This document shows, in pieces, positions 1 through 64,000 of a DNA stretch of 64,000 nucleotides. Source of the DNA: Candidatus Nomurabacteria bacterium. Lineage in GTDB: Bacteria > Patescibacteriota > Saccharimonadia > JAGOAT01. Under the pieces are notes generated by a model. It was not told where the DNA came from. It saw only the letters and a program-made list of their open reading frames with translations, and did not search any database. A program made the position numbers and the translations under genes. The stretch spans positions 30,321 to 94,320 of the forward strand of contig JACKGM010000002.1 of assembly GCA_020639315.1 (NCBI GenBank). The letters run 5' to 3'. Within the stretch, counting starts at the first letter, position 1. Each line of letters begins with the position of its first letter.

Positions 1-8872: not shown

Positions 8873-9200
8873 TATAGCCCCCGAAAAACAAAACCTGTAC
8901 TTTTGACTGTATCTTATGGTCTATAGAGCAAGCTAAAACCAAAACCAGACTTTTGACCCAACTCTAGAGTCTATAAAGCTAGTTTTCTTACTCACCATAT
9001 CTATGGATATGGCTCTTAAGAAGAACTACCTTTCTAGTTCTCTATAGTACAGCTCAAATTGTCCGGTTTTGTTTTGAGCTTGCTATAACTGCCACTATTG
9101 CTCCTCACCATATCTACGGATATGATTTGTCACAATAGTGACAATTCTAGATCGATAATCTATCACCCAAAACAAACAGGTTTTGTTGTAGGCGGCTATA
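8873..9200. mobile_element. MITE-B1 copy interrupted by a nested MITE-B2
   Basis: The outer halves match the intact 167-bp B1 copies (33214..33380, 41715..41881). They are split at ggtctata^actg. Confidence 0.8.
8922..9087. mobile_element. MITE-B2 copy nested inside MITE-B1
   Basis: tatagagcaagct...gagcttgctata; homologous to 21903..22061 and 53118..53281; TATA on both sides. Confidence 0.8.
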
Positions 9201-9247
9201 GTGATATGATGAGTATACTAAATATTTAAAGATGGAGGAAAAAAAAG

Positions 9248-9541
9248 ATGTTTGATAAAGCCAAAATGATTAATCAGATGCGTAAGTTGCAAAAAGAGCT
9301 AAAAAAGCTCGAAATGACTGGTGAAGCTGGTGATGGCAAGGTCAAGGTCACTGCCAACGGTGAGCAAAAGATTGTCAGTATAGAGATAGATCCCAGTATT
9401 TTGAACGAGGAAAATAAAAACTCGATCGAAAACTGGATCAAATCTGCTACCAACCAAGCTTTTAGTCAAGTCCAGGTGGAGGCTGCCGAAAAGATGAAGG
9501 CTATGCCTGGTATGGACAAGCTCGGGATCCCAGGCCTTTAG
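9248..9541 (+). CDS. ybaB: YbaB/EbfC nucleoid-associated protein
   Basis: 97 aa, family-typical sequence, GGAGG SD. Confidence 0.85.
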   Translation: MFDKAKMINQMRKLQKELKKLEMTGEAGDGKVKVTANGEQKIVSIEIDPSILNEENKNSIENWIKSATNQAFSQVQVEAAEKMKAMPGMDKLGIPGL

Positions 9542-9548
9542 GTCATCG

Positions 9549-10136
9549 ATGCTACCGAAGGTACTCTCACAGCTAGTCGAGGAACTGAATCGATTGCCAA
9601 GTATTGGCAATCGTAGTGCCCAGAGGCTAGCTTTGGCAATTGCCAAAGATGACTACACTAGCCTAGCTCAGGCTATCTTAGATCTTAAGCAAGGGCTAAT
9701 GATTTGTCAGTATTGTCAAAATTATGCAGACCAAAAAACTTGCCAGATATGCCTTGATCCCAAGCGAGAGTCAGATAGATTGCTGATAGTTTCTAGCCCG
9801 ACAGATCTGATTGCGATCGAAAAGACCAATAATTATCGTGGTTTGTACTTTGTATTGCATGGACTAGTCTCTCCGCTCAATGGCGTGACAGAATTAGATT
9901 TGCGATTTGATTTATTGCAAGCAATGATCAAGGGCAATCAGATTGAAGAAGTGATTGTCGCGACCAATGCTAGCCTGGATGGTGAGACTACGGCTCTGTA
10001 TATTGCCAAGGCTTTGGCAGAGTTTAGTCAGCTCAAGGTTAGTAAGCTTGCCCAGGGGATGCCAATGGGTGGGGATATTGATTATACGGATCAATTGACC
10101 CTGACTAGAGCGATCGAGAATCGTCAGGTGATATAG
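9549..10136 (+). CDS. recR: recombination protein RecR
   Basis: LPSIGNRSAQRLA HhH, C4 zinc finger, Toprim domain. Confidence 0.92.
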   Translation: MLPKVLSQLVEELNRLPSIGNRSAQRLALAIAKDDYTSLAQAILDLKQGLMICQYCQNYADQKTCQICLDPKRESDRLLIVSSPTDLIAIEKTNNYRGLYFVLHGLVSPLNGVTELDLRFDLLQAMIKGNQIEEVIVATNASLDGETTALYIAKALAEFSQLKVSKLAQGMPMGGDIDYTDQLTLTRAIENRQVI

Positions 10137-10157
10137 GCTAGGAGGCCAGATTGGTAT

Positions 10158-10320
10158 TAACCCTGTTGCCATATAACCTCACGGCTTCAAAACTGCCATT
10201 TTTGCCCCAGAATAACAAAACACTTCGCAGCGTAACTCCTGTTATGCTTTGTCGTGTTTTGGTATTCTGGAATAAAAATCATCAGTTTTGACCTCGCAAG
10301 GTTATATGGCAACAGGGTTA
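10158..10320 (-). mobile_element. MITE-A copy 3 (163 bp)
   Basis: Same family and orientation as copy 2. Confidence 0.85.
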
Positions 10321-10412
10321 ATGCCCTCCGCGTGTCATCTTCGGATTACCCTTTAGGGTAATACCGGAGATCCAGTATTTGAGTTCTGTATTAGACATCC
10401 AGTATTTGAGTT
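10321..10412. repeat. REP-like module (ATCTTCGG outer-stem type) plus partial arm
   Basis: tgtcatcttcggattaccctttagggtaataccggagatccagtattt at 10333..10380. Confidence 0.8.
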
Positions 10413-10457
10413 GAGTCAAAGACTATAGGATTTGATTACGGTCTGATAGGGGGTCTG

Positions 10458-10466
10458 TGCTATAAT
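10458..10466 (+). promoter_or_regulatory. extended -10 (TGCTATAAT) 7 nt upstream of the ATG; near-leaderless
   Basis: tgctataat cactctt ATG; no SD. Confidence 0.5.
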
Positions 10467-10473
10467 CACTCTT

Positions 10474-11484
10474 ATGTTAGATAAAAATTTACTCAAGCAA
10501 CTAGAAAGTTTGGTCAATAATTCTCAGGGTATTTTGATACTGGCACCAGATAGTCCAGATGGAGATAGTGTTGGGTCAAATCTGGCTCTGCTAAGTAGCT
10601 GGCAACTACTTGGCAAGCAAGTCTTCTGGTATGGTGATCGAGGTAATGACCCTGGATACAGCTATATCAAAGGTAATGATCTCTGTCAATTTAGTAAAAA
10701 TCTCAAGCAGATTAAGGGAAGATTTGATCTAGTATTCCAGATGGATGCTGGATCATCCCAGCAATTTGAGAAGACCTACCAGTCCAACCCTTGGCTTGAG
10801 GAAATTAAAACTGTGACGATTGATCACCATGGATCACGCAATGGTGAGCAAACTGACTTGATGATAGTTGATCCTACGGCAGCAGCTAATACTATTTTGG
10901 TATTTGATATTATTAGGGCTTTAGGTTGGCCAATTGATCAAGATATCGCAGAATACTTGATGATCGGGATTTACGCAGATACAGCTGGATTTATCAATGC
11001 TAATACTGATGCCAGGTCATATCAAGCCGCCGCTGACTTGATGAAGTATCAAGTAGACCCTCATCGTTTATATCGAGAACATATCGAAGGTCAGGCCCTA
11101 GATCATATTGCGCTGACTAGGCTTCATAAGATTATGTCAAACAACGTTGTAAAAAGAGGGGTTGTGGCCTTTGCCCATATAGACAATAGTGATATCCAGG
11201 ACCTAGATCCTGGTCACCATATCTCACACCGTGTGATGTCTCATCTCGATCACCTAAAGGGAGTGAGGGTCAGGTTTGTCGTTTCCGAAGTCGATACCAA
11301 CCAGTACAAGATCTCATTTCGTTCGACTACAGAGTATGATGTCAGCAAGGTAGCTGAAAAGTTTTCTGGAGGAGGGCATAAGGTAGCTGCTGGTGCCAAG
11401 CTTGATGGTCCAGAGACGGTAGTGCAGGCAGCTGAACAGATATACCAAGTACTAATAGAGGAATTGGGAATTGAAGCAGCTTAG
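10474..11484 (+). CDS. DHH-family phosphoesterase (NrnA-like oligoribonuclease/pAp phosphatase)
   Basis: DGDSVGS, DHH, GGGH motifs; 336 aa. Confidence 0.8.
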   Translation: MLDKNLLKQLESLVNNSQGILILAPDSPDGDSVGSNLALLSSWQLLGKQVFWYGDRGNDPGYSYIKGNDLCQFSKNLKQIKGRFDLVFQMDAGSSQQFEKTYQSNPWLEEIKTVTIDHHGSRNGEQTDLMIVDPTAAANTILVFDIIRALGWPIDQDIAEYLMIGIYADTAGFINANTDARSYQAAADLMKYQVDPHRLYREHIEGQALDHIALTRLHKIMSNNVVKRGVVAFAHIDNSDIQDLDPGHHISHRVMSHLDHLKGVRVRFVVSEVDTNQYKISFRSTTEYDVSKVAEKFSGGGHKVAAGAKLDGPETVVQAAEQIYQVLIEELGIEAA

Positions 11485-13063
11485 GTTTTATAATAGCCTT
11501 GGCAATCAATTGCAAGATTTTGAGTCGATTGATCAGAAATCTATCAGATACTATCACTGTGGTCCGACTCCTTATGATTATGCTCATATCGGCAATTTTC
11601 GGAGTTTTTTGTTTGCCGATACATTGATCAGGGCATTAAGATTTGCTGATTATTCAGTCGAGGCAGTAATCAATATAACAGATATTGAAGATAAGCTGAT
11701 TGTCAAAGCCAAAGCTGAACTCGACTTACGCAAAACCTCGGATACTCCAGGCTTGCCTCCCGAAGATTCAGAAGTTCTTTTGTCTGATGGAAGCGATGCC
11801 GATGCATCGGTGACAGCATTAAAAAGTAGGTTGGACTTCGGGGGCGATTCTGGGGATGCAAGGATTTTGTGTAAGTCGAGTGAATTGTCTGAGGATGCAA
11901 CTGATCAAGAATTGCTCGACCAGGTCAAGCAGATTGCAAGGCGTTATGCTGAGATATTTTTTGATGATCTGGACAAGCTCAATATCAAAAGGTCAGATTT
12001 TGATCATATAGTTTGGGCGACTGATCATATTGCCGCAATGCAAACTATGATTTTGGGATTACTTGATCGGAAGCTAGCTTATCCAGGCATAGATGGGATA
12101 TATTTTGATATCAAGGCTTATATTGGGCAAGGTCACAAATATGGTCAGCTAGTTGAGCTCGATCTTTCGAAATTGATGCCAAGTGTGATTGAAGATGAAT
12201 ATGACAAGGAAAATGTTGCTGATTTTGCACTCTGGAAGTTTCAGGTGGATAATGAGCCTGCTTGGGATTTTATCTTGGGCAATGGGATAAACTTGCGAGG
12301 TAGACCAGGATGGCATATCGAGTGTTCAGCAATGAGCACTGAGTATCTTGGCAATTACTTTGATTTGCATACCGGCGGAGAAGATTTGAAATTTCCTCAT
12401 CATGAGAACGAGATTGCTCAATGTCAAGGAAGACAAGCCCAATACTATTTGCATAATGCAATGCTGATGGTCGAGGGTCAAAAGATGAGCAAAAGTCTAG
12501 GTAATGTCTTAAAGCTAGCTGATCTCGAAGATCCAATAGCCTTTCGTCATCAAGTGCTTAGTACTCACTACCGTTCGATCATGGATTTTAGCTACTCCTC
12601 TCACCAGGCATCAATTCAGGCTTTGCAAAATATGCGTACCAAGTATAGCAAGGTCTTGTATGCTAACAGGGAACAGATCAATAGTCGTACAATTGATATC
12701 AACTCGGTTTTGGATCAAAAAACACTCGAAGAATTTTATCGAGATTTTAGAGAAGCAATCTATGATGATTTGGCAACACCCCGTGCTTTGGCAAGTCTGT
12801 CAAAGCTAGTCAAGTCAGAAAGCTTAGATCCAAGTATTCTGGAAGCAATGTCTTGGGCAGATCAAGTCTTGGGTCTAAACTTAGCAACTGAATATCAAGC
12901 TTTTGATCTAGCGGAGATTAAGCTAATCGACCAGCGTAATGATGCTAGGGTCAAGCAAGACTACCAGACTTCTGACCGGGTAAAGTCAAGCCTACTTGAC
13001 CAGTATCGAATTGATTCTGTGGATCTTGGTCAAGAGGTCAGTCTGTATTATCGTTTAAGCTAA
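11471..13063 (+). CDS. cysS: cysteine--tRNA ligase carrying an in-frame ~55-codon MITE-C insertion
   Basis: HIGN and KMSKS motifs. About 55 extra residues after NITDIEDKLIVKAKA relative to E. coli CysRS. Confidence 0.9.
   Translation: MKQLRFYNSLGNQLQDFESIDQKSIRYYHCGPTPYDYAHIGNFRSFLFADTLIRALRFADYSVEAVINITDIEDKLIVKAKAELDLRKTSDTPGLPPEDSEVLLSDGSDADASVTALKSRLDFGGDSGDARILCKSSELSEDATDQELLDQVKQIARRYAEIFFDDLDKLNIKRSDFDHIVWATDHIAAMQTMILGLLDRKLAYPGIDGIYFDIKAYIGQGHKYGQLVELDLSKLMPSVIEDEYDKENVADFALWKFQVDNEPAWDFILGNGINLRGRPGWHIECSAMSTEYLGNYFDLHTGGEDLKFPHHENEIAQCQGRQAQYYLHNAMLMVEGQKMSKSLGNVLKLADLEDPIAFRHQVLSTHYRSIMDFSYSSHQASIQALQNMRTKYSKVLYANREQINSRTIDINSVLDQKTLEEFYRDFREAIYDDLATPRALASLSKLVKSESLDPSILEAMSWADQVLGLNLATEYQAFDLAEIKLIDQRNDARVKQDYQTSDRVKSSLLDQYRIDSVDLGQEVSLYYRLS
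11719..11881 (+). mobile_element. MITE-C copy 1 (163 bp) inside the cysS ORF
   Basis: actcgacttacgcaaaac...ttttgtgtaagtcgagt; reverse-complement homolog of intergenic 35355..35517; GA on both flanks. Confidence 0.8.
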
Positions 13064-14466
13064 TGAGATTGTTTTTTCAGGGAATCAAAGGTGTAGGGCA
13101 AGCCAACCTAGCATTGATTGCCAAAAAAATGGGTCATGAGGTATCGGGATCAGATCTGTCTGAACTTTTTATTACTGATCAAATGTTAGAACAGGCAGGG
13201 GTTGAGATTTACCCCTTGGATTGGTTGGAATTATCTCAAATCGATAGTTTTGTCTATTCGGCTGCTCATCAAGGGTTGGCTAGTCCTCAGGGCAATAAAG
13301 CACTTGAATTAGGCATCGAGACTATCCACCAGTCTGAATTGATTCATTGGCTAGAGCAGCAGTTTAAGATTTCGATTGCAATTGCTGGCACCCATGGCAA
13401 GACTGGTACTACATCACTCCTGGCTTATACTCTGGCAAGATTGGAGCCAGATTTAGCTTATATGATTGGATCAAGTGCTAGTAAAATGCCGAGTGGGCAT
13501 TTCGGGGGCAAAGAGTATTTTGTCTATGAAGCCGATGAATACGGGGTAATGCCACCAGTAGACTTGCGATCCAAGCTGGATCTGATTAGTCCGGATATCT
13601 GCCTAGTAACTTCGATCGATTTTGATCACCCTGATGTGTTTGAGGGTTTAGACCAAGTGAAGCAGACTTTTATCAGATTGGCTGATCGGATTGCTGAAAA
13701 AAATGGCCTAATCATCTATTGTGCCGATGATCAAAATTCTGTCAAGACCTTTACTGGGTCCAGGGTTAAAACCGTTGATTTTGGTTATCAAGCAAAACAG
13801 GTTAGGATTCAGTCAGTCAAGGTTAGTCAAAGTCAGACAGAAGTAAATATAGTTTTTGATCTGATTACTAGGTCCAACCGACGGGTTAATCAGGCTAGAC
13901 AATTCCAACTACCAATTTTCGGTAAGAAACTAATCGGTAACGCTGCTGGGGTGATTGGTTTGCTAGTTTGGCTTGATTATCCTTTTGACCTGGTAGCAGA
14001 GATAATCAAAAGTTTTCCTGGGATCAGGCGTAGGCAGGAGTTGATCGCTGTGACTAGGGATGATAATTATTTTTTTGATGACTATGGTCATCACCCATTA
14101 GAGATCAAAACGGTGATCGATAGTATCAAGTCTAGATTACCCGACCGCAGATTGATTATTGTCTTCCAGGCTCACTCTTTTTCGAGGACAGTGGCTTTTG
14201 CTCGGGAGTTTGTCGAGGCTTTGACTGAAGCCGATATTGTGATCAACTTGCCAATATTTGCTTCAGCTAGAGAAAAGGCAGAAGATTTTAAGGAGCTTGA
14301 TTTGGTCAAACTGGCTCAAGATCAGGGATACAGTCAATTTTTTGCAGCCGAGAAGATCAGTCAAGCAGCTGATTTAGTCAGACAAAATATTAGTCCTGGT
14401 GGCATTGTTCTTAGCCTAGGCGCAGGTGAGAGCTATAAATTGTTTGATTACTTAGAGACTAGATAG
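13063..14466 (+). CDS. murC: UDP-N-acetylmuramate--L-alanine ligase
   Basis: GIKGVG...SGSD N-terminus, AGTHGKTGTTS P-loop. Confidence 0.85.
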   Translation: MRLFFQGIKGVGQANLALIAKKMGHEVSGSDLSELFITDQMLEQAGVEIYPLDWLELSQIDSFVYSAAHQGLASPQGNKALELGIETIHQSELIHWLEQQFKISIAIAGTHGKTGTTSLLAYTLARLEPDLAYMIGSSASKMPSGHFGGKEYFVYEADEYGVMPPVDLRSKLDLISPDICLVTSIDFDHPDVFEGLDQVKQTFIRLADRIAEKNGLIIYCADDQNSVKTFTGSRVKTVDFGYQAKQVRIQSVKVSQSQTEVNIVFDLITRSNRRVNQARQFQLPIFGKKLIGNAAGVIGLLVWLDYPFDLVAEIIKSFPGIRRRQELIAVTRDDNYFFDDYGHHPLEIKTVIDSIKSRLPDRRLIIVFQAHSFSRTVAFAREFVEALTEADIVINLPIFASAREKAEDFKELDLVKLAQDQGYSQFFAAEKISQAADLVRQNISPGGIVLSLGAGESYKLFDYLETR

Positions 14467-14467
14467 T

Positions 14468-15466
14468 ATGAAATTAAAAATTGAGCACCAATTTGATTTA
14501 TCTGATTGTAATACGCTCGGGTTAAGAGCAAGTGCTAAAAGTTTTGCACAGATTGACAGCCAAAAACAACTGGAAGTTTTGACCCATCAGTATCAAGGGC
14601 AGTCAATTCGTGTCTTGGGTTCTGGCTCAAATACTGTTTTGGCCAGTGATTTGATCGATGGGTTGGTATTACGGTTTGCCAATCAGGAGGTTAAGCTAAT
14701 CAGTCAAGATCAAGATATTAGCGTGATTGAGGTCGGGGCTGGTATGATTTGGGATCAATTTGTAGAGTGGTCAGTCGATCAGGGTTTTGCTGGACTAGAA
14801 TCACTTAGTCTAATCCCAGGTACTGTAGGTTCAAGCGTGATTCAGAACATTGGAGCTTATGGGTATCAGTCTGGTGATTATGTTGCCTATGTTAGAGTTT
14901 GGGACAATCTAAAAAGAGCTTGGAAAATACTTCCAAAGGGTGAAATTAACTTTGCCTATCGGGACAGTATCTTTAAGCGGGATCGACAACTTTTGGTCTA
15001 TAGCGTTGGATTTGCTCTCAAGTACGGTGATTTGGCTGAAGTAAGGTATGGCAATATTTTTAGTCAGTCAGAGAATATCAGGGTAAGTCCCGCTCAGCTA
15101 AGGGCACGAGTGATCAAGGTTAGGATGAGTAAATTTGGTGATATTGCTACCAACCCCAGTGCTGGATCATTTTTTCACAACCCTTTTATCACCAAACAAC
15201 ATCTAGAGAAGCTTCAATCCCAGTATCCAGATATAGTACATTTTGATCATTTTGGACAAGAGAAAGTAGCTGCTGGCTGGCTGATCGAGCAATTGGGCTA
15301 CAAGGGTCAGACGATTGATGGTTGGGAGGTTTCTGCCAAAAATGCTTTGGTCTTAATCAACCGGGGTGGTTCAGCAAAGAACCTAATCAATTTAGCTAGT
15401 AAAATTCAAGAGGAAGTTAGAAAAAAGTTTACGATTGATTTAGAAATTGAGCCAACAATCTGGTAA
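14468..15466 (+). CDS. murB: UDP-N-acetylenolpyruvoylglucosamine reductase
   Basis: FAD-binding and MurB C-terminal similarity; follows murC. Confidence 0.85.
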   Translation: MKLKIEHQFDLSDCNTLGLRASAKSFAQIDSQKQLEVLTHQYQGQSIRVLGSGSNTVLASDLIDGLVLRFANQEVKLISQDQDISVIEVGAGMIWDQFVEWSVDQGFAGLESLSLIPGTVGSSVIQNIGAYGYQSGDYVAYVRVWDNLKRAWKILPKGEINFAYRDSIFKRDRQLLVYSVGFALKYGDLAEVRYGNIFSQSENIRVSPAQLRARVIKVRMSKFGDIATNPSAGSFFHNPFITKQHLEKLQSQYPDIVHFDHFGQEKVAAGWLIEQLGYKGQTIDGWEVSAKNALVLINRGGSAKNLINLASKIQEEVRKKFTIDLEIEPTIW

Positions 15467-15476
15467 GATATTAGCT

Positions 15477-16403
15477 ATGGGTAAAAAATACGATCTAATT
15501 ATCTTGGGCTCAGGTCCAGCAGGATTGACAGCAGCTATCTATGCTACTCGGGCCAAACTTAATACCTTGGTACTAGCCGGGGAGAACCCGGGTGGACAAT
15601 TGATCACTACTAGTGAGGTTGAAAACTTCCCAGGGTTTAGTCAGGGAATAATGGGGCCTGAGCTGATGCAGTCGATGGAAGATCAAGCTAAGCGTTTTGG
15701 TGCTGAGATTGCCCCAGAGCAGGCTGATCAAGTTGATTTTACTGGCGAGCAGAAGCTGATTGGGACTAGGGAAAATCACTATCAATCCCGGGCAGTAATC
15801 ATTGCTACGGGTGCTCGTGCCAAGTGGTTGGGAATTGATAGCGAGCAAAAATTTCAGGGTAAGGGGCTGTCAGCTTGCGCTACCTGTGATGGGTTTTTCT
15901 TCACCGATAAGAAGGTGGCCGTAGTCGGAGGTGGTGATAGTGCGATGGAAGAAGCCTTGACTTTGACCAAATACGCAAGCTCAGTCGATTTGATTCATAG
16001 AAAAGCTGAGTTTAGCGCTAGTAAGATTATGCAAGAACGAGTCCTAACTAATCCAAAGATCAAGATCCATTGGAATAGTAGTGTTGGTGAAATTCTAGGG
16101 GAGGAGTTTATCTCAGCCCTTAGGTTGGTGGATCCTGATAGCGGCAAACAAAGTCAGATACTTGAAGTCGATGGACTATTTATTGCAATCGGTCACCAAC
16201 CGGCTACTGAGGTCCTCAGGGGTCAATTGGAGCTTGATTCACTTGGCTATATCGTGACCAAGAATCAAGTCTTCAGTTCGATCAAGGGTGTATTTGCAGC
16301 CGGAGATGTAGTCGATCGGCGCTATCGTCAAGCGATTACAGCGGCTGGGCAAGGCTGTATGGCAGCTCTGGAAGTGGAAAGATATCTAGCAAATGAAGCT
16401 TAA
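15477..16403 (+). CDS. trxB: thioredoxin-disulfide reductase
   Basis: GSGPAG, CATCDG redox site. ATG 15477 preferred over the TTG at 15447. Confidence 0.9.
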   Translation: MGKKYDLIILGSGPAGLTAAIYATRAKLNTLVLAGENPGGQLITTSEVENFPGFSQGIMGPELMQSMEDQAKRFGAEIAPEQADQVDFTGEQKLIGTRENHYQSRAVIIATGARAKWLGIDSEQKFQGKGLSACATCDGFFFTDKKVAVVGGGDSAMEEALTLTKYASSVDLIHRKAEFSASKIMQERVLTNPKIKIHWNSSVGEILGEEFISALRLVDPDSGKQSQILEVDGLFIAIGHQPATEVLRGQLELDSLGYIVTKNQVFSSIKGVFAAGDVVDRRYRQAITAAGQGCMAALEVERYLANEA

Positions 16404-16869
16404 TAGGCTAAAGATTTTTGATGTCTGGAGACTGAGGATATTGATTGAAAAGTCTCTGGTCGAGTTTGATTATTACTCTGAGCAGAAACTAGCAAAGGTA
16501 AGATCTCAACACCAAATACCTTCGCTTCTCAAAGCCTGCATTGACTCTAGAAGAATTATCTATACTACTAAAGAGGGTAGTAAGATTGTCGGTTATTTGA
16601 TTGGCCATAATCAAGCAGAGCAAAGCTTTAGCCTTGATTGGTTATATATTGAGCCCAAATATCGAGGACAAGGTCTGGCTAAGGCTTTGCTTGAAAAGCT
16701 AGAACAAGATTTATCAGCTAGGGGTCTAGTAAAAATTGAATTAATTAGTTACAATGCTGGGAGGTATTATCAGCGTCTGGGGTATCAGTTTGTTTCTAAA
16801 ATCAAAGTCGATAATCAGCTGACAGTCGAGCAATATCAAAAGGGGATTAAAGGAGAATCTAGGGCATGA
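16393..16869 (+). CDS. GNAT family N-acetyltransferase
   Basis: YRGQGLAKALL acetyl-CoA motif. Confidence 0.75.
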   Translation: MKLNRLKIFDVWRLRILIEKSLVEFDYYSEQKLAKVRSQHQIPSLLKACIDSRRIIYTTKEGSKIVGYLIGHNQAEQSFSLDWLYIEPKYRGQGLAKALLEKLEQDLSARGLVKIELISYNAGRYYQRLGYQFVSKIKVDNQLTVEQYQKGIKGESRA

Positions 16870-18218
16870 ATTTTTCAAAATGGTTTTTTAGAATACTGAT
16901 CTTTGGGGAGGTAATTTTACTTTTAGCAGTATTGTGGTTTTTGTATGGACAGAGACAATTCGATTCACTTTTTGGTGGTAATCAGGCCGATTCGCCTGGG
17001 GAGAGTATTGTCGAGCGAATTATTAACCAGCCCAAACATGGTGAATTAGTCAGTGCAAGCAACCCTGAATATTTTGATTTGGCAAATACCAAAGCCCAGA
17101 TAGCTCAGACTAGGCAGACGATTGAGCCGGTTTATCAGGTGAGTAAGCAAGAGATAGTTTTTAGCTCACTTGGCAAAAGTGATCGAGAGATAGAATTGAA
17201 TGCCAGGGTTTATTTCCCTGACAATATAGAAGTAGCTAAGAAACTGCCCGTAGTGGTATTTGCTTCTGGCACTACTGGTATCAGTGATATTTGTGCCAAC
17301 TCCTTGGAGCAGCCAAACCTGGAGCCGACTGCGGTCAACAACTGGGGTAACTATCAGTCCCATATGATTGGCTATGCTTCCCAGGGATATATCATGGTAA
17401 TACCTGACTATGAAGGGATGAGGGATGCTGAGGATATTCATCACTATATGGTCGGAGAGTTAGAGGGAAGAGTGATGCTTGATGCCTTGAAGGCTAGCTG
17501 GGAAATGACTAGTATCAAACCAAATGTCGATCAGGATATGATTTTTATGGCTGGATACAGTCAGGGTGGTCAAGCAGTTTACTGGGCAGATAAGATTAGT
17601 CAAGACTATGCTAGTCTTGAGGTTGATGGGGTGATAGGGTTTGGACCCGTCAGTAGTGTGACCGATACCATCCTTGATATTGCCAAAAATGCTAATATTA
17701 ATTGGTTTACACCCTTTGTACTCTATAGCTACCGAGATTACTATAAACAGTCTTTTGATATTGAGCGGATACTATTACCGAACTATATTGCTAGCTTGGA
17801 TCAAGATATTGAAAGTACTTGTATTAGCTCAGCCTTGGGTAAGTGGCCTTGGAATGGTGGGTACTATAACCAAACTGTCGAAAATAACCGAAGCCAGCTC
17901 TATACCACTGAGTTTTTGGATGCGATTACTAGCGGCAACCTCTCGGGTTATGAGGAGTTGTTTGCAAAGACTGATGCCAATCAAGTAGGTAAGGATAAGA
18001 CTAATAGCTACAAATTGATTAATCAAGGTGAACAAGACAATGTGATCTTGCCTAGCCAGTCTGATAAGTTTTTTGAACGGCTTTGTGATGCTGGTAATAA
18101 TGTGACCTATGACAAGTACCCTACTACCCACTATGGCATTATGGCTACAAGTTTTGCCGATACGATTGCTTGGATGCAGAAGGTCTCAAAAGGAACTGTT
18201 ACTAGTCAGTGCCGTTAA
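16866..18218 (+). CDS. secreted alpha/beta hydrolase (lipase/esterase-like)
   Basis: N-terminal TM/signal anchor, GYSQGG nucleophile elbow. Confidence 0.6.
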   Translation: MNFSKWFFRILIFGEVILLLAVLWFLYGQRQFDSLFGGNQADSPGESIVERIINQPKHGELVSASNPEYFDLANTKAQIAQTRQTIEPVYQVSKQEIVFSSLGKSDREIELNARVYFPDNIEVAKKLPVVVFASGTTGISDICANSLEQPNLEPTAVNNWGNYQSHMIGYASQGYIMVIPDYEGMRDAEDIHHYMVGELEGRVMLDALKASWEMTSIKPNVDQDMIFMAGYSQGGQAVYWADKISQDYASLEVDGVIGFGPVSSVTDTILDIAKNANINWFTPFVLYSYRDYYKQSFDIERILLPNYIASLDQDIESTCISSALGKWPWNGGYYNQTVENNRSQLYTTEFLDAITSGNLSGYEELFAKTDANQVGKDKTNSYKLINQGEQDNVILPSQSDKFFERLCDAGNNVTYDKYPTTHYGIMATSFADTIAWMQKVSKGTVTSQCR

Positions 18219-26035: not shown

Positions 26036-27610
26036 ATGTCGATAGGAGTATTTATCCAGGCCCTACTTATTATGGTGATACCAGCTTATTTGCTGGTGTT
26101 ACTTATAATGTATCGCAAGCAGCAAAAGCTGGAAGACAAGGTAGATTCACTTGATCAGCGAATGCGCTTGGTTTTAGCAAAGGACATCAAAAAAATGATC
26201 GGCAGTGAGCCAATCAATCGTGAAGCAAAGATTTTACTCAACCTAGCAAGATTTTTAGAAAAAACTGCTACTCAGGATCAAGTTTTGCAATCCCAGATTG
26301 GCCAGTTAGCTACTCAAAATCAAAAGACCGAGAAGACAGATGCTAAACCTGTCAGATCAAGTGAGTTGTCTTTTCGATCCAAACCAAGTAAAGCCGAAAG
26401 CTTCGAGCCTAAACCATTCGAGTCTACTCAGCCCAATTCAAAACCCGTCAATCAAACCAAAGATGACAATGGTATTAGTCTTGGGCAGTTGCTATTGACC
26501 GGCCTTGAGTACTTGGCTGGAATTATTTTGCTTTCCCTGCCTTTAGTCTGGTGGAAGAGCCAGATCGGGCATGGTAATTATCCTGCTCAGTTGATATTTT
26601 TGGGGATAGTACTAATCCTGACTATCTTGATTGCGATCTGGCGTGGACATGGATTTTATAATTTTGTAGCTTATATCTTGTTATTTTTGATTATTATTAG
26701 CTGGTTTGCAATCAATAGCTATTCATTGTGGTGGATTTTTATAGCTACAATAGTGTTTGTCGGACTCGGTCGGGCTTTACCCAAGCGCTATCAGCCAGAG
26801 TATTATTTGCTAGCTGTATTTGGCTTGCTTGGTTTGGCGATCTTTGCTCTGATGCTCCCAGGGACTGTGGCAAGGCTAAAAGAACAGGTTAGTGATATCT
26901 CACTAAGTAGGTTGGCTAGCTTTAGCCCCAAGCAACTACTAGCCTGGGTATTACTCGGCATTGGGTACTCGGCAAGCTTCCTCAGATCAAGAAACCCAGC
27001 TAAGTTTGATCTCAAACAAAGGCTGATCACGGCAGTCTATAGTATTGCCTACATAGGAGCTTTGGTAGTTGGCTTTTATAGTCAGACTAGCTCATGGCTA
27101 CTAATCTTATTAATATTAATGACGATTGTCGGTCTGATTTGGATTATCAAGATAGAGAGGCTTAGTGAAATGATTGTGATTGTCTTGCTATTAAGCTATA
27201 TTGTTGGCTTGCAAGCATTTGATTTACTAGATATCAGTAATGTATATATTGGGTATAGTGTGTTGTTTGTTAGTCTAGTTGGATACAGTATCAGCTATCT
27301 TTTAAGAGGCAATACAGGGAGATACCTTAGAAACTTTAGCTTGATTGGTATAATCTTAGCATTGTTTACCCAGGTGTTGACTGATCCTAGTACTACTACT
27401 TTAATCAACATTGCTACCACAGGTGTAATCTTGATAATTTTTGATCAGATCATTCGGATTTATCAAAAGAAACATGCCTTGGAGCAAGTTACTAGCTATA
27501 TTGATAACAACCAGCTTGAACACGACCTTAGTATACCTTTGAACCCTAATCCGGTTAGGACTAAGCCCCAGCGTCAGAGCACGGCTGATATCAGCTTTGT
27601 CCCTCGGTGA
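26036..27610 (+). CDS. hypothetical polytopic membrane protein
   Basis: 524 aa: N-terminal TM, coiled/low-complexity region, ~10 TM helices. Confidence 0.5.
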   Translation: MSIGVFIQALLIMVIPAYLLVLLIMYRKQQKLEDKVDSLDQRMRLVLAKDIKKMIGSEPINREAKILLNLARFLEKTATQDQVLQSQIGQLATQNQKTEKTDAKPVRSSELSFRSKPSKAESFEPKPFESTQPNSKPVNQTKDDNGISLGQLLLTGLEYLAGIILLSLPLVWWKSQIGHGNYPAQLIFLGIVLILTILIAIWRGHGFYNFVAYILLFLIIISWFAINSYSLWWIFIATIVFVGLGRALPKRYQPEYYLLAVFGLLGLAIFALMLPGTVARLKEQVSDISLSRLASFSPKQLLAWVLLGIGYSASFLRSRNPAKFDLKQRLITAVYSIAYIGALVVGFYSQTSSWLLILLILMTIVGLIWIIKIERLSEMIVIVLLLSYIVGLQAFDLLDISNVYIGYSVLFVSLVGYSISYLLRGNTGRYLRNFSLIGIILALFTQVLTDPSTTTLINIATTGVILIIFDQIIRIYQKKHALEQVTSYIDNNQLEHDLSIPLNPNPVRTKPQRQSTADISFVPR

Positions 27611-27626
27611 GACTCTTGGCTTGGTC

Positions 27627-27669
27627 AGGGAGTCAAAAGTTTGGTTTGACCTTGAGATTGCTATATAAT
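27627..27669 (+). promoter_or_regulatory. mreB promoter region resembling a MITE-B2 terminal arm; TGCTATATAAT 10 nt before the ATG
   Basis: gggagtcaaaagtttggtttgaccttgagattgctatataat. Confidence 0.4.
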
Positions 27670-27679
27670 ACAAGGTTAG

Positions 27680-28732
27680 ATGCTAAATAAATTACTCAGT
27701 AAGTTTTCTCATGATATTGGGATAGATTTGGGAACCGCCAATACACTAGTCTATTTGCGAGGTAGGGGGCTAGTGATCGATGAGCCAAGTGTGGTCGCAA
27801 TCAATCAAAAGACCAAACAGATTCTTGAAATTGGACAGAAGGCCAAGCAAATGGTTGGCAAGACTCCGGCCAATATTGTCGCGACCCGTCCATTGGTCGA
27901 TGGTGTAGTCTCAGACTTTGAGATTACAGAGCAGATGATCAAGCACTTTATTGAACTCTTGCATAAACAAAACTTTGCTTTGCTCCCTAGGCCTAGGGTA
28001 GTAATCGGTATACCATCAGGTGTGACAGAGGTAGAAAAGCGGGCGGTTATTGACGCGGCTGCCAACGCTGGTGCTAGGCAAGCCTTTTTGATCGAAGAGC
28101 CAATGGCAGCGGCGATTGGGGTAGGACTAGAGATTCAAGAGGCTACGGGGCAGATCATAGTAGATATCGGTGGGGGGACTAGTGAAGTGGCAGTCATCAG
28201 TCTAGGGGGGATTGTCGCTAGTCAGTCACTGAGAATCGCTGGGGATGAGCTGACTAATGATATCGTCAATTATGCTAAGGAAGAGTTTGGTTTGCTAGTC
28301 GGGGAAAGAACAGCTGAAGAGATTAAGATTGAGATTGGCTCTGCTTGTAATATCGGTAAGCTTGAGGAAGCAAGTATCAGGGGTAGAGATATTATTACTG
28401 GATTGCCAAAAGAACTGATTATTACTCCAGACCAAGCTAGAGAGGCAATCTCTAAGAGTGTTAGAAGTATTGTCGAGAGTGTCAAGATTACCTTAGAGGA
28501 GACTCCTCCAGAACTAATTTCAGATATTATGCGGCAGGGGATTTGGTTGGCGGGAGGTGGAGCTTTGCTCAAAGGGTTAGATCAAGTGATCGCTAGAGAG
28601 ACTGGCATACCTGTCCATATCGGTGAAGATCCATTGAGGGCAGTGGTGCGCGGGACAGGACTAGTGCTTGATGATCTTGATAACTTAAGTCAGGTCTTGG
28701 TCGGTAACGATTTGGGGCAAGAATATAGCTAG
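27680..28732 (+). CDS. mreB: rod shape-determining protein MreB
   Basis: DLGTANT, actin-fold motifs; heads mreBCD-mrdA. Confidence 0.92.
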   Translation: MLNKLLSKFSHDIGIDLGTANTLVYLRGRGLVIDEPSVVAINQKTKQILEIGQKAKQMVGKTPANIVATRPLVDGVVSDFEITEQMIKHFIELLHKQNFALLPRPRVVIGIPSGVTEVEKRAVIDAAANAGARQAFLIEEPMAAAIGVGLEIQEATGQIIVDIGGGTSEVAVISLGGIVASQSLRIAGDELTNDIVNYAKEEFGLLVGERTAEEIKIEIGSACNIGKLEEASIRGRDIITGLPKELIITPDQAREAISKSVRSIVESVKITLEETPPELISDIMRQGIWLAGGGALLKGLDQVIARETGIPVHIGEDPLRAVVRGTGLVLDDLDNLSQVLVGNDLGQEYS

Positions 28733-29524
28733 ATGAAGCTTAGCTTAAGATACAGTTTGATTATTGTGGTATTGATAATGTCTGGTCTGATGTTGATTTG
28801 GAACCTGGGACTATTTTCACCAATTAGATATAGTATTGAAAAGTTTAACAATAGTTTGTCTGGTGCTGTCGGTAAGAGAGTATCAGATATCAGTCAAGAC
28901 TGGGAGATTATTGGCTCACTAGGTGAGATTAGCCAGGAGAATAAAGAGCTTGAAGAGCAGGTAGGTCAGCTCAGGCAACAGCTAATAGATATCGAGGAGG
29001 CAGCTAGAGAGAATCGTGATCTCCGTAGTCAACTAGACGTTCAGGCCAAAACTAGTTGGCAACTTCAGTCGGCCAATCTAGTCAGTGGGAGTGCCACCAA
29101 TCTGCGTAAAACCCTGACAATTGATATTGGATCTAGCCAGGGGATAGTAAAGGGTATGGCAGTAGTCTATCGTAGTAGTCTGATTGGTTTGGTTGAGGAG
29201 GTAGGACAAACTTCTGCCCAGGTAGTACTTTTGACTGATCCAGCATTTCGTTTGGCTGGTCTTACTCAAGATTCTCGAGAAATTGGCTTATTGCAAGGCC
29301 AGCCTGGTCAAGGAGTTCAATTACGTCAATTGGCACTAGATGGAGAAGTCAAGGCAGGAGAGAGGGTGATTACTAGAGGTAATCAACTAGTACCAAAAGG
29401 GATCAATGTCGGCACGATTAATTCGGTGATCGATGATGACGGTGGTTTATTCCAATCTGCATTGCTTGATTTGGATTTTGATGTTACAAATCTTGAGACA
29501 GTTTTTGTAATCACTGGGCAATAA
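28733..29524 (+). CDS. mreC: rod shape-determining protein MreC
   Basis: N-terminal TM, coiled coil, beta-barrel domains; position after mreB. Confidence 0.75.
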   Translation: MKLSLRYSLIIVVLIMSGLMLIWNLGLFSPIRYSIEKFNNSLSGAVGKRVSDISQDWEIIGSLGEISQENKELEEQVGQLRQQLIDIEEAARENRDLRSQLDVQAKTSWQLQSANLVSGSATNLRKTLTIDIGSSQGIVKGMAVVYRSSLIGLVEEVGQTSAQVVLLTDPAFRLAGLTQDSREIGLLQGQPGQGVQLRQLALDGEVKAGERVITRGNQLVPKGINVGTINSVIDDDGGLFQSALLDLDFDVTNLETVFVITGQ

Positions 29525-29527
29525 TAG

Positions 29528-30016
29528 ATGGGGATAATACTTTTCTTAGTAGGTTTATTAGCTAGCCTGACCCAGGTGAATTGGCCAAGTGATATGCTAT
29601 TTCAGCCTCAGTTGGTGATTATTTTTATCTTACTTTTGACGCTGAGGCTTAGACTTAGTAGTCTAGTTTGGTATTGTCTGGTATATGGCGTGGTATTAGA
29701 CATCAATAGTCCTTGGAACCTTGGTATTTCGACTCCATTTTTGATACTAATCTGTCTGATTGCTAGCTTTGGACTAAGGATTGTTAGTAATCCAAATCAA
29801 GGGCTTAGTTTACTTGGCTTGGTATTGTTGTCTAGCCTCGGCTATCAATTGTTGACTGTAGTTTATGCCAGTAATATCAGCTTGATTGGTGGGGTGAATT
29901 ATTGGCAAATTTTGCTCAATCTGGCTTTGGATCTGACTTTGACTGCTACAATTATATTCTTCCGTAGTCTATGGATTAGCAATCAAAATCATCGGCGGTG
30001 GTCATGGGAAAGATAA
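29528..30016 (+). CDS. mreD: rod shape-determining protein MreD (membrane)
   Basis: 162 aa, 5 TM; position between mreC and PBP2. Confidence 0.6.
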   Translation: MGIILFLVGLLASLTQVNWPSDMLFQPQLVIIFILLLTLRLRLSSLVWYCLVYGVVLDINSPWNLGISTPFLILICLIASFGLRIVSNPNQGLSLLGLVLLSSLGYQLLTVVYASNISLIGGVNYWQILLNLALDLTLTATIIFFRSLWISNQNHRRWSWER

Positions 30017-31959
30017 ATATTTTTGGTGATCACTATGATCAGGGACGAGATTACCAGTCGAGTAGCTTCCAGCAAAAGATTAGTGATAGTGAGCTTTGGT
30101 CAAGTCAACTACTAGCGGGGAGTTCTGAACAACGGATTGAGGAAGAAGTCGATAAGAAATTTTTTAAGCTACTATTTTTGCCAATTATTTTTGTAGCCTC
30201 GCTTTTCATCGGTCAATTGTTCAATCTACAGTTTATAGAAGCTAACAATCTAGATTTCTTGGCTCAAACCAATCGACTGAGGAGTCAATTGATCAGAGCA
30301 CCGAGAGGAATTATCTATGATCGCAATAGTCAACCACTGCTTAGGAATACTTCCGAATATCAGTTGGTATTAAACCCAACATTACTAGACTCAGATAGTG
30401 CAAAGCTAGAGCAAGACCTGCAAGCGATTAGCCAAATTATAGACTTGGATCATCAAGCCAAGCTTGATCAGATTCAGTCAAAGTTGCGCCAGAGAGAGAC
30501 AATCGTGATCGCTGACAAGATTGAGAAAGATCAGGCAATTTCACTCCAGGAGCTGGAGGCAGACTTGTCGGGATTTGGAGTTGAGATTAGACCCAGTAGA
30601 GAATACCTTTATCCAGAAGAGTTTGCTCATATCTTGGGGTATACTGGTCGGGTCACTGCAGAGGATCTTGAGAGGAGTGACCAATATCAAGTGACTGATA
30701 TTATAGGCAAGCTAGGGCTTGAACAGCAGTACAACCAAACTCTCTCAGGTGAGGATGGCAAGATTCAGTTTGAGGTCGATTCTACAGGTCAACCTATTCG
30801 GTTTCGCCCTAGTCAGGAGCCAGTAGATGGGGAAGACTTGGTAACAACCTTGGATTTGGGCTTACAGGAAGAGGCCTATAAAGTGATTGAGAAATATAGC
30901 AATCAAGCAGGGAGTGGCAGGGGTAGTATGATGGCTATCGACCCTAATAATGGTGAGATTTTGGCAGCCGTTAATTACCCTAGCTATGATAACAATCTGT
31001 TTGACAAGGGAATTGGTCAGGCGGATTATGATCAATTGGTGGGAGACCCAGATAAACCGTTATTTGATCGACTGATTGGAGGTAGCTACCCTGTGGGATC
31101 GATTATCAAGCCACTGATTTCACTAGCCGGGTTGGAATCAGGGGTGATTGATCAAACTACGACCTACAATGATACCGGATCACTAATCATAGAAAATATT
31201 TACGATCCTAGTATAGTCTATCAATTCAAAGGGTGGAATCCAGCTGGGCTTGGACCGGTCAATGTGATCAGAGCTTTGGCTCTTAGTAGTGATATTTTTT
31301 ATTATATAGTAGGTGGGGGCTATAAGGACTTGATTGGTCTGGGGGGAGAACGGTTGACAGATTGGTATCAAAAATTTGGTTTAGGCAAACTGACAGGGGT
31401 CAATATTCCAGGAGAGTCAGCTGGTAATCTGCCATCACCAGCTAAATGGGCAGAAGTAGGTAGAGATTGGCTACTGGGAGATAGCTACAACATTAGTATT
31501 GGACAGGGTGAACTTCTGGCTACTCCACTCCAAATGCTCTACGCTACTGCTTCAATCTTTGGGGGAGGTAAATTTTACCAGCCAAATTTTGTCAAATCGA
31601 TTGGGGATCAGGTAGTGGAGTCAAAAGTAGTGCAAGAAAATGTCTATAGCGAGGTTAATCGTCAGCTCGTGCTTGAAGGGATGAGGCAGGCTGCTTCGTC
31701 ATTGGGGACGGCTGGGTCAATCTTTGCAAGTCTACCATTTAGAGTAGCTGGCAAGACGGGTACGGCCGAGACTAGCACTGAGTCGGGGGATTCCAATCAG
31801 ATTAGATCTAAGGCTCATGCTTGGTTTACAGTGGGTGCACCTGATGTCAATACTCAGATCGTGATGATCGTTATGATTGAAAACGCTGGGGAGGGGTCAG
31901 CTTTTGCGGCTCCAGCTGCTCAGGAGATATTGAGCTGGTGGGCTGAGAATCGATACTAA
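29998..31959 (+). CDS. mrdA: penicillin-binding protein 2 (elongasome transpeptidase)
   Basis: SIIK (SxxK) and KTGTAE motifs. The start could be ATG 30004. Confidence 0.85.
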   Translation: MVMGKINIFGDHYDQGRDYQSSSFQQKISDSELWSSQLLAGSSEQRIEEEVDKKFFKLLFLPIIFVASLFIGQLFNLQFIEANNLDFLAQTNRLRSQLIRAPRGIIYDRNSQPLLRNTSEYQLVLNPTLLDSDSAKLEQDLQAISQIIDLDHQAKLDQIQSKLRQRETIVIADKIEKDQAISLQELEADLSGFGVEIRPSREYLYPEEFAHILGYTGRVTAEDLERSDQYQVTDIIGKLGLEQQYNQTLSGEDGKIQFEVDSTGQPIRFRPSQEPVDGEDLVTTLDLGLQEEAYKVIEKYSNQAGSGRGSMMAIDPNNGEILAAVNYPSYDNNLFDKGIGQADYDQLVGDPDKPLFDRLIGGSYPVGSIIKPLISLAGLESGVIDQTTTYNDTGSLIIENIYDPSIVYQFKGWNPAGLGPVNVIRALALSSDIFYYIVGGGYKDLIGLGGERLTDWYQKFGLGKLTGVNIPGESAGNLPSPAKWAEVGRDWLLGDSYNISIGQGELLATPLQMLYATASIFGGGKFYQPNFVKSIGDQVVESKVVQENVYSEVNRQLVLEGMRQAASSLGTAGSIFASLPFRVAGKTGTAETSTESGDSNQIRSKAHAWFTVGAPDVNTQIVMIVMIENAGEGSAFAAPAAQEILSWWAENRY

Positions 31960-32483
31960 TCTAGGAAGGTAGCTGGAGTTCTGTAGAAGTCTAGTATGAT
32001 TTCAAATGGGATTCCTAGCCTTTTACCCTCAATGATATATTCAAGGGGGATTCCTAGTCTGTGAGCTTCAATCGCTTGTTCGGCTGATAGACCTATTTCA
32101 TAGCCACTCAAGATTGCTGCCAGCTTTTGACCTAGTTCGGTTAGCTGACCGTCATTATCTAGAAGATCTTCACAGCCAACTTTCTTTAGTCCTTCTTGGT
32201 CCAGTCCAAGAAGCTTCTCTGGATCTTGATTATCGAAAGCAGTTGGATTTTCACCGAGGAACTCCGCAAGAGTATCAAGCAAGCCAGCACTTACTATTTC
32301 TTGACTCCCAGGCACCTGGGCTGTTTGAGTTGGTGAACAGTCTTCTTGACTGCCGCCAAAGGAACATCCGGGTAATGTAGCTGCCGTCAGTGCCATAGCT
32401 ACAACTCTACCCAATAGAACTCTACCCAATAGTTTATTACCAGCTTCTCTTTTCTTACTTTCTAGTAGTTTAATTGTATTCAT
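31956..32483 (-). CDS. hypothetical lipoprotein
   Basis: Lipobox LPGC after a signal peptide; 175 aa. Confidence 0.55.
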   Translation of the reverse strand: MNTIKLLESKKREAGNKLLGRVLLGRVVAMALTAATLPGCSFGGSQEDCSPTQTAQVPGSQEIVSAGLLDTLAEFLGENPTAFDNQDPEKLLGLDQEGLKKVGCEDLLDNDGQLTELGQKLAAILSGYEIGLSAEQAIEAHRLGIPLEYIIEGKRLGIPFEIILDFYRTPATFLD

Positions 32484-32529
32484 ATCAGCAGTATTCTAAA
32501 CCAATACTATATATTTGTCAAGCATAATT

Positions 32530-33053
32530 CATAATTCAAATACTGGATCTCCCATAATTTCCTACGGAAATTTGGAAGATGACACACAGAGGGCATTGTC
32601 ATCCTCCGAAACTCGTCCCTTGTCTTGTCATCCTCCGAAACCCGCCCCTCTCTTGTCATCCTCCGAATCCCCGTTTCTCTCTTGTCATCCTCCGAAGTTC
32701 GGAGAACTTACGGGGGATCCAGTATTCCCGCATTTGCATTGTCATCCTCCGAAACCAGAGGGTTTACGGGGGATCCAGTATCCTGGCATTTCCATCCGTC
32801 ATACTCAGAACTTGCTCTGGGTATCCAGAAAACTAACAATAAACATTAAAAGTAACTGTATTACCTAAACCCTAAACCATTATCTAGAGTTCTGGATCCC
32901 CAACCTTTCCTTCAAATGAAAGGCGGAAAAGTCGAGGATGACCCAACTCCTGTCATCCTCCGAAACCCCCTCCCTGTCCAGTCATCCTCCGAAACCCCGT
33001 TTCTCTCTTGTCATCCTCCGAAGTTCGGAGAACTTACGGGGGATCCAGTATCC
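32530..33053. repeat. REP-like module cluster
   Basis: Antisense module 32538..32584; half-modules; sense modules 32683..32726, 32740..32782 and 33009..33053; degenerate units between. Confidence 0.85.
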
Positions 33054-33092
33054 TGTATCTTCAAGATCCACTACGCTTACAGAAACATCAGA

Positions 33093-33183
33093 TGGTGCGG
33101 ATGAGAGGATTTGAACCTCCACGGAGTTTTGATCCTCCACTAGGACCTGAACCTAGCGTGTCTACCGATTTCACCACATCCGC
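33093..33183 (-). tRNA. tRNA-Leu (anticodon CAG), long variable arm, CCA encoded
   Basis: Hand fold: GCGGATG acceptor, anticodon arm CTAGG-TTCAGGT-CCTAG, T arm GGAGG-TTCAAAT-CCTCT. Confidence 0.9.
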
Positions 33184-33213
33184 AATGCCTTACTATTTTA
33201 ACACAAATCTAGA

Positions 33214-33380
33214 TATAGCCCCCATAAAACAAAACCTGTACTTTTGAGCGTACCTTACAGTCTATAGTTATCGCTATTACTCCTCACTGTGTCTACGGAT
33301 ATGATTTGTCACAATAACAACAACTCTAGATCCATAATCTATCATTCAAAACAAACAGGTTTTATTTTACGACGGCTATA
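33214..33380. mobile_element. MITE-B1 copy (167 bp including TATA at both ends)
   Basis: Homologous to 41715..41881. The right end supplies the last 6 codons and the stop of ORF 33362..34456. Confidence 0.8.
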
Positions 33381-34456
33381 GGATTAATTATCTTGCTATC
33401 CACTAGGCCGTCCTTATCCACTACTATCAGCCTTAGACTGTCAATCGGTTGATCCCCAGTCAGATTGAGGATGTTGCCTTCGAGCCAATCTAGGCTTTGA
33501 TTGACCTGCCAATAATACTGCTGGATTCCCTGATCATCTACCGAAGCTGAACCGTCATAGAGCTGGCCACTTTTTTGCTCCAAAACAGCTACTGGTGCAA
33601 GCTTTCTCTTGCCGAAATAGCTATAGATGATAGGCTTGGCGTTTTCTTTCGGCAATTCGGTAATATCTACTAGTCTTGCCTCTTCTGTTTGGTACCCTAG
33701 ACCACGATAAGTAGCTTGATTGCTAAAACCTTGCTTCTTCAGGTAACCATTTTCTCGGATAATCGTGTAATATTCTTGGTTTTCAGTCTGGAACATGCTA
33801 CCAATCTTGAGCTCCATATCATTACCTCGTGGCAGAATCAAATCAAGCTCGGTTGCCGAGAGGGGTAAATAAGTCGGATCTATGTAGCTACCCAAAATGA
33901 TTTGATCTGGGAAGCGTCTTAGCTGGCGGTTCTCGATCAAAAATGTATCTTCACCACTTCTGATGATGCTACCTTCAGGATGAAGAGCTGACAATTGATA
34001 ATCCTCACCAGTTTTTTCGGGCAATTGATCTAGCTCGACTTCTAGGATTTGGTCTGGCTGATAACCAAGTAGATTGAGGACCTCAGAGCTAATTGGGCGC
34101 TTGGTTACCTCTTGCTTACCCTCGATCAGGTAGTGTTGCCCCTTGGACAAGAGGATAGTACCTTGATTGTAAGATAGCTGATAGCCATCGGGTAGGGCGA
34201 GATCTGTGTCAGTAGCTAGCTTGAGGTTGATCGGAGTGACCCCATAGCTAGCTAGGACACTAGGGTAGGTAAGTAAGTGTTTTTTGTAGTCCTCACCTAT
34301 CAGGTAGATTGATTTGGTAGTAGGGTCGAAAATAAAGGTGTTGGGGAGGTGTTTTACCCTGAGGGTGGAGTGATAGTTTGAGTAGGTTCTAGTGAGACTT
34401 AGTGCTAGGTTGAAAGCTATTATGACCAGTAGTATCCGAAATAGAATTTTCTTCAT
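33362..34456 (-). CDS. hypothetical secreted/membrane-anchored protein
   Basis: 364 aa with an N-terminal signal anchor. Confidence 0.55.
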   Translation of the reverse strand: MKKILFRILLVIIAFNLALSLTRTYSNYHSTLRVKHLPNTFIFDPTTKSIYLIGEDYKKHLLTYPSVLASYGVTPINLKLATDTDLALPDGYQLSYNQGTILLSKGQHYLIEGKQEVTKRPISSEVLNLLGYQPDQILEVELDQLPEKTGEDYQLSALHPEGSIIRSGEDTFLIENRQLRRFPDQIILGSYIDPTYLPLSATELDLILPRGNDMELKIGSMFQTENQEYYTIIRENGYLKKQGFSNQATYRGLGYQTEEARLVDITELPKENAKPIIYSYFGKRKLAPVAVLEQKSGQLYDGSASVDDQGIQQYYWQVNQSLDWLEGNILNLTGDQPIDSLRLIVVDKDGLVDSKIINPIAVVK

Positions 34457-34523
34457 AAATCTATTTTATTATATAGGACTTTCACACTTCGTGGTAGATT
34501 TTTTAGCTCTTCAAGATGAGTAC

Positions 34524-34567
34524 CTAGAGTTGGGTCAAAAGTCTGGTTTTGTTTTTAACTTGCTATA
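34524..34567. mobile_element. MITE-B2 right-end fragment (44 bp)
   Basis: ctagagttgggtcaaaagtctggttttgtttttaacttgctata is identical to the right arm of 53118..53281. Confidence 0.7.
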
Positions 34568-34581
34568 AATAGAATGTTTAA

Positions 34582-34744
34582 TAACCCTGTTGCCATATAA
34601 ACTTGCGAGGTCAAAGCTGATGATTTTTATTCCAGACTAGCAAAACACGACAAAGCATAACAGGAGTTACGCTGCGAAGTGTTTTGCTAGTCTGGGGCAA
34701 AAATGGCAGTTTTGAAGCCGTGAGGTTATATGGCAACAGGGTTA
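34582..34744 (+). mobile_element. MITE-A copy 4 (163 bp)
   Basis: Same family and orientation as copy 1. Confidence 0.85.
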
Positions 34745-34816
34745 ATGTATAGTCGCGTAGTCGCGGACAGTTCGCGACAGTTCAGGAGATATTCGGTGTC
34801 TGAAAATATCTAGCTA

Positions 34817-35305
34817 TTACGGTCGGATTTTTTGTGATAGCACTTCACTGAATAGATAGGCTATGGCAGAAACTGCCAAAGGTGCTAAGGCAAGGACAAT
34901 ACCAATTATTATCAAGCCTGGAGCATCTGTTTCGCCTGCCCACCAATAGAAAAAGGGAAGATCAAGAGAGAATATAATCGTAATCGTTAGGGCTAGCTTA
35001 GATATAATCTGTAGAGACTTTGTGGCTTTATTAGTATAGATTTGATTTGAGCCGATCAGGTTTAATAGTTTCCAGCCGGTAACTAGACCATAGATAAATA
35101 GTGTTGTTGTGAGATAGAGAGAAATAACGACAATATAGACTGGGTAAAGTTCCTCGAAAGCGTCAGGACTTGGGTCGGTCATTATTGAGATACTTGAGGC
35201 TATACAGATAGCTAGCACCCCTAGCGCAGCCAGAATAAATACTCCTTTTAGGGTGGTGATCGATAGACTGGAGGTTAGGCTATATTGATCGGAGGCCTTT
35301 TTCAT
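34817..35305 (-). CDS. hypothetical membrane protein (4 TM)
   Basis: 162-aa hydrophobic ORF. Confidence 0.5.
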   Translation of the reverse strand: MKKASDQYSLTSSLSITTLKGVFILAALGVLAICIASSISIMTDPSPDAFEELYPVYIVVISLYLTTTLFIYGLVTGWKLLNLIGSNQIYTNKATKSLQIISKLALTITIIFSLDLPFFYWWAGETDAPGLIIIGIVLALAPLAVSAIAYLFSEVLSQKIRP

Positions 35306-35354
35306 AGATTAATTATAGCACGCTCAAAACTAGCCTGTTTCGAGCCTGAACTAT

Positions 35355-35517
35355 ACTCGACTTACGCAAAACTCCTGAACTCCCAGACTCACCCCCAGCG
35401 TTCAGAATTCCTTTTTTAAGCTGTCACCGATACTAAGGTATCGCTTCCATCAGAAAAAGAACTTCTGAATCACTGGAAAGTAACCCTGGAGAGACCGAGG
35501 TTTTGCTTAAGTCGAGT
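35355..35517 (-). mobile_element. MITE-C copy 2 (163 bp, intergenic)
   Basis: Reverse-complement homolog of the cysS insert; AT on both flanks. The central hairpin cgatac/gtatcg covaries with cgatgc/gcatcg. Confidence 0.8.
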
Positions 35518-35650
35518 ATATGGATGACACTGACAAATCACCTTAGCCGACAAAAAGCCTGTGATAAATCTTAGGGGTAACCAGTTTTATGGCTCAAATC
35601 CGTAGAGCTTGAGCGAGTATCTTAGCCGAGCCTAACCTGAGTAGTCAGGA

Positions 35651-36268
35651 CTAACACTTCACCACTGGTTGCCTCAAGATAGTCCGTAGCTTGTCAGGAC
35701 TAACCTTACGAAAATCGCTAAAGTAAATCTCGTGGTGCTTACCAACCATTTTCAGCCCCCTTTCGGGTATAAATCGATTATGTATTTGGTCTAGTATGTC
35801 TGCCTCGTTGTCAAACGAACCTACATGTAAAGTCTGAACAGATAGCCCTTCATCGAGTGTTTCAAGGCGTACATCATATAATTTGGCTGGTGACTCTTTC
35901 TTTGCTATCTCAGTTACAATATTTTCAAACATCTCTTGCGTAATCCAATTAGGTTGCATAATCATTAGCGTGAAGTTCCATTGTGACTTGTCTCGTGCGG
36001 TCGTAAACGTCGTCATATCATCGGCCCACCATAATCCCTCAAGTGGCATGACTACATAGTCCTTGCCTAGTTCTTTTTTGCTTACAAACTTGAGCTTGTA
36101 TGCAGTGGGGTATAGAGCCTGCACAGCATCAGTAAAATCCTTGCTAGTATTCGGGTCGCCGTGACCGTCTACCATTAAGTACTGTAGCTTTGGCACTGCA
36201 ATCAATTCGATCTTATGGTTTTTAGCTTTGTAACTATCAACTGCTTTTTTGTAATCAATCTTGTTCAT
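35651..36268 (-). CDS. GyrI-like small-molecule-binding domain protein
   Basis: PKLQYLMVDGHGDPNTS...; ATG at 36268. The track start at 36316 extends into MITE-D. Confidence 0.6.
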   Translation of the reverse strand: MNKIDYKKAVDSYKAKNHKIELIAVPKLQYLMVDGHGDPNTSKDFTDAVQALYPTAYKLKFVSKKELGKDYVVMPLEGLWWADDMTTFTTARDKSQWNFTLMIMQPNWITQEMFENIVTEIAKKESPAKLYDVRLETLDEGLSVQTLHVGSFDNEADILDQIHNRFIPERGLKMVGKHHEIYFSDFRKVSPDKLRTILRQPVVKC

Positions 36269-36285
36269 AGTCTTAGTATAGCAAG

Positions 36286-36451
36286 TAGACTTGTTTCCCA
36301 ATAATTTTTTGAGCATAAAATTGCCTAGTTTGAGACTAGAATAGTCTTTTCGTAAAGAGCCCTAACAGAGTTAAGATGATGAAGCGAAAAAATTATTATA
36401 GTTCAAAGTAGGCGGTTTGGGGCCAGAAACCGTACTTAAGGAACAAGTCTA
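36286..36451 (+). mobile_element. MITE-D copy 2 (166 bp)
   Basis: The ends tagacttgtttcc / ggaacaagtcta covary with copy 1. Confidence 0.75.
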
Positions 36452-36461
36452 AGGAGTATTG

Positions 36462-36550
36462 GTCATCCTCCGAAGTTCGGAGAACCTACGGGGGTCCAGA
36501 GCATTGCCATCCTCCGAAACCCGAAGGGTTTACGGGGAATCCAGTATTTT
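36462..36550 (+). repeat. two tandem REP-like sense modules
   Basis: Inner stems AAGTTC/GAAC(C)T and AAACCC/GGGTTT. Confidence 0.8.
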
Positions 36551-37133
36551 GTACAGTCTCTTTTGTCTGTAGTTTAATATTAGCTAATTTGGAGGGAGTG
36601 CGAAAGTCCTATAGTGTTAGGGCAGAGAGTTTAAGTTTAATACGTCTTTTACTACTTGAACTAGTCAAACTCCTATTTCATTCAGGCTCAAAGCTTTTAC
36701 AAAACTCATCAGCTAGGTAAAATAGTACTATTAGATCCATATACGTGTCTCCTTTGTTTTTAATTTATATATGACTGAGATAATAGCAGGACTTACCTCC
36801 TGTTATCTAGGTGAATTCAGAGGAGACTCCTATATCGAGCTGGGGGTTAAGTATAGCTCTTTTTTTGGATAGATTTTAAAAGACTATGCTTTTAGCATTA
36901 TTAGCTACCTGATCTTTTTATCCCTAGTGTTTCGCTGTCATTACAGCTCATCAGAACAACTTAAGCTTGGTATTTTCAATAAAACCTAAACTAATTTGTT
37001 GACACTCTCGCTCCTCACTGCTTGTGGCGGTGAGGAGCTAATCTTTCATCCATTGTGGAGGATTACTCGATCAGAAACAATCATAGAAAGTTTAGAGAGT
37101 GCCGATCTTTTCCTTCCGGCTTGTTCGATATAC

Positions 37134-38597
37134 TTACAGGGCTAGGTTTTCCGTCTCTGGCATGTCAGCTTCGGACAGTGTTGTTGACTGTGATTCCTCT
37201 CCGAACAAGCCGGAAAAATCCACACCAACAGCTTTGAGCATCATCAGACCGCGAGCCAGCTGTGTGGGCAGCTGGTCCATGAATCCACCGAGACCATTTG
37301 CGCCACCACCGTCAAGGACGGTGATATTGTCAATACCCGCGAGGGGCTCGCCAACTGCACGCATGATGTCGGCCAAGCGCTCAATGAGCATGGGTGTTGC
37401 TTGTGCGCGAAGCGCGGCAGCATCCATCGCTTTGAGAGCTTCAGCAAGCTTGGCTTGACCTTCGGCTTCGGCAAGGAGTCTGGCCTGTGCTCCAGCCGCT
37501 TCGGCCTCCAGCTCGCGCTGGCGGGCATCAGCAGTCGTAGCTCGAGCAGCTGCTTCCGCATCGCCTCTGAGTCTTATCCCTTCAGCCTCTGCTTCCGATC
37601 GAGCAATAGCTGCGGCTTTGTCGCCCGTAGCTTTTTCGATAGCAGCTTCCTTGGCAGCTTGCGCCGGGATGATCACGTCGGCCTGTTGGGCCTCGTGTGC
37701 ACGAAGTGCACGTTGACGTTCCACCTCAACACGAGCTTCTTCTTCAGCCTGGTCAGCAGCCGCGTTTGCAACTACGACAGCCTTCCTGGCCTCAGCATCA
37801 GCACGTGGGCCAGACTGAGCAGCGGTAGCGCGTTCTGCATCGACAGTCGCCTGGATTCGAGCGAGCTCGAGATCTCGGTCTTGCTCTGCTTGAGCGATAG
37901 CCACGTCAGCCAACGCTTGAGCTGTGTCTCCTTCACGTTTGGCCTCTGCTGCAGCGATCTTCGCATCACGCTGAGCGTTGGCCTCACCGATTTCGGCATC
38001 TCGACGAACCTCAGCGATTCGTCGTCGACCGAGAGATTCCAGGTAACCGTTTGGATCGGAAATGTTCTGGATTGTCAAGACATCCAGCTCCATCCCAATC
38101 CTCTGGAAATCCGTACCGGCCTCTTCGAGGACGCGGCGACGGAAATCCTCACGGTTGTTATTTAATTCCTCGACGGTCATCTGCGAAACAATGCCTCGCA
38201 TATTGCCCGCAAGTATCTCTTGCACCTGGTTGTGAAGCTCCCGTCGGTCAGATGTCAGGAAACGTTCTACCGCCGTAGCGATAGCCTCGTCCGTTGAGCC
38301 AAATTTAATCAGTCCAACCCCATCGACATTGACTGGAACACCGTCCGTGGAAATGATGTTCGACACCGCGACCTGGACGTTGAACGGCTCCAGCTCCATG
38401 ACGTCGACTCGCTCAATGAGGGGGAACTTGAAACGTGCCCCACCTCGAACGATTTTCTGCTTTCCTCTTCCGGTGAAAACTGCCACCTGGTTAGGTGGCA
38501 CCTTAACGTAGTTTCTGGCGTAGATCATCGCGATTAACGCCAGAATGGCGAATCCGCCGATGACAAGCATCAGTGGTATGGTCAGAAAATCGGGCAT
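37134..38597 (-). CDS. flotillin-like SPFH/band-7 domain protein
   Basis: N-terminal TM, SPFH domain, long Ala/Glu-rich coiled coil, GGAG SD; ~60% G+C. Confidence 0.85.
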   Translation of the reverse strand: MPDFLTIPLMLVIGGFAILALIAMIYARNYVKVPPNQVAVFTGRGKQKIVRGGARFKFPLIERVDVMELEPFNVQVAVSNIISTDGVPVNVDGVGLIKFGSTDEAIATAVERFLTSDRRELHNQVQEILAGNMRGIVSQMTVEELNNNREDFRRRVLEEAGTDFQRIGMELDVLTIQNISDPNGYLESLGRRRIAEVRRDAEIGEANAQRDAKIAAAEAKREGDTAQALADVAIAQAEQDRDLELARIQATVDAERATAAQSGPRADAEARKAVVVANAAADQAEEEARVEVERQRALRAHEAQQADVIIPAQAAKEAAIEKATGDKAAAIARSEAEAEGIRLRGDAEAAARATTADARQRELEAEAAGAQARLLAEAEGQAKLAEALKAMDAAALRAQATPMLIERLADIMRAVGEPLAGIDNITVLDGGGANGLGGFMDQLPTQLARGLMMLKAVGVDFSGLFGEESQSTTLSEADMPETENLAL

Positions 38598-38634
38598 CTC
38601 CCGACTCCTTTCTTATGGGTTGAGATTCTCATTG

Positions 38635-39180
38635 TTATAATGGATTGGGGGCAACTACAAAGCAGCCATCACAAAAGTCAATGATGATTACCGACGAGCC
38701 CAAGGGCATCTTGGGACCCCCTTGACTAACGGCGGTAACATCTACGGTAGCGTTATTATCATCCCGTAACCTGACAATTCCCCAGTCGCCTGAGCCTATG
38801 GACATGATCACGAGGCCTGTCTTGCCAATGTATGACTGCTTCGACAATTGGGAGTTGGACTGCTGCCTAAACAGCGGCCGCAGAACCAAAAAGACGCTTG
38901 CTATCAACATGACGAAAAAGGCGACGATCGCAAGAGCAAAGGTCAGAATTGCCGGTATGTCTGCCCTTTCGGACAAATAGCCGACAAGACCCAAACCTAT
39001 GGCTCCCGCAGCGATCGCTTTGAGACTAAAGAACGAGGGTTCTCCTGCCTCGAAGTCGAAATCCAGGTCAGCATCGAGGCCCTCCAGGAATTCGAAGATC
39101 CCACCCAGAAAGAGAGATCCGATCAAATACACAGCCCCAACTGCTGCTATCAGCAGGTATAGGTTTCCATGATCTAACAT
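38635..39180 (-). CDS. NfeD-family membrane protein
   Basis: TM helices plus C-terminal OB-like domain (GKTGLVIMSI...GSSVIIID); AAAGGAAG SD before ATG 39180; upstream of the flotillin gene as in yuaF-floT. Confidence 0.75.
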   Translation of the reverse strand: MLDHGNLYLLIAAVGAVYLIGSLFLGGIFEFLEGLDADLDFDFEAGEPSFFSLKAIAAGAIGLGLVGYLSERADIPAILTFALAIVAFFVMLIASVFLVLRPLFRQQSNSQLSKQSYIGKTGLVIMSIGSGDWGIVRLRDDNNATVDVTAVSQGGPKMPLGSSVIIIDFCDGCFVVAPNPL

Positions 39181-39597
39181 AGGCTTCCTTTCTCTCTGTT
39201 TCACTCGCTGTTTGCGAAGTGTCGAGACGGAATGCCTCGAAATCAATAAATTCTGACATTGTCTCTAAGCTTAAGTTCTGACTTATAACTTGGGTTTAGT
39301 GAATTTACTAATTTCGAAACACTCGTTCGATAAAAACAAAAAAGTGGGAAGGGATTAGTTGCACTTCTATCTAAAACTTTCTATAGATTGTTAAGGTGCT
39401 AGTTTAAGAACAGTTTTGCTAAATAACTAAAAGTTTTAACTTTTAGTTATTGCTCCACGCTCAACAAGCCAGTGACATCATGGCATATTAGGACAGATAA
39501 GTCAACCTTTTTACGTGTAACTATAGGATATATCCTACTTGCCCTAAATCAATCTAGGCTTTGTGACTAATTAGGCTTTAGGCTTAAACCAACCCTA

Positions 39598-40230
39598 CTA
39601 TACAATTGCATTAGGTCTATGTGTCTCCAGGTAGGTAATAAGATGTCGTCTAAAGTCTTTAGATACTACTTCCCAATCTGCAATCGTAAAGTCCTCAGGT
39701 GCTTTACCGAACTTCTTGGCTAATTCAGCACCGCCGTTGTCGGTCTCCCAATCACCAAAGTATGTTCTCCAATGCAACACTTCTACCGTTGGCTTGCCAT
39801 CTTTGTGGCGAATAGCTCCGCCGCCGATCCCCGTTCCCCATATAACATAAGCAAACTCGTCCTCAGAATGCCCATAGTAAGCTTCGCCAAGTTCAGCAGA
39901 CATAACATCGTTGTCATAAAATACGGGACAGCCACCTAATCCCTCTGAAAGAGAGGCAACAAGTGGCTTGCCAGCCCAACTTGCTAGGTTCTTCGCCGAT
40001 TTAATCTCTGTCTTGTCATCGTTAGGGGAGCCTGGAGTACCAATGCCTACAGCTTCTATCTGTTCACCGTCTGCAATTTTAAGAGCAGACTCAACCATAA
40101 AAGCTAAGTCGTTATCAAAGTCGTGAGTATTCTTTCGACGTAGTGGTTCACCAATAAACACTGGGTTTTCTATGCTAGAAGCACCAGCTATACGAGTGTT
40201 AGTACCACCTGCGTCGATAGATATATACAT
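39598..40230 (-). CDS. ROK/ASKHA-type sugar kinase-like protein (short, no zinc motif)
   Basis: DAGGTNTR, GIGTPG, DNDVMSAELGE, WGTGIGGG motifs; 210 aa. Confidence 0.6.
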   Translation of the reverse strand: MYISIDAGGTNTRIAGASSIENPVFIGEPLRRKNTHDFDNDLAFMVESALKIADGEQIEAVGIGTPGSPNDDKTEIKSAKNLASWAGKPLVASLSEGLGGCPVFYDNDVMSAELGEAYYGHSEDEFAYVIWGTGIGGGAIRHKDGKPTVEVLHWRTYFGDWETDNGGAELAKKFGKAPEDFTIADWEVVSKDFRRHLITYLETHRPNAIV

Positions 40231-40420
40231 AAGGTATATTATAGCACTTTATGGAGTACTATTCAAGATGCTAGTGCTATCTCTATACGTCGCACATTAT
40301 ATGTTGCACGATCTACCCTAACAGGGGTAGAGCTGCATATTTATCGAAAATGGGTCATGTCAAGTGCTTGTATTCTTTTCGCCCACCCCTGTTAGAAACA
40401 GTTATTATACAATAATTGAT

Positions 40421-41290
40421 TTAGTCTATTGGTTGTGACAAATTATTGTCTAGAAACTTGTAAGCATACTCTCGCATTTCAGGGCTGAACACATGTTGAC
40501 CAGGATAAACCTTTAGCTCCACGTTCTGTTGACCCTTGGCTTTGATTGCTTCATAAAGCCCATCGTAGCCCCGACTCCACTTGTCTTCAATCGTAGCTGA
40601 GATAAGCAGAGGGCAATCATCAAAATGCTCAATAACATCTTCTAAATCGAATTTTTCCATGAAGCCAGGAATACAGAACTCCATTTGTATGCCCGTGTCT
40701 GGTGTTAGTGAGTGCCTATAATCTATGCAGCCACAATTAGAAACTGATGCTCTAATTCGGTTATCAAATGCAGGAACCCAAAGAGCCATACGTCCACCAT
40801 AAGAGTGACCAATAAACCCAATCTTGGTTGAGTCTACATTAGGCTGAGCTTGAAGGAAATCTAACCCGACAGATACATCATGTAATACTTTTGCCATTAA
40901 GGTGTTACCTTGTACTAACCTCGTTGCTAACGCAAACCATTCGCCCCCACCTTGTCGTTCTTCAAATGCAATAGCGTCTGGTGCAAATGTAATATAACCA
41001 CGCTCCGCAAGTTCTTTTGCGTAGGCTTGGTCTGGGTTACCAGCTAGTCCAACAACTTCATTTTTGCCAAGCTCAAACTCACCATGATGCTGATGATGAC
41101 AAAAGATTGCCGGCACATTCCCTGATAAGTTTTTCGGGATACAAATGTAGGCATTTATTCGTTCATTGGCTTCAACCATGTACGAAACCTTGCGTCTAGT
41201 GAAGCTACCACAATCGACTTCTTCTAGAACTTGAGAGTCTAAATCAACTTTTTCGGGAAATGTTCCAAGTAGCTTTTGTATTTCGTCCAT
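40421..41290 (-). CDS. alpha/beta hydrolase (dienelactone hydrolase/acetyl esterase-like)
   Basis: GHSYGG nucleophile elbow, 289 aa. Confidence 0.6.
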   Translation of the reverse strand: MDEIQKLLGTFPEKVDLDSQVLEEVDCGSFTRRKVSYMVEANERINAYICIPKNLSGNVPAIFCHHQHHGEFELGKNEVVGLAGNPDQAYAKELAERGYITFAPDAIAFEERQGGGEWFALATRLVQGNTLMAKVLHDVSVGLDFLQAQPNVDSTKIGFIGHSYGGRMALWVPAFDNRIRASVSNCGCIDYRHSLTPDTGIQMEFCIPGFMEKFDLEDVIEHFDDCPLLISATIEDKWSRGYDGLYEAIKAKGQQNVELKVYPGQHVFSPEMREYAYKFLDNNLSQPID

Positions 41291-41342
41291 AGCGATATTA
41301 TACCTCAGTAGCTCTTGCTTTAGACTAGTGATTTTACTATAT

Positions 41343-41360
41343 TAACCCTGTTGCCATATA
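41343..41360 (+). mobile_element. MITE-A terminal fragment (18 bp)
   Basis: taaccctgttgccatata, then unrelated sequence. Confidence 0.5.
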
Positions 41361-41484
41361 GCCCAGAAAAGAGTGTCCACCTCTTGGCTTATCCAGTTTT
41401 TCTTAGGTTGCTTGTAGCTGTTGGTTAATCCTAGTTCGTTCTGTATGCTCTAAGTAAAAGTTCCATAAACCTGCACTGATTAGT

Positions 41485-41698
41485 GACCCCTCCGGAACTC
41501 ACTAACCCACTTCCTTGTATTCTCTAATGCAGGATTGATACTGTGATCCTCAAAAACCTGGAGGGTTTACGAAGTTTCGCATTGTCATCCTCCGAAAATC
41601 CAAAGGATTTTACGGGGGAACCAGTATTTTGCATTGCCTGGGGTTAACTCAAATACTGGATCTCCGGTATCACCCTACGGGTAATCCGAAGATGACAG
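41485..41698 (+). repeat. 214-bp direct repeat, left copy (unique 60 bp + degenerate module + REP doublet)
   Basis: Same length as 44670..44883, with about 7 substitutions by eye. Confidence 0.85.
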
Positions 41699-41714
41699 AA
41701 GAAAAACAGATACC

Positions 41715-41881
41715 TATAGCCCTCGCAAAACAAAACCTGTTTGTTTTGGGTGATAGATTATTGATCTAGAATTGTCGCTATTGTGACAAATCATATCCGT
41801 AGATATGGTTAGGAGCAATAGTGACAGTTATAGACCATATGATACAGTCAAAAGTACAGGTTTTGTTTTTCGGGGGCTATA
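41715..41881. mobile_element. MITE-B1 copy (167 bp, intact)
   Basis: tatagccctcgcaaaacaaaacctg...caggttttgtttttcgggggctata. Confidence 0.8.
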
Positions 41882-41952
41882 TAAAGTCCTGTGGGATCTT
41901 TGAGTTTGCTATATGACAGGGTTAGGGTGGTAAATTTGGGTTGGCAACGATA

Positions 41953-42258
41953 CTACTCTTGTGAGTTGTTGGGTGAGTTGCAGACCCCGTTTTCATTATA
42001 CCCAGGGCATGGGTCAGTCAAGCCTGCTAATTGCCTATAGGATCTAGTAATTATGCCGTTAATTTCCTCAGTAAGTTGATGACGTGTAACTTCTAAGTCA
42101 CGCACTGCTTGAGTAGGTGGCAAACCATAAACCGGAGAACTCATCCTTGTAACATTATCTCTAGTCCCCTCTTGAAGAGTAATTATACGAGCAAGTTCTT
42201 GTACTCTATTACATTTGCGACATTTAGCTGGTATTTCTGATAGGGAGTTTGATTCCAT
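41953..42258 (-). CDS. hypothetical Cys-containing protein
   Basis: 101 aa, CRKC...CPGYNENGVC; diverges from the IS left end. Confidence 0.4.
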   Translation of the reverse strand: MESNSLSEIPAKCRKCNRVQELARIITLQEGTRDNVTRMSSPVYGLPPTQAVRDLEVTRHQLTEEINGIITRSYRQLAGLTDPCPGYNENGVCNSPNNSQE

Positions 42259-42300
42259 ACCAAAACACTACATTAAAAATTTAAAAAAGTCAATATTTAC

Positions 42301-43712
42301 TCTTTTCCAATGCAGAATGAGCCTAAACAAGGTTCACCTGTTGGCAAGGTAGACATACTCTAGGTAAGTCAATTATCCTGTCAAAAGAAAAATGTGTGTC
42401 AACATAGGAGTATGAATTTCACCATGAAGACACACAATATTACTATTAACGATATTAAAGACTTTGTAAATAGACAGAGCCCATTGTTAATACCAGCTGA
42501 CAATAATACCAAGGCTAGCAACTATGAGTTTGTAGAGGATGTTTTAGTGAGTATTTGCTACCTTAAACTATCTAGATCTGATAAGGGAGTAGTTAAACAG
42601 TTTTTAGCTACTAATACTGGCTACAAAAGAGCTCAGGTTACTAGATTGATTAATCAATACATTAAGTCCGGTACTGTTAAGCTAGCACCGCGTAAACTAG
42701 GCCAGAATTTCAAACAGGTTTACACCAACTCAGATATTAGGCTATTAGCTAGATTTGATCAATTAAATGAATTTATGAGTGGACCCGCTACAGTCATGAT
42801 GCTTCATGATGAGTATTACCTACATAGACAAGAAGCATACCAAAAACTAGCCAACATCAGCTCCTCCCATATCTATAACCTACGTAATACAAATACCTAT
42901 TCTACCAGGATACAACGCTATCAAAAGACTAAACCTAGAACTGTCAGTATCGGCACTAGAGCCAAACCAGAACCAAATAATCAACCTGGCTTCATAAGAG
43001 TAGACAGTGTGCATCAAGGGGACAGGGATAAAGCCAAGGGGGTTTACTATGTCAATCTGGTAGATGAAGTTACTCAGTGGGAAGTAATAATGTGTCTTGA
43101 TAGTATCTCTGAAAGATCAATGATCCCAACCTTAAAGTTAGCTATCAATGAGTTTCCTTTTGAGGTTAAAGGATTCCATAGTGATAACGGTAGTGAGTAT
43201 ATTAACTACCAAGTAGCTAAGCTGTTGATTGAGCTCAATATCAATCTAACCAAAAGTAGACCTAGGCATAGTGGTGACAATGGGCTTGGTGAGAGTAAAA
43301 ATGGCTCCGTGATCAGAAAAACTTTTGGCTATACTCATATACCAATAACTGCTCATAATGTATCTAGGATTAATCTTTTTCTCTCAGAATACCTAAACCC
43401 CTATCTCAACTACTACCGAGCATCAGCCTACAGAAAAACAGAGGTACTTAGTAATGGCAAGATAATACATAGCTACCCCCATAAGGACTACCAGACACCT
43501 TACCAGAAGCTTAAATCAATAGACCCTAGGGGAGAATACCTAAAACCAAATACTAGCTTTGCAAAAATGGATCAAGTCCTCTATGCTAAAAGTACTACTC
43601 AATACCTAGAAGAGATGCAAGAAGCAAAAACTAGGATGTGGGATAGTCTTGAACCTTACAAACATTAATCGTTGACAGACATTCTTTAGGCTCATTTTGG
43701 TATTGGAAAAGA
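42301..43712 (+). mobile_element. IS element (1412 bp) with ~30-bp imperfect terminal inverted repeats
   Basis: Left end tcttttccaatgcagaatgagcctaaacaa; right end reverse complement tcttttccaataccaaaatgagcctaaagaa. Confidence 0.8.
42412..43668 (+). CDS. DDE (rve/integrase-core) transposase
   Basis: DSVHQGD...FHSDNGSEYIN...GESKNG catalytic-triad context. The start is uncertain (GTG 42394, ATG 42412 or ATG 42424). Confidence 0.8.
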   Translation: MNFTMKTHNITINDIKDFVNRQSPLLIPADNNTKASNYEFVEDVLVSICYLKLSRSDKGVVKQFLATNTGYKRAQVTRLINQYIKSGTVKLAPRKLGQNFKQVYTNSDIRLLARFDQLNEFMSGPATVMMLHDEYYLHRQEAYQKLANISSSHIYNLRNTNTYSTRIQRYQKTKPRTVSIGTRAKPEPNNQPGFIRVDSVHQGDRDKAKGVYYVNLVDEVTQWEVIMCLDSISERSMIPTLKLAINEFPFEVKGFHSDNGSEYINYQVAKLLIELNINLTKSRPRHSGDNGLGESKNGSVIRKTFGYTHIPITAHNVSRINLFLSEYLNPYLNYYRASAYRKTEVLSNGKIIHSYPHKDYQTPYQKLKSIDPRGEYLKPNTSFAKMDQVLYAKSTTQYLEEMQEAKTRMWDSLEPYKH

Positions 43713-43917
43713 CTTATTTAGCTACCATACTGATTCTGGTGCACCTGATGACAGGTGTATTAAACCTTTGGAGAGTATATCTGATTGGCTGCTAAGCAGT
43801 CCAGATATAGACTAGGTTTTACAGCTCAGGAACGCTTCGTTATCTAGCTTTGTACCACAATACCAGCTCTGATAAAAGCGTGATATTACACTCGTTAGGA
43901 GGCGTTTGAGCTTACGC

Positions 43918-44586
43918 TTAATTATTGGTCTGTTTTTCAGCATTATAACTGATTAACCTAGCAATGGAAGGCTCAACATTTGTAGCACCATGAAGCGTAA
44001 CTGCTGGGTGATGAGGAAACATCGCCACATCACCAGGTCTAAGCATAGCTTCTGACCGAGGAATACGTGGAATACGTCCAGCGATTATTTCACTCTGTAA
44101 TTGTCCATTGAATTCATAAAACTCACTGTAGGCGGAGGCATCAAATGTTCCGTCCTCATTTCTAAAATCATATGGCAAACGCTCTGCCATAAACTTTCTC
44201 AATCCTTTAACACAAAGGCTCAGTTGTACCCCAGCTTCGATCCTTCTGTCTCTGTAAACTAGTTCATCAACATGTGGGGGTATGCCTGGCTTTCTTAACT
44301 GGTCTAACATAAAGCCATCTATAATATTCATGCCTCGATAGCCTTTTTTTACCCAACTAGTCTTAACTAAACCCTCAACAATATGAAGCTGCGGAAGTTC
44401 GTTTCCTAGTCTCTCTGTATTTATCTGGTCGTTTTGTCGGCTTCCATCATCTAGCTCCTCAAGAAGTGTGCTAGAGTGGTCAATGACATTACTAATTGCT
44501 GCCATGTCAAATTCCTCAGTAGTCAGCAGTGCTTCTGCCGCTTCTACGAGTCCGTTTGGTCCACTGGCTTCGAATACTCTTGACAT
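43918..44586 (-). CDS. hypothetical protein, possible 2OG-Fe(II) oxygenase fold
   Basis: PPHVDE (HxD), a later TLHG His, and an Arg. TGCTATAAT lies 9 nt upstream of ATG 44586. The track start at 44640 runs into the solo IS end. Confidence 0.4.
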   Translation of the reverse strand: MSRVFEASGPNGLVEAAEALLTTEEFDMAAISNVIDHSSTLLEELDDGSRQNDQINTERLGNELPQLHIVEGLVKTSWVKKGYRGMNIIDGFMLDQLRKPGIPPHVDELVYRDRRIEAGVQLSLCVKGLRKFMAERLPYDFRNEDGTFDASAYSEFYEFNGQLQSEIIAGRIPRIPRSEAMLRPGDVAMFPHHPAVTLHGATNVEPSIARLISYNAEKQTNN

Positions 44587-44630
44587 AATATGTAGATTAT
44601 AGCATAGAACTGTTAAATGTCTAGGGTTAC

Positions 44631-44669
44631 TCTTTTCCAACCTAGAATGAGCCTAAACAATGTTTACTT
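44631..44669 (+). mobile_element. solo left end of the rve-type IS (truncated second copy)
   Basis: tcttttccaacctagaatgagcctaaacaatgtttactt matches 42301..42340; homology stops where the right 214-bp repeat starts. Confidence 0.7.
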
Positions 44670-44883
44670 GACCCCTCCGGAACTCACTAACCCACTTCCT
44701 TGTATTCTCTAATGCAGGATCGATACTGTGATCCTCAAAAACCTGGAGGGTTTACGAAGTTTCGCATTGTTATCCTTCTAAAATCCAAAGGATTTTACGG
44801 AGGAACCAGTATTTTGCATTGCCTGGGGTTAACTCAAATACTGGATCTCCGGTATTACCCTACGGGTAATCCGAAGATGACAG
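44670..44883 (+). repeat. 214-bp direct repeat, right copy
   Basis: See 41485..41698. Coordinates were checked against the frame of spurious ORF 44700..44903. Confidence 0.85.
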
Positions 44884-44903
44884 GAGGAGGGACGGGACTT
44901 TAA

Positions 44904-45066
44904 TAACCCTGTTGCCATATAAACTTGCGAGGTCAAAGCTGATGATTTTTATTCCAGAATAGCAAAACACGACAAAGCATAACAGGAGTTACGCTGCGAA
45001 GTGTTTTGCTAGTCTGGGGCAAAAATGGCAGTTTTGAAGCCGTGAGGTTATATGGCAACAGGGTTA
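44904..45066 (+). mobile_element. MITE-A copy 5 (163 bp)
   Basis: Same family and orientation as copy 1. Confidence 0.85.
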
Positions 45067-45135
45067 ATTAGGATATAACAAAAGAAGGTGAAAAAATTAT
45101 AAGACAATAGAGTTAATATAATCAAAATATCAAGA

Positions 45136-45223
45136 TGGTGCGGATGAAAGGACTTGAACCTTCACGCCAGAGACTGGCACTAGCTCCTAAGGCTAGCGTG
45201 TCTACCAATTCCACCACATCCGC
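45136..45223 (-). tRNA. tRNA-Leu (anticodon UAG), long variable arm, CCA encoded
   Basis: Hand fold: GCGGATG acceptor, anticodon arm CTAGC-CTTAGGA-GCTAG, T arm GAAGG-TTCAAGT-CCTTT. Confidence 0.9.
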
Positions 45224-45346
45224 ATCTTGTAAAAAAATGTATTTTATGCTATAATCGCAATAAGTTATACTTTTTCCTGTACCTAGTAACTCAATTTATG
45301 TATAATCAAATCACTACCTAATCAATATTACAGAGTAGAAGATATT

Positions 45347-46201
45347 ATGTCTAGAGCAAAAGTCAATCTATCACCCAAATATGATGCAATCAGTGGTCAA
45401 GTTTATGAGCATTCGATTAGCTTTGGTGCTGGCAAGAAGCAGCACAAACGCAAAAAACTTTGGAGTGGTTTCAAGAAAACTCTGATCTACAGTATGGTCA
45501 GTATTGTCGGAGTAGCAGGCTTTTTTATTGCTTTTAATTGGCCGTTAATCAGCAGCCAGATTAGTTATGCTCTCGCTTCAGATGGCAATACAGAGCAACC
45601 CCTTAGTCATCAAGAACAAGTAGAAGTCTTAGAACAGGCAGCTGATGCTCCAGCTGGTGAGATTATTAATATCCCCAAGATTGCTATCCAAGCCCCAGTA
45701 GTCTATCAGCCAAGTGTAGTCGAAGCTGATGTCCAATCTAGTCTTCAGACTGGTGTAGTCCATTTCGGTGGCACAGCCAAACCAGGAGACCCTGGCAATG
45801 TGGTGATTGTCGGGCATTCTTCCAATGACCCTTGGGCAGCTGGTGAATACAATTACATTTTTGCTTTGCTTGAAAAGCTGGAGATTGGAGACAATATTGA
45901 AATCAATCATAATTCTAAGAAATATGTTTATCAGGTCAGTGAAGAAAAAATTGTTGAGCCGACTGATATTAGTGTAATTCAGCCGACAGCTGACCCAACT
46001 TTGACCCTGATTACTTGCTGGCCACTTGGTACTAATTGGCAAAGATTAATTATTCATGCCAAACAAGTCTCTCCGGATCCTGTACCCCAACAAATTATTG
46101 TAGAGACCCCATCAGTAGAGCAAAAGGTGTCATTGCCAGGTACCGACAATAACCTTAGCTCCAAATTCATCCAGTGGGTTATAAAGGCATTGCCGATCTA
46201 G
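45347..46201 (+). CDS. sortase (membrane-anchored cysteine transpeptidase)
   Basis: VIVGHSS His and LTLITC Cys motifs, N-terminal TM. Confidence 0.8.
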   Translation: MSRAKVNLSPKYDAISGQVYEHSISFGAGKKQHKRKKLWSGFKKTLIYSMVSIVGVAGFFIAFNWPLISSQISYALASDGNTEQPLSHQEQVEVLEQAADAPAGEIINIPKIAIQAPVVYQPSVVEADVQSSLQTGVVHFGGTAKPGDPGNVVIVGHSSNDPWAAGEYNYIFALLEKLEIGDNIEINHNSKKYVYQVSEEKIVEPTDISVIQPTADPTLTLITCWPLGTNWQRLIIHAKQVSPDPVPQQIIVETPSVEQKVSLPGTDNNLSSKFIQWVIKALPI

Positions 46202-46205
46202 ATCA

Positions 46206-47606
46206 ATGCCAATCCCCAAAAAAGACTTACTGTTACTTTTTGTCGGTTCAATTCTACTGACTATTCTAACCTCGCTTGGATTTCTGTATTCTCTGGGCTA
46301 TCGCCTGGATCGGTCAAATCTCAGTCTAGTCAGGTCAGCGATTATGATGATCGAAAGTTATCCCCGAGAGGCAAGTATCTATCTAGATAATAAGCTAATC
46401 AAGCAAGACACAAATGCTGAGCTAAAAGACCTTGACCCGGGAATAGTAGAGGTCAGAGTTGAGAAGCCAGGCTATCAAGTCTGGCAAAAGTCAATAGACT
46501 TAGTAGAGGGATTAGTTGAATTTGTCGATTATGTTATTCTGGCACCAGAGAAGCCAGAGCTTGAGGATTTTGAGCTGGTGGTCAATGATAGCGAAAATTA
46601 TCAATTAATTGATTACAAGATATCATCTGATCGCTTGAATAGTCTAGCCTTGAGTAAATCTAGTGATGACTATCACTTGAGTTACTACAATCACGATCGA
46701 GCTGACAGCCTTGAGAACCCACAGCTTTTAGTGGTCAAGGAAGATCAAATCATCCAAACTAAGCTTTATCCCAAGCTCGAGATTGTCAAGGTGGGTGAGG
46801 ATAAGAACGCTATTTTGAAAGCTACAAATACCAAGGAAGAAGCCTACTGGCTTTACTACAACGGTAGTGATCTGATCAACCTTGACTCTACAATGTCGAT
46901 TCGAGAAGGTGAGCTAGTATTGGTCCCAAATCAGCCTGAAAAACTGGTCTGGATAAAAGGCACAGAGCTGAGAATTCTAAACTTACGAGATAAAACCATT
47001 GGTCCGGTCGTTACTAACAAACTGTTTGATTATCAGGTTAGCTCCGGACAAATCAATCTACTTACTCTAGATAAGGAGCGCCTGAGCTTAAGTCAACTAG
47101 ACCAGAATAATGCAAGTCTAATACCCTTGCTAGATGATTTGGAATCCGATCCCAATATCCAGGTAGAGAGTATTGACTATCGGGGTCAAAGTAGTATAGC
47201 TATCCTTTATCCTGTAAGCCAAAAGCTAGTCTGGTATCAGGATTACAAAACCAAATTGAAGACAGAGCTACTTTCCTCTCAAGCAACAGCTTTGAGGCTT
47301 AGTCCAGACAATCGCTATCTATTATGGCAAGATTCGGCTGGCTGGAATAGTTTTGATTTGCTCTATCCAGACTCTTCGATCGAGGTTAGTTCGGAGAGCC
47401 TGGATCCAGAACTAGTCTGGTTTGATAGTAGGCATCTGATTAGTAATCAAGCTAGTCTCAAACTACTAGATTTTGATGGCACCAACTCGATGTCACTATC
47501 TGAACAAATTGACAGCCCAATCATCTTTGATCTAGAAAATAAGGACTTGATAATGGTCAATCTTAAGACCAAGCTTTTTAAGAAGCTTAACTTAATTCCT
47601 AGATAG
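46206..47606 (+). CDS. PEGA-domain envelope protein with a beta-rich C-terminal region
   Basis: N-terminal TM; PEGA-like ASIYLDNKLI...VRVEKPGYQVW. Confidence 0.5.
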   Translation: MPIPKKDLLLLFVGSILLTILTSLGFLYSLGYRLDRSNLSLVRSAIMMIESYPREASIYLDNKLIKQDTNAELKDLDPGIVEVRVEKPGYQVWQKSIDLVEGLVEFVDYVILAPEKPELEDFELVVNDSENYQLIDYKISSDRLNSLALSKSSDDYHLSYYNHDRADSLENPQLLVVKEDQIIQTKLYPKLEIVKVGEDKNAILKATNTKEEAYWLYYNGSDLINLDSTMSIREGELVLVPNQPEKLVWIKGTELRILNLRDKTIGPVVTNKLFDYQVSSGQINLLTLDKERLSLSQLDQNNASLIPLLDDLESDPNIQVESIDYRGQSSIAILYPVSQKLVWYQDYKTKLKTELLSSQATALRLSPDNRYLLWQDSAGWNSFDLLYPDSSIEVSSESLDPELVWFDSRHLISNQASLKLLDFDGTNSMSLSEQIDSPIIFDLENKDLIMVNLKTKLFKKLNLIPR

Positions 47607-47620
47607 GCTATAATATTATC

Positions 47621-48892
47621 ATGAGTAAAATGATTATCAACGGTCCAGCAAAATTGGCAGGAACTTGGGAAATCTCTGGTAACAAAAATGCTGCTTTGCC
47701 AATCCTAATTGCTACTGTTCTTCTTAAAACACCGGTAACTATTAGCAATATACCTGACATTATTGATATTCAAACAATCAAGGTGATCTTGGAGAGTCTA
47801 GGCTCAAAAATAGAAGTACTATCAAGGAATAGCTGGAAAATTGACAATTCACAGCTCAACAATCAAGCAATTCCAACTATTCTCACTGCCAGTCTCAGGG
47901 CCTCAAATATGTTGATCGGCCCACTAATCGCTAGATTCGGGGAGGCTCAAATGGGTTATCCAGGGGGGGATAATATTGGAGCTAGACCAATGGATGCCTT
48001 CTATAAAATACTTGATGCATTTGGGATAGAGTATCAGACAGATGGCGAGAAGCTCGAAGCTAGTATTGGCATTGAGCCAAACAGTAATAGCAAAAGGGAA
48101 GTGAGTATTATTGAGCGGAGTGTAACTGCTAGTGAGATGGGGATCATGCTTGCCTCGATCACGCCAGGCAAGACCAAGTATCAATTGGTCGCTACCGAGC
48201 CTCATGTCGTCGATTTGGTCAATTTTTTAGTCAAAGCTGGTGCTGATATCAAATGGGTAGACAATACTAGTCTTATGATTATTGGAGTGGATCAGCTAGA
48301 AATTGAGGAATGGAAGATTATTCCCGATCAGCTAGAGACTGGGACGGCTGCGATAGCAGCGATTGCTACTAAGAGTGAACTTAGGATTATAAAGGCTGAA
48401 GCTAGTCATCACCATGCTATGATGCTTTATTTTGATCAAATGGGGGTCAACTACTATTGGGAAAATCAGTCAACTCTGATAATTTACCCAAGTCAACCAC
48501 TGGCACCTCTCGAGATTAAAACTGCTGCTTATCCATTATTCCCATCGGATCTGCAGGCACCGATGGCTGTATTGCTGACCCAGGCCAATGGCACATCAAC
48601 AATTTTTGAGACAATCTTCGAGGGTAGACTGAATTATTTTCATCAACTAAGCCAAATGGGTGCCAATCTAGTGATCAAGGAAACCCATGTCGGTCTGATC
48701 AGTGGTCCAACCCCATTATATGGAGGTAGAGTTTTTAGTCTAGATATTCGGGCTGGAGCTACTTTGATCATTGCAGCACTGATTGCAGAAGGTCAAACTG
48801 TGATCGAAGATAGTCAGCATATAGATCGAGGCTACCAAGATATCCAGGAAAAATTAAGCAACCTCGGGGTAGAAATCTGGAGGGAAGACTAA
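47621..48892 (+). CDS. murA: UDP-N-acetylglucosamine 1-carboxyvinyltransferase (Asp at the fosfomycin-target position)
   Basis: EPSP-synthase fold; PGGDNIGARPMD aligns with E. coli PGGCTIGARPVD. TATAAT lies 6 nt before the ATG. Confidence 0.88.
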   Translation: MSKMIINGPAKLAGTWEISGNKNAALPILIATVLLKTPVTISNIPDIIDIQTIKVILESLGSKIEVLSRNSWKIDNSQLNNQAIPTILTASLRASNMLIGPLIARFGEAQMGYPGGDNIGARPMDAFYKILDAFGIEYQTDGEKLEASIGIEPNSNSKREVSIIERSVTASEMGIMLASITPGKTKYQLVATEPHVVDLVNFLVKAGADIKWVDNTSLMIIGVDQLEIEEWKIIPDQLETGTAAIAAIATKSELRIIKAEASHHHAMMLYFDQMGVNYYWENQSTLIIYPSQPLAPLEIKTAAYPLFPSDLQAPMAVLLTQANGTSTIFETIFEGRLNYFHQLSQMGANLVIKETHVGLISGPTPLYGGRVFSLDIRAGATLIIAALIAEGQTVIEDSQHIDRGYQDIQEKLSNLGVEIWRED

Positions 48893-49905
48893 TGATCAGT
48901 TTCAAAAATCGACTGGCAATCGATCTCGGTACTGCAAACTTTTTGGTTTATAAGCCAGGTGCAGGGATTGTTGTCAATGAGCCTAGTGTAGTGGCAATCA
49001 GTGTCGACAAAAATCAAGTAGTGGCAGTCGGAATGCAGGCCAAGGAGATGCTCGGTAGAACTCCTGAGGTGATTACAGCTTCTCATCCACTCAAGGATGG
49101 TGTGATAGCTGACTACCGTACGACTCAAGCAATGCTCAAGTATTATATCAATCATGTCTTAGGTAGATTTCGTTTGACTAGACCTGAGCTAATGATTAGC
49201 GTACCAGCTGGAGTTACTTCGACTGAAAAACGGGCAGTGATTGATGCTGCCTTGGCCGCTGGTGCCAAGAGAGTCTATATCATCAGGGAGCCTGTAGCAG
49301 CAGCGATTGGTGCTCAAGTACCAATTGCTTCTCCAGTCGGCAATTTGATAGTGGATATCGGCGGAGGTACTACTGAAATCGCAATTATTTCACTAGGGGG
49401 AATTGTCGCTCAGAGTAGTGTTCGAATCGGTGGCAATAAGATTGATCAGGCAATATCAGATTACCTCAGACGCAAGTACAATCTGATTATCGGTGACCAG
49501 ACAGCTGAACAGGTCAAAAAGGAGATTGGCTCGGCTACTATTCTCGAAGCCAAAAAGACTTTGTCGGTACGGGGTAGAGATATGACTGCTGGGCTACCTA
49601 AGACTGTTGAGATTTCATCCAATGAAGTGACTGAGGCAATTAGCGAAAGACTTAGTTCGATTATTCTGGCGATCAAGAAAGTACTGGAAGCAACTCCGCC
49701 TGAATTGTCTAGTGACATCATTGATCGGGGAATCTTAATCAGTGGGGGTGGAGCTTTGCTACGCAATATTGATACTTTGATTACAAAAGTTACGGGAGTA
49801 CCGGCTCATACTGCCAGTGACCCCTTGCTTTCTGTGGCTCGAGGTGCGGGAATCGCTCTAGAAAATTTGGATGACTATATGCGGAGTGTCATCTCTCACC
49901 AATAA
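48892..49905 (+). CDS. mreB: MreB-like actin homolog (second paralog)
   Basis: DLGTANF, DIGGGTTE motifs; 337 aa. Confidence 0.85.
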   Translation: MISFKNRLAIDLGTANFLVYKPGAGIVVNEPSVVAISVDKNQVVAVGMQAKEMLGRTPEVITASHPLKDGVIADYRTTQAMLKYYINHVLGRFRLTRPELMISVPAGVTSTEKRAVIDAALAAGAKRVYIIREPVAAAIGAQVPIASPVGNLIVDIGGGTTEIAIISLGGIVAQSSVRIGGNKIDQAISDYLRRKYNLIIGDQTAEQVKKEIGSATILEAKKTLSVRGRDMTAGLPKTVEISSNEVTEAISERLSSIILAIKKVLEATPPELSSDIIDRGILISGGGALLRNIDTLITKVTGVPAHTASDPLLSVARGAGIALENLDDYMRSVISHQ

Positions 49906-49910
49906 GTAAA

Positions 49911-51140
49911 ATGCGTTGGAATATTAACCACTGGGTCCATCGTGTACTAGATTATCTAATAGTATTAATGCCGTTTTACGCACTGTTGGTCACCACTGGA
50001 AGACATTATCTGATAGATAGCCCTGGTTTAAATCTGATCAAGGATGGGCTGATATTTGGATTAGTAGCTTTGACTATTTTGGCCAATTTTGGCCAACTAA
50101 AATCAACATTATCAAGGTGGAGAAGTAGTAGCTTAGCCCAGATTATTATCCTTAGCTTATCTTACCTAGTGATTGGACTGATAATCAGTGCCAATAATCA
50201 TCTCGATCTGAGGACTATTGCCTATGGGATTCGATATAGCTTACTCCCAATTATTGTGTTCTTAATAGTAAGGATTTCAGACTACTCAGTTAGGCCAAAG
50301 TTGATTATTTACCCTGGTATTATCGTTAGTATATTAGCAATATTTCAATTCTTGATTCCAGCCAGCTGGTTGATAGCTCTAGGGTATGGGGAGCAGATTG
50401 GCATTAATCAATCAATTGGGCCTGGTATAGATTTCTACCGAGCTTTCTCTAGCTTAGGTGGTCCCAATCAACTGGCAGCCTACTTACTATTGCCGATCTC
50501 AATCTCACTCTACTCGAGTAGAGAAACAATTGGCTTGGCCAGGTACTATGCTGGGCTAATTCTAATGGTTGTTGGTTTAGGACTTAGTTTTTCACGCAGT
50601 GGAATGATTGCTTTAGTAGTTATTTTTTTGGTTCGTTTTTCAAGAGATTGGCGACTAAGCATCTGGATCAAGCTTACTGTCGGGTTACTCTTAGTCATTA
50701 TCAGCCTAAGCTTTTTGTTGTATCACACCAATACTGGAGTGGAAAGTTGGCTTTTACACGGTCAATTTGATGGTAAATTGATCGGATCTGATTCGGAAAG
50801 GATTGGGCATTTCAAGCGTTCGATTCAAGCAGTCATAGATCGGCCTTTTGGCTATGGCTTGGGTACAGCGGGAGCTAGTGCTTATCAACTTGGCTCCGGA
50901 TTTATACCAGAGAATAGTTTTTTACAAGAAATGATTCAAGTTGGGATAGTCGGAGCAAGCTTGATATTTGCAGTTTACTATCAGATATTTAGATATGCCT
51001 ATCGGCAACGGGGCAGAATTATTGTTGGATTAGCACTAGGATATTTTGTGATCAATAGTCTATTGCATGGCTTTAGTGATGCTAGTCTGGCTGTAGTTTT
51101 GTTTGCTTATCTTGGGAGTAGAGACCACATCAATGACTAA
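49911..51140 (+). CDS. O-antigen ligase/polymerase-like (Wzy_C) membrane protein
   Basis: 409 aa, ~10 TM, SFSRSGMIAL loop motif. Confidence 0.6.
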   Translation: MRWNINHWVHRVLDYLIVLMPFYALLVTTGRHYLIDSPGLNLIKDGLIFGLVALTILANFGQLKSTLSRWRSSSLAQIIILSLSYLVIGLIISANNHLDLRTIAYGIRYSLLPIIVFLIVRISDYSVRPKLIIYPGIIVSILAIFQFLIPASWLIALGYGEQIGINQSIGPGIDFYRAFSSLGGPNQLAAYLLLPISISLYSSRETIGLARYYAGLILMVVGLGLSFSRSGMIALVVIFLVRFSRDWRLSIWIKLTVGLLLVIISLSFLLYHTNTGVESWLLHGQFDGKLIGSDSERIGHFKRSIQAVIDRPFGYGLGTAGASAYQLGSGFIPENSFLQEMIQVGIVGASLIFAVYYQIFRYAYRQRGRIIVGLALGYFVINSLLHGFSDASLAVVLFAYLGSRDHIND

Positions 51141-53151
51141 AGTAGCGATTGTTCATGATTTCTTAGCTCATAAGGATGGTGGGGCAGAACGGGTTTTGCG
51201 TCAACTAATCAAGCTTTATCCTGAGGCTAATATCTTAACACTGACTTTTGATCCAGATCAGTTTTTTGACATTGATCCAGAGAGGGTTAAGACTAGCTGG
51301 TTGAGCCACTTACCAAAATATTTCAAACAAAATCCTAAATATCTACTGCCTCTAATTCGATCGGGGCTTAGAAGTCTACCCTCCAAGCATTACGATCTAC
51401 TGATTATTAACTCATCAGGTTGGAGTAAGAATATCGTAAAAAAGCCTGATGCTACAAAAATCGTTTATTGCAACTCACCAAACCGTCTGATTTGGGATAG
51501 TTGGCCTAGTTATTTTACCAGTAACCTTACTGGGCTATCTATATTTGCCAGGCCAGTTTTTCTTTTGCTCAATTTTTATATATCACGCTTGAGACTTTGG
51601 GATTATGATGCCAATCAGGATATTGATAAACTGATCGCCAATAGTAGCTATATTGCCAAGCGGATTTATAAATACTACAAGCTAAGCTCTCAGATCGTTT
51701 ACCCTCCAGTGGAGTTGGCTACTGAGTCGACTCTTGACTCTGAGAGTCTAGAGGTCAAGGGGGTCAGGCTTGAACCAGGATATTTTTTGTATTTAGGTGT
51801 TCTTAGTAGATACAAGCAAGTTGATATCATAATCGATAGCTTTGAGAGGTTGGGTTCGAATTATCGCCTAGTTATCGCTGGGGATGGTCCTGAGGCAAAA
51901 TCAATTGCCACTAGGGTAGGCAATATTGATAATATTGACTTTTTGGGTCGAGTGTCGGATCAGGAAAAGTTGACCCTGTTTAAGCACGCTCAAGCATTCG
52001 TCTTCCCTAGTATTGAAGATTTTGGGATTACTCCACTAGAAGCTTTGAGTCAGGCTACTCCGGTGATTGCCCGTAATGCGGGAGGACTCAAGGAGACTAT
52101 CAAGCCTGGCACTGGTGTTTTGCTTGATCAAATTAGTATCGAATCACTGACTAAGGCTATTGTAGAATTTGACCCTAGCCTATACTCCGACTCTCAGATG
52201 AAATCAGTTGCCAAGCAGTATTCTAGTAGTCAATTTGATCGAGCTTTCAAAAATTTGACCAAAGATATAGATTTTGATCATAAAAGCAGGGTAGCGATTC
52301 TGGACTGGATGGTTGACCCAATAACAATTGAGGAGTTGCTAGGCAGGGTCAAGCAAGTAGTTTCAGAAGATTATACTCAGCCGATGATTGTGATTAAGCC
52401 TTATGTCGAACACTTCAATCCAAGCAATTTTACTAAGTCTGAGTTGGCTATACTAAACCAGATTGCTACCATCGTGCCAGATGGGATTGCTTTGCAGTGG
52501 GCTGGAGTTTATCTTCAGTACAGTCGCCCCAATCTATTCAATCTGATTGGAAGCTTGGTTGAGTTGGTAGTCAATCCAGCTAGATTTGATCGAGTTTTAC
52601 CTGAGAAATTTGCTGGCAATGATTTTACTTTACCTCTGCTAAAATTTGCGCATAACCGTCAGCTCAGGATATCTATTCTAGGGGGAGATGATTCTCGGGG
52701 CAGAAAGAAGCAACTCAATCAACTATTTGGTAGGTTTGAACAATTACAGGTAATCAATGGCTATTATGATGCCAACCAAGAGCAGGAGATAGTTGATCAG
52801 ATTAACCAGTTTGCACCTGATATTTTGTTTGTGGCGACTGGTATAGGTAAGCAAGAGAAATTTATTATCAAATACTATCAGCAACTTAAGGCAAAAGTGA
52901 TTGTCGGCGAGGGGGGTAGTTTTGACTATGATAGTCTTGGTGGAAGTCAGAGAAGAGCCCCTGGGTTTGTCAAAAGACACAATCTTGAATGGGCCTGGAG
53001 ACTGCTAACCAGTCCTAGTGGTACATCAACTACCAGATTAAAAAGACAGTTATTCATTCCTAAGTTTATCTGGGGGATTCATCAATCTGCCAAAGTCAGC
53101 ACTCCAAGTAGTTCAAATATAGCAAGCTCAAAACAAAACCGGACAATTTGA
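51133..53151 (+). CDS. fusion glycosyltransferase: GT4 (N-terminal) + WecG/TagA/CpsF GT26 (C-terminal)
   Basis: FPSIEDFGITPLEA (GT4 EX7E region) and the GT26-like C-terminal half. ATGACTAA overlaps the upstream stop. The last 11 codons lie in MITE-B2. Confidence 0.7.
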   Translation: MTKVAIVHDFLAHKDGGAERVLRQLIKLYPEANILTLTFDPDQFFDIDPERVKTSWLSHLPKYFKQNPKYLLPLIRSGLRSLPSKHYDLLIINSSGWSKNIVKKPDATKIVYCNSPNRLIWDSWPSYFTSNLTGLSIFARPVFLLLNFYISRLRLWDYDANQDIDKLIANSSYIAKRIYKYYKLSSQIVYPPVELATESTLDSESLEVKGVRLEPGYFLYLGVLSRYKQVDIIIDSFERLGSNYRLVIAGDGPEAKSIATRVGNIDNIDFLGRVSDQEKLTLFKHAQAFVFPSIEDFGITPLEALSQATPVIARNAGGLKETIKPGTGVLLDQISIESLTKAIVEFDPSLYSDSQMKSVAKQYSSSQFDRAFKNLTKDIDFDHKSRVAILDWMVDPITIEELLGRVKQVVSEDYTQPMIVIKPYVEHFNPSNFTKSELAILNQIATIVPDGIALQWAGVYLQYSRPNLFNLIGSLVELVVNPARFDRVLPEKFAGNDFTLPLLKFAHNRQLRISILGGDDSRGRKKQLNQLFGRFEQLQVINGYYDANQEQEIVDQINQFAPDILFVATGIGKQEKFIIKYYQQLKAKVIVGEGGSFDYDSLGGSQRRAPGFVKRHNLEWAWRLLTSPSGTSTTRLKRQLFIPKFIWGIHQSAKVSTPSSSNIASSKQNRTI

Positions 53152-53281
53152 GCTGTACTATAGAGAACTAGAAAGGTAGTTCTTCTTAAGAACCATATCC
53201 ATAGATATGGTGAGTAAGAAAACTAGCTTTATAGACTCTAGAGTTGGGTCAAAAGTCTGGTTTTGTTTTTAACTTGCTATA
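53118..53281. mobile_element. MITE-B2 copy (164 bp)
   Basis: tatagcaagctcaaaacaaaaccggac...tctggttttgtttttaacttgctata. Confidence 0.85.
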
Positions 53282-53285
53282 TTAC

Positions 53286-53643
53286 TATGGGTCTAATTCA
53301 AATACTGGATCTCCGGTATTACCCTCCGGGTAATCCGAAGATGACAAGAGGGGGTATTGTCATCCCAATACCGTTAACTTAAGGAAAGATCAGTATCTTT
53401 TGGAGTTCTACTAATGCTTGACTTGTACATTGAATAAAACTTACAAAGTCTTAAGTTAATGGCATTGTATTGTCATCCTCCGAATTCTCATAGAGAATTA
53501 CGGGGGATCCAGTATTCTGTATTACTGGGATTCAATTCAAATGCTGGATCTCCCATAATTTCCTCAAGGAAATTTGGAAGATGACACGGAAAGGGCATTG
53601 TCATCCTCCGAAGTTCAGAGAACTTACGGGGGATCCAGTATTT
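53286..53643. repeat. REP-like module cluster (interrupted by mini-MITE-E)
   Basis: Antisense module 53300..53346; doublet from 53470 to about 53586; sense module 53599..53643. Confidence 0.85.
53366..53467. mobile_element. mini-MITE-E (102 bp, 18-bp TIR caataccgttaacttaag) with 11-bp flanking duplication
   Basis: tattgtcatcc at 53355..53365 and again at 53468..53478. Confidence 0.55.
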
Positions 53644-53746
53644 ATAGCAAGAAAACAAAAAAGCGGAGTAGTAAAAAATAATTTGTCATAAAAAGTGATG
53701 TAATATATAATCAGTATAAGCGTAAGAATTATTAAAAGGAAAAGCC

Positions 53747-54853
53747 ATGCAGCCAAACTACCCCCAACCCCAACAATCAACTCCAGCTGGTCAGCCCCAG
53801 CCAGCTCAACCATTTCGTCCACCAGTTAATCAATCCCCCAGACCTCAAATGCGTTCTGTTTCTGGTATCCAGCCAATTGCTCAAGGGCAGAGGAGACCAG
53901 CCAATATTCCCCAGCCTGCCACAAGAGTACCAAATTCTTATGGGATGCAGCCTCAAGCTATGTCACAAGCTCCAGTCAACCAACCTAGACCAATGATGCC
54001 AGGCCAACCCGCCCCACAAAATGGACCACAAATCAATCCTGGTCAGCCAATCCAGCCTATCCAAACCAACCAAGCTACTATCGGTAATCTAGCTGATAAA
54101 GTAGATAACCTTTCTTCCGAACCAGAATATACAGTCCAAAAGTCCAGCTCCAATCCAGCCAAAAGGATGCTTGCCTGGCTAATAGGAGTGGTGTTAAGTG
54201 TTGTTTTGGCTTTGGCTGCTGGTTACTATCTAATATTTAACTACCTTGGTTTTCCAACCAAAGATGAGATCACTCAGCTGACTGATCAAGTCAAAACCAA
54301 CGCTGAATATATCAAGTCTCTAGAAGCTAATATCGCTCAGTTTTCAGGTAATCTAGTCGGTCAAAATACTAGTGAGTATAGTAATTCTCAGTTTAAGCTT
54401 AGCTTTAAGTATCCCAAGGACTATGGTGAAGTCAATTCTCTCGCCGAATACCAGACTGTTTTTAGTTTTAGTGGCAACAATGCGCTTAGTTTTGGTTCTG
54501 CCGAAGCTGACGGAGTTGATTGGACCGTATTCAATTTTGCTGGGATCTATCAGGATCAAGCTAGCTACAAGTTGGCATTGGATGATTCAAGTAGCTCAGG
54601 CGTCACTCAGGCAACTGAAGCCCTGGATTTATCCAGTCCGACTACAATCGAGTCCACCAATGGCTTTACCATTTATCAGTTTAGTGCGGAAAATCTGACA
54701 TCTGAGCAGTTGTCTAGCTATGGCCTGGAGATCAAGGGAGATGTTTATCTGGTTAATCTGCCTAACAATTCTGAATACAGCGCTTTCGTAATAAATGATC
54801 AAACTGGATCAGAGGATATTGCAGATTTGCTCGCTAGTCTCAAGCTTGAATAA
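53747..54853 (+). CDS. hypothetical membrane-anchored protein with a Pro/Gln-rich N-terminal region
   Basis: 368 aa: P/Q-rich ~130 aa, one TM, C-terminal globular domain; AAAGGA SD. Confidence 0.55.
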   Translation: MQPNYPQPQQSTPAGQPQPAQPFRPPVNQSPRPQMRSVSGIQPIAQGQRRPANIPQPATRVPNSYGMQPQAMSQAPVNQPRPMMPGQPAPQNGPQINPGQPIQPIQTNQATIGNLADKVDNLSSEPEYTVQKSSSNPAKRMLAWLIGVVLSVVLALAAGYYLIFNYLGFPTKDEITQLTDQVKTNAEYIKSLEANIAQFSGNLVGQNTSEYSNSQFKLSFKYPKDYGEVNSLAEYQTVFSFSGNNALSFGSAEADGVDWTVFNFAGIYQDQASYKLALDDSSSSGVTQATEALDLSSPTTIESTNGFTIYQFSAENLTSEQLSSYGLEIKGDVYLVNLPNNSEYSAFVINDQTGSEDIADLLASLKLE

Positions 54854-54855
54854 TA

Positions 54856-55182
54856 GCCCTCCTCCTGCCACCAAACCAAAATCCTACTCATCCCTCTTGC
54901 GTCATATTCCAAAATCCCGCAGGGATTTATGGGATATCCACCTCCTCCTGTCATCTTCGGATTACCCTTTAGAGTAATACCGGAGATCCAGTATTTGAAT
55001 TGGATACCTGTAAATGCAGAGATACTGGATCCCCCGTAAGTTCTCTGAACTTCGGAGGATGACAATGCACAATGCCGAATACTGAATCCCCCGTAAACTC
55101 CTTCGGAGTTTCGGAGGATGACAAGAGAGGGGCGGGTTTTGTAGGATGACAATGCAAAAGTGTAGTTTCGGGAGGGGTAACA
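54856..55182. repeat. REP-like module cluster
   Basis: Sense modules 54901..54939 and 54949..54996; antisense modules 55021..55064 and 55078..55123; half-modules. Confidence 0.85.
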
Positions 55183-55318
55183 ATCTAACGAGGGTTTGAT
55201 TACCGTGAGCTGAACCTGATACTCACTTGTACTATATGTGTCAAGTTAAAACAGTTGAAAATATCATAAATATATGTTAGTATCTATCAAGTATGCAAAC
55301 AGAATATAGGGTAGTGAG

Positions 55319-56125
55319 GTGCTAGGTCAAATTGGGGCAATTCCACCCCTAGCTCCAGATGTGCTTTGGGATTTTGGCTCAGTCAAGATTACCAATACTA
55401 TGGTCAATGCCTGGGTACTGGTGATATTTTTCTTAATTCTTGGCTGGTTTTTGCGTAGACCTGCCAAGGGTGTGCCAGGCAAGTTGCAAAACTTTGTCGA
55501 AATCATTCTTTCGACAATGCTTGATTATATTGATAAAGTCACCCATGACCCCAAGAAATCAGCCAGATTCTTGCCATATATAGCGTCATTATTTTTCTTT
55601 ATCCTACTATCAAATTGGATGGGACTTTTGCCTGGTATCCATTCTGTAGGTCGCTATCTGCCAGGTGAGCATGGGGAACATCTGGTCTCACTCTTTAGGC
55701 CAGCCAACACTGATCTCAATATGACTCTAGCTATGGCTAGCTTTGCTGTGATTAGTTCACATTATCTGGGTGTCAGGTATAGTGGTGGTTTTGAGCACTT
55801 TAATAAGTTTATTAAAGTCGGAGATGTCTATCGAGGATTCAAGAAAGGTGGAGCCAATATTATGGTTGGTTTTGTTGAGTTTGTAGTGGGACTACTTGAA
55901 ACTTTTGCTGAATTTGCTAAGACTCTTTCGCTGTCTCTCAGACTATTTGGAAATATTTTTGCGGGTGAGGTGCTACTGACTGTAATTGCTGGCTTGGTGT
56001 CTTTTGGAGCACCGGTGCCCTTTATGTTTATGGAGCTACTAGTCGGTATGATTCAGGCGGTTGTTTTTGCCATGCTTACTGTGGTATACTTCAGCCTGAC
56101 TACTGCGGAAGTAGAACATCATTAA
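55319..56125 (+). CDS. atpB: F0F1 ATP synthase subunit a
   Basis: LSLRLFGNIFAGE motif, GTG start. Confidence 0.88.
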   Translation: MLGQIGAIPPLAPDVLWDFGSVKITNTMVNAWVLVIFFLILGWFLRRPAKGVPGKLQNFVEIILSTMLDYIDKVTHDPKKSARFLPYIASLFFFILLSNWMGLLPGIHSVGRYLPGEHGEHLVSLFRPANTDLNMTLAMASFAVISSHYLGVRYSGGFEHFNKFIKVGDVYRGFKKGGANIMVGFVEFVVGLLETFAEFAKTLSLSLRLFGNIFAGEVLLTVIAGLVSFGAPVPFMFMELLVGMIQAVVFAMLTVVYFSLTTAEVEHH

Positions 56126-56153
56126 TTAATCATTAAAAGAAAGGTTTAAACCA

Positions 56154-56372
56154 ATGTCAACAGAAGAATTAACTATCATCGCCAAGGCATGTATCATTGT
56201 CCTAGGTGGTATATTCCCAGCTCTTGCAATCGGCAAAATTGCTACCAAGGCAATGGAGGCTATGGGTAGAAATCCTGAATCTGGTGATAAGATTTTTGTC
56301 CCGATGCTACTTTCAATGGCTTTTGCTGAAGCAATCGCTATCTATGCGCTAGTAGTAACATTTGTCATCTAA
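56154..56372 (+). CDS. atpE: F0F1 ATP synthase subunit c
   Basis: 72-aa hairpin, GRNPE loop, carboxylate in AFAEAIAIY. Confidence 0.88.
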   Translation: MSTEELTIIAKACIIVLGGIFPALAIGKIATKAMEAMGRNPESGDKIFVPMLLSMAFAEAIAIYALVVTFVI

Positions 56373-56391
56373 TTTAAGCTAGATTTAGCTA

Positions 56392-56991
56392 ATGCTTCTA
56401 GCAGATATCCATTCTAGTCTGACTCTGATCACCCAAGCCTTAGCTGCCTCTGAGACTACTCATAGTGCAGCCGAAGTAGTTAGTGAGCCTGGAATATTTG
56501 AGAGCTTTGGACTTGATCCGGTCGCATTCCTGATCCAATTGGTCAATTTTTTGATCGTCTTTTTCGTGTTTAAGAAGATTATTGCTGGCCCTTTGTCCAA
56601 GATAATGAGAGAAAGGCAAGCCGAGATAGAGAAAGGTTTGGCTGACGCAAAACAGTTGGCAAAATCAAAGCAGGAGTTTTCTGATTGGCGCAATCAAGAG
56701 ACTGCCAATTTCCGTTCGGAGCTTAAACAAGCTCAAAAGCAAGCCGAGCAAGCCAATCGAGAAGATCGAGATCAGATTATCGAGCAAGCAAGGCAACAGG
56801 CCAGTCTGATCATAGATCAATCCAAACAAGATCTTGCGGATACCAAACAACAGCTAATCAGAGAAGTAAGAATCAATGCTAGTAGCCTGATCGGTAATGC
56901 GGTAAGAAAGCTAGGGATTAAAAGTACTGATAAAGATCAATCACAAGCGATTGATCAAGCACTAGATCAGTGGGAGCAGGATAATGACTGA
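56392..56991 (+). CDS. atpF: F0F1 ATP synthase subunit b
   Basis: One TM plus a long charged helix; operon position. Confidence 0.75.
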   Translation: MLLADIHSSLTLITQALAASETTHSAAEVVSEPGIFESFGLDPVAFLIQLVNFLIVFFVFKKIIAGPLSKIMRERQAEIEKGLADAKQLAKSKQEFSDWRNQETANFRSELKQAQKQAEQANREDRDQIIEQARQQASLIIDQSKQDLADTKQQLIREVRINASSLIGNAVRKLGIKSTDKDQSQAIDQALDQWEQDND

Positions 56992-57367
56992 CCAAGATTT
57001 TCAAGACTTGGTTAATTATGCAAATCATTTGATCAAAACTGGCTATAGTGCTAAGCGCTTGGTAGCCAAGCTAGAAACTGTACTATCAGAAAGGTCTGCC
57101 TCGGATCAGCTCGAAGCTATACTTAAAGAAGTAACAAGCAGGATTGGTGCAAAGCCGCCCGTTGTTGTCGAATACAACTTTTTGACTGATACTGAAAAAG
57201 ATCAAATCAAGACAAGGATTGGTAAACAAAATCGTCAGGTCCAGTTCGTCCATAACCCCAGTCTAATTAATGGGATTAAGATTACTGATCAGGCAAAAAT
57301 TTTTGATTCAAGTTTGGAAGCAAAAATTCAAGAAATGAGCTATAATTTGATAAGAGATAAGGAGTGA
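56984..57367 (+). CDS. atpH: F0F1 ATP synthase subunit delta (short, 127 aa)
   Basis: Operon position; OSCP-like C-terminal part (PSLINGIKI...DSSL). Confidence 0.6.
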
Positions 57368-57368
57368 T

Positions 57369-58886
57369 ATGAGTAGTAGTTCAATCGTAGAAGAACTTGA
57401 GGCAAGAATAAGCGGAGCTGATCTCAGCTCTGACCAGACTAAGACAGGTTTTATTAGTGAAGTCAAAGATGGGGTAGCTAAGGTGATTGGCATTACTGAT
57501 GTGAGGGCTGGCGAGATGCTAAAAATTACTAGCAAGGTAGGTAAGATCATAGATGCAGTTGCTCTCAATCTCAATACTGATGCTATCTGGGTGATTATCC
57601 TGGGGGCTAGTGAATTGGTCGCCGAAGGAGATAGGGTAGTATTAGCCGATAAGATTCTTTCTGTACCAGTTGGTAAGGCAATGCTTGGACGGGTAGTAGA
57701 TGCCTTGGGGAACCCGATTGATGGTAAGGGTCCAATCAAAGCTGATCAAGAAAATCCGATTGAACGCCCTGCTCCTGGTGTCCTAGATCGTAAATCAGTT
57801 CATCAGCCATTGCAAACTGGGATTGTGGCGATTGATTCAATGATCCCAATCGGTAGAGGTCAAAGGGAGCTAATTATCGGAGACCGTCAGACTGGTAAGA
57901 CCGCAATTGCTGTCGATACAATGATCAATCAAAAGGATAGTGATATTGTCAATATTTATGTGGCAATCGGTCAAAAGGAGTCAAAAATTGCCCGCTTAGT
58001 ATCCGACTTGACTGATAAAGGGGTGATGGACAAGACAGTAATCGTCGTCGCTGGTGCTAGTGACCCGGCTGCTATGAGCTATATTGCACCTTATACTGGA
58101 GCTGCAATTGGTGAATACTTTATGGATAATTCTGGTCACGCCTTAGTGATTTATGATGATCTTAGTAAGCATGCTGTTGCTTACAGGGAGATCTCACTAC
58201 TTCTAAGACGACCTCCAGGCAGAGAAGCTTATCCTGGTGATATTTTCTATCTACACTCTAGACTACTAGAGAGAGCAGCAAAGCTGTCAGATGAGCTAGG
58301 GGCAGGATCGCTAACTGCTTTGCCAATCATTGAAACCCAAGCTGGCGATGTATCGGCTTTTATCCCAACCAATGTGATTTCGATTACTGATGGTCAAATC
58401 TATCTAGAAACAGACCTATTCAACCAAGGTATTAGACCAGCTCTCAATGTCGGATTGTCTGTTTCGAGAGTCGGTAGCTCAGCTCAGACCAAGGCAATCA
58501 AAAATGTTGCAGGTCAGCTCAGGCTTGACCTTGCTCAGTATCGAGACCTAGCAGCTTTTGCCCAGCTAGCATCTGACTTGGATGCTCAGACCAAGGCCAA
58601 GCTAGATCGAGGTCAAAGGATTGTCGAGATGCTCAAGCAACCTCAATACCAACCCTATAGTTTGGCTCATCAGGTAATATTGATCTGGGTCGCTACCAAT
58701 GGATTTTTAGATGATATTACCCTAGACCAAGTAGCTGATTTCAATCAAAAGCTGATCAGCTATCTCGATCAAAAGTATCTAAAACTAGTGGATAAGATTG
58801 AAGCCAGTGATATGAAGGGAGAAGAAGTAAATCAGCTTAAAGAAGCTGTAGAAAGATTTAAACGAGAAGAGATGGGTGGCAACTAA
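57369..58886 (+). CDS. atpA: F0F1 ATP synthase subunit alpha
   Basis: GDRQTGKT Walker A. Confidence 0.95.
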
Positions 58887-59751
58887 TACTCGAGAAATCA
58901 AGTCTAGGATCAAATCTGTCAAAAATATTGGCAAGATTACCAAAGCAATGGAGCTAGTCGCTGCTACTAAGATGCAAAGGGCTCAAGCCAACGCCAAAAA
59001 CTCTCGCAAGTACGCTCAAGCCTTATCTGGTATCTACTCAAAAATACTGGATAAAGACCAAGCGATTATTCATCGCTATACACAAGTAGTAAATCAAGCT
59101 GCTCCCAGCTTAATCGTGGCGATTAGCTCAGATAGAAGTCTCGCTGGTGCTTACAATAGCAACCTTAGCAATCGGTTGATTAAAAACTATCTTGCTAGGA
59201 GTGACTCATTTGAGATTATTTGCTTTGGCAAAAAAGTTGCTACTACCCTTAAGCGGTCTGGTTATCAATTCAAAGCCTTGTATCCTGCTCCTGAGGCTAA
59301 TCAGAACCTTGAGCTAGTAAAACCAATCATTTTGCCTTACATAGAAGATTATCTTGCAGGTAAATATAGCTCGATCAAGGTCGTTTATACTCATTTTATC
59401 AGTACTCTCAATCAGGAAGTTAGGGAGATTGAGATTCTGCCAATTACACCCAAACAGATTAGGATATTTAACAATCTTGACTACAATCAAGAAGAAGGGT
59501 ATATTCTTGAGCCAGATCAAAATAGTTTGACTGATGACATCTTGGGACGGTTAATAATTTATAATTTTTATCAAGCAATGGTAGAAGCAGCTGCTAGTGA
59601 ATATTCAGCTAGAATGGTAGCGATGCAAGGTGCCAACAAGGCCAGTAATGATTTGGTTTCAGACTTGACCCAAATTTTCAACCAAGCCAGACAGAGCTCA
59701 ATCACTCAGGAGCTTTCTGAGATCACAGCAGCAAAATTAGCATTAGAATAA
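58876..59751 (+). CDS. atpG: F0F1 ATP synthase subunit gamma
   Basis: [15 protein letters not shown]-terminus, conserved C-terminal helix. Confidence 0.9.
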
Positions 59752-59762
59752 TAAAGGAGTAA

Positions 59763-61151
<1,389 letters not shown>

Positions 61152-61155
61152 GTCG

Positions 61156-61572
61156 ATGATTAGAGTCAAGATTATTACTCCTAGCCAAGAGTTGGTCGAT
61201 CAAGAAGTAGATTCGATTAGCCTACCGACCGAACAAGGACTAATTACTATTCTTTCTGGTCATGCGCCTTTAGTCTCCAAGCTAAGTGTGGGAGAAATCC
61301 ACTATAAGATAGGTGACCAGATCAGCTACATTGCTACAGATAGTGGGCTAGTAGAAGTCAAATCTGATAATAGTGTAATGGTGATTGCCGAACTAGCTAC
61401 TAAGTCTAGCGAGATTGATCTCGATGCTACTCTCAAGGCCAAGCGTGAAGCTGAGAAGTTTTTGGCAACCAAGGAAGAGCAAGATACTGCCTATTATCAA
61501 GCACTCGCTAGGCTAGAGCTTGAATTAGCCAAGCTAAGGGCTGCCAAGAGGCATCGACCTGGTAGGGGTTAA
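61156..61572 (+). CDS. atpC: F0F1 ATP synthase subunit epsilon
   Basis: ATG 61156 (MIRVKIITPS). The track start at 61138 is a TTG extension. Confidence 0.85.
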   Translation: MIRVKIITPSQELVDQEVDSISLPTEQGLITILSGHAPLVSKLSVGEIHYKIGDQISYIATDSGLVEVKSDNSVMVIAELATKSSEIDLDATLKAKREAEKFLATKEEQDTAYYQALARLELELAKLRAAKRHRPGRG

Positions 61573-61577
61573 GTAGA

Positions 61578-61623
61578 GTCATCCTCCAAATTTCCATAGG
61601 AAATTACGGGGGATCCAGTATCC
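61578..61623 (+). repeat. single REP-like module filling the atpC/uvrC convergent gap
   Basis: gtcatcctccaaatttccataggaaattacgggggatccagtatcc. Confidence 0.8.
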
Positions 61624-61632
61624 CAAATGATA

Positions 61633-63075
61633 TTATTTATGTTTTTGAATCCTGTCATACAAGTCTTGACCTTTCTTGCTAAGTACACGCTTTAGATCTG
61701 ACTGACTAGCTTCAAGCACACCTTGCTCTGAACCAAAGGCTTTAATTAGTTTCACAACAGATTTTGGACCAATCCCAGGATAGTCTTCTAATTTACTTCT
61801 AATGATCCGCTTTTTTCTCACCTGACGGTGATAAGTAATCGCATAGCGATGGGCTTCATCCCTGATACGCTGGATCAACTGGGAGACAGGATTAGATTTT
61901 GGCAATTTTACTACCCAATAGTTGCCGTCTTGGTAGATATATTGTCGGTATTTTTCTAGACTAACCTTAGTCAAAGCATCTTGGTCAAATACCATTTCTT
62001 CTTCTCGCTTGGCTAGACCAAATACAGGTTGACCAGGCCAAAAATGTTGCATAGCTTTAAGAGCACTCGAAAGTTGACCTTTACCACCATCGATCAAGAT
62101 TAGATCAGGTTTCTCCCAACTTCGTTTTTGTCTACGAGTAACTACCTCCTGCATCATTGCAAAATCATTAGGACCTTTGGTCTTGATCTTAAATTTGCGA
62201 TACTCCTGGGTGTCAGGTAATCCACTGGTAAAGACAACCATGCTCGCTACTTGGTCTTTGCCCTGGAAGTTTGAGATATCATATGCTTCAATCCTGGCAG
62301 GAGGTTGATCTAGACCAGCAATCTGTCCAAGCTCCAATAAGGCACTATCGGCTGACAAGTCAATGCTATCTATCATCACACCCTTAATTCTTCTCAGGCT
62401 GGACAAGAACCTTAGCTGGTTACGAATCAAGGCGGCTTTTTCGTAGTCTTGAGACTGACTACTAGCTTGCATCTCCATTTCTAACTCTTGGGCTAAGGCT
62501 TTAAATTTACCGGTCAAGATTAGCTTGATCCTACGAATTTGATCTCGATAATCATCAGGGTCAACATCAGGACTTGGATTAATGCCAATCTGATATGATA
62601 GCTTACTTACCTTGGGCCACTGCTGATCGGTGATAAAAGGTATGACCCTTCTGATCTGGGTCAGTAGTTTTTTGACTTGATAGCTTGCAGGGAAGGGGCC
62701 ATAGTAGTCGGCATAATCATTTTCAATCCTTCTGACATAGCTAATAATCGGATAAGGATCCTTGCTAACTCTAATATAGAGGTAATGCTTATCGTCTCTG
62801 AGTAGGATATTATACTGTGGCTTGTAGCGTTTGATTAGCTCTGCTTCGAGCAATAAGGCAGCTAGCTCAGATTCGGTCTCAATCATCTCAATATCTGCAA
62901 TCTTTTCTACTAGTCTAGCGGTCTTGAGGTCATGATCACGTTTCTGAAAGTATGACTTTACTCGTCTACTGAGGTTAATTGCCTTGCCGACATAGATGAC
63001 TTGCCCTGTAGTGTTTTTAAATATATAGACACCGGGTGATTTGGGTAATACTGCTAATGCTTGCTTAATACTCAC
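61633..63075 (-). CDS. uvrC: excinuclease ABC subunit C (short, 480 aa)
   Basis: GIY-YIG N-terminus, UVR motif DYEKAALIRNQL, C-terminal HhH. Confidence 0.85.
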   Translation of the reverse strand: MSIKQALAVLPKSPGVYIFKNTTGQVIYVGKAINLSRRVKSYFQKRDHDLKTARLVEKIADIEMIETESELAALLLEAELIKRYKPQYNILLRDDKHYLYIRVSKDPYPIISYVRRIENDYADYYGPFPASYQVKKLLTQIRRVIPFITDQQWPKVSKLSYQIGINPSPDVDPDDYRDQIRRIKLILTGKFKALAQELEMEMQASSQSQDYEKAALIRNQLRFLSSLRRIKGVMIDSIDLSADSALLELGQIAGLDQPPARIEAYDISNFQGKDQVASMVVFTSGLPDTQEYRKFKIKTKGPNDFAMMQEVVTRRQKRSWEKPDLILIDGGKGQLSSALKAMQHFWPGQPVFGLAKREEEMVFDQDALTKVSLEKYRQYIYQDGNYWVVKLPKSNPVSQLIQRIRDEAHRYAITYHRQVRKKRIIRSKLEDYPGIGPKSVVKLIKAFGSEQGVLEASQSDLKRVLSKKGQDLYDRIQKHK

Positions 63076-63095
63076 TTATATAGTATAACATAGAA

Positions 63096-63641
63096 ATGAA
63101 TTTTTTTAGACGTGGTGGTAGAGAAGAAATTGGTAACCCAAGAACAGGAATAAACAAATTATGTGTTGCATTTTTTTTCATAGCAATTACTGGTGGATGT
63201 AATAAAGATCCAAATAATACAGAAGTAGCCTGTAGTGAACCAGCTTCAACTAGTACAGTAGTATCCGAGTTTATGCAGGACAATGGCGAAGTTTCCCACG
63301 AAGTTGATCAAATAGAGTTAAATGGACTCTTGGGTTATGCTATGTTGGCATTTCCTTTTGATAATCTACCAGAGCAAAACTTTGACCGGCCTAAATTTAT
63401 AAAAGATGGAGAAGTGTATACTTTAGCCGATCTTGTTTTGTGTTCTGATCTATCCACTGGTAAACATTTATTATCACCACTGGGGGAAGAAGTCTGGAAA
63501 AAAAGACAGGAGGATTTTAATCAAGGTGCTTATTTTATTATTACTGATGGCAACTTAATAATAGGAGTTATTCCAGTGAATCCCGGCTATCAAGATCCAG
63601 AAAAAGAACGAACAGTCGTAATTAGTCCTGATCAAATTTAG
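63096..63641 (+). CDS. hypothetical lipoprotein
   Basis: Lipobox ITGGC after a signal peptide. Confidence 0.5.
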   Translation: MNFFRRGGREEIGNPRTGINKLCVAFFFIAITGGCNKDPNNTEVACSEPASTSTVVSEFMQDNGEVSHEVDQIELNGLLGYAMLAFPFDNLPEQNFDRPKFIKDGEVYTLADLVLCSDLSTGKHLLSPLGEEVWKKRQEDFNQGAYFIITDGNLIIGVIPVNPGYQDPEKERTVVISPDQI

Positions 63642-64000
63642 TCAAAATAGCAACGCATAATCGCTCGAGCGAGGCTATCAGGATCATGACGAATCAAGTT
63701 TCTTTTCATCAAGTCAACCTTGTTGGTAGCTGCGATATCCTCACTAATCAGTAAATCACCATAGGTTTTGTAGCCTCGGTTTTTGACCTGACTAATCACC
63801 TCTGGGCTGACATCAATCAGCCTTTCATTTTCCGCAAGGTAGTGATCGATCAAAACATTAGCAGGCTTGGCGTTATTGTACACAATATAGTCAAAAATCC
63901 TTCCACCTGTAAACCTCTCAAGTTCACCGACAAAGTCATCTAGATTGTAATCCCTAGATTGATTAGGTTGGGTCATCAGGTTGCTAATAAATACCCGCTT
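63638..64000 (-). CDS. YvcK/CofD-like (UPF0052) protein, C-terminal part (5' end outside window)
   Basis: Frame open to window edge (KRVFISNLMTQPN...); C-terminal LIRHDPDSLARAI. Confidence 0.55.
   Translation of the reverse strand, partial: KRVFISNLMTQPNQSRDYNLDDFVGELERFTGGRIFDYIVYNNAKPANVLIDHYLAENERLIDVSPEVISQVKNRGYKTYGDLLISEDIAATNKVDLMKRNLIRHDPDSLARAIMRCYFD

What the first reader, a model, noticed from the sequence alone, without database searches (positions are those of the whole stretch)
33093..45223. 12-kb minus-strand accessory block bracketed by two same-orientation tRNA-Leu genes
tRNA-Leu(CAG) at 33093..33183 and tRNA-Leu(UAG) at 45136..45223 are both on the minus strand. Their first 31 nt are nearly identical (2 differences) and their acceptor 3' ends are identical.

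Every CDS between them is on the minus strand except the IS transposase. This contrasts with the plus-strand housekeeping genes on both sides.

The content is accessory:
- three hypothetical envelope or membrane proteins
- a GyrI-like protein
- the high-GC nfeD-flotillin pair
- a short ROK-like kinase
- an alpha/beta hydrolase
- an rve-type IS
- a possible 2OG oxygenase

The block also holds copies of all five MITE families.

No integrase gene is present. It therefore looks like an old, decayed tRNA-associated island or a recombination-prone variable region.
Basis: partly seen in the sequence, partly recalled or inferred. Interest (0 to 1): 0.55.

Follow-up and report, generated by a model that had tools for sequence, protein, structure and literature searches.

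The report
Decayed tRNA-Leu gene island in Saccharibacteria
The 12-kb block is a worn-down patchwork of imported genes that built up just downstream of a leucine tRNA gene in a tiny symbiotic bacterium (Saccharibacteria). Comparison with other genomes points to a small mobile-element family I found no description of, which swaps single accessory genes at that same tRNA.

Summary
Both tRNA-Leu genes, the minus-strand run, the gene content, the high-GC NfeD-flotillin pair, the rve IS and the lack of an integrase are all confirmed.

The organism is a MITE-rich Candidatus Saccharibacteria. The two tRNAs are separate, complete isoacceptors, not att repeats.

The real anchor is tRNA-Leu(UAG). About 1.4 kb past its 3' end lies a 190-nt remnant (43735-43925). 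It holds the last 44 codons of a conserved ORF ('orfX') and ends in a tRNA-Leu-3'-like core.

The same remnant follows six different cargo genes in seven other Saccharibacteria-type loci. In two of them it sits beside tRNA-Leu(UAG), with the other half of orfX fused to the tRNA end or to a copy of it. One of these also carries three perfect 21-nt tRNA-end repeats. This is the signature of site-specific integration.

The block's hydrolase (89% aa) and GyrI-like gene (81% aa) recur in one of those islets, in a 55% GC lineage. NfeD-flotillin is a separate foreign cassette whose arrival cut off the ROK gene; a sister lineage has an intact ROK followed by an HD gene.

PBP2-greA-serS-secA synteny, near-universal in relatives, breaks exactly here. 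Most other genes are compositionally native, and no recombinase was identified.

Verdict: a decayed accretion island and variable region.

The parts
45136..45223 (-). tRNA-Leu(UAG). This is the anchor (attL side) of the island; its 3' end faces the block.
   Evidence: ARAGORN and Rfam. In L095 and L108 the orthologous tRNA is the integration site: there are 21-nt repeats, and the orfX N-part is fused to its 3' end.
44615..45068 (.). Secondary insertions between the tRNA and the first cargo gene. They comprise a 170-nt MITE (44899-45068), a 218-nt repeat (44669-44886, 97% identical to 41484-41701) and a solo IS-end-like sequence (44615-44670). They occupy the position where the orfX N-part sits in L108 and L095.
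   Evidence: No N-part remnant was detectable.
43918..44640 (-). p240, a hypothetical protein (222 aa from the ATG at 44586). It is the cargo gene of the tRNA-proximal element remnant. An HxD...H motif is present, but the fold is untested.
   Evidence: ORF; no Pfam, NCBIfam or PHROG hit; low-confidence model. It sits immediately upstream of the module, as six unrelated cargo genes do elsewhere.
43735..43925 (-). Conserved 190-nt 'module', the distal end of an integrated element. It carries the last 44 codons of orfX on the plus strand (43738-43869, with an in-frame stop, so it is a pseudogene). Those codons run into a tRNA-Leu-3'-like core at 43737-43766 (minus strand: GGTTTAATACACCTGTCATCAGGTGCACCA).
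   Evidence: Homology to L095. nhmmer gives E = 5.6e-60 here and 1e-34 to 1e-48 in L103-L108. The conserved reverse-frame peptide is shown. It is the only copy in the window. Variable sites by codon position are 14/10/24.
42299..43714 (+). IS481-like insertion sequence of 1416 bp. The transposase is at 42394-43668. The imperfect inverted repeats are near 42302-42327 and 43687-43714, with a 5-bp TATTT duplication at 42294-42298 and 43715-43719. It inserted about 22 nt beyond the att-like core.
   Evidence: Pfam rve and a weak NCBIfam IS481 hit. The target duplication was read directly from the sequence.
41953..42258 (-). orf101, a hypothetical 101-aa ORF and the first gene beyond the att-like core. 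It is not annotated in the NCBI record.
41484..41893 (.). MITE cluster: the 218-nt repeat plus a 181-nt element.
40421..41290 (-). Dienelactone-hydrolase-family alpha/beta hydrolase. This gene moves horizontally as a single-gene unit.
   Evidence: Pfam DLH. It is 89% aa / 82% nt identical to the cargo of the tRNA-Leu(UAG) element in L095, and 86% aa identical to a copy inside a low-GC island (at least 16 kb) next to tRNA-Glu in L100. Homology is limited to the gene itself.
39598..40230 (-). ROK-family kinase-like gene that has lost its last ~48 codons. The rearrangement breakpoint is at 39601/39602.
   Evidence: Pfam ROK. Homologues are 258-267 aa. The sister-lineage contigs L109-L111 are collinear at 86% nt from 41314 down to exactly 39602, then continue with the intact ROK 3' end and an HD-domain gene.
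37134..39597 (-). Foreign segment: an AT-rich spacer (39181-39597), NfeD (38635-39180) and flotillin (37134-38597).
   Evidence: GC is 0.50-0.63 against 0.42 in the rest of the window, and codon-usage z is -4.1 and -4.6. The same pair sits in three other genomic contexts in other Saccharibacteria, always 12-16 GC points above its contig. The nearest non-CPR homologues are Mycobacteriales and Dehalococcoidia.
35651..36316 (-). GyrI-like small-molecule-binding protein, shared with a distant lineage.
   Evidence: Pfam. It is 81% aa / 78% nt identical to the L095 gene, which lies 88 nt after the third tRNA-end repeat in that islet.
33362..35305 (-). DUF2975 membrane protein (34817-35305) and a 364-aa protein with an N-terminal hydrophobic segment that looks like a membrane anchor (33362-34456). 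Their origin is unresolved. MITEs lie at 33202-33382 and 34524-34750.
33093..33183 (-). tRNA-Leu(CAG), an ordinary complete isoacceptor gene. Its 5' end faces the block, so it marks the far edge of the block but is not an att site.
31956..33053 (-). Left context outside the bracket. The 175-aa lipoprotein-like gene (31956-32483) converges on PBP2, and a MITE cluster lies at 32525-33053. This is where the minus-strand run starts and where PBP2-greA synteny is broken.

Best explanation
The block is a decayed accretion island in a Candidatus Saccharibacteria chromosome. It grew at the 3' end of tRNA-Leu(UAG) and was later scrambled by other events.

**Proposed mechanism**
- Small integrative elements carry a cargo gene and a conserved gene, orfX. 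A mimic of the tRNA-Leu 3' end (the attP core) lies 44 codons before the orfX stop.
- Site-specific recombination between that core and the tRNA's 3' end inserts the element.
- Afterwards the N-terminal part of orfX abuts the tRNA. The cargo follows, co-oriented with the tRNA. The last 44 codons plus the core mark the far end.
- Repeated integrations push older material away from the tRNA.

**In the window**
- The youngest recognisable unit is tRNA-Leu(UAG) / p240 / orfX C-part + core (45135 down to 43737).
- Its orfX N-part has been replaced by MITEs and a solo IS end.
- An IS481-like element landed next to the core.

**Further in**
- DLH-ROK and GyrI-like are genes that circulate among Saccharibacteria. 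DLH and GyrI-like occupy the equivalent tRNA-Leu(UAG) islet in a 55% GC lineage.
- A high-GC NfeD-flotillin cassette replaced the ROK 3' end and whatever followed it.
- The uniform minus-strand orientation follows from the fixed orientation of integration relative to the tRNA.

**Shown directly**
- The split-ORF hybrid junctions in related loci.
- The remnant in the window.
- Cargo shared with distant lineages.
- The ROK breakpoint.
- The foreign composition of NfeD-flotillin.
- The synteny break.

**Inferred**
- That the whole 12 kb arose by accretion.
- That the recombinase is, or was, encoded by the element.
- The direction of transfers.
For: 1. **Remnant in the window.** 43735-43925 matches a module found in seven other loci (nhmmer E = 1e-34 to 1e-62).
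   - It encodes a conserved C-terminal peptide...EPFxSISDWLLSSPDIDWxLQLR..FVQQYQL**, on the opposite strand.
   - Variable sites show third-codon-position excess, 14/10/24.
2. **Hybrid junctions.**
   - In L108 a 177-aa orfX N-part reads into the tRNA-Leu(UAG) 3' end (...SSGADERT*), and the C-part follows the cargo 1.4 kb away.
   - In L095 the same N-part remnant follows a perfect 21-nt copy of the tRNA end.
   - The L095 far junction is module-type on the left, and tRNA-type plus the tRNA's own downstream flank on the right.
   - In L104 the C-part, core and N-part are contiguous.
3. **Different cargo in each locus.** p240, DLH, a pilin-like protein, DUF3626, APH and an unknown 319-aa protein.
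4. **The element is more conserved than its hosts.** Between L095 and L108 the orfX N-part is 84-88% aa identical, against 61-65% for RecG and 51% for RsmD.
5. **Shared genes.** DLH (89% aa) and GyrI-like (81% aa) recur in the L095 islet. The islet has GC 0.43-0.47 in a 0.55-0.59 background, close to the window's 0.42. The best non-sister PBP2 homologue is 47% identical.
6. **Variable in close relatives.** Collinearity with the sister lineage ends at 39602.
7. **Synteny break.** PBP2-greA is found in most of 80 Patescibacteria loci, and greA-(lysS)-serS-hpf-secA in the closer Saccharibacteria relatives (lysS in about half of them). None of these genes is in the window.
8. **Foreign cassette.** NfeD-flotillin is compositionally foreign and has a patchy distribution.
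9. **Not an assembly artefact.** Independent assemblies reproduce the junctions (L001, L003, L085).
Against: - No integrase or recombinase was found in the window or in any related locus.
- orfX has no detectable family. Every copy seen is truncated or pseudogenised, so no active element has been observed.
- The window has only one att-like remnant, and no tRNA-end repeat at the far (CAG) edge.
- Seven of the ten block genes have native GC and codon usage. DLH-ROK may therefore be long-resident or native, with this lineage acting as donor rather than recipient.
- In L095 and L108, recG-rsmD lies upstream of tRNA-Leu(UAG). In the window it is a sortase gene, so the whole neighbourhood has been rearranged. 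The block could owe part of its make-up to rearrangement rather than integration.
- The divergence between the window and the L095 lineage could not be calibrated on shared housekeeping genes.
Confidence: 0.65

Rival explanations
1. The block is a native, lineage-specific minus-strand gene cluster. It was hit independently by a few small insertions (the NfeD-flotillin cassette, one IS, MITEs). The tRNA association is incidental, and the shared DLH and GyrI genes were exported from this lineage rather than imported.
For: - Seven of ten genes have native composition.
- There is no integrase and no far-end repeat.
- The L095 and L100 copies of DLH sit in low-GC islands inside high-GC genomes. This points to a low-GC donor such as this lineage.
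- DLH-ROK is conserved in the sister lineage.
Against: - The orfX C-part plus tRNA-like core sits right after p240, 1.4 kb from tRNA-Leu(UAG). That is not expected in a purely native cluster.
- The region replaces an otherwise near-universal PBP2-greA-serS-secA arrangement.
- Gene order already differs in the sister lineage.
Confidence: 0.22
2. The strand switch reflects an inversion or translocation of a chromosomal segment by homologous recombination between MITE copies at its edges. It does not reflect integration.
For: - MITE clusters sit at both edges (32525-33184 and 44627-45068), and many copies in the window are in inverted orientation.
- Short-read assemblies break exactly there.
- The neighbourhood of tRNA-Leu(UAG) differs from that in L095 and L108.
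Against: - The left junction (PBP2 with the convergent 175-aa gene, 4-bp overlap) is conserved in a sister species, so it is not a recent MITE-mediated breakpoint.
- In L095 and L108 cargo genes are co-oriented with the tRNA in the same way. The orientation therefore needs no inversion.
- An inversion does not explain the att-like remnant or the foreign cassette.
Confidence: 0.08
3. The two tRNA-Leu genes are the attL and attR of one 12-kb element: a duplicated target bracketing a single island.
For: They share orientation, their first 31 nt are nearly identical, and their last 12 nt are identical.
Against: - They are complete genes with different anticodons, anticodon arms and variable arms.
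- The block lies 3' of one and 5' of the other. Integration into a tRNA 3' end leaves a partial 3' copy, not a second whole gene.
- Real att repeats in the related locus are 21-nt 3'-end copies.
Confidence: 0.02

Closest known systems
Tycheposon-driven tRNA-linked genomic islands of Prochlorococcus (bioRxiv 10.1101/2020.12.28.424599)
   Same: - Both occur in a streamlined genome.
- Flexible genes are concentrated next to a tRNA.
- Successive integrations at the same tRNA push older elements inward.
- The islands hold partial tRNA copies, fragmented recombination genes and cargo of niche or unknown function (paper text).
- The L095 locus shows the same kind of array, separated by tRNA-end repeats.
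   Different: - No tycheposon-type tyrosine recombinase or replication module is present.
- The units are about 1.3-1.6 kb with a single cargo gene.
- The attachment core lies inside an ORF of unknown family.
- The host is a CPR episymbiont, and only decayed copies have been seen.
SSV1-type integrative elements of archaea, whose integrase gene contains attP and is split on integration
   Same: - The attachment core, a mimic of the tRNA 3' end, lies inside an ORF.
- Integration leaves the N-part at one end and the C-part at the other.
- The split of an SSV1-like integrase on integration is noted in PMC6563490.
   Different: - orfX shows no similarity to tyrosine recombinases or to any other family.
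- The split leaves only 44 codons on one side.
- This system is bacterial, not archaeal.
Classical tRNA-associated genomic or pathogenicity islands with P4-type integrases (general knowledge)
   Same: - Location at the 3' end of a tRNA.
- Accessory cargo and mosaic structure.
- IS elements and decay of the mobility genes.
   Different: - There is no integrase.
- There is no clean direct repeat at the far end.
- Composition is mostly native.
Integron gene cassettes
   Same: Single promoter-less-looking cargo genes of unrelated function each carry the same short conserved 3' element. They are stacked at one chromosomal site.
   Different: - The conserved element is a protein-coding fragment plus a tRNA mimic, not an attC hairpin.
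- There is no IntI or attI.
- The array sits at a tRNA.
NfeD-flotillin (SPFH) operons, such as the B. subtilis NfeD-flotillin gene pairs (general knowledge)
   Same: Gene order is NfeD then flotillin, with Band_7 and Flot domains.
   Different: Here the pair behaves as a horizontally moving two-gene cassette in CPR bacteria. Its GC is 12-16 points above each host contig.

Membership tests
tRNA-associated genomic island formed by site-specific integration | Lies immediately 3' of a tRNA gene | tested here: met
   The block starts at the 3' end of tRNA-Leu(UAG).
tRNA-associated genomic island formed by site-specific integration | Direct repeat of the tRNA 3' end at an element boundary | tested here: inconclusive
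   In the window there is only a diverged 30-nt mimic at 43737-43766, sharing GGTT.AA...TCATC...GCACCA with the tRNA end, and no repeat within 3 mismatches. The related locus L095 has three perfect 21-nt copies.
tRNA-associated genomic island formed by site-specific integration | Integrase or recombinase gene | tested here: not met
   The ten main ORFs and two spacer six-frame translations contain no Phage_integrase, Resolvase or Recombinase domain. There is only an rve transposase.
tRNA-associated genomic island formed by site-specific integration | Composition differs from the genome | tested here: inconclusive
   Met for NfeD-flotillin only, about 2.1 kb. Seven of the ten genes are native-like.
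tRNA-associated genomic island formed by site-specific integration | Variable presence or content among relatives | tested here: met
   The sister lineage diverges at 39602. Relatives have greA-serS-secA after PBP2. DLH and GyrI lie in other lineages' islets.
Tycheposons | tRNA-specific tyrosine (or large serine) recombinase plus a replication module | tested here: not met
   No such genes are in the window or in L095, L103-L108.
SSV1-type integrative elements | attP core inside an ORF that is split by integration | tested here: met
   The orfX N-part is fused to the tRNA end in L108, and to a 21-nt repeat of that end in L095. The C-part lies after the cargo. N-part, core and C-part are contiguous in L104.
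SSV1-type integrative elements | The split ORF is a tyrosine recombinase | tested here: not met
   No significant Pfam, NCBIfam, PHROG or PDB match. The best is phrog_95 'integrase' at E = 0.93.
Integron cassettes | attC recombination site and an IntI integrase with attI | tested here: not met
   The shared 3' element is coding, and there is no integrase nearby.
IS481-family insertion sequence | DDE (rve) transposase, terminal inverted repeats, short target duplication | tested here: met
   rve E = 3.7e-9. The inverted repeats are 26-31 nt, and the duplication is 5-bp TATTT. The family assignment is weak: NF033577 scores 55 bits against a 224-bit cut-off.
Flotillin/NfeD operon | SPFH (Band_7) plus flotillin C-terminal domain, preceded by an NfeD membrane protein | tested here: met
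   Band_7 E = 3.5e-29 and Flot E = 5e-10. NfeD_TM is a weak hit, and the source names it 'NfeD family protein'.
2OG-Fe(II) oxygenase (for p240) | Double-stranded beta-helix fold with an HxD...H triad | tested here: inconclusive
   The motif PPHVDE...TLHG is visible in the sequence. There is no family hit, and the model has pLDDT 46 with no beta-sheet core.
MITEs | Short, multi-copy, non-coding, with terminal inverted repeats | tested here: met
   The 170-nt family has 5 copies at 95-99% identity and 38-nt terminal inverted repeats. Target duplications were not examined.

The most novel reading that the evidence does not exclude
Saccharibacteria may carry a family of minimal integrative 'gene shuttles' that I found no description of in a limited literature search.

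- Each unit would be a single accessory gene plus orfX.
- orfX has an attachment core that mimics the tRNA-Leu 3' end and lies inside its own coding sequence.
- The units insert at tRNA-Leu(UAG) and stack there.
- They move genes between lineages whose core proteins are only about 50-65% identical. Cargo seen so far includes a hydrolase, an APH-type kinase, a pilin-like protein and DUF3626.
- orfX would then be a new kind of recombinase or recombination-directing protein, or the units would be mobilised in trans like cassettes.
- The window's block would be the eroded product of this system.
Probability: 0.3. Interest if true: 0.75.

Novelty: new member of a known kind. Interest (0 to 1): 0.6.

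Why it matters
CPR/Patescibacteria have tiny genomes, and few mobile elements are described for them. My literature searches turned up nothing on tRNA-linked islands or flotillin transfer in Saccharibacteria, so how they gain accessory genes is poorly documented.

This locus, together with the related loci it led to, gives a concrete and testable route. There is a hot spot at tRNA-Leu(UAG) where single-gene units with a recognisable end signature accumulate. The hydrolase and the NfeD-flotillin pair sit in different contexts in different lineages, and the GyrI-like gene is shared with a distant one.

The end signature (the orfX C-part plus its core) is a search handle for mapping flexible genes across Saccharibacteria.

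The flotillin cassette has high GC, and its nearest non-CPR relatives are Mycobacteriales. Saccharibacteria are known to live on members of that group (general knowledge). This is a candidate host-to-epibiont transfer, though the direction and source are not established.

Tried and rejected
- **Five-protein concatenated query.** I joined p364, p240, DUF2975, orf101 and GyrI into one query for the search for homologous proteins.
- **ROK+DLH chimera in the search of protein representatives.** It gave many homologues at 35-60% identity.
- **First metagenome pattern scan.** It failed because I set the gap to 26-34 nt when the true gap is 25 nt. The corrected scan worked.
- **Searches for an intact orfX or its family.** Viral contigs, phage and plasmid records, Pfam, PHROGs and NCBIfam and PDB by sequence and by profile gave nothing significant.
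- **IS982-like remnant downstream of flotillin.** I recalled the peptide MDLIVLFYLADEFCKSFEPE at about 36680-36740. NCBIfam and Pfam six-frame scans do not support it, so I dropped it.
- **Single-sequence AlphaFold model of p240.** It was too poor to use, so no fold search was run.
- **Module as structured RNA or integrase arm site.** I considered both. A coding fragment fits better, because one reverse frame is conserved and variation shows third-position excess.
- **Relatives with 43-50% PBP2 identity.** They could not show whether the two tRNA-Leu genes were once adjacent. None has a tRNA within 10 kb of PBP2.
- **Origin or terminus of replication.** I considered this as a cause of the skew change. 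The skew simply follows gene orientation.

Full report
**What is there**

- ARAGORN and Rfam confirm tRNA-Leu(CAG) at 33093-33183 and tRNA-Leu(UAG) at 45136-45223, both on the minus strand.
- Between them lie nine minus-strand CDSs and one plus-strand rve transposase.
- Outside the block, 41 of 44 genes are on the plus strand.
- Pfam and NCBIfam confirm DUF2975, GyrI-like, Band_7+Flot, an NfeD-like protein, ROK, a dienelactone-hydrolase-type alpha/beta hydrolase and an IS481-like rve transposase. Three ORFs (364, 101 and 240 aa) match no family.
- PBP2 homologues and source names place the genome in Candidatus Saccharibacteria. Some proteins of the same 371-kb contig are labelled 'Candidatus Nomurabacteria'.
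- The flanks are cell-envelope genes. mreB-mreC-mreD-PBP2 lies on the left. A sortase, a PEGA protein, murA, a second mreB, wzy and a glycosyltransferase lie on the right.

**What the two tRNAs are**

- They are complete genes with different anticodons, anticodon arms and variable arms. They share the D-arm region and the acceptor end, as isoacceptors normally do.
- No additional partial copy exists in the window.
- The block lies 3' of the UAG gene but 5' of the CAG gene. The pair therefore cannot be the two ends of one integrated element.
- The minus-strand run does not start at the CAG gene. It starts at a 175-aa gene (31956-32483) that converges on PBP2 with a 4-bp overlap. A sister species with 86% PBP2 identity has the same junction.

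**Composition**

- Only flotillin (GC 0.562, z +5.4; codon-usage z -4.1) and NfeD (GC3 z +4.0; codon-usage z -4.6) are clearly foreign.
- DUF2975 has unusual codon usage (z -3.5).
- The other seven genes lie within 2 sd of the 44 outside genes.
- The high-GC stretch is confined to about 37100-39200.

**Synteny**

- In 80 Patescibacteria loci recovered with a PBP2 profile, mreBCD-PBP2 is conserved.
- The 30 loci I scanned, including the closest Saccharibacteria relatives, have no tRNA-Leu within 10 kb of PBP2; only two stray tRNAs of other types turned up.
- PBP2 is followed by greA in most loci, and by greA-(lysS)-serS-hpf-secA in the closer Saccharibacteria relatives (lysS in about half of them).
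- None of those genes is in the window.
- This lineage and its sister therefore have a break in a very old gene order exactly where the minus-strand run begins.

**The key lead**

- The hydrolase belongs to a tight sequence cluster (nominally 90%) whose other members come from another Saccharibacteria lineage on a 1.31-Mb contig with about 55% GC.
- That locus (L095) reads: rsmD, tRNA-Leu(UAG), the hydrolase (89% aa, 82% nt to the window), a GyrI-like gene (81% aa to the window's), an SPFH gene, trpR, then his genes.
- The stretch from the tRNA to trpR has GC 0.43-0.47 in a 0.55-0.59 background.
- The 21-nt 3' end of the tRNA occurs three times in perfect copies. One is in the tRNA, one is 145 nt downstream, and one lies between the hydrolase and the GyrI-like gene.
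- So in that genome the two genes sit in a compositionally foreign islet at tRNA-Leu(UAG), bounded by att-type repeats.
- A second hydrolase variant (86% aa to the window) lies in the same lineage inside a low-GC island of at least 16 kb next to tRNA-Glu. Homology is restricted to the gene itself.

**The remnant in the window**

- The 190 nt just past the stop of p240 (43735-43925), abutting the IS, are homologous to the 190 nt just past the hydrolase stop in L095.
- A validated pattern scan of metagenome contigs found six more loci with the whole module, at nhmmer E = 1e-34 to 1e-48.
- One reverse frame is far better conserved than the others. It encodes ...EPFxSISDWLLSSPDIDWxLQLR..FVQQYQL followed by two stops.
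- Variable sites fall 14, 10 and 24 on codon positions 1, 2 and 3, and some pairs differ mostly by synonymous changes.
- The module is therefore the last 44 codons of a gene, here called orfX. It is a pseudogene in the window and in L095, where it carries an in-frame stop.
- The frame opens at a sequence that mimics the tRNA-Leu 3' end: GGTTCAAG...GCACCA. The window copy is at 43737-43766.

**Where the rest of orfX is**

- In L108 (GC 0.37) the order is recG, rsmD, tRNA-Leu(UAG), then a 177-aa reverse-strand ORF whose last codons (...SSGADERT*) run into the tRNA's 3' end. A pilin-like cargo gene follows, then the 44-codon C-part and core.
- In L095 the same N-part remnant follows the second 21-nt repeat.
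- The L095 far junction is a hybrid. It is module-type on the left, and tRNA-type ATCCGCACCA plus the tRNA's own downstream flank on the right.
- In L104 the C-part, core and N-part are contiguous.
- This is the pattern left by site-specific recombination between a tRNA 3' end and a core inside an ORF. SSV1-type integrases show the same pattern (PMC6563490).
- The gene upstream of the module differs in every locus where it can be seen: p240, hydrolase, pilin-like, DUF3626, APH family, and an unknown 319-aa protein.
- Between L095 and L108 the orfX N-part is 84-88% identical, while RecG is 61-65% and RsmD 51%. The element has therefore moved between lineages.

**Later events in the window**

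- The IS is 1416 bp (42299-43714) with imperfect terminal repeats and a TATTT duplication. It sits about 22 nt beyond the core.
- A solo IS-end-like sequence and MITEs occupy the place of the orfX N-part between the tRNA and p240.
- The ROK gene stops at codon 210, while homologues run to 258-267 aa.
- Sister-lineage contigs are collinear with the window at 86% nt from 41314 to exactly 39602. They then continue with the ROK 3' end and an HD-domain gene that the window lacks.
- The NfeD-flotillin segment is therefore a lineage-specific replacement.
- The same two-gene pair occurs in other Saccharibacteria: between hpf and secA, next to gltX, and between dnaK and dnaJ. Its GC is always 12-16 points above the contig.
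- The nearest named homologues outside CPR are Mycobacteriales (Motilibacter, Rhodococcus, Gordonia, Mycobacterium) and Dehalococcoidia, at about 50-58% identity.
- A rough neighbour-joining tree, without support values, puts the window's copy in a clade with other Saccharibacteria copies.

**Repeats**

- MITE-like repeats make up 8.6% of the window: 14.4% of the block against 7.2% of the rest.
- They fill most long intergenic spaces throughout the window.
- Short-read assemblies of the same species break at the MITE clusters on both sides of the block.
- An independent 5-kb contig reproduces hydrolase-ROK-NfeD-flotillin.

**Limits**

- No recombinase was found anywhere, and orfX matches no family.
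- Every copy is truncated, so activity is inferred, not seen.
- Only the tRNA-proximal 1.4 kb and the roughly 3-kb flotillin segment are shown directly to be insertions.
- For p364, DUF2975 and orf101 there is no evidence either way, partly because a concatenated query wasted the last homology search.
- The p240 '2OG oxygenase' idea remains untested.
- Divergence between this genome and the L095 lineage is not calibrated on shared core genes. It rests on the 85% tRNA identity and on the absence of any PBP2 above 47% other than the sister.

**Verdict**

- The correction is that tRNA-Leu(UAG) alone is the anchor, and the similarity of the two tRNAs is irrelevant.
- As an object it is a new member of a known kind: a tRNA-linked accretion island.
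- The orfX-core element family it exposes may be new, and it deserves a dedicated search.

Noticed in passing
window 2343-2649, 8523-9201, 10155-10393, 18227-18692, 21902-22062, 24769-25096, 32525-33184, 53117-53643, 54869-55171, 61572-61624: This small Saccharibacteria genome is unusually rich in MITE/REP-like repeats, which make up 8.6% of the window. They include a 170-nt family at 95-99% identity with 38-nt terminal inverted repeats. There are also arrays of 28-31-nt units (TGTCATCCTCCGAAA...) with GGATCCCCCGTAA...TTCGGAGGATGACA palindromes. Short-read MAG contigs of the same species end at these clusters.
   Followed up: partly
window 29998-31959 and loci L004-L083: PBP2 is followed by greA in most of 80 Patescibacteria loci, and by greA-(lysS)-serS-hpf-secA in the closer Saccharibacteria. 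This very old gene order is broken in the window's lineage and its sister species.
   Followed up: yes
L086 4753-11491; L091 9401-11464; L088 9425-11470: The NfeD-flotillin pair is inserted between hpf and secA (with about 7 kb of other DNA), between dnaK and dnaJ, and next to gltX in three other Saccharibacteria. In L086 and L088 an extra high-GC gene lies just upstream of the pair.
   Followed up: partly
L100 1-16000: A low-GC island (0.40-0.45) of at least 16 kb lies next to tRNA-Glu(UUC) in a ~0.56 GC Saccharibacteria genome. It carries a type I restriction-modification system, DUF3768, DUF7249 and a second variant of the hydrolase.
   Followed up: partly
L095 9548-9733 and 11054-11266: The unit 'tRNA 3' end + terminator hairpin + ~100-nt GC-rich hairpin-rich spacer + 21-nt repeat' occurs twice, on either side of the hydrolase cassette. 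The two spacers share only their first ~70 nt. A single integration does not explain how this duplication arose.
   Followed up: no
window 11719-11881 and 35355-35517: A 163-nt inverted repeat (76% identity) links the inside of CDS 11471-13063 with the DUF2975/GyrI intergenic spacer. It may be a stray gene fragment rather than a MITE.
   Followed up: no
window 41484-41701 and 44669-44886; 42285-42340 and 44615-44670: A 218-nt direct repeat (97% identity) and a second copy of the IS left end (80% identity over 56 nt) bracket the orf101-IS-p240 segment. This hints at an earlier IS copy or a local duplication.
   Followed up: partly
window 48892-49905 versus 27680-28732; L026, L030: The window has two MreB paralogues (47% identical), one on each side of the block. 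In other Patescibacteria the second mreB plus glycosyltransferase cluster lies about 6 kb upstream of mreBCD-PBP2 instead.
   Followed up: no
whole window (source record): Proteins of the same 371-kb contig are labelled 'Candidatus Nomurabacteria bacterium' in one NCBI record and 'Candidatus Saccharibacteria bacterium' in another. Homology places the genome in Saccharibacteria.
   Followed up: partly
L095 11354-12995 and window 35651-38597: In both genomes the GyrI-like gene is adjacent to an SPFH-family gene: a 301-aa HflC-like protein in L095 and flotillin in the window. The two SPFH proteins are not orthologous. This may be coincidence or a functional pairing.
   Followed up: no

What the first reader, a model, noticed from the sequence alone, without database searches (positions are those of the whole stretch)
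37100..39250. Compositionally foreign nfeD-flotillin operon (about 60% G+C in a 40% G+C genome)
Two 60-nt lines that I counted by hand inside the flotillin gene are 60% and 62% G+C. Lines counted in housekeeping genes are 37% and 47%. The shift begins and ends abruptly in AT-rich spacers (about 37,100 and 39,250).

The two genes keep the classic NfeD-upstream-of-flotillin order (as in B. subtilis yuaF-floT). They use strong GGAG-type SDs rather than the near-leaderless layout of many native genes. The high G+C also produces long antisense shadow ORFs.

This indicates recent horizontal acquisition from a high-GC donor. If the genome is a Saccharibacteria-type epibiont, an actinobacterial host is an obvious candidate donor. 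That is pure inference.
Basis: partly seen in the sequence, partly recalled or inferred. Interest (0 to 1): 0.6.

Follow-up and report, generated by a model that had tools for sequence, protein, structure and literature searches.

The report
Acquired NfeD-flotillin operon in a CPR bacterium
A two-gene membrane-scaffold operon (a short NfeD protein plus a flotillin) in a small-genome candidate-phyla-radiation bacterium was gained by horizontal transfer, but its closest relatives are copies in other such bacteria, not in a high-GC host, so this is an ordinary but well-documented gene-transfer case.

Summary
The compositional anomaly is real but overstated. The pair (37,134-39,180, minus strand) is 54.5% G+C against 41.6% for the rest of the window. 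The roughly 60% stretch codes for an Ala/Glu/Arg-rich coil where GC3 is only 0.43, so amino-acid composition explains it. A true synonymous excess lies in the SPFH domain, the C-terminal tail and the NfeD gene (GC3 0.57-0.60; native 0.384 +/- 0.047).

Horizontal acquisition is well supported:
- One relative carries an intact ROK gene followed by an HD gene. Its homology to the window ends at 39,601/39,602, where the window's ROK acquires a stop codon.
- Another relative has DLH directly next to the GyrI-like gene.
- Only 2 Saccharibacteria appear among the 80 best-matching loci from 185,579 species-representative genomes.
- Five independent assemblies reproduce the junctions, so the contig is not a chimera.

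A direct, recent actinobacterial origin is not supported. The nearest homologues (62-78%) are in other CPR/Saccharibacteria contigs, in different genomic contexts and always GC-richer than their hosts. Actinobacterial homologues reach at most 58% and fall outside that clade. The window's gene is a recombination mosaic and the most ameliorated copy (37 GC-to-AT against 1 AT-to-GC synonymous changes). I rate it a new member of a known kind, of modest interest.

The parts
37134..38597 (-). Flotillin gene (487 aa). It has an N-terminal hydrophobic anchor, an SPFH/Band_7 domain (residues 32-209), an Ala/Glu/Arg-rich coil (about 216-400) and a Flot domain (356-435).
   Evidence: Pfam Band_7 at 3.5e-29 and Flot at 5e-10, both above the gathering score. 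Solved flotillin-1/2 match at E=1.5e-45 over residues 34-436. GC 0.562 and GC3 0.531.
38635..39180 (-). Short YuaF-type NfeD-like gene (181 aa from ATG 39,180; the ORF is open to TTG 39,246). It has N-terminal hydrophobic helices, a conserved RPLxRQQSNS motif and a C-terminal beta domain.
   Evidence: Profile A2 matches YuaF 2K14 at E=1.9e-7. Pfam NfeD is below threshold (0.041 here, best 0.0014 among relatives). A precomputed NfeD_TM (weak) hit is on record. Alignment. GC3 0.571.
38598..38634 (-). 37-nt intergenic spacer carrying the flotillin Shine-Dalgarno site (AAAGGAG). The tight spacing is consistent with one transcription unit.
   Evidence: Sequence read directly.
37010..37038 (.). 13-bp-stem G+C-rich hairpin about 95 nt past the flotillin stop codon. 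It is a candidate terminator.
   Evidence: This is a consensus scan only, and the T-run is on the + strand side.
39181..39601 (-). AT-rich (about 34% G+C) leader upstream of the NfeD gene, with one sigma-70-like site (39,505-39,477). It belongs to the foreign segment, because it has no counterpart in the relatives.
39598..40230 (-). 3'-truncated ROK-family gene (210 aa; 258 aa in the relative). The junction with foreign DNA is at 39,601/39,602, where a TAG stop is created.
   Evidence: L178-L182 are about 86% identical down to 39,602 and then unrelated. Pfam ROK covers only profile positions 1-139 of 294.
36269..37133 (.). Non-coding stretch between the flotillin and the GyrI-like gene, with no counterpart in the L184-type relative. 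It contains the hairpin, a 43-codon ORF relic (about 36,612-36,740, minus strand) and two copies of the genome's own hairpin repeat (36,460-36,553). The far boundary of the insertion lies somewhere in this stretch.
   Evidence: L011 ends at 36,509, inside the repeat.
40421..41290 (-). Dienelactone-hydrolase-family gene. It is the native anchor on the upstream side.
   Evidence: Pfam DLH. 89-91% aa identity in relatives L179 and L184.
35651..36316 (-). GyrI-like gene (homology supports a start near 36,268). It is the native anchor on the downstream side and lies directly next to DLH in L183-L186.
   Evidence: Pfam GyrI-like. 82% aa identity to L184.

Best explanation
This is a horizontally acquired, partly ameliorated two-gene operon. 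It encodes a short YuaF-type NfeD membrane protein and a flotillin.

It belongs to a G+C-rich cassette found sporadically in Saccharibacteria/CPR genomes, at different chromosomal positions. Copies of the cassette recombine with one another.

In this genome it landed in a repeat-rich variable region bracketed by two tRNA-Leu genes, between the DLH and GyrI-like genes. The insertion cut off the last 48 codons of a ROK gene. Since then the copy has accumulated strongly AT-biased synonymous changes toward the host's 42% G+C.

The ultimate source of the cassette was probably a high-GC lineage. The sister group of the clade contains an actinobacterium. The immediate donors of this copy were most likely other CPR bacteria.

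Function is inferred from the family. The flotillin would anchor by its N-terminal hydrophobic segment and oligomerise through its SPFH and coiled-coil regions into a membrane-microdomain scaffold. The co-transcribed NfeD partner would bind it through its C-terminal beta domain.
For: Gene identity.

Foreign composition: GC3 z-scores of +3.1 and +4.0, codon-usage z-scores of -3.7 and -4.1, and the only region with 600-bp G+C of 0.50 or more.

Insertion:
- The L178-L182 relative (about 86% nt identity) has DLH, a full-length ROK and an HD gene. Its homology ends exactly at the window's premature ROK stop.
- L183-L186 have DLH directly next to the GyrI-like gene.

Patchiness: only 2 Saccharibacteria among the best 80 of 291 relatives found in 185,579 species-representative genomes.

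Different contexts in each relative: secA, gltX, smpB, and between dnaK and dnaJ.

The cassette is GC3-richer than its host contig in every relative measured, by +0.13 to +0.36.

Amelioration:
- Against P0003, which is about 96% identical in the SPFH segment, 53 synonymous sites are A/T in the window and G/C in P0003, against 7 the other way.
- Polarised, the window lineage shows 37 GC-to-AT and 1 AT-to-GC changes, against 3 and 0 on the P0003 lineage.
- Native genes compared with the L179 relative are balanced (38:23 and 20:17).

Mosaic: the SPFH half groups with P0003 in 163/200 bootstraps, and the C-terminal half groups with P0002+P0007 in 191/200.

Clade structure: the window falls in a CPR-type clade (151/200 for the SPFH half). 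Actinobacteria, Chloroflexi and all uniformly high-GC metagenome contigs fall outside it.

Not a chimera.
Against: - No integrase, target-site duplication or transposase directly flanks the pair, so the insertion mechanism is unknown. The suspected IS relic has no family match.
- The relatives used as 'empty sites' are not strict sisters. L184 is 52% G+C overall and syntenic only for tRNA-Leu, DLH and GyrI-like. The L178-type contigs are at most 2.4 kb, so that strain could carry the pair elsewhere.
- Taxonomy of most clade members is inferred from context only. Named members are two Saccharibacteria/Saccharimonadales MAGs and one contig binned as Nitrososphaera.
- The trees are neighbour-joining only. 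Support for the clade is moderate in the SPFH half and weak in the C-terminal half (63/200).
- Parsimony polarisation with GC-rich outgroups favours inferring a GC-rich ancestor.
- Function is entirely inferred from family membership.
Confidence: 0.75

Rival explanations
1. One reading: a recent, direct transfer of the operon from a high-GC donor, such as the actinobacterial host of an epibiotic Saccharibacterium, into this genome.
For: - After the CPR-type clade, the best named hits are Actinobacteria (Motilibacter 58%, Mycobacteriales and Kineosporia 45-53%) and Chloroflexi.
- The sister group of the clade contains Motilibacter.
- GC3 is elevated.
- Gene exchange between Saccharimonadia and Actinomycetota hosts is documented in general (bioRxiv 10.64898/2026.09.16.751625).
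Against: - No actinobacterial homologue exceeds 58% identity.
- Uniformly high-GC metagenome contigs fall outside the window's clade.
- The closest relatives (62-78%, and 94-98% in the SPFH segment) are on low- or mid-GC CPR-type contigs.
- GC3 of 0.53 is far below a fresh actinobacterial gene, which has 0.73-0.95 in L017 and L065.
- The copy carries a long record of GC-to-AT substitutions.
Confidence: 0.08
2. The pair is a native, vertically inherited CPR gene pair. Its high G+C would then be intrinsic, arising from amino-acid composition plus some gene-specific constraint on codons, and there would have been no transfer.
For: - The 60% stretch is explained by Ala/Glu/Arg content (GC1 0.84, GC3 0.43).
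- Some relatives share context, namely L175 with L001 and P0007 with L005, which suggests some vertical descent.
Against: - GC3 and codon usage are outliers in the SPFH domain and in the NfeD gene, which are not Ala-rich.
- Only 2 Saccharibacteria species representatives carry it.
- The chromosomal context differs in most carriers.
- The ROK gene is truncated at the junction, and the pair is absent from the equivalent site in two kinds of relative.
- The 37:1 AT-ward synonymous bias argues against selection holding GC3 high.
- Intragenic phylogenetic conflict is present.
Confidence: 0.1
3. A large phage was the vehicle. The cassette would travel on jumbo phages that infect CPR bacteria or their hosts, and it entered this genome by that route.
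For: The 255 kb contig L003/L004 (binned as Nitrososphaera) carries an NfeD-flotillin pair 64-67% identical to the window's. Its neighbourhood is phage-like: long same-strand runs of small genes without family hits, phrog_33861 at 1.8e-52, a phage metallophosphoesterase, and an endolysin-type PG_binding plus SLT protein.
Against: - No relative was found in 2.9 million IMG/VR viral contigs.
- The closest match in 50,697 phage records is 39% over half the protein.
- No phage genes are adjacent to the pair in the window.
- Only 21 kb of the 255 kb contig was seen, with no terminase or capsid gene.
Confidence: 0.05
4. The contig is an assembly chimera that joins a high-GC fragment from another organism into a low-GC contig.
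For: The compositional shifts at both ends are abrupt. Repeats nearby break other assemblies at 36,509 and 41,513.
Against: - L011 (Logan, an independent sample) is 100% identical over 36,509-41,513 and spans both junctions.
- L012, L013 and L014 (three more samples and assemblers) cross the ROK|NfeD junction at 100% identity.
- The copy is ameliorated toward the host's composition.
Confidence: 0.02

Closest known systems
Bacillus subtilis yuaF-floT (NfeD2-FloT) operon
   Same: - The gene order is the same: a short NfeD directly upstream of a flotillin with tight spacing.
- The NfeD partner is the short type (181 aa), with N-terminal membrane helices and a C-terminal beta domain. At profile level it matches the solved YuaF domain 2K14 (E=1.9e-7).
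- The flotillin has an SPFH domain, an Ala/Glu coil and a Flot domain.
   Different: - It is not an equivalog of FloT. NCBIfam NF058507 scores 276 bits against a cut-off of 700.
- Single NfeD sequences fall below Pfam's NfeD threshold.
- No third gene (yuaI) is present.
- The host is a reduced-genome CPR bacterium in which the operon is accessory and laterally acquired.
- Regulation is unknown. Sigma-W control in B. subtilis is recalled from the literature and was not tested here.
Eukaryotic flotillin-1/flotillin-2 complex (PDB 9BQ2, 9L3G)
   Same: It aligns over almost the full length (query residues 34-436, E=1.5e-45). This implies the same SPFH-plus-coiled-coil oligomerising architecture.
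   Different: It is bacterial, appears to be a single paralogue rather than a heteromer, and has an NfeD partner gene, which eukaryotes lack. Oligomeric state was not tested.
Actinobacterial and Chloroflexi flotillins (Motilibacter, Rhodococcus, Mycobacterium, Kineosporia; Dehalococcoidia)
   Same: These are the closest named non-CPR homologues, with the same domain layout and high G+C. They are widespread in Mycobacteriales.
   Different: They are only 45-58% identical and fall outside the clade containing the window. In those genomes the gene's G+C matches its surroundings (L017, L065).
Documented horizontal acquisitions in Saccharibacteria (for example the arginine deiminase system, PMC8764695; nrdD and others, PMC7427843; exchange with Actinomycetota hosts, bioRxiv 10.64898/2026.09.16.751625)
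   Same: It is an accessory function gained laterally by a reduced-genome epibiont lineage, with a patchy distribution across the phylum.
   Different: The cargo is different: a membrane-scaffold operon rather than a metabolic one. No paper in the searched library links flotillin to Saccharibacteria. Here the signal is an older, ameliorating, recombining cassette, not a transfer at over 99% identity.

Membership tests
Flotillin family (SPFH superfamily, flotillin type) | SPFH/Band_7 domain | tested here: met
   PF01145 at E=3.5e-29, 102.5 bits against a cut-off of 23.6, residues 32-209.
Flotillin family (SPFH superfamily, flotillin type) | C-terminal flotillin domain with an Ala/Glu-rich coiled-coil region | tested here: met
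   PF15975 at 40 bits against a cut-off of 27, residues 356-435. Residues 216-400 are Ala/Glu/Arg-rich. The protein aligns to solved flotillin-1/2 over residues 34-436 at E=1.5e-45.
Flotillin family (SPFH superfamily, flotillin type) | N-terminal hydrophobic membrane anchor | tested here: inconclusive
   The hydrophobic stretch MPDFLTIPLMLVIGGFAILALIAMIYA is read directly from the translation. No topology predictor was run.
B. subtilis FloT equivalog (NCBIfam NF058507) | Score at or above the curated equivalog cut-off | tested here: not met
   276 bits against a cut-off of 700. It is a flotillin, but it should not be named FloT.
Short (YuaF/NfeD2-type) NfeD proteins | C-terminal NfeD partner-binding beta (OB-like) domain | tested here: met
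   A profile of 7 relatives matches the YuaF soluble domain 2K14 at E=1.9e-7 over profile positions 114-175. Single-sequence Pfam PF01957 is only 0.041 (14.5 bits against a cut-off of 29.1), and 4 of 7 relatives match at up to 0.0014. Membership therefore holds at profile level only.
Short (YuaF/NfeD2-type) NfeD proteins | N-terminal transmembrane helices and no ClpP-type protease domain | tested here: inconclusive
   The protein is 181 aa, which is too short for a protease domain. A precomputed PF25842 NfeD_TM (weak) hit is on record. A low-confidence AlphaFold model (pLDDT 55) shows three helices and then beta strands.
Short (YuaF/NfeD2-type) NfeD proteins | Encoded immediately upstream of, and on the same strand as, an SPFH-family gene | tested here: met
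   A 37-nt gap separates them on the same strand. The same pairing is seen in all related loci.
Horizontally acquired genomic islet | Composition and codon usage atypical for the host genome | tested here: met
   GC3 z-scores of +3.1 and +4.0, and codon log-likelihood z-scores of -3.7 and -4.1. These are the two most atypical of 53 ORFs.
Horizontally acquired genomic islet | Absent from the equivalent position in related genomes, with a definable junction | tested here: met
   L178-L182 have an intact ROK followed by an HD gene, and homology ends at 39,601/39,602. L183-L186 have DLH adjacent to the GyrI-like gene. Caveat: these relatives are not strict sisters, and only one junction is resolved to the base.
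Horizontally acquired genomic islet | Patchy taxonomic distribution or a gene tree that conflicts with vertical descent | tested here: met
   Only 2 Saccharibacteria are among the best 80 loci from 185,579 species representatives. A second Saccharimonadales copy groups with Motilibacter (143/200). Intragenic conflict is supported by bootstrap (163/200 against 191/200).
Horizontally acquired genomic islet | Flanking mobility signatures (integrase or transposase, direct repeats, att sites) | tested here: not met
   No repeat pair brackets 36.3-39.6 kb. The ORF relic at about 36,700 has no transposase match. The IS481-like element lies 3 kb away (42,313-43,699) and does not flank the pair.

The most novel reading that the evidence does not exclude
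The NfeD-flotillin pair may be a self-contained, persistently G+C-rich module that moves and recombines among Saccharibacteria, and possibly on a jumbo phage, faster than it can ameliorate. It would be replenished from an unsampled high-GC reservoir such as the actinobacterial hosts. It would be retained because a flotillin scaffold organises the epibiont's host-contact or secretion membrane domain. On this reading it would be a marker and an effector of the epibiont-host interface, not a passive passenger.
Probability: 0.15. Interest if true: 0.55.

Novelty: new member of a known kind. Interest (0 to 1): 0.3.

Why it matters
Gene gain offsets genome reduction in CPR bacteria, and cases with a base-resolved junction, empty-site relatives and a measurable amelioration record are useful calibration points. 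This case also warns about method. The most striking G+C signal, the 60% stretch, comes from amino-acid composition. And 'the closest homologues are in the same lineage' does not by itself mean a gene is native.

If the cassette really circulates among Saccharibacteria, it points to lateral gene flow and homologous recombination within a lineage usually thought of as isolated epibionts. It would also nominate a membrane-scaffold system as a candidate for host-interface biology. In practical terms, the finding is an ordinary horizontal-transfer islet carrying a well-known operon type.

Tried and rejected
1. Sister-genome search with PBP2 (29,998-31,959) in genome contigs. The patterns were too strict and found no relatives. 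The PBP2 homology search then showed that the host lineage is isolated: 86% on a 2.9 kb contig, then 47% or less.
2. An 'IS982-like transposase relic' at about 36,612-36,740 (minus strand). I recalled this resemblance from memory. NCBIfam and tblastn against 72,556 plasmids found nothing, so I dropped it.
3. Phage carriage. The phages collection gave at most 39% identity over half the protein, and IMG/VR gave nothing. Only the L003 lead remains.
4. Uniformly high-GC metagenome contigs with 58-65% partial matches (L131, L146, L128, L150) looked like candidate donors. In the tree they fall with Mycobacteriales or Kineosporia-type sequences, outside the window's clade. The percentages were inflated because the matches cover only the conserved SPFH part.
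5. The AlphaFold model of the NfeD-like protein from a single sequence had pLDDT 55. That is too poor for a fold search, so I used the profile match to 2K14 instead.
6. The metagenome scan with the clade alignment returned mostly actinobacterial-type relatives and no new clade members with context.
7. Direct repeats or att-like sites bracketing the pair: none found.
8. A third GC-rich gene upstream of the pair in L001, L005 and L007 has no homologue in the window. L001's genes match L007's, but in a different arrangement.
9. A first bootstrap run timed out. I redid it with numpy distances.


Full report
WHAT IS THERE

The finding covers two minus-strand genes. The flotillin gene lies at 37,134-38,597 (487 aa). 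A small gene lies 37 nt upstream at 38,635-39,180; its ORF stays open to a TTG at 39,246, but the ATG at 39,180 follows an AGGAAG Shine-Dalgarno site.

The flotillin identification is solid. Pfam Band_7 (E=3.5e-29) and Flot (E=5e-10) both exceed their gathering scores. The protein aligns over residues 34-436 to the solved flotillin-1/flotillin-2 complex at E=1.5e-45. It does not reach the NCBIfam equivalog cut-off for B. subtilis FloT (276 bits against 700). It is therefore a flotillin but should not be named FloT.

The upstream protein gives no significant single-sequence Pfam hit (NfeD E=0.041). However, a profile of it and six relatives matches the solved soluble domain of B. subtilis YuaF (2K14) at E=1.9e-7. 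A 13-bp-stem hairpin (37,010-37,038) follows the flotillin gene, and one promoter-like site lies about 300 nt upstream of the NfeD start. Both are consensus matches only.

CHECKING THE COMPOSITION CLAIM

The window is 42.0% G+C. The pair is 54.5%, against 41.6% for the rest. It is the only place in the 64 kb window where a 600-bp window reaches 50%.

The figure of about 60% applies only to roughly 37,200-37,950. That stretch encodes flotillin residues 216-400, an Ala/Glu/Arg-rich coil. There GC1 is 0.84 and GC2 is 0.54, but GC3 is only 0.43, close to native values.

A real synonymous anomaly lies elsewhere. GC3 is 0.60 in the SPFH domain, 0.59 in the C-terminal tail and 0.57 in the NfeD gene. 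The mean for 51 other ORFs is 0.384 with sd 0.047. The z-scores are +3.1 and +4.0. A synonymous-codon likelihood gives z-scores of -3.7 and -4.1, making these two genes the most atypical in the window. Long antisense ORFs are present as described.

NOT A CHIMERA

An exact-protein lookup on the neighbouring ROK gene found four independent contigs from other samples and assemblers. All are 100% identical to the window. One of them (L011, 5,005 bp) spans 36,509-41,513 and so crosses both compositional junctions.

WHO THE HOST IS

The window's proteins are deposited under 'Candidatus Nomurabacteria bacterium' (a 371 kb contig). An identical PBP2 and DLH in another MAG, and an AtpA at 90% identity or more in a third, are labelled 'Candidatus Saccharibacteria bacterium'. 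PBP2's nearest relatives are one at 86% on a 2.9 kb contig, then 47% or less, mostly Saccharibacteria or Patescibacteria. The host is a CPR bacterium, probably a Saccharibacterium, from a sparsely sampled lineage.

EVIDENCE FOR INSERTION

Two kinds of relative lack the pair at this position.
- Contigs L178-L182 are about 86% identical in DNA to window 41,314-39,602 (DLH and ROK). They carry a full-length 258-aa ROK followed by an HD-domain gene. Homology stops exactly at 39,601/39,602, where the window reads TAG followed by unrelated AT-rich DNA. The window's ROK therefore lacks its last 48 codons, and the HD gene is nowhere in the window. The window's arrangement is the derived one, and the foreign segment begins about 350 bp further out than the compositional edge.
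- Contigs L183-L186 (up to 1.31 Mb) have tRNA-Leu, DLH (89% aa) and the GyrI-like gene (82% aa) in direct succession. The window has about 4.2 kb extra between DLH and GyrI-like.

Two caveats apply. L184 is 52% G+C overall, with an approximately 44% DLH-GyrI segment and no wider synteny, so it is not a strict sister. The L178-type contigs are short.

The surrounding 12 kb, between two tRNA-Leu genes, is rich in repeats. It contains a hairpin repeat family, an IS481-like element, and 170-218-nt repeats. Nothing mobile directly brackets the pair. A short ORF relic that I first took for an IS982 fragment has no family match.

WHERE IT CAME FROM

The closest flotillins (78, 70, 68, 67, 66... %) form a group of about 13 sequences. 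The group includes a named Saccharibacteria MAG, unnamed CPR-type contigs, and a 255 kb phage-like contig. The group is recovered in 151 of 200 neighbour-joining bootstraps for the SPFH half.

Named Actinobacteria reach only 58% (Motilibacter) or 45-53% (Mycobacteriales, Kineosporia), and Chloroflexi about 47-50%. All of these fall outside the group. So do uniformly high-GC metagenome contigs whose 58-65% partial matches had looked promising.

Among 185,579 species-representative genomes, the 80 best loci include only two Saccharibacteria. The gene is therefore sporadic in that phylum.

The pair sits in a different neighbourhood in most carriers: beside secA, gltX or smpB, or between dnaK and dnaJ. 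In every carrier it is GC3-richer than its surroundings, by +0.13 to +0.36.

Some carriers share a locus. L175 and L001 both have S30AE ... NfeD-flot-secA. Yet their NfeD proteins are 95% identical while the flotillin and the flanking S30AE are each 70%. That pattern suggests allelic replacement.

The window's flotillin is itself a mosaic. Residues 50-200 are 94-98% identical to P0003, but the C-terminal third is closest to P0002 and P0007. Bootstrap support switches from 163/200 (window+P0003) in the SPFH half to 191/200 (window+P0002+P0007) in the C-terminal half, and each grouping scores 0/200 in the other half.

AMELIORATION

In the SPFH segment the window and P0003 are about 96% identical in protein, and 68 synonymous third positions differ. 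The window has A/T against P0003's G/C at 53 of them, and the reverse at 7. Polarised with the other clade members, the window lineage shows 37 GC-to-AT and 1 AT-to-GC changes, against 3 and 0 on the P0003 lineage.

Native genes compared with the L179 relative are roughly balanced, at 38:23 and 20:17.

The window's copy has the lowest GC3 of the clade, 0.53 against 0.56-0.89. It therefore descends from a GC-rich ancestor and has resided in AT-rich genomes long enough to decay substantially. Parsimony polarisation with GC-rich outgroups leans toward this inference, but the asymmetry between the two lineages is independent of that bias.

VERDICT ON THE INTERPRETATION

Horizontal acquisition and high-GC ancestry are supported, and the chimera rival is excluded. 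'Recent transfer from an actinobacterial host' is not supported. The immediate relatives are other CPR copies, the copy is old enough to be half-ameliorated and recombined, and no sampled high-GC organism lies within the clade.

An ultimately actinobacterial origin for the whole clade remains plausible. The sister group includes Motilibacter together with a second Saccharimonadales copy (143/200). This is not shown, however.

The native-gene rival explains the 60% stretch and the GC-rich relatives. It does not explain the truncated ROK, the empty sites, the patchy distribution, the varied contexts or the AT-ward bias.

MECHANISM (INFERRED FROM FAMILY KNOWLEDGE, NOT TESTED)

The flotillin would insert by its N-terminal hydrophobic segment. 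It would oligomerise through its SPFH and coiled-coil regions into a membrane-microdomain scaffold, as in the solved flotillin complex. The co-transcribed short NfeD would associate with it through its C-terminal beta domain, as proposed for YuaF and FloT. What the pair does for a CPR epibiont is unknown. A role at the host-contact membrane is speculation.

NOVELTY

Gene gain by Saccharibacteria is documented, including exchange with Actinomycetota hosts (PMC7427843, PMC8764695, bioRxiv 10.64898/2026.09.16.751625). NfeD-flotillin operons are a known arrangement. No paper in the searched library links flotillin with Saccharibacteria. A flotillin-domain protein is mentioned in Vampirococcus, a different CPR group (PMC8080830).

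This is a new member of a known kind. The mildly unusual point is a cassette that stays GC-richer than every CPR host in which it has been sampled and that recombines between them. Interest is modest.

Noticed in passing
window 32,532-33,057; 36,460-36,553; 41,645-41,706; 44,830-44,891: A family of about 50-nt hairpin-forming repeats (TGTCATCCTCCGAA...ACGGGGGATCCAGTAT) with at least 10 copies, clustered in intergenic DNA. Independent assemblies break at or near these and neighbouring repeats: L011 ends at 36,509, and L011 and L012 start at 41,513. It may be a REP/MITE-like element of this genome.
   Followed up: partly
window 42,313-43,699: An IS481-family-like element. It has an rve-domain ORF at 42,394-43,668 (NCBIfam IS481 at E=6.8e-15, below the cut-off) bounded by 21-nt inverted repeats at 42,313-42,333 and 43,679-43,699. 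It lies inside a 3.2 kb unit flanked by 218-nt direct repeats (41,484-41,701 and 44,669-44,886, 97% identical).
   Followed up: partly
window 33,093-33,183 and 45,136-45,223: Two tRNA-Leu genes (CAG and TAG anticodons) bracket a 12 kb repeat-rich variable region containing the islet. The region also holds a 181-nt inverted repeat (33,202-33,382 and 41,713-41,893, 83%) and a 170-nt near-identical repeat (34,577-34,746 and 44,899-45,068, 99%) that is itself internally palindromic. In relative L184 a single tRNA-Leu lies directly before DLH.
   Followed up: partly
window 39,598-40,230 (minus strand): The ROK-family gene is a 3'-truncated copy (210 aa against 258 aa in the relative) and is probably a pseudogene. 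It is annotated in the public record as a normal 'ROK family protein'.
   Followed up: yes
L003/L004 (contig DATFDW010000828.1, 255 kb), locus coordinates 9,470-11,467: A 255 kb contig binned as Nitrososphaera looks like a jumbo phage of a bacterium. It has same-strand arrays of small genes without family hits, PHROG matches, an endolysin-type PG_binding plus SLT protein, and NAPRTase. It carries an NfeD-flotillin pair 64-67% identical to the window's. The bin assignment is probably wrong.
   Followed up: partly
L009/L010/L016 (Candidatus Saccharimonadales SMAG_U8752), locus L010 3,277-5,340: A second, phylogenetically separate NfeD-flotillin pair groups with the actinobacterium Motilibacter (143/200). 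It is inserted between dnaK and dnaJ of a 55% G+C Saccharimonadales genome, with GC3 of 0.89 against 0.65 for its neighbours. This looks like an independent acquisition.
   Followed up: partly
L001 7,804-9,009 and L007 12,572-13,772: Two further GC-rich small genes, one with a lipoprotein-type signal peptide, accompany the pair in two relatives. They lie on opposite sides of it and are 47-68% identical between the two. They have no family hits and no homologue in the window. The transferred block may originally have been larger.
   Followed up: partly
L175 against L001: Both have the same locus (S30AE ... NfeD-flot-secA). NfeD is 95% identical, but the flotillin and the flanking S30AE are each only 70%, and DNA similarity ends partway through the flotillin gene. 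This indicates a recombination breakpoint inside the gene.
   Followed up: partly
window 24,721-25,095 (minus strand): A 124-aa ORF with GC3 of 0.576, as high as the islet genes. It lies between a CPA2 antiporter gene and the next plus-strand gene and has no Pfam or NCBIfam match. It could be a spurious ORF or another small foreign gene.
   Followed up: partly
L183-L186, locus L184 9,400-13,200: In a 52% G+C relative, the tRNA-Leu-DLH-GyrI-like segment is only about 44% G+C, like the window's genome. That segment may itself have moved laterally between CPR lineages. A native 301-aa Band_7 (non-flotillin SPFH) gene follows the GyrI-like gene there.
   Followed up: no
window 11,471-13,063: The gene matches cysteine--tRNA ligase (TIGR00435, 341 bits against a cut-off of 340) but is deposited as 'hypothetical protein'. 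It is 530 aa, longer than the 466-position profile.
   Followed up: no

Follow-up and report, generated by a model that had tools for sequence, protein, structure and literature searches.

Three unrelated genes take their final codons and stop from the termini of a small TA-flanked repeat

Palindromic TA-flanked repeats described in other bacteria

RUP of Streptococcus pneumoniae is a MITE thought to be mobilized by IS630-Spn1 (PMC2229807). The repeat family analyzed here, MITE-B, resembles RUP, which is ∼100–170 bp long, has TIRs of the IS630-family type, inserts at TA and forms a long stem-loop (PMC2229807). However, the host phylum differs (MITE-B belongs to Saccharibacteria/CPR) and the sequences are unrelated. 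Moreover, RUP has been reported in intergenic regions and inside IS elements but not at gene ends, whereas MITE-B is also found at gene ends, and the autonomous partner of MITE-B was seen only in other contigs, mostly of the Saccharibacteria type.

The Correia repeats (NEMIS, CREE) of Neisseria share with MITE-B the TA target and TATAG... junctions (PMC2649163), and their TIRs of ∼26 nt with an A-rich tract, TATAG[CT]GGATTAACAAAAACCGGTAC (PMC2649163), resemble those of MITE-B. They are palindromic elements of 105–155 bp, and some copies disrupt or are fused to coding sequences, as is the case for MITE-B. This is a resemblance only, as the Correia consensus TATAG[CT]GGATTAACAAAAATCAGGAC and its variants were not matched at the two ends of MITE-B. 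In shuffle tests of Correia-likeness, the TIRs of the B1 and B2 copies examined below gave p ∼0.002–0.02, and there was no signal for the family consensus or for the TIR of the autonomous IS, so that homology between these TIRs and the Correia repeats is not robust. No mobilizing transposase is named in the Correia literature compared, whereas MITE-B has an IS630-family partner.

ERIC/IRU and YPAL elements at the 3′ ends of enterobacterial genes are, like MITE-B, small palindromic TA-flanked repeats that are read within host ORFs and alter the C-terminus (PMC2229807), and ERIC at the 3′ ends of Yersinia genes changes mRNA decay (PMC2229807; PMC10969869). MITE sequences fused to ORFs have also been described (Delihas 2008). 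However, such repeats often carry an open frame throughout, whereas MITE-B is closed in all frames within 17 codons and can therefore close off an ORF but cannot form an internal part of it. RPE of Rickettsia are likewise palindromic mobile repeats that enter protein-coding genes in a small, reduced genome (PMC2229807); they lie in frame inside genes and are translated as internal segments, whereas insertions of MITE-B persist only at the very 3′ end of a gene, where they bring the protein to a stop. The capping of an ORF by a MITE is textbook MITE biology and a known kind of event.

Structure, autonomous partner and target of MITE-B

We analyzed a stretch of 64,000 nucleotides (the window) and found seven matches to the MITE-B terminus pattern, compared with none expected in shuffled sequences. 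A family search using nhmmer detected six full copies in the window, which are 83–98% alike, and a total of 58 unique full copies, whose flanks are unrelated (Table 1). The window accordingly contains 12 ends and one 46-nt solo fragment, rather than the roughly seven B-family ends counted in an earlier note on this DNA; the last 44 nt of the fragment (34524–34567) are 100% identical to 53238–53281. The copies are 159–179 nt long (159–167 nt for those that end the three genes), and TIRs of 25–27 nt, of the form TATAGC-N6-AAAACAAAACC-N-G, are present at both ends of every full copy. The element proper has TAG...CTA as its outermost bases, so that each junction reads TA-TAGC...GCTA-TA.

Table 1. 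Genes, MITE-B copies and tRNA discussed in the text (positions within the window)
Feature	Position	Strand	Remarks
MITE-B1 with nested MITE-B2	8873..9200	+	B1 = 8873–8923 + 9088–9200; B2 = 8924–9087
AlkD-like DNA alkylation repair gene	21171..21914	+	Complete DNA_alkylation profile, residues 12–231 of 247
Degenerate MITE-B2, 159 nt	21903..22061	-	Two matched segments 92% and 89% identical to the 53118 copy
tRNA-Leu(CAG)	33093..33183	-	30 nt off the left end of MITE-B1 33214..33380; ARAGORN and Rfam
MITE-B1, 167 nt	33214..33380	+	Between ORF3 stop and tRNA-Leu; nhmmer hits; 83% complementary to 41713–41893
ORF3, conserved hypothetical, 364 aa	33362..34456	-	100% match to NCBI P0241; 69% to sister-genome ortholog P0242
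Solo B2 right-end fragment, 46 nt	34522..34567	+	66 nt upstream of ORF3 start codon; nhmmer profile positions 119–164
Intact MITE-B1	41715..41881	-	Intergenic; 72 nt downstream of the stop of gene 41953..42258 (-)
Glycosyltransferase, GT4 Glycos_transf_1 + WecG/TagA	51133..53151	+	NCBI start 51133; ORF 51103..53151
MITE-B2	53118..53281	+	Near-perfect 164-nt palindrome; TA duplications 53118–53119 and 53280–53281 included; nhmmer profile positions 1–166

In one phase the terminal TAG is an immediate stop, and in the other two a stop follows after 3–17 codons; all six entry phases, counted over both ends, thus meet a stop after 1–17 codons. An ORF running through the whole element, as in RPE-type internal segments, was absent, all six phases being closed. 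Because MITE-B begins with TAG at both ends and every phase is closed within 17 codons, the supply of a stop codon is automatic. The family is small, non-coding, dispersed and multi-copy. The copy at 53118..53281 is 98% complementary to 8923–9087, and its RNA fold has an energy of –71.7 kcal/mol (z = –10). The whole-length hairpin is kept across 54 divergent copies, with double changes in 26 of 41 pairs, and 92.6% of the hairpin cells are paired, compared with 78% in shuffles and 33–47% when the partners were slid. A search for known RNA families in Rfam (gathering thresholds) yielded three tRNAs only.

Autonomous elements of 1098–1110 bp with the same termini were found at L015, L038, L039 and L044. 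Each contains a single ORF of 341–345 aa that matches Pfam DDE_3 and the IS630 family transposase model NF033545 of NCBIfam (182–191 bits, cut-off 100). These elements lie in contigs other than the window, mostly of the Saccharibacteria type, and a tblastn search of the window with the transposase gave no hit. The window proteins and the MITE copies match Saccharibacteria MAGs, and a cyanobacterial origin, which the look of the repeats had suggested, was rejected on these grounds. We infer that MITE-B is non-autonomous and arose by deletion from an IS630-family insertion sequence that is widespread in Saccharibacteria. The TIRs, the TA duplication and the IS630 partner bear out the earlier classification of this repeat as a MITE.

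The size of the duplication can be read from the nested copy at 8924–9087, where nhmmer detected B1 positions 1–54 and 49–167 flanking one full B2. Excision keeping one TA restores the GGTCTATAACTG of intact B1, whereas excision of all of 8924–9087 leaves a 2-nt gap compared with intact B1 copies; the left end of the nested copy reads TAGAGC, with one mismatch, and 2 nt are duplicated. MITE-B duplicates the 2-bp TA, as this copy shows. The target is TA, preferably within CTAG, and not the TATA-like sequence suggested earlier: among 55 reconstructed targets, C occupied position –1 in 30 and G position +1 in 29, compared with a background of 21–23%. TA duplication and a preference for CTAG are known for IS630 family elements (PMC2170065). 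The constant TATA at the junctions is accounted for by the TA duplication together with the TA of MITE-B itself.

Repeat-encoded ends of three genes

According to the earlier note, three unrelated genes owe their final codons and their stop to MITE-B termini; this was confirmed at all three positions, and all three are real genes. No strain with an empty site was found at any of the three loci, and the native gene ends given below are therefore reconstructions. Every contig retrieved by exact-protein look-ups (AlkD, its 126-aa neighbor, YbaB at 9248..9541 and the 101-aa gene at 41953..42258) either had the same insertions or was broken or rearranged inside the repeat.

The AlkD-like ORF ends gct tat agc aat taa, with the degenerate copy 21903–22061 contributing its first 12 bases, TATAGCAATTAA, and its last three sense codons and TAA stop (21903–21914) consist of the TA duplication and the MITE. 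At its gene-facing end, this copy lacks one G compared with the consensus, which places the TAA in frame; the 1-nt deletion cuts the tail from 10 to 3 residues. TA excision gave a native end of ...RGLVA-TAA, with YSN gained in the present ...GLVAYSN. AlkD likely loses no residue; its own TAA stop would have been the target and have been split by the MITE, with YSN appended. This reconstruction fits the lengths of 14 aligned homologs, most of which end 2–6 residues past the conserved Tyr (P0121 ends with FYLSLY and the stop). The MITE at AlkD is present in all three readable assemblies.

ORF3 ends cct ata gcc gtc gta aaa taa (PIAVVK and the stop), inside the right end of the copy at 33214–33380. 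The MITE-B1 right end supplies its last five sense codons (IAVVK) and the TAA stop, the Ile being kept from the native ATC. According to TA excision, the native end was ...INPI-TAG, to which the gain of AVVK gives ...INPIAVVK. It is likely that ORF3 also loses no residue: the insertion would have occurred one codon before the TAG, with ATC (Ile) becoming ATA (Ile), the TAG displaced and AVVK appended. The ortholog of ORF3 in the sister genome ends with ...SKILGL and the stop.

The glycosyltransferase is identical to NCBI P0001 (672 aa) except for two residues and has the same MITE-derived tail. It ends ...SSN IASSKQNRTI (C-terminal peptide ...SSSNIASSKQNRTI), and codons 53119–53151 (ata gca agc tca aaa caa aac cgg aca att tga) lie within MITE-B2 53118–53281; the TGA stop and the 10 sense codons before it are hence MITE-encoded. 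TA excision in silico yielded a 33-codon read-through into REP-like repeats, and a tidier tail of five codons is obtained under a TATA model. This is likely the only one of the three genes with a swapped tail, and the earlier tail would already have been repeat-encoded, the 33-codon read-through having given way to a tail ending IASSKQNRTI. One other assembly is readable at this gene end, and the contig breaks inside the MITE. The view that the native C-termini had been replaced or trimmed proved wrong for two of the three genes, as AlkD and ORF3 only gain residues and the glycosyltransferase tail is swapped.

In the sister genome, all three gene ends are free of MITEs, but the only MITE-free orthologs are 65–69% identical and their tails have no unambiguous alignment with those of the window. 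When the 3′ ends were aligned automatically with those of the sister genome, the native stops could not be fixed, and a manual alignment of the ORF3 stop codon was not reproduced.

Insertion sites and competing explanations

We compared 54 independent insertion sites, pooled over many genomes, with a null model in which ORFs of at least 100 aa served as crude gene calls. Forty-four sites were intergenic, six lay in the last 15 codons and four in gene bodies. For the last 15 codons, 8.0–9.4 sites were expected from the TA sites outside gene bodies; the last two codons contained two (3.0–3.9 expected) and the last five codons four (4.2–5.3 expected). Because six were observed compared with 8.0–9.4 expected in the pooled family sample, the 3′ ends are not enriched family-wide relative to intergenic DNA, contrary to the preference that the earlier note had suggested and in line with the outcome that this note had named as refuting it, and the three gene-end hits on which that suggestion was based are not above a simple null model. 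Gene bodies contain ∼70% of all TA sites but only 4 of the 54 insertions, and this strong depletion reflects selection. Gene 3′ ends are not specially attractive to MITE-B; TA/CTAG targeting and purifying selection suffice. The other explanation that had been offered, tolerance of C-terminal change, survived these tests, with no 3′-end excess and 4 of 54 sites in gene bodies.

We consider it highly probable that the three gene ends are explained by an IS630-derived MITE that targets TA/CTAG and survives in spacers, stop codons and last codons. IS630 transposases cut and paste into TA, duplicating it, here with C-TA-G as the favored context. Insertions in gene bodies would be removed by selection, so that the surviving copies would lie in spacers, stop codons or the last few codons. 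TAA and TAG stops contain the TA target, and an ORF hit near its end would read into the inverted repeat, from which it would gain a new stop codon preceded by a short tail. The tails, which would follow the conserved domains, are probably neutral. With 86% of its sequence coding and a median spacer of 25 nt, the genome is compact, and where spacers measure 25 nt, a good part of the places at which a TA-targeting element can land safely consists of stop codons.

Some observations would also agree with active targeting of gene 3′ ends, in which a transposase or host factor steers MITE-B to stop codons or terminators. C-TA-G contains TAG, 41 of the 55 reconstructed targets read TAA or TAG, the stop codon itself was the target TA in two cases (AlkD and L086), and two of the four window insertions outside gene bodies lie at most two codons from a stop, compared with 0.4–0.6 expected. 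However, this excess concerns n = 4 in a window picked for this very feature, the pooled 54 sites have no excess in the last 2, 5 or 15 codons, 44 of them, including one inside another MITE, are plainly intergenic, and no terminator-like site adjoining the copies was found; such targeting is quite unlikely. An extremely unlikely alternative is a 4-bp TATA duplication, under which the native ends would have been longer (AlkD by 20, ORF3 by 8 and the glycosyltransferase by 5 codons) and all three C-termini replaced. Every junction does read TATAGC...GCTATA, the glycosyltransferase tail would close after five codons, and the L007 and L025 ORFs would close at once. The nested copy, however, restores intact B1 only when 2 nt are kept, not 4, and the autonomous partner belongs to the IS630 family, which duplicates TA. 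Furthermore, the palindromic CTAG consensus known for IS630 is obtained with the TA model, and a TATA duplication would place the AlkD end 25 residues past the conserved Tyr, a tail longer than in all 14 aligned homologs.

It is also conceivable, albeit very unlikely, that the copies have been exapted, the hairpin acting as a 3′ UTR stabilizer, RNase III site or terminator, or the tails being useful, with the TAG and the closed frames as adaptive features. The maintenance of the hairpin and its double changes would fit this possibility, as would the AlkD copy, which is old (89–92% identical to the 53118 copy), occurs in all three assemblies and carries the tail-shortening deletion; mRNA processing is affected by Correia and ERIC elements (PMC10969869). 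However, the covariation is nearly without G-U intermediates, which indicates DNA-level symmetry rather than RNA pairing, and tail sequence and length vary with phase and orientation, the gene ends carrying both orientations. Terminator-like T tracts and promoter consensus were absent as well: terminator and simple sigma-70 consensus scans at the three gene-end sites detected none inside the copies, although this consensus may not fit Saccharibacteria promoters. A more far-reaching proposal, that the full-length palindrome, kept with compensatory changes in many Saccharibacteria, and the stop-first termini are selected features that let the element settle at stop codons and 3′ ends of the ultra-compact genomes of CPR, with the hairpin serving as a 3′-UTR stabilizer, processing site or terminator and the host dependent on some copies, appears unlikely.

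The findings also bear on annotation: P0001, P0241 and similar Saccharibacteria proteins have been deposited with repeat-encoded tails foreign to the ancestral protein. In addition, MITE-B causes breaks in assemblies and occupies the ends of contigs to which binning has given unrelated taxon names. Our literature search found no paper mentioning Saccharibacteria together with MITEs, and the present analysis documents, across a CPR lineage, an IS630 element paired with a MITE and a clear target of the CTAG type. Genes with Pfam domains that end in a MITE terminus were also found elsewhere, namely those encoding a coupling-protein-like ATPase (L007), a DHO_dh protein (L028) and a P-type ATPase (L029).

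Gene ends within MITE-B copies

The terminus pattern of MITE-B, a family of short palindromic repeats, matched seven positions in the window and none in shuffled sequences, and is therefore no chance match. There are six full copies and one solo fragment (see the table), and every full copy contains TATAGC-N6-AAAACAAAACC...GGTTTTGTTTT-N6-GCTATA. The predicted fold of subtype B2 is a 164-nt hairpin (–71.7 kcal/mol, z = –10). The last 44 nt of the solo fragment are 100% identical to 53238-53281; since a B1 copy lies at the other end of ORF3, B-family sequence occurs on either side of this gene.

Coordinates of genes, repeats and related elements (in the window unless a locus is named)
Feature	Position	Strand	Detail
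Glycosyltransferase ORF	51103..53151	+	C-terminus ...SSN IASSKQNRTI*
AlkD-like ORF	21171..21914	+	3' end gct tat agc aat taa
ORF3	33362..34456	-	3' end cct ata gcc gtc gta aaa taa
B2	53118-53281		full copy
B2	8924-9087		full copy, nested in B1 8873-9200
B2, degenerate	21903-22061		full copy
B1	33214-33380		full copy
B1	41715-41881		full copy
B1	8873-9200		full copy, interrupted by B2 8924-9087
Solo B2 right-end fragment	34522-34567		46 nt; 66 nt upstream of ORF3 start codon
Autonomous IS630-family IS	L015 4266-5375		contig label Saccharibacteria
Autonomous IS630-family IS	L038 1207-2304		contig label 'bacterium' only
Autonomous IS630-family IS	L044 2256-3353		contig label 'bacterium' only
Autonomous IS630-family IS	L039 2184-3281		contig label Alphaproteobacteria
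REP-like repeats	2343-2477, 10325-10385, 18226-18700, 24765-25096, 32532-33070, 36474-36553, 41579-41702, 44764-44886, 53289-53643, 54891-55157, 61572-61624
Third repeat family	2479-2648, 34577-34746, 44899-45068		direct
Third repeat family	8697-8869, 10155-10323		inverted
tRNA-Leu(CAG)	33093-33183		start 30 nt from end of B1 33214-33380

An earlier note had claimed that MITE-B termini supply the last codons and the stop codon of three unrelated genes, and the coordinates and 3' codons were exactly as claimed. Codons 53119-53151 of the glycosyltransferase (NCBI start 51133, 672 aa) lie within a B2 copy, the final 12 bases of the AlkD-like ORF are the beginning of the degenerate B2 copy, and the 3' end of ORF3 falls in the right end of B1 33214-33380. 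All three ORFs are genuine genes: Pfam domains were found in the glycosyltransferase (Glycos_transf_1 at residues 218-355 and WecG at 494-639 of 682) and, complete, in the AlkD-like protein (DNA_alkylation, residues 12-231 of 247), and the ORF3 protein, for which there was no Pfam match, is 100% identical to the NCBI protein P0241 and 69% identical to its sister-genome ortholog P0242.

Native ends were reconstructed by excising each element in silico with one TA retained. For AlkD, excision gives gct TAA (...RYYRGLVA*), suggesting that the MITE hit the stop codon itself, changing TAA to TAT and adding YSN before a new TAA, which comes into frame only through deletion of a consensus G; with that G retained, the tail would have 10 residues. 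Most of 14 aligned AlkD homologs end 2-6 residues past a conserved Tyr, and the nearest (P0121, 65%) ends FYLSLY*. A TATA model, by which the AlkD tail would have 25 residues, longer than in any of these homologs, was rejected. For ORF3, excision gives ccT Atc TAG (...INPI*), so that ATC would have become ATA (both Ile) and AVVK* would have been gained. The sister ortholog ends ...SKILGL*; an in-frame alignment by eye of ATCTAGAT with CTCTAGAT, with a one-codon indel, is suggestive only, as MAFFT did not recover it. Excision from the glycosyltransferase opens 33 more codons (ITMGLIQ...PLT*) into a REP-like repeat array. The right flank of this MITE is clearly homologous, and the left partly homologous, to the spacer of the REP-like repeats; the insertion site of B2 was therefore probably an older repeat by which the tail was encoded already. 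Conservation of this protein extends to ...FIWGIHQ, and the stop of the sister protein lies 6 residues further on. The proposal that native C-termini had been replaced or trimmed thus survives only for the glycosyltransferase, which appears to have exchanged a non-conserved tail; by these reconstructions, AlkD and ORF3 would have gained 3-4 residues and lost none. In the sister genome (GCA_017983775.1) and the matching Logan contigs, none of the three gene ends carries the MITE; a B1-like fragment is present elsewhere in the sister genome.

Derivation from an IS630-family element

The B2 copy nested in B1 8873-9200 shows recent mobility and defines the target duplication. Intact B1 copies read GGTCTATAACTG at the insertion point, and the interrupted copy reads GGTCTA|TA-GAGC...GCTA-TA|ACTG. 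When the unit TATAGC..GCTATA is deleted in full, 2 nt are missing relative to intact B1 copies, so exactly one TA belongs to the target and the duplication is TA. A 4-bp TATA duplication is rejected, the left terminus of nested B2 being TAGAGC (one mismatch) with one TA duplicated; the constant junction TATA combines the duplicated TA with the terminal TA of the element itself.

MITE-B termini were found 1098-1110 bp apart at four loci on other contigs (L015, L038, L039 and L044), each enclosing one ORF of 341-345 aa with a Pfam DDE_3 match and HTH domains, which scored 182-191 bits against NCBIfam NF033545 (IS630 family transposase; cut-off 100). Members of the IS630 family insert at TA, which is duplicated, and IS630 favours TA inside CTAG (PMC2170065). 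The reconstructed MITE-B targets (n = 55) show the same CTAG preference: position –1 is C in 30 of them and position +1 is G in 29, the background frequency being 21-23%. The shared termini, the transposase and the target preference together identify MITE-B as a MITE, as its designation had implied, and as IS630-derived, and the TATA-like target motif suspected earlier was mistaken: the target is TA, preferably in CTAG.

A family profile search gathered 58 unique full copies. In an alignment of 54 copies from the window and loci L007-L128 (A3), changes on both sides occurred in 26 of 41 pairs, along the whole 166-nt hairpin; 92.6% of cells were paired, compared with 78% after shuffling and 33-47% after sliding of the partners. 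G-U intermediates were few, and the variable hexamer beside TATAGC always matched its partner. This compensatory change points to DNA-level symmetry of the two arms, maintained in many genomes, rather than to RNA structure, and leaves slight room for a functional role.

Insertion sites relative to genes

We considered whether gene 3' ends are preferred targets or merely tolerate C-terminal change, both of which had been suggested. The null model was the MITE-excised window (59 ORF-based genes, 86% coding, median spacer 25 nt). Spacers and the last k codons were taken together, and of the TA sites in them the last k codons held 9.6% for k = 2, 24% for k = 15 and 39% for k = 35, or 15, 31 and 47% when weighted by the target matrix. 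By the same gene calls, 44 of 54 independent host insertion sites were intergenic, 6 lay in the last 15 codons (8.0-9.4 expected) and 4 lay deeper in ORFs, namely the glycosyltransferase and three weak ORFs. Gene bodies hold ~70% of all TA sites, and MITE-B is strongly depleted from them; compared with spacers, gene ends held no surplus of the 54 sites. In the window alone, which was picked for this feature, two of four sites were ≤2 codons from a stop (0.4-0.6 expected; not significant). Enrichment at gene 3' ends is thus absent, and tolerance of C-terminal change accounts for the observed pattern. Gene-end capture recurs in 10 of the 58 copies (~17%) by ORF length, or in 6 (~10%) when the count is restricted to ORFs that have a Pfam domain or conserved ortholog; domain-bearing genes ending in a MITE terminus elsewhere encode a coupling-protein-like ATPase (L007), a dihydroorotate dehydrogenase (L028, domain complete) and a P-type ATPase (L029).

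The element proper begins with TAG at either end. Entry with TA as codon positions 2-3 gives an immediate stop (L007, L025, L028 and L114 all end L*), and the remaining two phases reach a stop after 3-17 codons, with tails YS... or IA.... With all phases closed, the supply of a stop is a mechanical consequence of the termini, and nothing is special in the three copies. The data thus show IS630-type insertion at TA or CTAG with TA duplicated, frames closed at both ends of the element, and gene bodies depleted of it. We propose that purifying selection would clear intragenic insertions; with short spacers, stop codons and last codons would be among the few safe TA sites, and short repeat-encoded tails would be neutral.

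Bacterial MITEs in general have terminal TA, long stem-loops and fusions to host ORFs (Delihas 2008, PMC2229807), and MITE-B behaves likewise, its closest analogue being RUP with IS630-Spn1. Its termini resemble Correia repeats (consensus PMC2649163), but the similarity is not robust, and read-through is impossible, unlike in RPE or the ORF-carrying ERIC and Correia forms. Such events are already known; the family itself may be undescribed, and we found no paper mentioning Saccharibacteria and MITEs together.

Other genomes and other repeats

A terminus-pattern scan of species-representative genomes gave 42 loci, about half labelled Saccharibacteria/Saccharimonadia (or Patescibacteria) and many others in bins under unrelated taxon names, with many matches ≤ ~50 nt from a contig end; a metagenome scan gave 73 further loci. 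A cyanobacterial origin of the window is rejected. A Candidatus Saccharibacteria MAG encodes an essentially identical glycosyltransferase (two substitutions) with the same tail, on an 8-kb contig that stops 38 nt into the MITE. Short-read assemblies are broken by the repeat, which may mislead binning or labelling. MITE-bearing contigs occur in bins labelled Gammaproteobacteria, Alphaproteobacteria and Pseudonocardiaceae (L003, L008, L011, L021, L033, L034, L036, L040, L041, L043 (CAYINT01...), L026, L039), and ten contigs of a Gammaproteobacteria-labelled bin have a MITE end at or ≤ ~50 nt from the contig end. The window's species is itself labelled both 'Candidatus Saccharibacteria' and 'Candidatus Nomurabacteria' (P0001, P0241). 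The contig of L131 (ENA ERZ27309329 k141_95734, 472-799) is 99.9% identical to window 9034-10402 from inside the nested B2 onward, with different upstream sequence, which reflects either chimeric assembly at the repeat or a rearrangement involving copies of the MITE.

Intra-window repeats make up 8.4% of the window. A second, very abundant system consists of REP-like units of ~45 nt, TGTCATC(C/T)TC(C/G)GA - stem - loop - stem - ACGGGGGATCCAGTAT, in either orientation and often arrayed, whose stems vary between copies yet remain complementary; 28-nt tandem half-units occur at 18226-18364 and 32597-32700. A third family (~170 nt, copies 95-99% identical, ends AACCCTGTTGCCATATA...) is probably another, younger MITE. 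The TAG of gene 27..803 overlaps a repeat at 802-844 (repeat region 801-844), the stop of gene 8172..8528 is within a repeat at 8523-8691, and gene 61138..61572 adjoins the repeat at 61572-61624 (repeat region 61570-61624).

B1 33214-33380 now separates tRNA-Leu(CAG) from the ORF3 stop, where the reconstructed spacer is ~25 nt and that of the sister genome (L046) 68 nt. Any promoter of this tRNA must be confined to the 30 nt left between them or to the MITE itself; neither that gap nor the B1 copy showed a sigma-70 consensus. Between the AlkD MITE and a convergent 126-aa gene there is ~750 nt of extra DNA (22062-22811; 55 nt in the sister genome), with an ORF (22358..22720, 120 aa) that is called as a gene in a Logan contig (L053).
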